A DNA stretch of 43,874 nt from Octopus bimaculoides (lineage: Eukaryota). Within the stretch, counting starts at the first letter, position 1; each line of letters opens with the position of its first letter. Under the pieces are notes generated by a model. It ran no database searches and had not been told where the DNA came from. It saw only the letters and a list, made by a program, of their open reading frames with translations. The position numbers were made by a program, and so were the translations under genes. The DNA lies in contig NC_068992.1 of NCBI RefSeq assembly GCF_001194135.2, forward strand, positions 27,415,127-27,459,000, in the 5' to 3' direction. Positions 1 to 43,874 of the stretch are shown piece after piece.

Positions 1-186
1 CACGTAAAAGCACCCACTACACTCTCTGAGTGGTTGGCGTTAGGAAGGGCATCCAGCTGTAGAAACTCTGCCAAATCAGACTGGAGCCTGGTGTTGCCAT
101 CCGGTTTCACCAGTCCTCAGTCAAATCGTCCAACCCATGCTAGCATGGAAAGCGGACGTTAAACGATGATGATGATGATGATGATA
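1..186 (+). mobile_element. RTE-type LINE 3' tail (or RTE-dependent SINE) ending in (GAT)n
   Basis: ...CATGCTAGCATGGAAAGCGGACGTTAAACGATGATGATG; the same family recurs many times in the window. Confidence 0.65.
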
Positions 187-204
187 TATATACACATATA
201 TACA

Positions 205-640
205 TACATGTATGATGCATGTGTACGAACAGCCATGCTACATGGCAGTGAAACATGGCCATGACTGCTGAGGACATGTGTAAGCTCGAAAGGAATGAAG
301 CCAGTATGCTCCGATGGATGTGTAACGTCAGTGTGCATACTCGACAGAGTGTAAGTACCTTGAGAGAAAAGTTGAACCTAAGAAGCATCAGTTGTGGTGT
401 GCAAGAGAGACGATTGCGCTGGTATGGTTACGTGGTGAGAATGGATCAGGATAGCTGTATGAAAAAGTGCCACACCCTAGCGGTTGAAGGAACCTGTGGA
501 AGAGGCAGGCCCAGGAAGACCTGGGATAAGGTGGTGAAGCATGACCTCCGAACATTAGGCCTCACCGAGGCAATGACTTCTGACCTAGACCATTGGAAAT
601 ATGATGATCGTGAGAAGACCCGGCAAACCAAGTGAGACCA
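205..640 (+). mobile_element. RTE-clade LINE fragment, C-terminus of reverse transcriptase ORF
   Basis: ORF 255-635 reads LERNEASMLRWMC...RRLRWYGYVVRM...GRGRPRKTW, typical of the RTE post-RT region. Confidence 0.85.
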
Positions 641-1159
641 AAATCCTCCTGCCATGAAGTTGGCTCATCTGGGACACTTGACAGTAAGATATCCAGTTTC
701 ATTCTGAAGACACCTACACCCATGCAAGTCCTTCAGAAGAATTTTGAAGAGCTGTGGCCTCCTGAAGCCCTGGCTGTTGCAGTATCTTGTCCTATATCTT
801 GATGGCAAATTTGGAGTCTTTGGCACTATGCAGTAGTGCCCTGTTGTAGTATTTGTGAAATTCTTGATGCCAAAGTTTGGGAAAAATCCCTCCAGGATCT
901 ACCATATGTATATTATGGCATATCTTTCTCACCTACACTCTAAGGAATAGAGTCTTAATCTCTTGAGTCTTTCCCAGTAGCTTATATGCTGCAAAGAATC
1001 TATCTTCTTTGTGTAGCTTCATTTAACACTGGTTGGTGAACATAGCTGAGAGCAATAGTCAAAGTGGCTTAGGACAAGTGTCCTCCAGAAGACCATCATG
1101 GTTTCCTGATTTCTTGTTCAAAAAAGTTAAGAATCCATCCAGTCAGCTGCCTGAATTGC

Positions 1160-1505
1160 ACACATATGTATATACATATACATACATATGTATATACATA
1201 CACATACATATGTATGTACATACACATACATATGGATGTACATATACATACATATGTATATACAAGCACATACATATGTATGTACATACACATACATATG
1301 TATGTACATACACATATATATGTATGTACATAAACATACATATGTATGTACATACACATACATATGTATATACATATACATACATATGTACATACACATA
1401 CATATGTATGTACATACATATGTACATACACATACATATGTATGTAGATACACATACATACACATATATATATATACACACACATACGTATGTATGTATA
1501 TATGT
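1160..1505. repeat. Minisatellite of ~22-bp units (CACATACATATGTATGTACATA) derived from a TACA microsatellite
   Basis: Direct tandem periodicity; explains the spurious Y/T/H/I/M/C-rich ORFs. Confidence 0.9.
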
Positions 1506-2372
1506 GTGAAGAGACAAGAAAGAAATGGAGCAATAATTAACAATGAGAAGTGGATTATTGGTGTTTTAAAGGCATTGTTTAATTGAATCAGGAGTATTTT
1601 TACAGCTGTTTCTATTTATTAAAATGGGGTAAATTTACATTTACCTCGTTGGATTTAATAAACATCTTCAAAGACAAAAAAGAAGAAAAAGAAAGAGAAA
1701 AATGTTCATTAAAGCAATAGTTGTACATTTTAGTGACTTGAATATTTCCCTGGAAACTGAAAAGGATTGACCGGCGATGTATGACCAAAGGAGTTATACC
1801 TGTGGGGATATTCGGTGTTGTTACTGGACATAAGTAACGTAAATTGTGGCTTCTAAGTTAGTCCCTGTAATTACAATGGAAGCCCCAGTATATACTTAGT
1901 ATATGGAAGCCCTAGTATATACTAGGTATATACTGGGGCTTCCATTGTAATAACAGGGACTAACTTAGAAGCCACAAATTTACGTTACTACGTCCAGTAA
2001 CAACACCAAATATCTCCACCAGGTATAACTCCTTCGGCCATACATCGCCGGTCAATTAGCCACTGTCCCAACTTAGCACCATAGCCAACGAATGAAGGAA
2101 TCTACAGACACGTACAAATATGCAAGTCACTAAAATGTAAGACTATTGCTTTAACGAACCCTTTTCTCTTCCTTTTTGTCTTTGCCTTCCTTCTTCTATA
2201 TAAGAATTCTGAAGATGCTTATTAATTCCAATGAAGTAAATGCAAATTTACCCCATTTTAATAAACAGAAACACCTGTAAACAAACACCTAATTTAATTA
2301 AACAATGACTTTAAAACACCAATGATCTACTTCTCATTGTTAATACTTGCTCAATTTCTTCTTCGTCTCTAT
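1505..2372. mobile_element. ~870-bp fold-back element (MITE-like) with long imperfect inverted arms
   Basis: 1541 ACAATGAGAAGTGGATTATTGGTGTTTTAAAG pairs with CTTTAAAACACCAATGATCTACTTCTCATTGT near 2309-2340; core CAATGGAAGCCCCAGTATATAC / GTATATACTGGGGCTTCCATTG around 1910. Confidence 0.85.
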
Positions 2373-2489
2373 ATGTAGTAAACCACAGTTTTACCTTTAA
2401 ATTACATACTACCGTATACCTTTCAACAAGGACTATACATACTGAGGTATATCCCTTACACAGTTGTATAACCTCTAACTTATATATTA

Positions 2490-2795
2490 CTATGTATGTA
2501 TGTATATATATCTATATATATATATATATATATATATCATGATGATGATGATATATATATATNNNNNNNNNNTATATATATATATATATATATATACATA
2601 TATATACATATACATACATACAAGCATACATATATACATACATAGATACATATATGCATACATATATACATACATATATGCATACATATATACATNNNNN
2701 NNNNNNNNNNNNNNNNNNNNNNNNNNNNNNNNNNNNNNNNNNNNNNNNNNNNNNNNNNNNNNNNNNNNNNNNNNNNNNNNNNNNNNNNNNNNNNN
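2490..2795. repeat. (TA)n/(TACA)n microsatellites with assembly gaps
   Basis: Visible directly. Confidence 0.95.
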
Positions 2796-3097
2796 GATGA
2801 AACAGTTACTCACTGTCTTTCTTGTTTGTATAATAGACGTTCTGGTTCTGGGATTCGAGCAGCTAATTCCATTGCATCACGTATCTTACTAAGCACCTCA
2901 TAATTATCTCGCCCTCTCACCTATTTAAAATAGAAAGAATAATAAGTGAGTGGACTGAAGTAAAGTTTTTTTTCTGAATAATAATGGTAATCATAAACAA
3001 CTATTAATATAGCAGCAGCCAATAGTAAGGGGAGGAAAAACCTAATGGCCTTTTATGTTCAAATGAATAATAATAATAATAATAATGATGTTGATTC

Positions 3098-3215
3098 CAA
3101 GAAGTTTGCTTCCCAACCACATGGCCCCAGATTCAATATTATCTTCTATAGCCTTGGGCTGACCAAAGCCTTTTGAGTGGATTTGGTCAACGGAAACTAA
3201 AAGAAGCCTGTCGTA
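3098..3215 (+). mobile_element. tRNA-derived SINE fragment, family A (AAGAAGTTTGCTTCCCAACCACATGG...GGAAACTAAAAGAAGCC)
   Basis: Matches the copies at about 24190, 35325, 35730 and 41745. Confidence 0.7.
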
Positions 3216-3756
3216 TATATATATATATATATATACACACACATATATATATATGGAAAGCGGACGTTAAACGATGATGATGATGATGATGTGTTTATGA
3301 AATTATGTCTTTGTGATTGTGCTTGTCCCTCACAACTGATTGACAACAGTTGTTGGTATATTTACATCCATGTAAATTAGCAGTTTGGTAAATGACACTG
3401 ATAGAATAAATACCAGGCTTTAAAATACAGTAAGTACAGTAGTTGATTCACTTGACTAAAAAGAATTCTTCAAGATGGGTGTCCCCTACCTCCCAAGCAT
3501 GACCACAATCTGATGACTGAAACAAGCAAAAGATTAAAAGGAGTGTGTGTATAGTGAGTCAGAGTAATTAGAGTGTAGTGTGTACTACTTCTAAGAAACA
3601 GAAAACTTAATGTTAGCTAAGTAAAAATTTGTTAGAACTGAAAAGTACACTGCCTCAGTGACAGGTGGTTTCAAACTTACCACAATAAATATCTATATTT
3701 CTTTTATATTCTATTCCAAGAGAACTTTAATCAAAATACTTTTGAAACCTACTTAC

Positions 3757-3851
3757 TTTAAGTGTGAATACTTCGTCATCAATTTTTCTCTTTTTTGGTG
3801 CTACTTTTGTTATGTCGTTTGTGATTAATAATGATCTCTGAGCAAACCCAT
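3757..3851 (-). CDS. TP63: Exon 10: [34 protein letters not shown] and start of oligomerisation domain
   Basis: Acceptor ctttgttatag|, donor AAA|GTAAGT, 95 nt, phase 1-0; PKKRK...FTL motif. Confidence 0.95.
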
Positions 3852-6800
3852 CTATAACAAAGCGAAACATGATTTATTGCACAGACACAAAAATTCAAAT
3901 TAAGGAACAAATGTTACTCCTAATTAGTGGCAAAGTAGACAATTAAAACAGGGTTGTAGACTTGTATGATAAATTTACATAAAATGTTTAACTGTAATTA
4001 TATTAATAATATAAAATTATATTTTTAATGATTATTTATTATAAACTGAAATATCTTTCAATTTCTTAATTTTGAGGAATAATTTTATTCTATCAGTTCT
4101 TCAGAAATAGCAGTTTATAAATGGAAGTACATGACTTTCATGGCATAATTGTCTTGAAACTAAATACCAATATAGAAGTACTAATCACGTGTTGGAATTT
4201 CTGACACAAAATATTTTACATATAGTTGCTATGAATTATTATTATTATGCTCACTTCTGTGTAATTGGTGTGGTGTTGATGCCCTAAGTTAAATCCAATC
4301 ATGAAGGTATATAATTAAATAAGATTCCAACCATGACCACATCACTTTTTTTTTCTATTTTCCAGACATATTGTCAAAGACCACACTGTCCAAAGTGTCC
4401 TTCCCTTATTTTAAAAGCATTGTGTGATTCAAGAGAGATTTGGAAGTTAATCCTAGCAGGTCATATCCTACCATAGGTACAGATCTTAATGTGCGTCAAT
4501 GTATAACCTGAACATTATATATCAAGTTATACTGTCAGGCCAAATCTGAGGTCTTGAGTTAACTTACTTTTCTTCAACTTACAACAAAATAAGTAAACAG
4601 ATTTGGCATAAATTCTCAGAGAAATTAACTATCTTTCAGCAATATTTCCCAATCAAACTACCCTAGCATAGCATCAAAATTTTCCTAACACCATATTACA
4701 GATTCCTCAACATCTTTGATGATAGATTCCCAAATCTGCCTGTGTTGCATATATTAACCCATTACCTCCCATAATTCTATTAACTGGAATTTTTTTATGA
4801 AACTTTTGATTTCTAGCATAAAACAGCCTTAGAAACATGCTGGAATGATCAAAATAACATTTCAAAATAACATTTTAAATAGAAATAAGCGAGATATTGG
4901 GTGAAAAATTAGCAAACCTCATTTGAATATCAGAGAAATATACCTAGTAGATATAGCAAAAAGGTTAGATATGTGTAAATATTGACAGATAATTACAAAA
5001 TTTGTAATTTTTAAGTGATCTCACATGAGATCACTGGTAGGTAATGGGTTAACAATTGTTACTTGAGCTATTATTACAAATTAAAATATCACCCCAAGGT
5101 GTATTTTACAAAGTAAAATACAACCCAATTCACAACTGAACTAATACTACCACTGATCAACCATCATCATTCTATAATAAGGATCAAAAAGTTTACCTTC
5201 ATTCATTATGACTTGCATATACAAATCCAAAGAACTGATCAAAACAAGTTACCTCGACTAAAGTCCTTGAGTCAAAATCACTCTATACTTGTAAGAACAA
5301 TCAAACTGTTGCAAAATTAAGAAAAATTACCCTTCTTACTTTTTTGCGGGCTTGGAGGTTTTGCAGGTGAACAAGCAGCTTTTTCATCAGCTTTTCTGTC
5401 TCTACCTGGGCATGCACATATTCTAACTTCAACAGCCCGTCGCCCTAACACTTGATTACTGAAAAGTAAAAAAACAATTCAAAATACAGCTATTGAAATA
5501 TTTTCTTAAATACAGTTAAATATTTAAAAAATGATATTAGTCTTTAAATTGATATTTCTCTTCCAAATTCATTTACAACAGAAATTAATTACCTGTATTC
5601 GTTATGCAACTGTAATATACTATCAAGTACATTAAAGGTTTTATAAGTCCTACCATGTAAGCAGTGCTATTAAATCACTTTTTTAAGGTTATCTCTACAC
5701 TCATTACCTATTTTTCCATCCTCAACTGCATTGTTTAGATTAGATGCATTCAGTTATGAAACATCATAATAAATCAGTGCTGGCAATGATTTCTATAGAA
5801 AATCTATAGAGATAACCTTAAAAGAGAAAATTTCTTTTACAACAAATGCAAAATTGACAATTTTACTAAACTTATAAATGAAATCCATTTTTTACATAAA
5901 ACTATACTACGAAAGATAAACTTACTCTTTCTCCAGCGTAAATACTAGTTGCATAGGCCTTCTGTTTGGACCTCCAACACAAGAACCAAGACACATGAAC
6001 TGGTATAAGTTGATCACCCACTCAGAGCCCGCTAGGATAGGATGAAATAATACACATAACAAACTGTTCGGGATTTAAAGACAGTAATATTTAAAATAAA
6101 AGAAAGCTAGTTATAAGGTTTGTGTTCTAAATAAAACATTTACTATTTATCTCTTTGAATTTACTGGGAATTTTACTAGAAAATATCATGAAATAAATCA
6201 GATTTCTTACAAAAAGTATTTCAAACTTAACAAAATGTACAAGGTCCTTAATATTAACATAATCAATTACAAAACGAAAGTCAGGTTTTGAATTTTTGTA
6301 GAATAATATTCAAAAAATTAAAAACAGCAGTTACCTTGTGGCATTTCATGTGGTATTAACACACTTTGACGCCCATTATAAAGATCTTCTTCATACTTAG
6401 CTAACTTATGTTCACATCTGACAATGTGTACAGGGGCTGGATGATCTGTCATAATAGAATGTAAGTGTAAATGACTAACAAGCTGTTGATCAAAAGAGGC
6501 ACATATAATGAAATGATAGTTTTAAAGCAGTAGAAACATTTTAATTTCAGACAACTCAAAAATAAAAAGTTGTGTCTTTAAATGAAACTGCATAGAATAG
6601 AAAGATTTCATAGCTGTCAAGCAATAATCAAAATTAACCTGGAGATTCAATAAGATATGTAACTAAATTTGTTAGTCAATCACTAAAATCTTTTGTTATG
6701 CTTTTAATGCCATCCACCTGACACTACCACTAATTCTTTGATACAAAGTCAATAACTTAACAGAAACTTATATAAAATTACCATAATTTTACGTACAAAT

Positions 6801-9800
6801 CTGCCATGAAATTACCTTCCAAACTCCAGTTTAATATACTAATGAATAAAAAATTTTATTTTATTGGAGCCTTGCAAATTCTTTCTTATTTTCAAAATAA
6901 GAAACTTGTATTAGGCATATTGCCACAAAAGGGTTAACATTGATAGTTGCTCCATTCTATACCTAAGTTATTACGATGCTTGCTTAATCCCCAGTTGTTT
7001 AACCCTTTTGTTACCATATTTCTGCTGAAATACACAGTCTTTGCTTCAGCTAATTCTTAAACTAATGACGACTGTCAAAAGACTGTCATTTTTAAGTTAG
7101 TGTTTGGAACATCATCATCATTTAGCGTCCACTGAAATGAAATTTTGATGAAAGGTTTGAATTTTGATCACTTTAAAACACAAAGTTCTATCACAGAACT
7201 AGGGGCAGTCTCAGATGGGTTGGTATCAAAAAGGTTAATGAATACATACAGGGTGTTCAAGCTAAATTTGACAATTTTTTTTACTCTTTTTTCAGGAACA
7301 CCTAGATGTAGTGGTGAACAGTCAACAGCATTGGAGAGAATAAAGACCATAAAGTTGTAGTTAAGAAAAAATTAGCTGACATGGAGGACTAAAAACCATT
7401 GGAATATTGGAAAAGAGTTACCTGTATCATGAGGATTCATGCTGGGTATCAAAATGCCAACATCATGATTGCTACTCAATGCTCTGTGAACACTGTAAAA
7501 GCTGTAAGAAGCAACATGGACAGTTGCAGCAGAGACTACGAAGCCGTAGCCAGCAATAAGGGACACAGCAGACATTCTGATTGTTTTCACACACCAGAAT
7601 TCATCCAACCACTGCAGGACAAAGTGACACAAGATCCAAGCAAGGAAATCTGGGCTTTGGTGAGAGAGATGGGTGTTGAAGTTGCCATCATATAACTGAT
7701 TCTGAATGAGCACTTTCACTGCCACTCACACAAGAGGCACAAGAGACAAATTCAGGCAGCCCAGGTGAACTGTTTGATGGAGACGAAAGTTCCTGGACAA
7801 ACTGAGATATCCTGCTGAGCCAGGGATAATCTGGTTCTTCTCAAATGAAAAGAACTTGTCAGGACCAGTTGCACAACACCCCGGACAACAACTGGTTTGC
7901 CCACAATCCATGTAACGTCTTATGTATCATGAAAACCAAGTTCTCCCAAACTGTGATGGTCTTTGGGTGTGTATCCAGTGAGGATGATATCATGCCACCC
8001 CACATCTTTGAACAGGGCTTCAGGCCCAATTCAGATGGCTGTGTGAAGCTGCAAGAGACTGTGGCCGAACCATGGCTCAAGAAGAGCACTGCTGGAAGGT
8101 TATATGTGTGACAGCAGGATTTGGTTCCTTACTATACCCCCAGAAAAAGTCAGAAGTGCTTATCGGAGAATTTCTATGACTTCACCAGCCTTAATTTCTT
8201 GCCTTGTAATTTCCCTAATTGTAACCCTATGAATTACTGTGTGGGGCACAGTTGAGAAAGACACCAACCACTCTGCTTGCAACACCAAGACCAAGCTGAT
8301 GGCCAAGATCAAGGAAATGTACAAAGACCTTCCTGGAAACACAATGAGGGGCACATACACAAGGTTCTAGAGCCATCTTGAGGCCATAGTGGAAGCTGAA
8401 GGTGGCTACTTTGAATAAACTGTAATCTCCCAGTCATAATTTAGTTGAAGTTTTTGATTTTTTTAAAATAATTTTATTTTTGGGTGGGATATTGTTTTCT
8501 TTTCCTTTAATGCAAACTGTCAAATTTAGCCTGAACACCCTGTACCTTAAAAGTAAATACCAATTCCCAATAGCAATTATCCATATATAAAATAGGAGAC
8601 CTATTTTCTGCTAAGCAAAGTTAGCTTATAAAATAATGTACCTTGACAAGAGTTAAATTTCATAACATTTGAAACTGTGGTTCAATATATTCCACACTCA
8701 AATCAACAGATATTATAACGTAAATTGTGCTTACTTTCATTATGTTCCTTAGCAGTTGCATGGTTTGGACATCGCTTTACTACTTCTTGAACGTGTTCTG
8801 GTTTCATGAATATTGGCATTGCCCGAATCTGGCAACCAGATGGAGGCGTCTGTAATGTCTTAAATCGAACAGGACATGTGGTAGCCATTCTCACATACAA
8901 TTTGTCTAATTTTTCGGAATACTGTGAGAGAGAAATATATTTTAATATTAATTTCTATTTGCACAAATATATGCATGCACATATGTATATTAATGTGTAT
9001 AATTACAGAAAATACCTTACATTATTTTAAATCGTTTTGCAATTTTTACTTCAAATCTTGCTACATTGAAACTATCATTACAGGGTAGAAATATCTGCCT
9101 GCTCAACTTTCTCTTAATTACTTTTTAATGTTTTGATAGGGATTTATATATATTTTATCAGACATAAGCAGAATCTATAAACAAAGAGAATAATGTACAA
9201 AGTCATTTTAAAGACCTTTTTACATGTGAATGCCTTTGGAGATGTAGAAAAATAATGGATATGCTTAAGGCACATAATATTGTTATCAATCAGTATTACA
9301 ATCACAGAAATAGAACATTAAGCAAGAAATTTATTCAAGGAAAGTGATGATGTTTAGCTACTGCAGTATAAAAATAAACTTGATAATACCGTCTTTATAG
9401 GGGCACAATAATGTTGGTAGACATCAGAGGGTGACACAACACAACCTACTACAGCATTGTATACACCTTTACTCAACAAATGGCCAACACAGAAGGAAAC
9501 ATAGGAACCTTTACATGGTATCTCAACTTGCTAAAAATTGCAGCCAAATCTATGTCAAATCAAACACTACCATCTTAAAAATAAAAGGAAATACTTTGGA
9601 TAATGTTGTTCTAGATAAAAAGATAAAATAGTTGCAGCTAGAATGCCCTTCATTACCGATCTTCATCAGGGCTGTCCTGAAAATAACATCGAACACTATA
9701 CTAGTACTTGTTAGTCAATCACTAAAATCTTTTGTTATGCTTTTAATGCCATCCACCTGACACTACCACTAATTCTTTGATACAAAGTCAATAACTTAAC

Positions 9801-12800
9801 AAACTTATATAAAATTACCATAATTTTACATACAAATCTTCCATGAAATTACCTTCCAAACTCCAGTTTAATATACTAATGAATAAAAAATTTTATTTTA
9901 TTGGAGCCTTGCAAATTCTTTCTTATTTTCAAAATAAGAAACTTGTATTAGGCATATTGCCACAAAAGAGTTAACATTGATCGTTGCTCCATTCTATACC
10001 TTCGAATGAAACCCACATAATTATACAGCTAAAATGAGGGAACCTTAAGACACCTTGAACAAAAACAACATTAGTATCATTGGAAGGAGGCAATGTTGTC
10101 AGCAGTGTCCAACAGTGATACAGTGGAGACAGGCGATGGAGATGGAAGTGAAAATATTAATGATAAGATGTAAAGTGTTTTATATTCTGCAATCAGAACA
10201 TAAGTGTCTGACATAATTTATAGCAACAAAAATTGAATGAAGAGCTTTATTCAGTTATCTATAGATGTTTAGTCCTACTAAACAAACATTAAAAAGTAGT
10301 TCAAAGCTTAACAAATCAACATTTGAAGAACAATCTCTCCAGAAGTGTCAATGTTGGCTACCAGCCCAAAACAAGCTTAATCATTAGATTCTTCTGATGT
10401 TGTCAATCAATTTTTGATTACATTTTAAGAGGATTTATTCAACACTCATTCAAACAATATAATTTAGTGGTGATGTATAAGAGTATTGAACAAAGTTTCT
10501 GTAGATTGTCAAATTTTAAAAATGTGCATTGATTTTCATCCTGTTAGTTGGTTTTGGTTACAGGGATTTTAGCAAATTATAACATTAACAGTTGTTTTAT
10601 ATATATATATAAATATATATTATAATATTAGGGACAAAATCCAAAATTACAGGTAAAAACTCAATTAAAATCAATTTATAAAAAATTTAAATTAAATTGA
10701 GCTTTATAGATAAAATATATATAAAATATATAGTTTTAGGGAAAATAACCAAGTTTCAGGAACTCATCGATGAAAATCCACTATCACATATAGAAAAATT
10801 AATAATTAAAAGCACAATAAATGAGTATAATATAAAGTAAAGTAAATATCATAAGATAAATATTATATTTATCTTATGATATTTACTTTACTTTATATTA
10901 TACTCATTTATTGTGCTTTTAATTATTAATTTTTCTATATGTGATAGTAGATTTTCATCGATGAGTTCTTGAAACTTGGTTATATATNNNNNNNNNNATA
11001 TATATATATATATATATATAAACTAACAACATAACTTGGTATCTGTCAAGCAATAATTTCATTCCTGCTTCAAAACAGTGGTTAGCAGTAGTGAAAACAA
11101 TCCAACAATAAGACAACTGATGTAAGTAAAATATGTTGAATTCACAACACCTCGACAACTTCGTACAACATCCCAGTATATCTCAATTTGGATGAAAGTC
11201 ACAAGCAGATTCAAATCATTCACACATTTCCATATCAGTCAGCATCACTTAACATCTATGTTCCATGCTGGCATGGGTTGGATATATCACTTTATATTTT
11301 CATATTGCTTATAAAAAGAAAGAAAATTAATCCTTTTTCGTGCTATTACTTACTGTCCAAGTAGTTGATTTCGTTTCCTTTGAGGGTTGTGCAAATGATA
11401 TTTCGAAGTGGTAATCACCAGGGTAATTTGTACTGAAATTTTTTTGAAGAAGAAAAAAAATCTCAAAATATTTAACATTTTTTAAAAGCAGGTTTGATTT
11501 ATAGATTAAGCTATATTAATTTACTTCTCTATTATTTTATTGACTTTTCTTTAGTGTCTAGGGATCTGTGGCTGGATCTTTTGCAGTAAGACTGATGCAA
11601 GAACAAACTGAAGTGTTTTGGAAAAGAATTCGAGAAGGAGGAATGAGAAAATGGTTAGTGCAAGTCCTAGGAATAGCCAACTTTGGTCTGATTTTAACTC
11701 AGAGCATAAGGGTGAACAAATATCAAAAGATATTTTGCCCAATGCTCTAACAACTCTACTGATTCTTGCACTAGGATTTAGTTATTTTTACTTTACAAAA
11801 AAACACCATGCAGAAGATCATTGCTTAACGTCCGTTTTCTATGCTGGCATGGGTTGGACAGTTTGACTGGAGACTGGCAAGCCAGGAGGCTGCACCAGGC
11901 TCCAATCTGATTTGGCAGAGTTTCTACAGCTGGATGCCCTTCCTAACACCAACCACTCTGAGAGTGTAGTGGGTGCTTTTTACATGCTACCAGCACAGGA
12001 GCCAGTCAGGCAGCACTGGCATCGGCTATGTTTGAATGGTGCTTTTTACGTGCTACCAGCACAGGGGCCAGTTGGGGCAGGGGGCTGGCATTGACCACAT
12101 TTAGATCATGCATTTTACATGCCACCAGCACGGGGAGTCAGTCAGGTGGCACTGTCAATGATCCAGGCATGAATGGTGCTTATTGCGTGCCAGATATTAA
12201 ACAATATAAGAAAGAAAAGAGCAAGAGTGGGTATGTTTGCCCTTTTCAACCTCAAATTTGTAGTTATAATGTGTAGTGTAATTTACATCATCATCAGTGA
12301 ATTCATGACAGGTTGTAAAAGCTATTAGACACAAACATAATTGTGAAGAAATTCTCTCCACACTGGAAGTATGATGAACAATGTGACAATGATTGCAGTG
12401 TTTTCCAGTAGATGCTGGATGATATCAAGTACATCAAACAAAATTACACCAACATTATTGACCTATTGATATATAAATATAAACATCTAAGTATGTTACC
12501 CCATTTCTCCATTCCCCATTATATTGCTGAATTGTACATCATCATTATTAAATATTGATTTAACATTCACCTTTTCAATGCTTGTCTGGATTAAGGGCTC
12601 ACATAGCATATTTCCATATAATCCTAACAAATACCATCATTTATCAATATGATTTAATAAATTCCTTATTATATCCTACTATATTCTTTTGGATATTCAG
12701 AATACTCATTAATATTTAACAACAAAAGATAAAAAGAAAAACAATGATTGTATTATTTCAAAATCAATTTGTTATTACAAAGAAAAAACTTACAAAATAT

Positions 12801-15800
12801 GGTATGAGGCTTAATTTTATTTCATGATTACTAAATTAAAAAAGCTAAAACTCAATTTAGACAAAAATTAATTCAAATAAGCTGTGAAACAATAGTATAA
12901 TTATCAATTGAGACAGATGACTGCAAAATGTAGGCAACGTGGTAGTAATTGTTTGTATGTAATTCTCAGTAGAAAACCATCAATTATAACAGTATAACAA
13001 CTAATAAATATTACAATGATCTCAGCAATTTCTATTTTTAACCTAAATAAAGCATGAAGAGAAACTGAGGGAAAAGGTTAAGAGCTTTGCTTTTCCTAAT
13101 GGCTAAAGGTGTGAAATAGACCATAGATTAACAGACCGGCAGCAACAATACATTCAAACATTGGCTAGTTGGTCACTAAACAGGATAGGATATAGGCCAA
13201 CAGAATAAATCTATAATTTAATATAGTAGCTATCCAACTACAAGTTCAGGTCATTGTCAGATAGGTGAAGACCTATACATAGGTAACTTTTATTTATTTT
13301 CACAAACAAATGCTATCAGATATCTTACAAAGAAAATCATGTCAATATAAATGTAAAAACTAATCACATGTTCAAGTAAAATAAAAAAAAACATTTTTTA
13401 TAAGCATTATTCTAATGTCTAAAGACATGTACATGTGTTACTGTATGGATATTTTTGTATGAACATAATACACACAAGTATTTATGTGTGAATATATTTT
13501 ATCAGATGTCAATCTTAGTGCACACACACATTTATCTATATAGATATATTTTATGGATGTATTTTGAGTGTATGGATGTGAAAGTGTGCATACACACACT
13601 TGTGTGTGAGTGTGTGAGAGGCAGACAATGACAGAAAATGTGTGTGTGTGTGTGTGTGTGTGTGTACACAATTCTGCACATCTGAAGGAACGCAATTGTC
13701 AAAAGGAAATGTTAACTTATGTACTAATGAATCCACATAAAAAATTACACAACATAAGCTGATTGTTATGCTGTCTCCTCATTAACAAAAAAGAAATATA
13801 CATGTATAAATACACACACATACAAAGTCATACACATATACAAGCAAAAATAGTGTTACATTAGCAAATCTGATAGAGTTGATAAACACACACACACACA
13901 CATATATCTACACACAACACTCACACATCCTTTTTGAGTATGCATACATGAAAGGCAAAGTATTTTGGTCTTTTTTTTTTTTTTTTTTGGTTGATGAAAA
14001 TAGCACACAGGTTTCTATAGTTGAATTACATCGAGTTTCTTTTTAGTCGTATGCCATAATTAAGCAAGAGTAATAATGTTTATTCATATATATGTATATG
14101 AAATATATTTTATTATTTCAAAACACACACTAAGGCAGGGTGAACAAGCAGCTAAAAGGAACAATATTAAGCATTATGCTATTGCTGCTGAACACTTCAT
14201 ATCAACCAGATTCAAGGAGACATTTATGTACACAAAAAAAAATGTCAATCAAACTGTTGGAGAGATTTCACTGGATATACCAGACTTTCATCTGTTATGT
14301 ACTCATGCACAATCAACTATGTAGGGAGTACTTAGAGCACTCACAGTCAATTAAGACATATGTGTTGTTATGCAGTATGTTCTTATTTAATTAAAGGCTC
14401 ACATAGCTACAGTGAAGACAGGTAAATGAAGTTAGGTCTGGACTCGATGGAATTCTGAATGGTTGGTAGCCCAGCAAAAAATTACCATTTTATGACTCAG
14501 ATAAAACAGGAAAGGCTGTAACCCTATTTTTTGCTGTACCTCTCAGACAAGCGAGCTTAACATAATTGATGTCCAAACTGAACTTCTGCACAGAGATATC
14601 TAACAGAAAAATATAATACAGTTCTATATTTAAGAGATGAGGAATTATGTACATTAATTACATTTAACGGATATTTATCCTCATCTTGTTTGTTGTTAAC
14701 ACAACGTTTCGGCAGATATACCCCCCAGCCTTCATCAGGTGTCTTGGGGAAATTTCGAACCAGGATTCTTATTCCTAAGGTATTTTTTTCGACGCTATTA
14801 TTATTATTCAAGTCACTATCTGGAATCAAACTTGGAATTTTGGGGTTAGTAGCCCGCGCTCTTAACCGCTACGCCATATGCCCGGGCATATGGCGTAGTG
14901 GTTAAGAGCGCAGGCTACTAACCAAGATTCCGAGTTCGATTCCAGACAGTGACCTGGAGATGGGGGGAGGGGGAGAGCAGCAGCAGCAGTAGCATTGAAA
15001 GAATACCTTAGGGATGAGAACCCAGGTTTGAAATTTCTCCAAGACACCTGATGAAGGTTGGAGTGTATATCAGCCCAAATGTTGTGTTAACAACAAACAA
15101 GATGAGGACAAATATCCATCAAATGTAAATAATGTAAAAGAAAAATATAAGCAAGAGAGGATTCCAGACAGCTGCAATACTAGAACAAATATTTAATGTG
15201 GATTGAGAAGTTAGCTAGGCTAATGGAAGTTGTATTTAGTAGATTTAGATGAAGAACAAGAACAAGGGAAAAAAAGAAGGCAAACACAGCACAGTAGTGT
15301 AGTAATGGCTGCATTATGTTTTTATGTTAGTTTACCAATCAGCTGGATTGTCATTCAGTCTAGAATGTTTGTACATGTAATAATATGCACCATACCAAAT
15401 ATGTTAGCAGCACTGCAATGTGAGTCACACTTCAGCTTTGGAAAAGAAGTCAGTATTATCCTGATATTGTGGCACTGAATGTTCAGCTTTCATTTATCTG
15501 TGTGCTTTGATTTACACAACTCTTCACCCATTTACACTAACACACATAGCAATCTATGCTGTTGATATAACAACCTCTCACAACCTATTTACAGAGCCAC
15601 TAATCAAGTCCAACAATATATCTAGGAGCTAGAGTCCAGAACTCAACAACTATAAGAGTGAAAGCAGAACCAAGCCAACCCAAACTATTACCCTGCTCCA
15701 CACGTATATACATACACGAGTGCACGTACACACACACACACATAGAAAAACTTAGTTTAGTAACATGTGTATGTCACAGTGGCACACATGTAATATATGT

Positions 15801-18800
15801 TACTAGTTACTGAATTCACTTGTAATTTGAGCAGATTTGAAATGAAAATTCTGTTACAGATTTAAGAAATGTTTGTAAGGTTTTATTCCATACCACATTA
15901 ACATGACTATGAAAAAGGCAAGTTAGATGTTTCATAAAACCCAGCTAAGTTCTTAATTATTTTTAGAATTTAATTGACATCTATCAATGATAAATTTCTG
16001 TTAGAAATATAGTAGAAAGGAGATAATGATAGGTGAAATAAGATATAGTAGAATTAATTATTCCTGCAGAGAAACACTGTTAAACACCTGTGATTGAGTT
16101 GAACTTACAAAGCATGAGGCAATAATTCATTAGCTGATCCACTCAGCCATTTCAACTCGTCAGAGGGCAACAGTGCAGATCACATTTTTAACTGATGAAC
16201 TTAGAAAAGTTATAAACATCATCATCATCGTCATCATTTAATGCCCGTTTTCCATGCTGGCATGGGTTGGAAGATTTGACTGGGGACTGGCAAGCCAGGT
16301 GGCTGCAACAGGCTTACAATACTTTAATCACTGAACTATAACAAAACAATAAAAACAACTTTAAACATCAACTGTAAACTATAGAAAAATGAGATGTGTT
16401 CCAAATAGTTTTATGCAAGTGTTAAGTTGATAAACTAATTTGACATGTGAAGTTCCATTGCTGATGAGGAAAATTTCACTGAGTATAAATAAGTTTCACA
16501 GGTTATAAAGTAAATTTCATTAGCAGTTTATTAGAAAGATGGGAATCCTGATATACAATACAGAAAACCTAATAGATTTCAGATAAGGAAGCATTCTCAG
16601 AAATGAAAAAGCCTAGCTGATTGATAAGTGAGGGTTATTTACAATACACATGAAGGGAGTTAAAAATACAAGAAAATAGACAGCAACCTGTTAGAAATTT
16701 AATATAGAGGTACCTATCCGCTAAAGTTAAATGGGAGCTTGCATGTACCAATGATCTAACATTCAGAATCCAATAAAACACAGCAGGAAATGTTTCAAAC
16801 TAGAAATAAAACAGTTTAAAATTTAAGACTAGGATCCACAGCAAGTTGAATGTAAGACCTAGATGCTTTGAAGAAGCAACTTAGTTCAGAAGGCAAGAAA
16901 TGATTTTGTTGATAATGCTAAAAATAGGTTTTTAAAAGATGCAATGTCTACTGAAATGACATGTACTAGGCAGAACACTGAAAAATTAGGTGAACATATA
17001 GAAAACTACTTTGTAACTTAGTGATTTAGATGACTCAATGAAAATAGCACGTCTGACACTGTAATTGGGNNNNNNNNNNTGCTGGCAAGGGCTGGAATGG
17101 TCTTCTTATTGGAACCCTTTGTCATAACCTTCAAGAGGTTCAACCCCTGAGACCAGCCTTCACTATTTCTTCCCATCTCTTTCTCTGCCACAGGCTCCTT
17201 CCATTTGTATTACTTGGTCCTCAGTTAAATCATGTTCTGTCATTTGTGAACATATCCAGTGTACCAACTTTACACATTCCCCAATCAACACACCTGGTAC
17301 AGCATAATAAAATCTGTCCATTGTTTGCAGAGAATATCTATTTATTGCTAACAATATTTATTCTGAACTTTTTCCACTCTATTCTTACTCTGGCTGCAAT
17401 GTTTTCAAAACACTCTAATCCTCCATTTCTATTTAGGTCAAGTACACAACAGAAGCTATTTAGGTCAAGTACACAACAGAAGCTGCCAATTACCCCAGAG
17501 AAGCCCTCTGACCCTTTGAAATAATATATTTTATGGGTATGAAATCTTATCCTGTCAGCTTTCCAATGATCCCACTGCATCTCATATACACTCATAATTT
17601 ACACATTCAGTACACTGTACAGAATTCCAGACAACTTCTTTCCTGCATATAGAATATGGCCATTTCTCAGGTAGCAACAATAGAGCCCTGTCTTCTATAC
17701 CACTAAAACTTTTGTCACTGTAAAATATAGTTTAAGACCATGTGATTCTAGCATTTGTTTCCACATTTGGTATTTCTTCTCGAGATCCTCAATAAATTAA
17801 TTAAGGAATTGAGTATTGTTTGTTTAAAATTGCAACATTAAACTATGAGAAAGTTTGAGTTCAAGACAAGAAGGTAGCAGAACATCAGAGGTATTGGTGT
17901 AAACAGAATAAATAATTACATTATATAATTAAGCAAATGAGGTAACCTACAAACATTAAATACCTACAAGAAATAGCAGTCAAATTTCTATCAAATCACA
18001 ATCAACCATCTTAAATAAGAAGAGATACATTGGAGAATGTGGCCACTGATGTGTAAAAGGATGGGAAGAGTGTGGCTCTGATTATTGATCTTTTTGATTG
18101 GGGCTGACTTCAGAGATCAACATCAACATTAGTATGTAAATATAATGCAAATGAAGAATATGTACAAAGCAAGTTTGTAGTGGAAGGAGACAGTAATAAG
18201 AGACAAAGAAGGAAAATCTAAATTGGAGCAGTTACTCGAAGATAGGAAAACATGAGACATTATGTTGTTGTTGTTGTTGGCACTCCATCGCTTACGATGA
18301 CGAGGGTTCCAGTTGATCCTATCAACGGAACAGCCTGCTCGTGAAATTAATGTGCAAGTGGCTGAGCACTTCACAGACACGTGTACCCTTAACGTAGTTC
18401 TCGGAGATATTCAGCGTGACACAGGTGTGACAAGGCTGACCCTTTGAGTTACAGGCACAACAGAAACAGGAAGTAAGAGTGAGAGAAAGTTGTGGTGAAG
18501 AAGTACAGCAGGGTTCGCCACCATCCCCTGCCGGAGCCTCGTGGAGCTTTAGATGTTTTCACTCAATAAACACTCACAACACCCGGTCTGGGAATTCGAA
18601 ACCGCGAGTCCGCTGCCCTAACCACTGGGCCATTGCGCCTCCACGAGACATTATGTAGATCACTTGAAATAAGATTTAGTGGCGTTGAAAGGTATTATCT
18701 ATATGATAGATATATCAACATGGAATAAAAAGACCTAGGATCCCTTAAAAACAATACTTTATCATCATCATCATCATCATCATCATTTAACATCTGCTGT

Positions 18801-20655
18801 CCATGCTGGCATAGGCTGGACGGTTTGATCAGGGCTAGTAAGCTGATGAGCTGCATCAGATTTCAGTCTGATTTAGCATGGTTCTATGGCTGGATGCCCT
18901 TCCTAATGCCAACCACTCCAAGAATGTAATGGGTGCTGTTACATGCCACCAGCATGGGTGCTAGTTGCTTGACACCAGTAACTGGCATAAATTATATATA
19001 AATACACACAATTAAGTATTGAGACAGAGTTTATGAATAAATTTTCATTTGCACATGTGTATTCAGCCTTGCAATGCAATTAAACTCCAGAACTAAACAA
19101 CAATTGGCAAATAGTATGGTAGAGCTAGTATTTACCTGAAAGTAAATATGTGAATAAGCACTTTTCCTTGTGATATTCTCTTTTAGTGTCAGGATAGAGT
19201 TATGCTTTTATTTTGGGGGATTCTATTGGGAATGTTTTATTCCCAATATTATTCCTTGTCTTTAGAATAATTTGTTATCTGAGTATCCTGGTGAAACCTT
19301 TTGCTTTCCTGTGTTGCTTGAATATAGTTTATAACCATATAAGAAGTTTTCTTGCTATTTGCCTTGCCAATTTCTATTTCAGTTTAGAAGTTAGATTGAT
19401 ATTGACGATAATCATGCATTGAATCTCTTGAACTAATTTAGGTAATGCACATACCAACTACCAATTTTTGTGGCTTTATTAGTTGTATTAAACAACAAAC
19501 AAATCGATTACATTTTCCAGCTACACAAAATGAGATCTGCCAGTAAATATTTAAAAAATTCAAACCCATAACTTACTTAGATGGAACTGTTGGTTTTGGA
19601 GATTGGATGCTGTCATGAGGATAGGGTGTGGATGAAACAGGCTGAAATGAAGTATTTTAGAAGAATTAAAAAATATTATACAATGATAAGTAGAGAACAA
19701 TATCTTTTTTCTTTAAACACTAAATAATTATTTCCTAATTTGATTTCGAATGACCATCATTATTAATTGCTACTGAGCTTCTATTTATGGCCTAATCAGA
19801 AAAGGAACAAAATGTCACCCACCATGCTTTGCAGCAACAGTGGGTTACTTTGCAGAAGAATTTCTACATTTAAAATTCTACTTTGCTAGGCAACTTTGAT
19901 GATCTTCCATAGATACTAATGATGGAATGTATCTAGCTTCTTGGCCATCTTTGCCTATATTCTTCCTGTCTCATTGCTATACAGAACTGTTAGCAGGAGC
20001 AGTGCACTATATAACCAAAGTTTTATGTTAATTCTGATGCATGTTATTCCCCAGTTTTGGCACTTACAATAGAATATAGACTCAACTTTGCCAATACTGC
20101 TGTTTACATCACTTTCTATACCTCCACAAGTGATCATACTGACCAAGTACAAGAAATTGTTCACAACTTCCGCAACAAGCTATCATAGCAGAGTTTTCCC
20201 CCAAGTCATTCTAGACCCTTCTATAATGTGGCTTAAGCTCAAACATCTAAAGGAAAAAGAAAGAGGAGCAAGATATAGAGAGATGCATGTGAAAAATAAA
20301 AGCCAAAAAGAAGACATCTCATGGCAATTAAAAATGCAGTCGTCAGGATTTAATGATATCAATCATTGTAACTGATTATCATTATAACTTAGTTTCTCAG
20401 ATATGTGTATTTAAACAACTAGAATTTTTAAACAATTTCATTTTGCATAAACATGCAAACTATGGAAGAAGAACTTTCAGTGTAACAGTTCATATATTAG
20501 AAAAGTGAAAATACTTACTACTTCATCATAATTACAGGTATTTCCAAGAACACTTGGCTGACAGTCATTTAAACCTAGCTGATTGTGTGACTGACCCATT
20601 ATGGGATTTAACTGAAAAATAGGGAGAGAAAATATATGTCAGTATCAGCAGCAGC

Positions 20656-20695
<40 letters not shown>

Positions 20696-23600
20696 TAAAT
20701 ATTAGCAGTAATCTATAGAGTCATGGGAAATTGAAAACAAGATGTCACAGTTACAATTATAGGCTCAGTTAGATAACAGGTTACTACCATTATACACGGC
20801 TTGTCAGTGATTTTATTGGTATAGTGTATTGGCAGTCACAAACAGCCAGCTTTGGCATTTAAGTAGTCAATACTCCAATATTTCATTGTATATCAGTCAT
20901 TTAACTAATAAAGCCACCTGTAAATATATAATTTACACATTACACACATATATTTGCTTTTACCTTAGACACAAAAAAGGAAAATTGAAGTTGAAACCAC
21001 CAGTTTTTGAACTTAGAATCCTTCTAAGAGAACTAAATATTTGGTCTCATTGCAGTATTTCTACCAAATCTGAGATAACAGTTTCTTATATTCACAGTGC
21101 AGACAGAATATATTGCAAGTTAACTTAACCCGTGTACATTGCTAATATTTATCTTAAACTCAAAGACTTTAAAACATAGAGACATTGCACTAACAGTATA
21201 AGCCAGGTTTTCTTCTATGTCATAGTATTATCACCTCAAGGTCTAGTTTTCGACAAAAACTAACATTTGTTAATTCTAATTTGTCAAAAAAATAGCAATC
21301 CTTTATTACATTAACTTGTATAGTAAAATCCATAATAATTTCTACTTTATAATGCCTAAGGTAAGAAGAGTATAATTCATAACTCATGTCAGAAAGGTGA
21401 TGGGGTGTGGAGAGCAGGAGCGAATGAATTTATAGTAATCACTATGAAACTTAAATGGTTGAAAGTGACTTTATTGCAGTAACATAAGCTAAAGGAAGAG
21501 AAGGAAGGTTCATACTATAGCCGTCTTTGAAAAGAAAGACTAAATAATTAATGATGTTATACTTTACAAGTAGCAACAAACATACTAGGTGTAACAACAA
21601 GGTCTTACAAAAGAGTAAATTTCCTTGTAACAACTATCTGGTTTGAGTGTTGAAACATGAAAATATACTGCAATAGAGTTTAAAAAAAGGTGTCTCAATA
21701 GTTGGCCAGTGGCTGGAGAGTATTATTGAATGAAACAGTTACCTACTGCAAAAAAGCCACACACACACACACAACCTGCCACCTTGTTTTTTTTTTTCCA
21801 AAGTTTAGAAGTGTATGACTGACACTTTTCCAAAGGTGCTTTTTAAGCAAATATAGAAACAATTTTCAGCTAAAAGATTGTGAATTTGTATTTTACTCAA
21901 ATCATCACACAATGTCCTTCAATCAAGTTGTGTCTTCCAATAGCTTCGAAGTCAGTCATATTGTCTAGTTGGCCTATATAGTCTTCTTGGAGAAGTGGCT
22001 GCAACACATTGTGTCCTCTTCCGGTTACCCTAGAATCATCCTGACAACTAAAGATTACCTCCAACTACATTTACATTTTTAAGACCTGCAGACTTAATAG
22101 ATGCAGCCAATGAGCCACCTAACTGGTCCTGTGCCAGTGGCATGCAAAAACCACCATTCAAGTGTGGTCAATGCCAGTGCTGCCTGACTGGACTCCGTGC
22201 CAGTGGCACATAACAATCACCCACTACACTCTCGGGGTGGTTGGCGTTAGGAAGGGTATCCAGCTGTAGAAACCTTGCCAGATCAGATTGGAGCTTGTGC
22301 AGCCGCTTGGCTTGCCAGTCAAACTGTCCAAAGAATGCCAGCATGGAAAGCAAATGTTAATGCCAGCATGGAAAGCAGACGTGAAACAATGATGATGATG
22401 CTGATGAATGCAATAACAAGTCCAATGGCTAGCAGATCTCATGCATTTAATTGCCTATTTGCATACCACCTGCCTGTTCAATTTGTGTCAATTACAACTT
22501 CTTGAGAACAGTCAATTCTACAGAATATTTTACCCAAACATTTCAGCATTCGAAAACCAGTTAAGCACTATATCTGCTTAATTTCATTGTAAACCACAAA
22601 AATCAATAGTTTATTGTAAAAATTATCCCTATACACACAAAAGTGTAGTTGAACTGAAGAACAACCAAAGTGGAATAAATTCTTATCCTTGAAATAATTA
22701 ACAAATACTCTAAACATTCTGAAATGAAATATTCTGCCAGATTAAACCAGGTGTCTTCTCACTCAGATATCTTGGGCTAGCAACCTTTTATAATCATTCT
22801 AACTAGTCACTCTCAATGAACTAGATAAATAATTATCATTAACCATTATATTTGTAAATAAATTCCAAAATCAGACAACCTAATGGAAAACATCTGGTAG
22901 AAAAGCCTGGTAAAAATTATCAAAGCAAAATAAGAAACTTTTCTCTTAAACACATTGTATTTAATCTACAAATGCTACTAAAAATAAACCCTAACTTCTA
23001 GTTTTTACTACTTTTTTTAACATAGCTTATCTTATATAGAGAGAGAAATGAAAGGGTTACTGATTCATTCTACACAGCTATTCCTTGTTTCTTCTGGTTT
23101 ACCATTATCTAACGCTAAACCATTCACCTTTTTAGTAGTACAACAAAGAGAACTTGTGGCAAGATGTGATACTATACTAAACATATTGGTATTTCTATTT
23201 CAACATAAATAGTTCATCATTTCCAACATTTTAATCATCAGTTCATGAGATGAGCCCAAAAATGAATCATCAATGCAAGCCGGTGCAAGATCATAGTAAA
23301 TTTAGTTTCTATTTCTGGAATACACTTTCATGAAATCCAGTAGACAATACAATATCAAAATGAGCTTCAAAAGTAGACAAAGGTGAATTTAGTAACAGAA
23401 ATCATAACAAAGCAGTTAAACTGTGAAGACATTATTGCCAACTTAATTTTTAATTGAATGGTCCCTAGTTGTAAATAATGTCTAAAACCAGAAGCAGATT
23501 TGTTTAAAAACTGTAATGAAAGAAAAACAAAAAATGAAACCGGTGGATTCTATCTTTGAAGTTCTGACTATTAAAGAAATGAAATAGCTTATCTTAAAAC

Positions 23601-26600
23601 TAAGGTTACTAGTACGTGATTACTCAACCTGCTAGAAATAGCAATCAAATCTTTCAAATCATATCATTGCTTTGCAAAAGTGAAACACATTAGATAATAT
23701 AGTCCTAGATACACTATATCTGAAATAAAAGACATCATGCTCATGGCAAGAACATCTTTGATCATCATTCTGCGTAATCAAAACTGACAAGGGACTAGTT
23801 TAGCAACAACAGAAAAGGAGGTTCCCAAACTATCTAGTTCCATACTAGAGACAATTTAACCTGGTTAAGTAATTCACTTTGGAACCAAATGGTCACAGGT
23901 TTGATTCAATGCATGGCACCATAAGTTCACCAAATCTTCATCACATTTTAACATCCACTTTTCTATGCTTGCATGGATCTGTGGAAATTATTGAGGAAGA
24001 TTTTCTACATCCAGGTACCCTTCTTGTCACCAACCCTGACCTAGTTTGAAGCAAATTGATATTTCCCCCATGGCCAGACATATTCGCACTGAATATTAGT
24101 AATGAACGACACTGCTTGTATGACAGGGACACTTGTTTACAACTATCATATACTGTCAAAACAAGGCAACATAAATATACACACACAATAGACTTTTTTC
24201 AATTTCTGTCTACCAAATCCACTCACAAAGCTTTAGTCAGTCTGTGGTTATAGTAGAAGACACTTGCCCAAGGTACCACGCAGTGGGACTGAACCCAGAA
24301 TGATATGGTTGGGAAGCAAACATCTTAACCACACAGTCAAGCCTGTACTTATATTCTGAGTGGAATTTGGTGAACAAAAATTGTGCAGAAGTAGGTTATA
24401 TGTGCATACATATGCATGTGCCTTTCACCAAGGTAAATGTTGGCAAAAAACCCCTATAACTTGGTGCTTTCAAACAAAAATACCCTTGGGTATTTGTTTC
24501 ATCTGCATTGCACACACTTTCTAAGTGCTCTCATCCATCATAAATGTAGTAATCTAATGATTGGCACATTGAAAACCTCTGACCTAGGATGCTATTGTTC
24601 ACCAAAAATATACAATATGAAATAATTATTATGAAGTAAATAGTTGCAATAAATTTAAGGGAAGCCAAACAGTGAGCATCAAAGAACATAATTATTGTAG
24701 GAGTAGTAGCAAAATGGAGTAAATATACATTTGTAAGTCAAAAATATAATTGTGTTTGAATAGAAGTTAGTACAGCATTTTAGTAAGCTGCAGCATTTTA
24801 CAGTTGGAAAAATTTTAGAATTTGTATTCAGATTGATATAAAACTGTAAACAGTCAATGAACATGGAGGATTATAACTGTCTCAATGTTAAAGCACAAAG
24901 TTACTGATCTGGGGAAAATATTACTAACCTTTGCTAAAACAAACTAAAGTAATGCTTAAAGAGACAAAGAAATATAGTTCAATTTAGTTTATTTCTTTCT
25001 GTGTTAACAATAACTTGGTAACTGAAGATTTCTACTTGTTCAACATTAGATACATTTCAGAAAATTCAGATTTTTTTTTTTTTTTCTTTAATTACCTATA
25101 TAACAATTTACTTCAAATTTAACCCTAATCTTCTCATGACAATATTTCTAATGAAACATACTACTTATGTGCTTAAATTAATTTTGCAAATTATCTGGAG
25201 CTGGTGTAGATTTAGTAAAATAACTTTCTTTAAGTCAGTGTTTGGAATGTAACATAATAAATGGTTCTTATAAGAAACTATGATGGAAGATTTAAATTTA
25301 AATATTTAAAATTAGTGAAGTTTTCATCGTAAAAACAAAGAATCATATAATCAGGTACCAAAAGAGCTGAACATTATTGTACTGTATTGTTTATATTTTT
25401 CAGTTTTTCTTCCTAAAACATTTTTTTTTAAATGTATACATCAACAGTTTATATACATTAAGAACTTAAGTGTTTTAATACACATTCTTCTATCCAAAGC
25501 CTTCGATATGAATTCTATGTCAGTCAGCCTCTATAATTGCCAATGCAATTTTTTCAAGCCAATTAGAACTAATCAATTTTTATCAACAAAAACACCAGGA
25601 AAAATATAAAGATGTTACTTTTACATGAAGGTCTCACAATGATAAACAATAGCTTCAGTATCACGTGTGCTACACACAAGTCTCAGACTGATAGCATATG
25701 TCACATGGACAGAATAAGTACATAAAATATTGTTAGTTTTTGTAATTTTTTTTTATTTTGTTTTTCCGTGAACAGGTATTTTATTGACATTGCATGAAAT
25801 TTAGACTGTAAAGATATATTCTAAAATTAATCAAAATTTACTAAAAAGAAAATAATACCAAAAGATAATTTTTATTTAATCAATTAAATGTGTATATATA
25901 TATATATGTATATATATATATGAAACAAATAGAAAATTCATGTAAGTCATTTATCACTACTCAATCACTATAGTAATAGTTGTGCTGACAAGCTGCACAT
26001 GTTTTTGTTTACACTTAAAAACCACCTCAAGTGAAAGAGCAGAATAAACCTGTGACTTGATTGAAACTGCTTTAAACTGTTCCCCCAAAAAATTTCACAA
26101 ATTAAGTCATATAGTCATTTTTAATGACATATTCTAATTTGTAAGAATTGTGATGCATTTAGCTTTACATTAAGAAATTGATAAAAAGTTACTTTACGGC
26201 TACAGAGAACGCAAGAGAAATGCATATGAACAACAGATAAGTACGTATCTAAAATATTACAGTAAATAATTCTGTTTACTAAACATTGCAGAATAAGAAC
26301 ATAATTAATAAAACTCTTATTTTTCTTTTTTGTTATGGTGGTATTTTATGAAATGATGAATTAAAAGAGAATGAGAAAGCTAAAAGCTTTTAAGACGATA
26401 TCAATAATGTAATATGAAAATATTACAATAATCAATTATTTAACAGCTACTTTTTCACATGATTACAGTAATGTGAGTGTTAATAACTACTTTTCTCTCA
26501 TTTAACATAATTACATATTTGAAGAAATAGAAAAGCACAAAAATTTTCAAAACAGAATGACCCTATCACTTGCAACCTTTTTTTATTATTATTTTTCTTT

Positions 26601-27121
26601 CTACTTACCGGATAAGTTGTAAACCCCCTTCTTTCAACCTTGATCATTATAAATATATATACACACACACATATATATATGCAACAGATAAAATAGTTCC
26701 AGAATAAAACCCTACAAAATTAACTAGATTAAGAAGTTAAAATTCCAATTCTAGTGTTGTGGAGAAAAACATCTTAATAAATATAGTATATATTATAATG
26801 ACTAACAGTATGAAGAACAAGTTGTATCATGTTAAATAGCCACAAATAAAAAGAATATGCCTGAACTTGTTAGCTGGTCACTACGAATATGTTGGCTATA
26901 GCTACTAATGAGAGAAAAACAATACAAATGACAAAGTGAAATGTAAGAGAAAGTGACAAAATAAAGTTGACTGGCAGGACTTCATTCTTGGACAAACCAA
27001 AATATCAATAACAAATCAAGGCAATGAAAGAATCAACTCATAGAAAAGGTTATAAATTTACAAACAAAATAATTGACAGCGGTGACCTCTTTCATATCCA
27101 ACTTCAAATACTTAAATAATA

Positions 27122-27161
<40 letters not shown>

Positions 27162-27784
27162 CATATATACATAACCCATGCTAGCATGGAAAGCAGACGA
27201 TGATGATGATGATATATATATATATANNNNNNNNNNNNNNNNNNNNNNNNNNNNNNNNNNNNNNNNNNNNNNNNNNNNNNNNNNNNNNNNNNNNNNNNNN
27301 NNNNNNNNNNNNNNNNNNNNNNNNNNNNNNNNNNNNNNNNNNNNNNNNNNNNNNNNNNNNNNNNNNNNNNNNNNNNNNNNNNNNNNNNNNNNNNNNNNNN
27401 NNNNNNNNNNNNNNNNNNNNNNNNNNNNNNNNNNNNNNNNNNNNNNNNNNNNNNNNNNNNNNNNNNNNNNNNNNNNNNNNNNNNNNNNNNNNNNNNNNNN
27501 NNNNNNNNNNNNNNNNNNNNNNNNNNNNNNNNNNNNNNNNNNNNNNNNNNNNNNNNNNNNNNNNNNNNNNNNNNNNNNNNNNNNNNNNNNNNNNNNNNNN
27601 NNNNNNNNNNNNNNNNNNNNNNNNNNNNNNNNNNNNNNNNNNNNNNNNNNNNNNNNNNNNNNNNNNNNNNNNNNNNNNNNNNNNNNNNNNNNNNNNNNNN
27701 NNNNNNNNNNNNNNNNNNNNNNNNNNNNNNNNNNNNNNNNNNNNNNNNNNNNNNNNNNNNNNNNNNNNNNNNNNNNNNNNNNNN

Positions 27785-27830
<46 letters not shown>

Positions 27831-30800
27831 CCCACACACACATCAAATAACTTTATCAGATTTTAAAACAATTTATAAAAATGTATTATTAGTTCTTTTT
27901 AGAATTTCCAAAATGTTATTCGTCAGAAGATTATGTTGAATAAAAAGAATGTACTAAGACTGAGTTTAGAGAAAAAATACAATATTGGGAAAAGGTTCTG
28001 TTATATTGCACCAAATGATCACATAGCAGCAAACAATAGATAATGGACAAAACAATAAATAATAAATCAGTAATTAAAAATATATATGATAGCCTATAGA
28101 AAAAGGGGGGATATAGATCTTTCTTTATGGCTAACCAAACAGAGAACAATCCAACCTTTATTTTACCCAAACAGAGAACAATCCAACCTTTATTTTACCC
28201 AAACAGAGGTTTCTTTACTGCCAACAATAATCAATCAGGAAAACTAGACTGTTTTAATGAAAGACTTACTCAGAGATAATTAATTAATGTTATTGTGATA
28301 ATAATGATAATGTTAAAATAAATATAGAAAATAGGACTTATCTACATTAACTTCTTTAATTTAGCAACACATTCAGTTGGAAAATATTTTACACTAACAT
28401 TTTCATATTTTTTTTAAATACATTTTAAACTCTCATGTGTCTTTTGGTTAATCAGTGCAATGTAAGCTGAGATAGAACTCATAAGCTTACAGAAGGATTT
28501 CAACAATTTTAGCCACTACGCCATGGAGAAATAGTACAAATTGGCAACTTTGTCTATTGAAAGCATAATCAGAAAAACAGATAAAATCACATGCAAAAAT
28601 GGACCATTCAAAACTTACAAAGTCTGCTAAGGAAAGAAAACAAACTCACAAGACTGAAATGGTTGTTAAAAAAAATTGAAGGTGTTTGATCCAGTTAATA
28701 ACAAAGCCAAGTTAACATTTAAAAAGTGTAACACCAAAATTAATCAATTATTTAAAGCTAATCAATTTTTTAGTGATTAATGAAATGTTATTAAATGAAA
28801 ATTCAAACTGATCAAATAAAATTCATATTAAAATGTCAAATTAATATTTTTGTGACAAATTCTAAAACTTCATTGAAATTCTTTCTCTCACTCAGAACCT
28901 TAACAATTTTCCCTGGTCTTCCTGTCCAACTGCTCCCAGCTCCAACCAGATCTCCTTTCCTCTTCCCGGTCACATCACTAGGGAGTTCTTTGACCTTCCT
29001 CACTTGTACCCTAGGAGTTTTATCTGAGGATCTGCAAGGCAAAGTTGTGCTGGAGTCCCCTAAGGGCATGTGCATTCTAATGCCACTTATCCATTTGATC
29101 TCTACATCAATGGAGGTCTATTAAGTTTGCTCCCCAAAAAACTATGTTGCTGATTTCCAATGGATTCCAGGCAACTTCCAAATATCTCAACATGTTAGCC
29201 CCATACAATGGAACTGACTTCACACTTGAACTGCAGATCTTAGTGTCCCTGGGATGAGCCTCAACTTCCAAATATTATTCAGCAGAAGGAATGCACACTT
29301 TGCCAATATTGGCTTTAACATCAGTAATAGTATCACTTGTCTGGTTGATGATCCAACCCAGGCACATAAAGCTTGAATGAATATCCTACAAAGTTCTCCA
29401 TAAGGGAAAATGGTTAAGGAATCTCAGTGAAAACTGCAGTCTACCAAACTGTCTCAACCTCTTTGTTGTTCTTGACAGTATCAATTACATTATAAAGAAC
29501 ATCACAGCAGTCAGGAGAAGTGGAATTCAATGGTCTTGAATTCAAACAGCTTGAAACACCTTGTTTACACAGATGATCTTGTACTGTTGTCTCATAGTCT
29601 ATGCCAGATGCAGAAGACATCGTCTCTCAAATCATTGAAATTAGTTTTATTTAAAAGAAAAGAATAGTAGTTGCTGTAAACGTTGTAGCTTAACTATGAT
29701 CAAAGAAGTTCTAACCAAGAACATACTATCTTTCTTTTTTTTTCAGACAGTCTATAAAGAACATTATCAAATATGGTCTTCCTTCTTTAAGACAGCAATG
29801 TATGATTTGAGAGATTTGTCTGTTATTTTTAGAGACTGATCAGCAATATCTAAATTCACTCATCTGAAGACAGATATTTGTATATGAATTCATGTTTCAA
29901 TATTACATCACAAGGTGGCGAGCTGGCAGAATCATTAGCACACCGGGCCTAGTGACAGTTTGTCTGTCAGCACATTCTGAGTTCAAATTCTGCCGATGAT
30001 GACTTTGCCTTTCATCCTTTTGGGGGTCGATAAAATAAGTACGAGTAGAGCACTGGGATTGATGTAACCAGCTTAACCCCTTCCCAAAGTTGCTAGCCTT
30101 GTGCCAAAATTTGAAACCAATATTATATTACAACACTTATTTCCATCTCCACTTATCCAGTCTATCTTCTCATTTTCAAATATCTGGGAACATAACACTC
30201 ATAGGAAAAATAAATCACAATAAAATAACAAACATACAAAGAAATAAGTCCATTTATCTAAACTATTGTCTGATTTTGCTTCAAGTTTTTTAATTCATTA
30301 ACAAACTTTCAACCTAGACAAAATGCTATATACATATTTATGTATTCAAACACCTCAAAAGTGAACATGGCCAAGATTTAGGTACTAATTAGTAAGAGAC
30401 CTAAACAGCAGTAGTTTTGTAGTCTTGGAAGTATAAAAGGAACTCAATACAGAAACACAAAAAAAAATGAAATCAGATCTCTGATAGTATATTAGAGACT
30501 CAATGCCTTAGGTGCTGTCAATTCATTGATGTAGTTAGCAAATTTGATGCTGTTTTGAATGAAGACATAATTAAGGCAGATCACTTTCCAACTAGAAGCA
30601 AGTTACTAATTAACAAAAATTAAAAATCATTAAAAAAAAGGAATGTTAATATTTCTGAGCTAATCCTAAAGAGGGCTAGAAAAAGTTCCAGGAATATTAA
30701 CCAAGTTAAAAATGAAGTATTCTTTCTATGAAACCATGTTATGAAATTGAGTAAAAAAAAATAACCAGATATCCAAAAGGATTGCTCAAGGTACGCAGGA

Positions 30801-33800
30801 GAGAGAATTCAGGAGAAAAAAAGATCTATATTATCCATTGTGGAAGGAAATACTGCAAAAATAGTCTAAATATAAAGCGGTGGGAAAAAATAATTAGGCC
30901 AGATGTGAAAACACTGAGCTGTACATAGCATAGCTTAGAGGAACATGGAGAAAGATTGTTTGCAAACCCTCTACTAATACCAACATGGAAAACAAGATAT
31001 TAAAATTCATCAAGTATTAATTTACGTAACACGATAGCATTTTTGTTGTTGTTTCTGTGGTCATTGTAGTTGATTGAATGAAATATTGAATTATTGGCTT
31101 ACAACCCATGAATTCAAATGGCTTGTTAGACTTGTGAGCTGTTCCTAAAGAGTTCACTTAACTAGCTTCATGCCTCTACTACTCAAGTAAATCTGGCTAG
31201 GGTCTCCTTAACAACGGCCATTGGTGTCAATAACAGAGTACATGTTTAAAATAAATTGTACATTTGTGTACATGTTATAGTAATTTACTTAAATATGCTA
31301 TATCAGCAGAAAGCTAACATTGATTTTTCTGTAACATTATTAACGTGCATTTTTTTATTTCATAAGAGATGTTTTTACAACTAAATATGCATAATACTTG
31401 TTAACCACCATATTGGAATATTCATGTTTAATCTGAGCCAGTACATATTTCTAGTTAATGTGACATGAAGTAGATGAACAACAAATCTCCAAATTTAAAT
31501 GCCAATCAAGAGATAGTACAATAGTTCAAATAACAGGGGGATTTTCTTTTGCTATACCTGTCACTGTGGCCTTACACAGAAACCAAAGCAGACAGCTTAG
31601 TTACCTAAATTAAAAGGTTTCGTTAACTACCAACAGCTATTTTAACAATGAAAAGTATTTGCTAGTCGTATTTAGAAAGTAGTTCAAAATCATTTAATCA
31701 TTAACGTTTTCTCCAGTAGAATGTTTAAGTATATTAATCAATATAATGTATCGTACTACTGAAATTTTAATCCAATTTTAGTGGTAAGCTTTCAAGTTAG
31801 CCACTTCCAGTTTAATCCAGTTCTGCTTACAATCAGAATCAAGCCAATGACCTCTTAAAAGTGTTGAACATTTTTTATTGTGTATTCAATTAACTAAATA
31901 CACACAGGCAGCTTACAGTTTCAGAGAAGAAATTTACAAAAGAACAAAAGAATTTAAAGTCCCTTTGTAGAATATCATAAAGATAGTAATGCATGATACC
32001 CACATACTCTACAAATAAAGTGTAATTAATTAATGTTTAGTGATTGTTTAACCCTTTCGTTACCAACCCAGCTGAAACCGGCTCTGGCTTTGGGTACAAA
32101 TGTCTTGTTTTCCTAAGTTCCACAAAACCTTAGTCACAATTTATATTCCTAACACTAGCTTAATGATAACTAAGTTATTTTACTAAATTCTTTGTTTTAT
32201 TTAAAGTAACTGAAAGAAACACAGAGCATCTCAAAATAAATACAGTAACGAAAGGGTTAATATTGGTTTCAAATTTTGGCACAAGGCTAGCAATTTCAGG
32301 GGGAGGAGATAATTGATTACATTGGCTCCAGTGTTCAGCTGGTACTTATTTTATCAACCCCAAAAGGATATATGGCAAGGTTGGCCTCAGCGGAATTTGA
32401 ACTCATAACTTAAGATAAACAAAATGCCGCTTGGCATTTTGCCAAGTGTGCTAAAGATTCTGCCATTTTGCCTCTTATGTTCTCTAGCAATAAATTCATA
32501 CTGCCAAATAACAAAATCATGGGAAGATAGGTGATGTTAAACAAGCATTAAGTAGCAAAATTTAATACACCTAGATGTAAAATTTGAAAAACTTCATGAT
32601 ATTCAAAACGAAATAAAAAAATTTGATATGCAGAGAGACATAGAAGTCAACCACAGGATTATTTAAAATGATCCCCCCATTCATCATCATCAGTTAATAT
32701 CCATGCTGGCAAGGGTTGGAGAGTTTTACAGGAGATGGTGAGCCAGAAGACTATGCCAAGTTCCAATGTCTGCTTTGAATGCCCTTCCTAACACCAAGTA
32801 ACACACATACACACTTCCCTCAGATAATTCTCAGTTTCAATACACCACAAGCCATCTAATACTTTTTCTATACTGAAATTCAAACATATATTGTTCATAA
32901 GAAATTACTAATATTTTCCTTATGTAGAATATAAATCAAATATTTATGACCAAGGAACCCTCTACATGACAGCTTGACTTGCCAGAAATAGTAGCCAAAT
33001 CTCCATTAAATCACATCCTACCTTTCTGAAAAAAGTACAACAGTTGTCGATGACTTTAAAAAGATGGAATGGTCACTTAAAAACCTGAGCTCTGAATAGA
33101 CATTACTCAATGTGTGTGTGTGCGTGTGCATATGCATATGCATGCGTATTTTTAATTAAGAAACATCAACATCTTGCAAATTCTATAAATTAGGTAATAG
33201 AAATAGGATATAAGGTTTCTTTTGCATTAACATAAATCTTTACCAAAGAAATTTCTACATAATAACAGTGAGGACATTTACATTAAGAAAAAAATAATAT
33301 ATGAAGTTAATTACTTTTTAATTAAATAATTTAGTCCAAACTGGGATTCTTATGAGAATATGTCCCATAAAATAGTTAAAACTTCTGAGATAAATTAAAC
33401 TATTCTATTAATTTATCTGTACAACATGCCACTTTAAATATCTATTCATGTATCCTAATTATAATAGATAATACAAAAGTATTATAAAGACGTATATTTA
33501 ACAGCCAAATAAATACAATAGAATAACCATCTGAAAGAAGATTATTAGCAAATATAAGCCACTTACACATATAATAGAAATCAAAATGTGTATGAAAATA
33601 ACAAATTGCTGAATTAGAGATCTATGTTTCTGGTTTGCTGACTAAAAGCAATGCAAATATGTCAACAAAGAATTCCGAGAACAAACATAAAGAACGTACA
33701 AAAAAAAAATAAGACAGTAGTAACATACAATAAGAATGGCCAGACATAAAAATATAAGATTGATTTTTATAAGCATTTATAATCTACATTAGAAGATAAT

Positions 33801-36800
33801 TTAGGTTTGGTGTCATACAAGTGAGCTTTTAATGACGTGCATAAGCTAAGCTAAGTTATATAGATAATAGGCAAATGGCTCCTTCAAAAGATAAAAGTCT
33901 CATTTCCAATGATGCTAATATTCCAACAATAGAAAAGATTTTGTCTTGTTAGAAAAGAGACAGTAGACGATGTTGTAAATGATAAGCATTCATAGTGATT
34001 TGCTATCTTTGGATTACGAATAAAAGACACATTAAAAGGAAATATTGAAAAGTGAAAGAAAGAGAATTTCTTTTCATCATTTGCCTTTAGTAAAATCATT
34101 ATTTTTACCTATGCTAAATAAATATCAGCACAATGTACTGGAGTTTCTGTAGAATTATAGAAGTAGCCAGATACCAAAGGACATAATCACTTAAGTACAA
34201 AACAAAACGAAATGGTTACCGTAAGAAAAAAGATGTACATACACACACGCACAGTGAATGAATGCCAAGAGAAATCTAAGAAAATATCTTGGCAAAATAA
34301 TTTTGAGCAAACTTATTGAATAAGATTTTATATGACTAACATAGAAGATGAGAAATCAGATCTATTATTCAACATGAAACAAAGATTCATATTTCCCAAG
34401 AGAAAATAGTAGGTCTATAAGTATATAAACAATTTTCACTGATATAACAAGATAATTCATGTTATTTAAAAGATATAAATTTAGTGTAGACAAGTTGTTT
34501 ATGTCAACAATGACAAGAGCAAAAACAAAAGATTTTACATATATTTTATCCAAAATAAAACAAAAATTTTAGTCTTAATATTAATCATTCTGAAAGTAGA
34601 GAAAAATGTAAAGACAGTAAAACAGAATGATTTACTGTTTCCAATTCTTTTTGTCTTTTTTTCCTGAAATTGTATATGGAGTTCAGTTTTTAACCTTGCA
34701 AAATGAATCTTAATTTGTAAAGAGGTTCAAAAAAGTGGTGGTTGATTTCATGGCAAAAAGCAGGAAAAAAACATCTTTCAAATAAGTTATTGTCAAAGCG
34801 TCACTGAGTCTTGTCCCTATTTACAAACAGGTCAAGGAAGGACATGTTAGACCATGTAGTCAGAGATAACTTAAAAGACGATGGTCAGAGCTGAAATGCC
34901 TCTAATCATAAGATTGTTAAGTCATTGTTGATACAGAGCTAAACAAAAACAAGTAGGTGAACAAAATAAGTGTCCTGCATAAAAACACAATGAAGGGCTT
35001 ACAGCAGATTTGATCTCACAAACTACAAGTTTGAAAGCAATACTTGACACATCCCTTTCCTCTCAACTAGAAAGATCTTTGTTTCACTCAGGAGAATGCA
35101 GCCATGCTGAGACACCACCTTGAAGAATTTTTAGTTGAACAAATCAACCCCAGTATTTTCCATTTTTTTAAGCTTGGTACTTATTCTACCAGTTACTTTC
35201 GCCAAACCACTAAATTATGGGAATGTAAACACACCAACATCGGTTGTCAAGTAGTGATGCTAACACATATCATCATCATTCTCCATGTTGGCATGAGTTG
35301 GACACACGCGCACACACGATGAACTGCTTTCAGTTTCTGTCTACCACATCTACCCACAAGGCTTTGATTAGTCCAAGGCTATCATAGAAGACACTTGCCC
35401 AAGATGCCAAGTAGTAGGACTGAACCCAGAACCATATGGTTAGGAAGCAAACTTCTTACCACACAGCCACACCTGCAACTATGTATTGAGATTTAATATT
35501 GTACATTTTTGATGAACAGTGACCTGAAAGTAATTGTGAAGGAATAAGTTTTGCCATTTTACATGGCTTACTCAGAGGAATAGAAGGGCTCCATTTATGT
35601 GCCATTTTGGTATCCTGTGACTGGTGGAAGGATAGAATTTGGTTATCCTCAAACCAGAAAACTGACCTAAATATTTGCAACAGAGTAAACTATTAAAAGA
35701 ACAAAAACAATTCCTCTAACAAGCTTCTACACAGTTTCCATCAACCAAATTTCACACACAAGGCCTTGGTTGAACCAAGACATAATTAAAAGACACCTGC
35801 CCAAGGTACCACGCAATGACATTGAACTCCTAACGACATAGTTAAAAAGCAGAGTTCTAAACTCCACAACAATGCCAGGTTTAACATTCTTCTAAGTTAC
35901 ATAAATTTACTCTGTTAACATAAACAAACTATGTGGAACTCAAGAATGAAAAATAAAATGTCTAGAATTTAAGAACAAGGACAAACACCAAGGAATAAAG
36001 CAATAATTTTAAGTATGATTTGAAGAAGTAAAGGAATTTCATAAAATGAGAATTTTTTTTTTAAATGTATATAGGTGACTAGTTTTTTATGAGTAACCTA
36101 GTATACTCTTAATGTTTCTTGTATAAGGCAGCTCTCAGTGAAGAATTAACATCAGTCTAGTAACTACAAAACAATATTCTTACTTCTCAAAAGAGGGAGA
36201 TCTATAGATCATTTAATATTTATACTAATACAGAAATTTAAAAAGAGGATTTCTAACATAAGCCAGAAGTTATCTAAGGGTTACAGCTTGAATTATTGGG
36301 TCATTTGAAAAGGCAGGCAAACTGTTTCCCAGGTAACTTGATCAATATATGAACAAATTATATTTGTAATGGTACAACACATTAAAGGCAAATATGGAAA
36401 GACTGAACAGCAACACTATTTGTTGTTACAAAATAAGAGCAGGTTAAGAGTTGGAAGCAAAAGCTCTGAGGCAAACATGTTTATAAACAATAAGCACAAA
36501 ATTTTAGATAGCATTCCTTGATCAATATTGAGTAAGGAATGAAAAGTTTTATTTGGCAATCTGGTGTTGTCTTAATTAAATTAAAAGTTACAACTCTAGG
36601 ATTAGACTTAACCCAGCCAAAATGTAACTACAAGGATGGTGGTAAAAATCTATAAAAGTTGAAGAATATATATCATCATCATAATTTAACATCCGTTTTC
36701 CATGCTGGCTTGGCTGTGTATATATGTGTATGTATGTATGTATGTATGTATATATATAAATATATATNNNNNNNNNNNTATATATATATATAGGTAATAT

Positions 36801-37585
36801 TACAACTGATGACAAAAGATAATAGCTACAATTAGTGCTCAGGTTGACTTCCTGGTAAACTACTTGAGCTGCAACTAAAAATGCAGGGATGTTATAGCTG
36901 CCTGATAAAGATTGACTCTGTCCATTATCTGATACCAGTTGTGTGCCTGTTGCCTGTTTGTATGTATGTGGGTGGCAGCTGATGAAGGATATGTTCTCTA
37001 TGTAGCCTGCTTGTTTGTTGTACCTTGTTTATCATTTTGTCCATGTTCTTTTGCAACGTCATGTACTCAGATAGGTATCTATATGTACATGTAGATGAAG
37101 GTATCTACATACATGTACATATATNNNNNNNNNNNNNNNNNNNNNNNNNNNNNNNNNNNNNNNNNNNNNNNNNNNNNNNNNNNNNNNNNNNNNNNNNNNN
37201 NNNNNNNNNNNNNNNNNNNNNNNNNNNNNNNNNNNNNNNNNNNNNNNNNNNNNNNNNNNNNNNNNNNNNNNNNNNNNNNNNNNNNNNNNNNNNNNNNNNN
37301 NNNNNNNNNNNNNNNNNNNNNNNNNNNNNNNNNNNNNNNNNNNNNNNNNNNNNNNNNNNNNNNNNNNNNNNNNNNNNNNNNNNNNNNNNNNNNNNNNNNN
37401 NNNNNNNNNNNNNNNNNNNNNNNNNNNNNNNNNNNNNNNNNNNNNNNNNNNNNNNNNNNNNNNNNNNNNNNNNNNNNNNNNNNNNNNNNNNNNNNNNNNN
37501 NNNNNNNNNNNNNNNNNNNNNNNNNNNNNNNNNNNNNNNNNNNNNNNNNNNNNNNNNNNNNNNNNNNNNNNNNNNNNNNNNNNNN

Positions 37586-37627
<42 letters not shown>

Positions 37628-40600
37628 CATACACACAGACACACACACACATTTCACTAACCCACATAAAAATACATCTAAAAGTTTGTCATTATCCAAA
37701 TGAACTTACCAACTGAGCTAAGCTTGATGATCCTGTGACAAGCTAGAAGAATGATAAAAGAAAGTTCAACTTAGAATTACATAAATTAAACAACTAAAAC
37801 AACAGCTAATTGACCTTTCAGAAGACTGATTCAGTATAATTATACTAATTAATTCACAACATACCATTGATAAGCCTTTCCTTCAAGTCAATTAGAACTC
37901 ATATACATATATAAAGCTACAAACGTCTTATAAACAATATCAAGGAAAATAAAATTGTTTTATATTTTTGTTAATATATGAAAAACACTAACATTCTAGG
38001 TTGGTGAAATATATACCAAACCGACATTTATATTTGACTAAATGGTGGGTAACAAACAAAAACAGGTAATAAAATAATTGTTCAAACAAATTACATCATC
38101 TTCAGAGAGTAAAAAAATATTTTAAAACATTCTTTACAATATTTGGCCAGGTGGTTGTTTGTCTATTGTATTTAACTCTTCACCTACTACCCCTTTATTA
38201 CTCTCCCAATTATCAATTGCCTTCTTTCCTATTCACTGTACCATGACCCCAATATAACAAAGAATGGCACCAAACATGTCTATATTAATTCCCACGCAAC
38301 CATCACCTTTCATCACTCTACCACTGACCATGTCACAAGATGGCTTACTATCATCTCTCTCTCTCTCCTTTAATGATACCTACCACACTCTTCTACTATT
38401 ACTCATTTTACTGCGAACATTAAATGATTATGATGATGATTTACGTTACTAATTCATGTTTATTTTACAGATGTACAAGAGTAGAAAATGGGTAGAGAAG
38501 ACAGTCAATTATGTCATCCCCAATACTCAATTGGTTCTTACTTTATCAAACCCAGAAGGATGAAAGGTGAAGTCAACCACAGCAGGAATTTGAACTAAGA
38601 ATGTAAAGGGCATAACTAACCACCACAAAGCTTTGTGTCTGATATGCTAATGATTTTGTTAATCCAATGCTTCAAGGTATCAAGATCTTATAATCACATT
38701 TCTTCTACTTTCCAGATGAAAGGATTGTAGCTATATAAGGAATCTGTATTAGAAATGACATCCAGCTGTTCCATTTTAGAATAAAAAAAAGAAATTCTTA
38801 CCAAATCTGTTAAGCTATCATTCCTCACAGGATATTCATCATTTGAGCCAATCCTGAATGATTGAATTTCAAGAGAAGTTTGTTCAGGCTCATTTTCCCT
38901 AAATTCGTATGCAATTCCTCTTTCATGAATTTGTGCATATTCACTAAAAATGAAAAAAAAATATGGCATTAATAATTTTTTTTTTTAATCCATTTCAAGT
39001 GAACCCAGTCTTTTTTATAGGGGTCAAAGTCAACTTGTAAAAATGTAAAAAAAAATCTTACCTAAATATTATCTTTGCATTTCCCATTCAATTAGCAAAC
39101 TTTACATTGACAATTTTTTAGGAAAGGTAATTTTGAACAAGAGACTGCCTTGTGCCAGAACACTTTTCTCAATTTATTGGAAAACAAAAGCTAACCAATT
39201 CATATAATGCTGGGAGAGGGCTCTCATATGACACACAGACAGAGAGATATATCTGGAACAGTGATGGACCTAATTTAAGATGGCTACTGAATACAAATTT
39301 TTACGTACATCACATCTATAGAATGTGATGTACGTGATCACATCATAAGTGAAGGTACAGGAACCAAAGGTTGAGGTAAGGATCTGGATCTCTGGAACCA
39401 TTTTCTTTCAACTTGCCAGTGCTGGTGCCATGTAAAAAGCACCCAGTCCACTCTCTAAAGTGGTTGATGTTAGGAAGGGAATCTACCCATAAAATCCATG
39501 CCAAATCAGATCTCACCAATGATGGGGTCATATAAAAAGCACTCAGTCCACTCTGTGAAATGGCTGGTGCTAGAAAGGGCACCCAACTATGAACATCATA
39601 CCAAAGTAGACAGAGGAGCTTGGCCAAGTCCTCTAGCTCGTCAGCTCGCATGGAAGAGATGATGATAAATGGTCAAAATCCTTATGATTTTTCTTTCCTA
39701 ATCATCCACATATAAAACTAATAGGAAAAATGTGGATACAAGAGTGATATTCTTATTTGTGTTGGGGTTTTAAAGTCAATTTGAAGCATTAAAAATTTGT
39801 CCAACACAATGGTGAACACAGCAGAATTATATGGATGCAAACTCTATTTCACCTTCTCATGAATAAACAGAGCGGAGTGGGGACCAAAATCTTCTCCTGA
39901 TATATCAGTGTAGGTTGATTGGGAGAATGGAGACTATTGCTAATGCATTCAATTTTTCTGTGGAATGTATTCTGAAAGGCAGAGGAGAGGGTGGTATAAA
40001 AAGGTAAAATTTTTGAAGGAAAAAATTCTCTGGAGCTTCACTTGTTATTTCTAGCATGTCAAGCAAGCTGTTGAAACAGCAGATGAAATGAGGCTGCCCT
40101 TACTTCATCTGCTGGTTCAAGAGGCATCCATGCACACATGGTAAGTATTGTTATACCAACAACCTGGTATGGGACCAGTTTGAAAAACTGAAATTTTGAG
40201 AAGAAATTTTTTTCAGAACTCTGGCATGTCACATGACCATATTGAGACCTTCCTCATTTTATCTGCTGTTAAAAGCAGCAGTTATGCATACAGAAATGAG
40301 TGGCTGAGTTTAAAACTAGAATGTTAATATGTCAGTTGAGATGGTTATTCCAAACAGCTGAGAGCTTAAGTGATGGATTTTGAAAAAATTGAAATTCTTT
40401 AAATATTTTTTTTTTCCTGAATTATTTACTTTTCCACATGAAATTTTCCAAATTTTTTTAAAGACTAAAGAAAAAAAATTTTGGAGTTGTGTGAAATTTT
40501 GAGAGCGTAAAATCATTTATCACCATTATCAAAAACACAATTCCAAAGAAATTTTTAAAAAAGAAAAAAGAGGGAGGAATGTATTCAACAGATCTACACT

Positions 40601-43394
40601 GAATTTCTTCATCTTTTCAATTGTTTATACTTACTTATTACCAATACAGACCATCACTACTTTATTTGGATCCTACTGTGCATGTATATGTGTATACATT
40701 TAAATAGCCTTAACTATGTTGTGTGCCCAGCCTCCAATTTGACCACTTTTTGCTCCATAAGTTTTCTCCTTTCTACAACACAATCTTTGAGGCAGTTTTC
40801 ATTATTAGATTCCTCACTCAGATATTTCAGTAAAGCTTAACTATAAGGTATCAGTGTTACTCCCTCTCCAATTTGACTACAATTTTGATGTGGCTTACAG
40901 AATTAGATTCTTCTCATTGAGATCTTTTACTGAAGTGCAACTAAAACAAAAATAACAGAAATAAGGAAACTATACTACTTCCGAAGTTGCACCAGTGTTA
41001 CACAATTTTTGAATACACATTTATTGCAACTTTTTTTTCCTCGAACCAATTTTCTATTACAATATTTCAAAATGTAGAGGAGTTCGAGTCTTTTCAGTAA
41101 ACTGACCTGCATTTAATTTGGTCAAGAACTGAATTAGTTAAATGGCATAGGCCATGAATGCTATTCACCCACTGCCATTGGTGAATGATAAAACCAAGCT
41201 ATTGACATCTTTGAATCTGTACTAGCAACACCTAACAGGATTTGTATGATGATTTTGACAGCTTGGTGTAGAGTATGAGGACAGAATGGGCAGTCTTTTG
41301 GCATTCTGGAATCATAAAAGGGTTAAAAACCTCAGATTTAGAAGTATCTCTACAGAGGTAGTAAAATGTGCTGGAGTTAATCACATAATTACACAGCTGA
41401 GATATCTCCACAGACAAGAACAATTTATTACAGATTTTGTAGTATGGGCTATTTTAAATGTATACTGCAAGAATGAATGAAGCAGTAAAATATACAATGG
41501 TCCCATTACTTAGAGTAGTAAACATCATCATTTCTACATCTATGTTGACACGAGTTGGATGAAACTGTTCTACAGCAAATCTTTACTTCCTCAAAGTATT
41601 TTATTCCCCATCATCACATGTCAAACTGCTGAGTTACCAGGCTTCTATATTTAGGCAAGACATAAAGAATGTCATTACTGCCCATGTCGTGTCAATGCAA
41701 GAACATGTAGGGATATGCACACATATGCATATACACACGACTGGTTTTCTTACCAAATTTTATCAACAAGGCATTATTCAACCCAAAGTTATAGCAGAAA
41801 ACATTTGCCCTAGGTGTCTCAGAGAAGAATCAGATCTAAAAGTATGTAATTGAAAAGCAAACTTCTGAACCACAAAGTTATCCCCTGTGCCATTGAGTAT
41901 ATTTACAAATAAATTGACTTAATTGATATCCAGCAATAGAAACTATATCAAAAATGCTATGTATATGTGAAATGTGATCCTTGACCCATTTAAGAAGGTA
42001 GAAATTCCAAGATCGGACTTGGGCCATAACAACCTCTTCAACCAATGGAAAAGTAGATGTAAAATGATGAATGGAAATAAGTAGCTTTGTTAGAGATAAA
42101 GCAAAACATCAAATGACATTACAAGCAGGGATGTTGGAATCAGAGTCTTGAAACAATTACTGGGTTGCTTGTTGTCTACATAAAAATGTAGACTCCAACA
42201 AAATACAAATAGTAATATAAAGCATTAAATTTCTTATTTCACAAATACTAATTTGATTATTTTCTGTACTGGAAATCATCAAACTAGATTTAAGGGATTC
42301 TATGAAAGAGGGTCTGGTAGAAGCAATTCTGTTTCTGAGAATAAGATACTAGTAAATTACAGATTTTTTTTTTCTGTAATAAAATTTTTAGAGATAAGCT
42401 TTGTAATCTTTTAAAACATAAATTTTATTTACTTTAATGTAATCTTTTATTCATTTAAGTTATATATTCAAACTAACCACAAAAAGCATGGTTATGTACC
42501 AAAGTTTCTTTCTTTTCAAATGTTCATTGTTTTAGTTTTAACTTTGATGCATTTTAGAATCTCACCTGGTAAACAAAGATGCTTTAGAAGTATCTCTACA
42601 GAGGTAATGATAGATGCTTCTGATAAGACCCTATAGAGAAGAATTCTACCCTCATGACCATTCCAGGTAAAGCAAGCAGAGAAGATGGTGGATGGAAACA
42701 AAGATGTCCTTGATATTTTTTTATGGAATACTTATAGTTTATTCCTTTTATAGTCTTATTTTAAATCTAAGTTTTGTGTTATACTCACTTATTTAACATC
42801 AAAAGAAAATAAATTGGTATAGCTCTATCCCATTTTAGCATGCCTCCAGGTTAGAGTGCTAAAAAGTATTTTGATGAGTCGTATTAGTTAGCCAATATAG
42901 GTTACATGCATTTAATAACTATAAGAAATATATATGTCTAATAACAAATAGAGGAGCCAGAGATGAAACTGAAGGTTTGTGCATGAAACAAGCTTCACCA
43001 AAGGCAGGACATCCCAAACAACACACACCTAAGTCTAATACACTAAACATTAGACCTGAAAATCAAGTGCTAAGAGATTAAATCTAACTTTACTAGCTTC
43101 GATTCAGTGGAGAATGGGGACTAATACTTTTAGAGCAGTTAACAAAAATAGAGATCCAAGAATAAATAACACAAATATTCACATGCAAAGATATTACAAT
43201 CAATCTAATCAGAAATAACAAAAAGATATGAATGCATTAAAATCATTAAATCTACAAATATGCTAATAGACATCAAATATAATTTGAAGAACTTAAATTT
43301 TAACTTACTTCTGTGAAATATGTTCCAGATTATTCCAAATAGTATCAAATTCCTGCGAAGCCCTCTGATTAGATGACATTCCTTGAGAGGCCAT
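3757..43394 (-). CDS. TP63: p53/p63/p73-family transcription factor, TA isoform, 3'-partial: join(43394-43309, 38943-38802, 20611-20519, 19641-19577, 11432-11354, 8921-8735, 6445-6335, 6031-5926, 5458-5340 or 5331, 3851-3757)
   Basis: Ten exons with canonical AG/GT ends whose phases (2,0,0,2,0,1,1,2,1,0) join into one stop-free frame. It contains the FxxIWxxL TA motif, the full p53 DNA-binding domain ([33 protein letters not shown]) and the PKKRK NLS. Closely resembles squid p53/p63 as I recall it. The symbol is approximate because invertebrates usually have one p53/p63/p73 gene. Confidence 0.96.
4758..5048. mobile_element. piggyBac-type MITE
   Basis: TTAA on both sides (4754-4757, 5049-5052); TIR CCCATTACCT / AGGTAATGGG. 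Confidence 0.75.
5331..5458 (-). CDS. TP63: Exon 9: [39 protein letters not shown](SKK), end of DNA-binding domain; two in-frame donors (exon ends at 5340 or 5331)
   Basis: Acceptor tttacttttcag|; p53 box V motif [12 protein letters not shown]; donors A|GTAAGA and G|GTAATT are 9 nt apart, both phase 1. Confidence 0.95.
5926..6031 (-). CDS. TP63: Exon 8: [35 protein letters not shown]3 loop with Zn ligands and R248 equivalent
   Basis: Acceptor catcctatcctag|, donor GA|GTAAGT, 106 nt, phase 1-2. Confidence 0.97.
6335..6445 (-). CDS. TP63: Exon 7: [36 protein letters not shown]
   Basis: Acceptor attatgacag|, donor AAG|GTAACT, 111 nt, phase 1-1. Confidence 0.96.
6669..6964 (+). repeat. ~295-bp direct repeat, copy 1 (copy 2 at 9708-10001)
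   Basis: About 98% identical by eye (4 substitutions, one 2-nt indel). Confidence 0.95.
7003..7234. mobile_element. Degenerate piggyBac-type MITE
   Basis: TTAA-CCCTTTTGTTACC ... GGTATCAAAAAGG-TTAA; related to the copy at 32052. Confidence 0.65.
7249..8542 (+). mobile_element. Full-length decayed Tc1/mariner-superfamily transposon, DD37D (maT) type, transposase pseudogene
   Basis: TA TSD both sides; 25-bp TIR CAGGGTGTTCAAGCTAAATTTGACA / TGTCAAATTTAGCCTGAACACCCTG; ORF pieces 7399-7695 and 7845-8111 followed by *QQD-x37-N(D)Y. Confidence 0.9.
8735..8921 (-). CDS. TP63: Exon 6: [21 protein letters not shown]...[17 protein letters not shown], Zn ligands equivalent to C176/H179
   Basis: Overlaps ORF 8703-8900; acceptor ctctctcacag|, donor A|GTAAGC, 187 nt, phase 0-1. 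Confidence 0.97.
9708..10001 (+). repeat. ~295-bp direct repeat, copy 2
   Basis: Near-identical to 6669-6964. Confidence 0.95.
10745..10983. repeat. 239-bp near-perfect palindrome (119-bp arms, 2 mismatches)
   Basis: ATAACCAAGTTTCAGGAACTCATCGATG...CATCGATGAGTTCTTGAAACTTGGTTAT, centred on 10864. Confidence 0.95.
11354..11432 (-). CDS. TP63: Exon 5: [26 protein letters not shown], start of DNA-binding domain (L1 loop)
   Basis: Acceptor aaatttcag|, donor ACA|GTAAGT, 79 nt; YPG...KSTTWT is the p53 box II equivalent. Confidence 0.96.
11817..12190 (-). mobile_element. RTE-type 3' tail fragment with internal tandem sub-repeats
   Basis: Reverse complement of the family at 1-186; GGTGCTTTTTACATGC-like unit repeated. 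Confidence 0.7.
14650..15136. mobile_element. Head-to-head inverted pair of tRNA-headed retroposons with Penelope-like tails
   Basis: Centre GCCATATGCCC|GGGCATATGGC (14883/14884); each arm has A box TGGCGTAGTGG and a B-box-like sequence, then CCTGATGAAGG...AACGTTGTGTTAACAACAAACAAGATGAGGA. Confidence 0.75.
16216..16315 (-). mobile_element. RTE-type 3' tail fragment
   Basis: CATCATCATCATCGTCATCATTTAATGCCCGTTTTCCATGCTGGCATGGGTTGG. Confidence 0.65.
16600..17620. mobile_element. Highly decayed RTE LINE remnants: RT core on + before the gap at ~17070, post-RT region on - after it
   Basis: [11 protein letters not shown] resembles ELLYADDL; the minus-strand piece [10 protein letters not shown]...EGACGRER resembles LRWYGHV...GRGRP. 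Confidence 0.45.
17429..17482. repeat. 27-bp tandem duplication
   Basis: CTATTTAGGTCAAGTACACAACAGAAG x2. Confidence 0.95.
18266..18644 (-). mobile_element. Full-length tRNA-derived SINE with (CAA)n tail and 12-bp TSD
   Basis: Head GTGGAGGCGCAATGGCCCAGTGGTTAGGGCAGCGGACTCGCGGTTTCGAATTCCC; TSD GAGACATTATGT at 18254-18265 and 18645-18656. Confidence 0.9.
18759..18988 (-). mobile_element. RTE-type 3' tail fragment with (CAT)n
   Basis: Same family as 1-186, opposite orientation. Confidence 0.7.
19577..19641 (-). CDS. TP63: Exon 4: [21 protein letters not shown](N), proline-rich linker
   Basis: Acceptor cttcatttcag|, donor AA|GTAAGT, 65 nt, phase 0-2; completes the conserved VPSNTxYPG with the next exon. 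Confidence 0.93.
19930..20240 (-). mobile_element. Decayed RTE LINE RT fragment
   Basis: ORF 19955-20164: [22 protein letters not shown]...[20 protein letters not shown] resembles FxYLGS...DINxRIGK...KLRLYxxxVxSVLLYGSET. Confidence 0.7.
20519..20611 (-). CDS. TP63: Common exon 3: [31 protein letters not shown]
   Basis: Acceptor ccctatttttcag|, donor GTA|GTAAGT, 93 nt, phase 0-0; begins LNPI like the squid protein (recalled). Confidence 0.88.
22125..22400 (+). mobile_element. RTE-type 3' tail fragment with duplicated terminal AATGCCAGCATGGAAAGCA
   Basis: Same family as 1-186. Confidence 0.7.
24190..24345 (-). mobile_element. tRNA-derived SINE, family A
   Basis: On minus: TGTGTGGTTAAGATGTTTGCTTCCCAACCA...GGGTTCAGTCCCACTGCGTGGTACCTTGGGCAAGTGTC. 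Confidence 0.75.
26609..26647 (-). CDS. TP63: Alternative first exon of a DeltaN isoform: [13 protein letters not shown]
   Basis: ATG with A at -3 and an in-frame upstream TAA (26720-26722); 13 codons; strong phase-0 donor CCG|GTAAGT compatible with the exon at 20611; near match to the mussel DeltaNp63 N-terminus MIKFERTGFTTYR (recalled). Confidence 0.85.
26815..26872. promoter_or_regulatory. Putative p53/p63 response-element cluster upstream of the DeltaN exon
   Basis: Two zero-spacer pairs of RRRCWWGYYY-like decamers: GAACAAGTTG+TATCATGTTA (26815-26834) and GAATATGCCT+GAACTTGTTA (26853-26872). Confidence 0.45.
27120..27830. repeat. (TA)n microsatellites and RTE tail remnant around a ~557-N gap
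   Basis: Visible directly. Confidence 0.9.
28135..28208. repeat. 32-bp tandem repeat, 2.3 copies
   Basis: CCAAACAGAGAACAATCCAACCTTTATTTTAC repeated exactly. Confidence 0.95.
28881..29631 (-). mobile_element. 5'-truncated, 5'-inverted RTE LINE insertion with 11-bp TSD
   Basis: RT core ([10 protein letters not shown]) on + at ~29460-29625; downstream region (SFMCLG...DVKANIGK ... TPR...) on - at ~29455-28890; TCATTGAAATT at 28870-28880 and 29632-29642. Confidence 0.75.
29913..30120 (+). mobile_element. tRNA-derived SINE with Nin/Deu-like central domain
   Basis: GGCGAGCTGGCAGAATC...GAGTTCAAATTC, then GACTTTGCCTTTCATCCTTTTGGGGGTCGATAAAATAAGTAC; possible TSD TATTACA(T/A)CAC. Confidence 0.8.
32052..32256. 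mobile_element. piggyBac-type MITE
   Basis: TTAA TSD; perfect 12-bp TIR CCCTTTCGTTAC / GTAACGAAAGGG. Confidence 0.85.
32261..32472 (-). mobile_element. Nin/Deu-like SINE, degenerate
   Basis: Reverse complement of the 29913 family. Confidence 0.7.
35104..35475 (-). mobile_element. Adjacent SINE fragments: Nin/Deu-like (about 35104-35265) and family A (about 35325-35475)
   Basis: Family motifs shared with other copies in the window. Confidence 0.65.
35730..35880 (-). mobile_element. Degenerate tRNA-derived SINE, family A
   Basis: GACACCTGCCCAAGGTACCACGC motif. Confidence 0.55.
38505..38675 (-). mobile_element. Degenerate Nin/Deu-like SINE
   Basis: CCCAGAAGGATGAAAGGTGAAGTCAACC...GGAATTTGAACT. 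Confidence 0.6.
38802..38943 (-). CDS. TP63: TA coding exon 2: [47 protein letters not shown]
   Basis: Inside ORF 38694-38969; acceptor ttcatttttag|, donor TTG|GTAAGA; 142 nt = 1 + 47 codons; resembles squid EYTQIHERGVGYE...QTSLEI (recalled). Confidence 0.92.
39405..39666 (+). mobile_element. RTE-type 3' tail fragment with internal duplication
   Basis: AAAAAGCACCCAGTCCACTCTC unit occurs twice; ends GCATGGAAGAGATGATGAT. Confidence 0.6.
41745..41880 (-). mobile_element. Degenerate tRNA-derived SINE, family A
   Basis: AAAACATTTGCCCTAGGTG...AAAAGCAAACTTCTGAACCACA. Confidence 0.5.
43309..43394 (-). CDS. TP63: TA coding exon 1: [28 protein letters not shown](N), transactivation/MDM2-binding helix
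   Basis: ATG at 43394; SQ motif and F-x-x-I-W-x-x-L; donor AA|GTAAGT (phase 2) matches the next exon; upstream acceptor ttataatag| with the exon starting at 43428 implies an earlier exon outside the window. Confidence 0.9.
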
Positions 43395-43874
43395 TTTTGA
43401 CTCAGATGGTATCACCACCTTACCAAACCTATTATAAAAAAAATACATTTTTAAATTGTTTCCATCAAATTAAATCGAAATAATGAAAAATATTTTAATT
43501 TGATTAAATTTTTGTGAAACAAACATCTTTTTTTCTGAAATGTCTTTAAAATATATAAGTTTGAATGCTAATTTTTGATTTTTTTTTTTTTTTACCTACT
43601 AACTCCATTACTTTATGAAATACAACTCATTATTTCTAAGCATAAATGCATATGTAAAATAACCAATTTTTTCAATTCTTATTTCACGCTCCTCAGCCAT
43701 ATTTTGTTTTAAAAATGAAAATTTAAAAGTTTTTTGATGAATAAAACTAAATTAAAATTCTATTTTCATGTTGATGCTTTTTCTAAATTTAATGAAAGAA
43801 TGGAGGTTCAACTTAATTTTGTTTTGACCAACTTGTGCAATATATTTTTCAAAGTAACTTATACAGCAATAACA

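Follow-up and report, generated by a model that had tools for sequence, protein, structure and literature searches.

A putative DeltaN-type alternative first coding exon in the p63-like gene of Octopus bimaculoides

Organization of the p63-like Locus

The stretch of Octopus bimaculoides DNA analysed here (below called the window; 43,874 nucleotides) is occupied by one gene of the p53/p63 family, encoded on the minus strand. Its exons were mapped by tblastn with related proteins together with reading of the splice sites. In the direction of transcription, the coding part of TA exon 1 (43309..43394, minus strand, as are all the exons given here) is followed by TA exon 2 (38802..38943), which ends in a phase-0 donor, by a 33-nt microexon of phase 0/0 (37710..37742), and by a 39-nt open reading frame (26609..26647) that is the candidate DeltaN first coding exon. 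Next comes exon 3 (20519..20611), the common acceptor exon for the TA and the DeltaN 5′ ends. Going along the gene, the two TA exons are thus met at 43.4 and 38.9 kb, and the microexon (37.7 kb) and the DeltaN exon (26.6 kb) come before exon 3 at 20.6 kb. Exon 4 (19577..19641), identified by tblastn and its splice sites, encodes the linker preceding the DNA-binding domain. Five exons (11432-11354, 8921-8735, 6445-6335, 6031-5926, and 5458-5340) encode the P53 DNA-binding domain, and two more (3851-3757 and 2920-2814) encode the nuclear localization signal and the tetramerisation region; these seven were assigned by tblastn, splice sites and the Pfam matches given below.

AG/GT boundaries are found at every internal exon of the gene model, and both the TA and the DeltaN spliced models are in frame without stops, the latter being open across 10 exons. 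Pfam finds the P53 DNA-binding domain (PF00870, E = 5e-64) and the P53_tetramer motif (PF07710, E = 5e-15) in both models, and the gene thus carries the two domains that define membership of the p53/p63/p73 family. The closest protein is the ‘tumor protein 63-like isoform X1’ of another octopod, Argonauta hians, which displays 87% identity and contains SAM domains. The SAM-domain exons of the Octopus gene fall beyond the end of the window.

The original prediction placed the DeltaN exon in an 18-kb intron after TA exon 2. The exon does lie within this interval of about 18 kb, between the TA exons and the common exon 3, from which it is separated by around 6 kb. The same interval, however, also contains the conserved coding microexon at 37742..37710, so that the DeltaN candidate lies between the microexon and exon 3 rather than in one uninterrupted intron. 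The microexon has clean AG/GT sites in the window, and its 30-nt homolog in Argonauta (locus L001, 11951-11980, plus strand) encodes LVPGSSFAQL, residues that the deposited protein (P0070) contains. At this point the TA proteins of other molluscs and of annelids that were compared have no insert, and judged from these sequences the microexon looks octopod-specific.

TA exon 1 aligns to residues 1-28 of the Argonauta protein P0070 and encodes an FxxxWxxL motif (EFDTIWNNL) of the transactivation/MDM2-binding type. This motif is confined to TA exon 1 and is absent from the DeltaN form. The DeltaN model therefore comprises the DNA-binding and oligomerisation domains and no transactivation/MDM2-binding motif. 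The Pfam transactivation domain P53_TAD is not detected at E ≤ 1 even in the TA model, despite the FxxxWxxL spacing being kept. For several other mollusc TA proteins, a P53_TAD match is on record.

Sequence, Frame and Splice Signals of the DeltaN Exon

The 39 coding nucleotides read ATGATCAAGGTTGAAAGAAGGGGGTTTACAACTTATCCG on the minus strand (26647..26609), that is, an ATG and 12 further codons, and they are directly followed by a GTAAGT splice donor of phase 0 (26608..26603). The base at position -3 relative to the ATG is an A (26650). The nearest in-frame stop upstream, a TAA at 26722..26720, is 24 codons away from the DeltaN start, and the codons between the two include no further ATG. The original prediction had described the exon at 26609-26647 with an A at -3, an in-frame upstream stop and a consensus phase-0 donor, and reading of the sequence bears out both the coordinates and the description. 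An out-of-frame ATG is found at 26672..26670 (minus strand), and would start a 12-codon uORF overlapping the DeltaN start if the 5′UTR reaches 26672.

The acceptor of exon 3 at 20611 (...ctatttttcag followed by TTAAATCCC) precedes an exon that is open in one frame only. Since only this frame is open, the acceptor at 20611 is of phase 0 and matches the phase of the donor at 26608. Joining the two in a model made from the DNA leads in frame into the common exon, which begins with LNPI, and the spliced model stays open into all downstream exons. The compatibility of donor and acceptor that had been proposed is thus confirmed at the sequence level.

Short ORFs that end at donor-like sites arise by chance, and an ATG...GTAAGT arrangement in an AT-rich intron could be such a case. 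The 18.2-kb interval contains seven GTRAGT sites, and an in-frame ATG is found at one of them. Taken alone, the combination of ATG and donor is weak evidence and is not significant; the match of the encoded peptide to known proteins, described below, is by contrast decisive against chance.

Conservation of the Peptide among Molluscs

When the spliced 336-aa DeltaN model was used as the homology query, several annotated mollusc proteins were covered from residue 1. Five such proteins open with a peptide homologous to that of the window exon and then continue directly into LNPI, or into LNSL in Nucella. In the Lottia gigantea protein named ‘DeltaNp63alpha’ the N-terminus is MIKVERTGFTTYR followed by LNPILGQ, and in the ‘tumor protein 63-like isoform X2’ of Gigantopelta aegis the same peptide is followed by LNPIVAQ. 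The Pomacea canaliculata protein begins with MMIKVERTGFTTYR followed by LNPIIPH; it contains the Lottia peptide and begins one Met earlier. The ‘cellular tumor antigen p53-like isoform X3’ of Mytilus californianus begins with MIKFERTGFTTYR followed by LNPIIAQ, and the Nucella lapillus protein with MLKLERTSMTTFR followed by LNSLVPH. The peptide of the window exon is identical to the form shared by Lottia, Gigantopelta, and Pomacea at 11 of the 13 positions, and to the Mytilus form at 10 of 13. A DeltaN N-terminus had been given for Mytilus in the original prediction; this peptide corresponds exactly to that of M. californianus isoform X3, and the 10/13 identity stands.

The 13 codons from the ATG thus encode a peptide of this family, with a score far above that of shuffled sequence. 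When the six-frame translation of the whole window was compared with MIKVERTGFTTYR, the best 13-mer was the DeltaN exon itself (11/13), and the runner-up reached 6/13. The best score in 100 shuffled windows was 7/13.

The TA-type proteins of the same and of other molluscs have ...(S/T)DL at the corresponding point, followed by LNPI. Lottia TAp63gamma and DeltaNp63alpha are the same from LNPILGQ across the DNA-binding and tetramerisation regions, and differ again only in their C-terminal tails. This shared sequence identifies LNPILGQ as the junction where alternative 5′ ends are joined onto one common exon. The octopod model agrees with molluscan DeltaNp63 in the 13-residue peptide, in the junction into the LNPI exon and in the loss of the transactivation region. 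It differs in having R7 and P13 where the other molluscan DeltaNp63 proteins have T7 and R13, and its host is a cephalopod. The interval where it is found also contains the octopod microexon.

Two proteins that are probably from annelids also lack the TA motif. In P0083 (Dimorphilus) the sequence ..RTFIFTNRK is followed by LNPII, and in P0105 MANSGNSNTQSYVFTGRK is followed by LNAM. These N-termini faintly resemble the ..GFTTYR preceding LNPI, which is a hint, seen in the sequences, that a DeltaN-type exon may occur outside Mollusca.

The Orthologous Exon in Argonauta hians

In the Argonauta hians locus L001 the gene is found on the plus strand, with TA exons at 10.0 and 10.6 kb, the microexon at 11951..11980, and exon 3 at 28844 (28844-28936). 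A DeltaN ortholog (27783-27821) precedes exon 3 by 1.0 kb; it reads ATGATGATCAAAGTTGAAAGAATGGGCTTTGCATCGTTTATG followed by GTAAGT and encodes (M)MIKVERMGFASFM. The order of the exons is the same as in the window. Lack of a conserved peptide at this intron position in other molluscs was among the signs that the original prediction had listed against itself; in Argonauta, the one species whose locus was compared, the ATG, the 13 codons and the GTAAGT are present there. Together with the peptide and the LNPI junction shared by the mollusc homologs, this intact ortholog strongly supports the reading of the exon as the first coding exon of a TA-less DeltaN isoform.

The Argonauta and the window exons are identical at 30 of the 39 coding nucleotides and over the whole GGTAAGTA donor, and their flanks are unalignable. 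The blastn comparison of the two intervals gives collinear single-copy matches for TA exon 2 (74% nucleotide identity between the window exon and L001 10590-10770), the microexon, the DeltaN exon, exon 3, and a non-coding block of 62 bp. Further short and weak matches exist, and some of these are TA repeats or have multiple hits; one is collinear (window at about 33.9 kb, L001 at about 18.1 kb). The C-terminal half of the Argonauta peptide has diverged (GFASFM vs GFTTYP), and the differences between the octopods are mostly non-synonymous. This suggests that the constraint on the last residues of the DeltaN peptide may be weak in octopods. Despite the peptide divergence, the ATG, the frame and the donor are intact in both octopods.

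These data also bear on whether the exon could be a relic, descended from an ancestral molluscan DeltaN exon whose transcription or splicing has been lost in octopods. The Argonauta copy does carry several non-synonymous changes, and the searched databases gave no DeltaN protein from a cephalopod. However, both octopods retain the ATG, an uninterrupted frame and a perfect GTAAGT within an intron that can otherwise no longer be aligned, and the window copy would probably not have kept 11/13 identity to the pan-molluscan consensus if it were unconstrained. A relic is thus regarded as very unlikely. An origin of the ORF by chance is less likely still, to the point of being negligible: the 11/13 match stands against a maximum of 7/13 in shuffled windows, the position and the splice phase are right, and the exon is conserved in Argonauta. 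On the strength of the consensus match and the Argonauta ortholog, a chance ORF was for practical purposes rejected.

The Upstream Region and the Nature of the 5′ End

A TA/TG microsatellite (26648..26712, minus strand) lies directly 5′ of the DeltaN ATG and is probably part of the 5′UTR or of a core promoter. A tract of the same kind precedes the ATG in Argonauta. Farther upstream is the conserved non-coding block (window 26906..26848, L001 27079..27138), which is collinear and displays 84% identity over 62 bp. Its core, GCTAACAAGTTCAGGCATAT, is a perfect match of 20 nt (26855..26874). In the window this core precedes the ATG by 208-227 bp, and each of the two loci contains it only once. In Argonauta the block is found about 650 bp upstream of the ATG; the spacing between block and ATG is filled by TA/TG microsatellites whose lengths differ between the two octopods. 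If a promoter or 5′UTR element is present here, this conserved block is the strongest candidate.

Other signals were searched for in the window. A scan for p53 response elements gave none, and there is no GC island. Rfam gives just sub-threshold matches of the microsatellite-miRNA type in a TA/TG repeat at about 27.1 kb, and none for the conserved block. An assembly gap of 558 N (27227..27784), separated from the DeltaN ATG by 580 bp on its upstream side, removes part of any promoter region from the assembly.

By sequence reading, there is no AG acceptor within the 65 nt 5′ of the ATG. This, together with the in-frame stop upstream, fits a first coding exon better than a cassette exon. An internal cassette exon was rejected on the same two grounds, the missing nearby acceptor and the upstream stop.

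A related alternative is that the exon is a real coding exon that is not the first one of its transcript: a non-coding leader could be placed farther upstream, or the exon could be reached by occasional splicing from the TA promoter, with no promoter just upstream of 26647. The 558 bp of unassembled sequence leaves room for such a leader beyond the gap, the conserved block might be a separate element or itself a leader and not a core promoter, and no GC island or recognisable promoter signal marks the region. On the other hand, the nearest 65 nt offer no acceptor, the homologs in four other molluscs begin at this very Met and that of Pomacea one Met earlier, the vertebrate analog is known to be a true first exon, and the upstream stop excludes a coding read-in from the TA exons. 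We consider this arrangement unlikely, although less so than a relic.

Very probably, the 39-nt ORF at 26647..26609 and the alternative first coding exon of molluscan DeltaNp63 (p63/p73-like) are orthologous, with the octopod exon served by an internal promoter and spliced to the acceptor at 20611.

The Proposed DeltaN Product

According to the model, transcription would start from an internal, intronic promoter upstream of 26647, for which the conserved block at 26906..26848 is a candidate element. The DeltaN exon would provide the start codon and 13 residues, and its phase-0 GTAAGT donor would be spliced to the phase-0 acceptor at 20611. The predicted product would lack the 75-86 N-terminal residues of the TA forms, including the FxxxWxxL motif, and would retain the DNA-binding and tetramerisation domains as well as the SAM domain, which is encoded outside the window. 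By analogy with vertebrate DeltaNp63 and DeltaNp73, such a protein could occupy the same response elements as the TA forms, form mixed tetramers with them, and modulate or oppose their activity. A dominant-negative action is at present speculative, and so is the relevance to arm regeneration, stem cells, or senescence that had been suggested in the original prediction.

Comparison with Vertebrate p53-family Isoforms

The vertebrate TP63 and TP73 genes make TA-less DeltaN isoforms from a second promoter situated in an intron (P2, exon 3′), where a true first exon of 13-14 codons is used, and these isoforms can act in a dominant-negative way. The layout in Octopus is the same, with a short first exon in the intron after the TA exons that is joined to a common exon before the DNA-binding domain. 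The junctions differ in detail, the vertebrate DeltaN junction being offset by a few residues from the LLN(P/S) motif. The vertebrate DeltaN N-termini include MLYLENNAQ..SE followed by PQYTNLGLLNSM. Homology to the vertebrate exon 3′ peptides (MLYLENNAQTQFSE and MLYVGDPARHLAT) was not detected by BLASTP, where the alignment begins at residue 35. Only the linker and the first part of the DNA-binding domain align with the vertebrate DeltaN proteins in BLASTP, and the isoform-specific peptides do not.

An ancient origin of the switch would mean that the DeltaN exon and the conserved block before it belong to an internal promoter that has been kept across Mollusca, including the cephalopods, and is homologous to the vertebrate P2/exon 3′ unit, so that the TA/DeltaN switch predates the split between protostomes and deuterostomes. 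The conservation in four mollusc classes or lineages and the vertebrate-like architecture are in favor of this, and the mutually dissimilar peptides are not; such a shared ancestry is a possibility that we regard as doubtful. If true, the two-promoter switch arose once in the p63/p73 ancestor, and not twice. Lamprey is reported to be without a DeltaNp63 equivalent (PMC4743058).

The vertebrate Delta133p53/Delta113p53 isoforms, which are made from a promoter in intron 4 of TP53, are another parallel. They are likewise N-terminally truncated, are transcribed from an intronic promoter, and modulate the full-length protein. However, they start inside the DNA-binding domain and lack a coding exon that is both specific to the isoform and conserved. 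Their expression is driven by p53 response elements, and the region of the octopod exon has no such element.

Annotation Status and Implications

The deposited Argonauta annotation does not contain a DeltaN product. When four predicted Argonauta DeltaN proteins and one Argonauta TA protein without the microexon were looked up by exact match, none was present in the protein collection. A DeltaN isoform is included among the NCBI-sourced entries for Mytilus californianus and Gigantopelta, and the Lottia TPA records carry the names DeltaNp63alpha and TAp63gamma. An exhaustive profile search for the DeltaN N-terminus among 1.84 billion representatives yielded no additional N-termini of the DeltaN type, cephalopod transcripts included; its matches were TA-type proteins and intron-readthrough ORFs only.

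In Mytilus, a DeltaN form of the p63/p73-like gene of molluscs has been in the literature since 2007 (Muttray et al., as cited in PMC10564563), and the molluscan p63 gene structure is treated by Baricevic et al. (2015; pmid 25936268, as cited in PMC5499142). No open paper was found on p63 isoforms in octopus or other cephalopods, and literal searches for the peptides in papers gave nothing relevant. The DeltaN form is thus already known for molluscs; what is new is the putative cephalopod member, identified here from genomic sequence. Nor does the exon represent a new kind of biology, the mechanism being the known TA/DeltaN alternative-promoter scheme.

For annotation, the exon supplies the 5′ end of a TA-less p63-like octopod isoform that is missing from at least the deposited Argonauta annotation. 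From an evolutionary point of view, the DeltaN start exon has now been seen in bivalves, in several gastropod lineages, and in octopods, and this distribution indicates that the 13 specific residues are under long-term constraint. By analogy with the DeltaN-specific residues of vertebrate p63, they probably have a specific role. The exon further offers targets for isoform-specific probes, primers, and knock-outs in work on the cephalopod p53 family, be it on development, regeneration, germ-line surveillance or ageing.

Other Features of the Locus

A few further details were seen in the window. The last exon of the DNA-binding domain ends in two alternative phase-1 donors (5331-5340, minus strand), ..CAAAAAA followed by GTAAGA and ..AAGAAGG followed by GTAATT. 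The Argonauta protein, which reads ..SPQK followed by NGF, indicates that the first of these is used. A tandem donor, GAA-GTA-GTAAGT, is found at the 3′ end of exon 3 (20513-20524, minus strand), and both options are of phase 0. In Argonauta the sequence ..NYEE followed by PVSS shows that the upstream GT is used and that the Val is dropped; the window exon could give either ..NYDE or ..NYDEV before PVSS.

Besides the gap upstream of the DeltaN exon (27227-27784), the assembly has gaps at 37125-37585 and 2696-2795 and four runs of 10-11 N. These gaps comprise 1160 N in total and are mostly flanked by TA/TG microsatellites. Transposon-derived ORFs were noted by eye in the introns and in the downstream sequence, at 255-635 and at about 7400-8400, both on the plus strand. 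One of the transposon-derived ORFs appears by eye to be the C-terminal region of a LINE-type element (..RRLRWYGYVVRM..GRGRPRKTWDKVV..), and another, likewise by eye, the remnant of a mariner/Tc1-like transposase.

Follow-up and report, generated by a model that had tools for sequence, protein, structure and literature searches.

The p53/p63/p73-Type Gene

The window analyzed here, which is the whole stretch of 43,874 nucleotides from Octopus bimaculoides, carries a p53/p63/p73-type gene on the minus strand, as revealed by six-frame motif searches and by tblastn with mollusc and annelid p53-family proteins. Eleven coding exons, designated A to K in the direction of transcription and all located on the minus strand, were mapped between positions 2814 and 43394, with canonical AG/GT boundaries throughout and GTAAGT donors in six of the eleven. 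The coding part of exon A (43309-43394) contains the ATG and the transactivation (TA) motif and ends in a phase 2 donor. The motif, EFDTIWNNL, was recognized by inspection as an instance of F-x-x-x-W-x-x-L, and no Pfam TAD match was obtained on the spliced product at E<=0.01. The acceptor observed for exon A at 43428/43427 places the TA promoter, along with one or more 5' non-coding exons, outside the window. Exon B (38802-38943, EYAQIHERG...SLTDL) is the last exon of the TA region; its donor is in phase 0 and it forms the upstream boundary of an intron of 18.2 kb. On the other side of this intron lies exon C (20519-20611, ...NYDEV), which has a phase 0 acceptor and an internal Met (LNPIMGQ) and to which a DeltaN first exon would be joined.

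Exon D (19577-19641) is followed by the exons of the DNA-binding domain, which starts in exon E (11354-11432, ...TWT) and continues through exons F (8735-8921, ...RCPNH...HNE), G (6335-6445), H (5926-6031, GSEWV...GGPNRRP), and I (5340-5458). Exon J (3757-3851) encodes a linker, a KKRK resembling a nuclear-localisation signal, and the beginning of the tetramerisation motif, the remainder of which (VRGRDNYEVLSKIRDAMELAA...) is found in exon K (2814-2920). The gene extends past the window beyond exon K, and the part coding the SAM domain lies past that end.

The spliced product matched Pfam PF00870 (P53, 6.9e-64) and PF07710 (P53_tetramer, 6e-15), and its best structural relatives were an Alvinella p53-family domain (1.3e-99) and human p63 (about 1e-68). 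In addition, the DNA-contact motifs (including NRRP) are identical to those of human p63, and together with the Pfam domains they make a protein that recognises p53-type elements a fair expectation. A protein search with the DNA-binding domain returned matches in other molluscs and annelids only, with identities of at most 85%, and a 1209-residue concatenate of the frames around the sites described below and exons B and C had no match. Neither a cephalopod protein nor a cephalopod transcript turned up in the collections searched. In the literature, nothing specific was found on octopus or cephalopod p53 isoforms.

A mollusc protein (P0003) with an apparent alternative N-terminus at exon B was considered and rejected. 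The underlying transcript (L001, positions 1-100, Logan SRR28036163) retains intron sequence (ttgtctttcag/AGAGTAT), and the start of the called protein (MFQLSFR...) is this retained sequence before the exon B equivalent; the transcript therefore says nothing about DeltaN isoforms. The frame of L001 is also split in two, with the DNA-binding part separated from the tetramer/SAM part by a frameshift or an assembly error.

Paired p53-Type 20-mers and a 13-Codon Frame between Exons B and C

The intron between exons B and C (38801-20612, 18.2 kb), the positional counterpart of the P2 intron of vertebrates, holds two p53-type 20-mers and a short open reading frame, the latter situated 12.2 kb downstream of exon B and 6.0 kb upstream of exon C. 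A response element was defined as two RRRCWWGYYY decamers with a spacer of 0-13 bp and few mismatches. The first 20-mer (site 1, 26815-26834, GAACAAGTTG+TATCATGTTA on the plus strand, spacer of 0) has two intact CWWG cores, CAAG and CATG, and departs from the consensus at 1+3 = 4 flank positions, matching it at 16 of the 20. The second (site 2, 26853-26872, GAATATGCCT+GAACTTGTTA on the plus strand) matches at 18 of 20 positions, with one mismatch in each half-site; one of these changes the core C4 to T, and the cores read TATG and CTTG. The gap between the two sites is 18 bp and the pair spans 58 bp. In the orientation of the gene, which is on the minus strand, both 20-mers are situated 168-225 bp upstream of an ATG at 26647-26645.

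The first-pass annotation had proposed that these half-sites form a feedback element just upstream of a DeltaN exon, and its description of the DNA is largely borne out: site 1 at 26815-26834 with intact cores and zero spacer, site 2 at 26853-26872 with one mismatch per half-site (one of them in the core C), a distance of 170-230 bp to the DeltaN ATG, and a CCAAT at about 26745 are all present, the four flank mismatches of site 1 (1+3) having been left unmentioned. The CCAAT pentamer lies at 26745-26749 on the plus strand (ATTGG in gene orientation), ~100 bp upstream of the ATG at 26647. CCAAT/ATTGG occurs 92 times in the window, or once per 464 bp, and the pentamer was therefore rejected as support and carries no weight.

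The candidate DeltaN mini-ORF (26609-26647, minus strand) comprises the ATG and 12 further codons, 13 in total, and ends in phase 0. It is directly followed by a consensus splice-donor hexamer, GTAAGT (26603-26608, minus strand, in the context ccg/gtaagtag), the intronic part of which is identical to the real donor of exon J. Since this donor and the acceptor of exon C are both in phase 0, a join between them would be in frame. A (TA)n(TG)n microsatellite (26648-26690) abuts the candidate ATG on its upstream side, and the TATA-like strings ahead of the ATG belong to this microsatellite. The 13 residues of the candidate peptide do not permit homology testing, and they are unlike the exon 3' peptide of vertebrates given in PMC2194062. 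Sequence collections searched for exact matches to the ATG-26647 frame gave none. If transcription began downstream of this ATG, the Met inside exon C could serve as a TA-less start, so that the 13-codon frame would not be required by a DeltaN model and is weaker as evidence. A possible acceptor (ttaattttgtag/G) was also observed 66 bp upstream of the ATG, which would turn the segment 26713-26609 (minus strand) into a cassette exon phase-compatible with the donor of exon A; the product of such an exon would be microsatellite-derived, and the cassette reading is therefore considered unlikely.

Comparison with Chance Expectation

When mismatches were counted, the window contained a single 20-mer with no more than two mismatches (site 2 alone), compared with a mean of 1.22 in dinucleotide shuffles, and at least one full site of this quality occurred in 71% of the shuffles. 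Perfect half-sites were, if anything, rarer than expected (6 in the window vs 11.1 in shuffles). Clusters of at least three half-sites within 58 bp, each with at most one mismatch, showed the same tendency, with one in the window, a shuffle mean of 2.0, and at least one such cluster in 87% of the shuffles. By mismatch counting there is thus no excess of p53-type sites over chance, all these counts being at or below shuffle expectation; the first-pass annotation had itself noted that degenerate matches are common in AT-rich DNA.

The mini-exon is likewise at chance level. The intron contains five sense GTAAGT hexamers, only one of which has an in-frame ATG (that at 26647); an in-frame ATG before a stop is found at 23% of arbitrary positions, giving 5 x 0.23 = 1.16 expected vs one seen. 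With the looser donor GTRAG, five phase-0 mini-exon candidates are found in the intron. Throughout the window, GTAAGT occurs 18 times in sense (six being real donors) and seven times in antisense.

By the strict definition the intron has a single mini-exon candidate, and the paired 20-mers lie less than 230 bp upstream of it; the share of the window within 300 bp upstream of such a mini-frame ranges from 0.03 (strict definition) to 0.26 (loosest definition). The joint probability of the pair and its co-localisation with the mini-exon is well below 0.05, a nominal value obtained with criteria fixed post hoc: motif spacing, distance, and donor definition were all chosen after the data had been seen.

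Predicted Affinity of the Two Sites

A more quantitative view was obtained with the measured affinity matrices of Brandt 2009 (Additional file 5, PMC2807882), which cover five proteins and replaced an approximate matrix of our own. With the Dmp53 (fly) matrix, the predicted dlogKd was 0.98 for site 1 and 1.71 for site 2. The corresponding values were 2.10 and 1.48 with the human p53 matrix, 2.11 and 1.81 with DNp63 beta, 2.10 and 1.96 with DNp63 gamma, and 2.94 and 2.32 with DNp73 beta. Site 1 is the best single site of the window under Dmp53, the only invertebrate matrix, where 0.23 such sites are expected per shuffle; site 2 ranks between second and eighth among about 42,700 positions, and both sites are within the best nine of these positions under every matrix.

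In absolute terms, the predicted affinities are low. The Kd of both sites would be micromolar by the p63, p73, and human p53 matrices, and the predicted affinity falls about 60- to 900-fold (1.8-2.9 log units) below the optimum with the p63 and p73 matrices, the drop being ~100-fold for p63 and 200- to 900-fold for p73. The genome scans in PMC2807882 used dlogKd cut-offs of 0.5-1.5. Two of the values are <=1.5, those of site 1 under Dmp53 (0.98) and, narrowly, of site 2 under human p53 (1.48). With the matrices of p63 and p73, the nearest relatives of this DNA-binding domain, the values are 1.81-2.94 and neither site would be callable. According to PMC2807882, p63, p73, and fly p53 owe 50-70% of their specificity to positions 4 and 7.

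The arrangement of the two sites is more unusual than their strength. Among adjacent pairs (20-60 bp apart), site 1 and site 2 form the best pair in the 43.9-kb window. A pair as good was found in 1.0-4.5% of locally shuffled windows (p 0.010-0.045, within 60 bp), and the shuffle p rose to 0.03-0.11 when 120 bp was allowed. Real DNA is lumpier than shuffles, and the test was therefore calibrated with column-scrambled motifs on the real sequence, 5-8% of which reached p<=0.02 and 10-12% p<=0.05. The calibrated significance of the pair is therefore only about 0.05-0.1. The matrix scan against a background of matched composition, which the first-pass annotation had put forward as a check, gave a divided answer: the pair ranks first under all five matrices, and its calibrated p is only about 0.05-0.1. 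Clustering of the pair above chance is suggestive at this level and not established. Taken together, the observation is partly confirmed, in that the sequences are present and their excess over chance depends on the test used.

Equal or better single sites are found elsewhere in the gene. The 20-mer at 7852-7871 (GAACTTGTCAGGACCAGTTG), which lies in the intron between exons F and G, within the part coding the DNA-binding domain, is the best single predicted site of the window for human p53, both p63 forms, and p73 (dlogKd 1.2-2.0), and it outscores both site 1 and site 2 under four of the five measured matrices. At 34830-34859, in the intron that also holds the paired sites and 8 kb upstream of them, three half-site-like decamers follow one another (GGTCAAGGAA GGACATGTTA GACCATGTAG), with two CATG cores among them; the 20-mer at 34840-34859 had the top score under the approximate matrix of our own, and no exon-like feature was seen downstream of 34830-34859.

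Interpretation of the Paired Sites

Both features, the 20-mers and the mini-ORF, are most likely chance products of AT-rich sequence, an explanation that we prefer with moderate confidence. The 20-mers would then be degenerate RRRCWWGYYY matches and the mini-ORF a decoy donor that happens to have an in-frame ATG; together they would form no working internal promoter or feedback element, an absence of function that we infer. This explanation draws on the lack of excess in mismatch counts, the low predicted affinity, the calibrated p of about 0.05-0.1, and the occurrence of the mini-exon at expectation. It is also favored by the loss in site 2 of C4, a position that weighs heavily in the specificity of p63, p73, and fly p53, and by the microsatellite abutting the ATG and the equal or better single sites at 7852 and 34840. 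Several points count nominally against chance, namely that the pair is the best under all five matrices, that site 1 is top under Dmp53, that the sole strict mini-exon is close by, and that the intron is P2-like.

The alternative nearest to the first-pass annotation is a P2-type promoter in the post-TA intron, whose first exon would end at 26609 and be spliced to 20611 and through which the TA protein would induce its DeltaN antagonist. We regard such a promoter as possible but unlikely. The same small probability is given to a TA-less product that would start at the 13-codon frame or, if transcription begins downstream, at the Met of exon C, and it seems no less doubtful that the TA protein would bind the two weak 20-mers cooperatively and thereby close a negative feedback as in TP73/TP63. 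Several properties of the locus are in line with this model: a TA motif (FDTIWNNL) is encoded, together with DNA-contact motifs equal to those of human p63; fly and man share the binding specificity of the p53 family (PMC2807882); no other adjacent pair in the window scores as well as the two 20-mers under any of the five matrices (shuffle p 0.01-0.045); the consensus GTAAGT donor is in phase 0 and fits exon C; and the position and 13-residue size of the frame parallel exon 3' of human TP73 (PMC2194062). However, the predicted affinity is about 60- to 900-fold under the optimum with the p63/p73 matrices, calibration leaves the pair at a p of about 0.05-0.1, chance alone predicts a mini-exon of this kind, the TATA-like strings are microsatellite, and every test criterion was picked after the observation. 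For the proposed induction of the DeltaN antagonist by the TA protein, the anatomy fits and the statistics are weak.

It is less probable still that the 20-mers are real but weak binding sites belonging to an intronic enhancer or an autoregulatory element of this or a neighbouring gene, with the 13-codon frame as a decoy. Such an element would agree with the pair-clustering statistics, which are independent of the mini-exon, itself at chance level; on the other hand, the predicted affinity is low, the significance is borderline, and better single sites exist under some matrices at 7852-7871 and 34840-34859. Chance remains the preferred explanation. As it stands, the locus combines weak motifs with a short frame in an AT-rich intron, a coincidence that is statistically borderline and whose value is mainly that of a hypothesis.

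Repeats and Sequence Surroundings

The segment 26690-27118 is AT-rich, has microsatellites on both sides, and lacks a second copy in the 43.9-kb window. The upstream limit of this single-copy segment is a (TG)n(TA)n microsatellite with a short dispersed repeat (CCCATGCTAGCATGGAAAGCAGACG + (ATG)n) at 27119-27226, which extends up to a 558-N assembly gap (27227-27784) whose near edge is 355 bp upstream of site 2. That the segment 26690-27118 is a degraded copy of a mobile element or repeat in which the p53-like words are incidental is improbable: the window is rich in SINE-like and microsatellite-associated short repeats and the segment is flanked by microsatellites (26648-26690 and 27119-27226), but no second copy of it is present in the 43.9 kb.

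Rfam and tRNA scans of the window were empty. An exact 20-mer scan of metagenome contigs retrieved one contig (L002), which was rejected as a chance match, as expected for a 20-mer, since its flanks are unrelated.

Several repeat families were observed in the introns. Copies of a SINE-like dispersed family of about 100-250 bp, with 76-88% identity, are scattered in both orientations (6-185, 11817-12006, 16217-16314, 18764-18965, 22118-22360, and 39416-39511). A short repeat (...ACCCATGCTAGCATGGAAAGCAGACG followed by (ATG)n) is joined to (TA)n/(TG)n microsatellites at 27131-27219, 36666-36767, and 3214-3298, with weaker ACCCATGCTAGCATGGAAAGCAGACG-type copies near 132-192, 16211-16268, 18770-18815, and 22360-22400. 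Two different introns share a 296-bp direct repeat of 98% identity (9708-10001 and 6669-6964), which is far younger than the other repeats. In addition, palindromic stretches of 240-920 bp with 75-98% identity were detected at 1510-2370, 10745-10983, and 14650-15136, the first of which is a microsatellite-like TG/TA-rich block. Seven N gaps are present (2563, 2696, 10988, 17070, 27227, 36768, and 37125); the flanks of all but that at 17070 were inspected, and most of the gaps adjoin such microsatellites, suggesting that the assembly breaks there.

Comparison with Known Systems

The closest parallel is the P2 promoter of human and mouse TP73; the human exon 3' encodes 13 residues and lies in the intron after the TA exons (PMC2194062). 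In PMC2194062, induction of this promoter by TAp73 through a responsive element is attributed to two reports (Grob 2001 and Nakagawa 2002), one of which also describes induction by p53; the vertebrate DeltaNp73 loop that the first-pass annotation took as established for p53 and TAp73 alike is accordingly supported for TAp73, and for p53 by one of the two reports cited there. The same paper places a TATA box 25 nt upstream of the TP73 start site, gives experimental support for the exon, the start, the induction, and the dominant-negative action, and states that exon 3' is conserved between mouse and man. The octopus locus would resemble this arrangement in having a candidate start site within the intron that follows the TA-coding exons, a short first exon whose frame continues into the next shared exon (13 residues in man and 13 codons in the octopus candidate), and p53-type sites a few hundred bp or less upstream. 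The differences are that the octopus exon and start site are candidates predicted from sequence, that the candidate peptide is unlike the vertebrate one, and that a strength well below the optimum is predicted for the octopus sites.

The DeltaN promoter of TP63 and the intron-4 promoter of TP53 (giving Delta133p53 and, in zebrafish, Delta113p53) are also p53-family responsive. Both follow the logic that the octopus candidate would share, in which the full-length protein activates an internal promoter and so induces an antagonist that lacks the N-terminal part. In TP53, the start lies inside the region coding the DNA-binding domain, whereas the octopus candidate precedes the domain, as in TP63 and TP73. 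Judging from the sequence, it is rather unlikely that the octopus gene carries a P2-type promoter switched on by its own TA product via paired low-affinity elements. If it did, the TA-to-DeltaN loop seen in TP73, TP63, and TP53 would predate the protostome/deuterostome split or have arisen twice, and the locus would be the first sign of a self-limiting TA-to-DeltaN circuit in a mollusc, at the corresponding intron. Such a circuit would bear on the age of isoform-based control in the p53 family and offer a simple, testable element in a non-model animal; being another case of an already known circuit type, it would be of moderate evolutionary interest.

The P2 promoter of MDM2 contains two adjacent, validated p53 response elements. 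The octopus pair likewise comprises two 20-bp elements with a short spacer (18 bp), placed upstream of what would be an internal first exon for a negative regulator. The two cases involve different genes and different modes of inhibition, and the MDM2 elements are of higher quality. Finally, the octopus sites resemble background RRRCWWGYYY matches in that mismatch frequencies equal or fall below those of shuffles and similar or better single sites are scattered in the window, but they differ from such background in that two top-ranked sites are adjacent, which is unusual at a calibrated level of about 5-10%.
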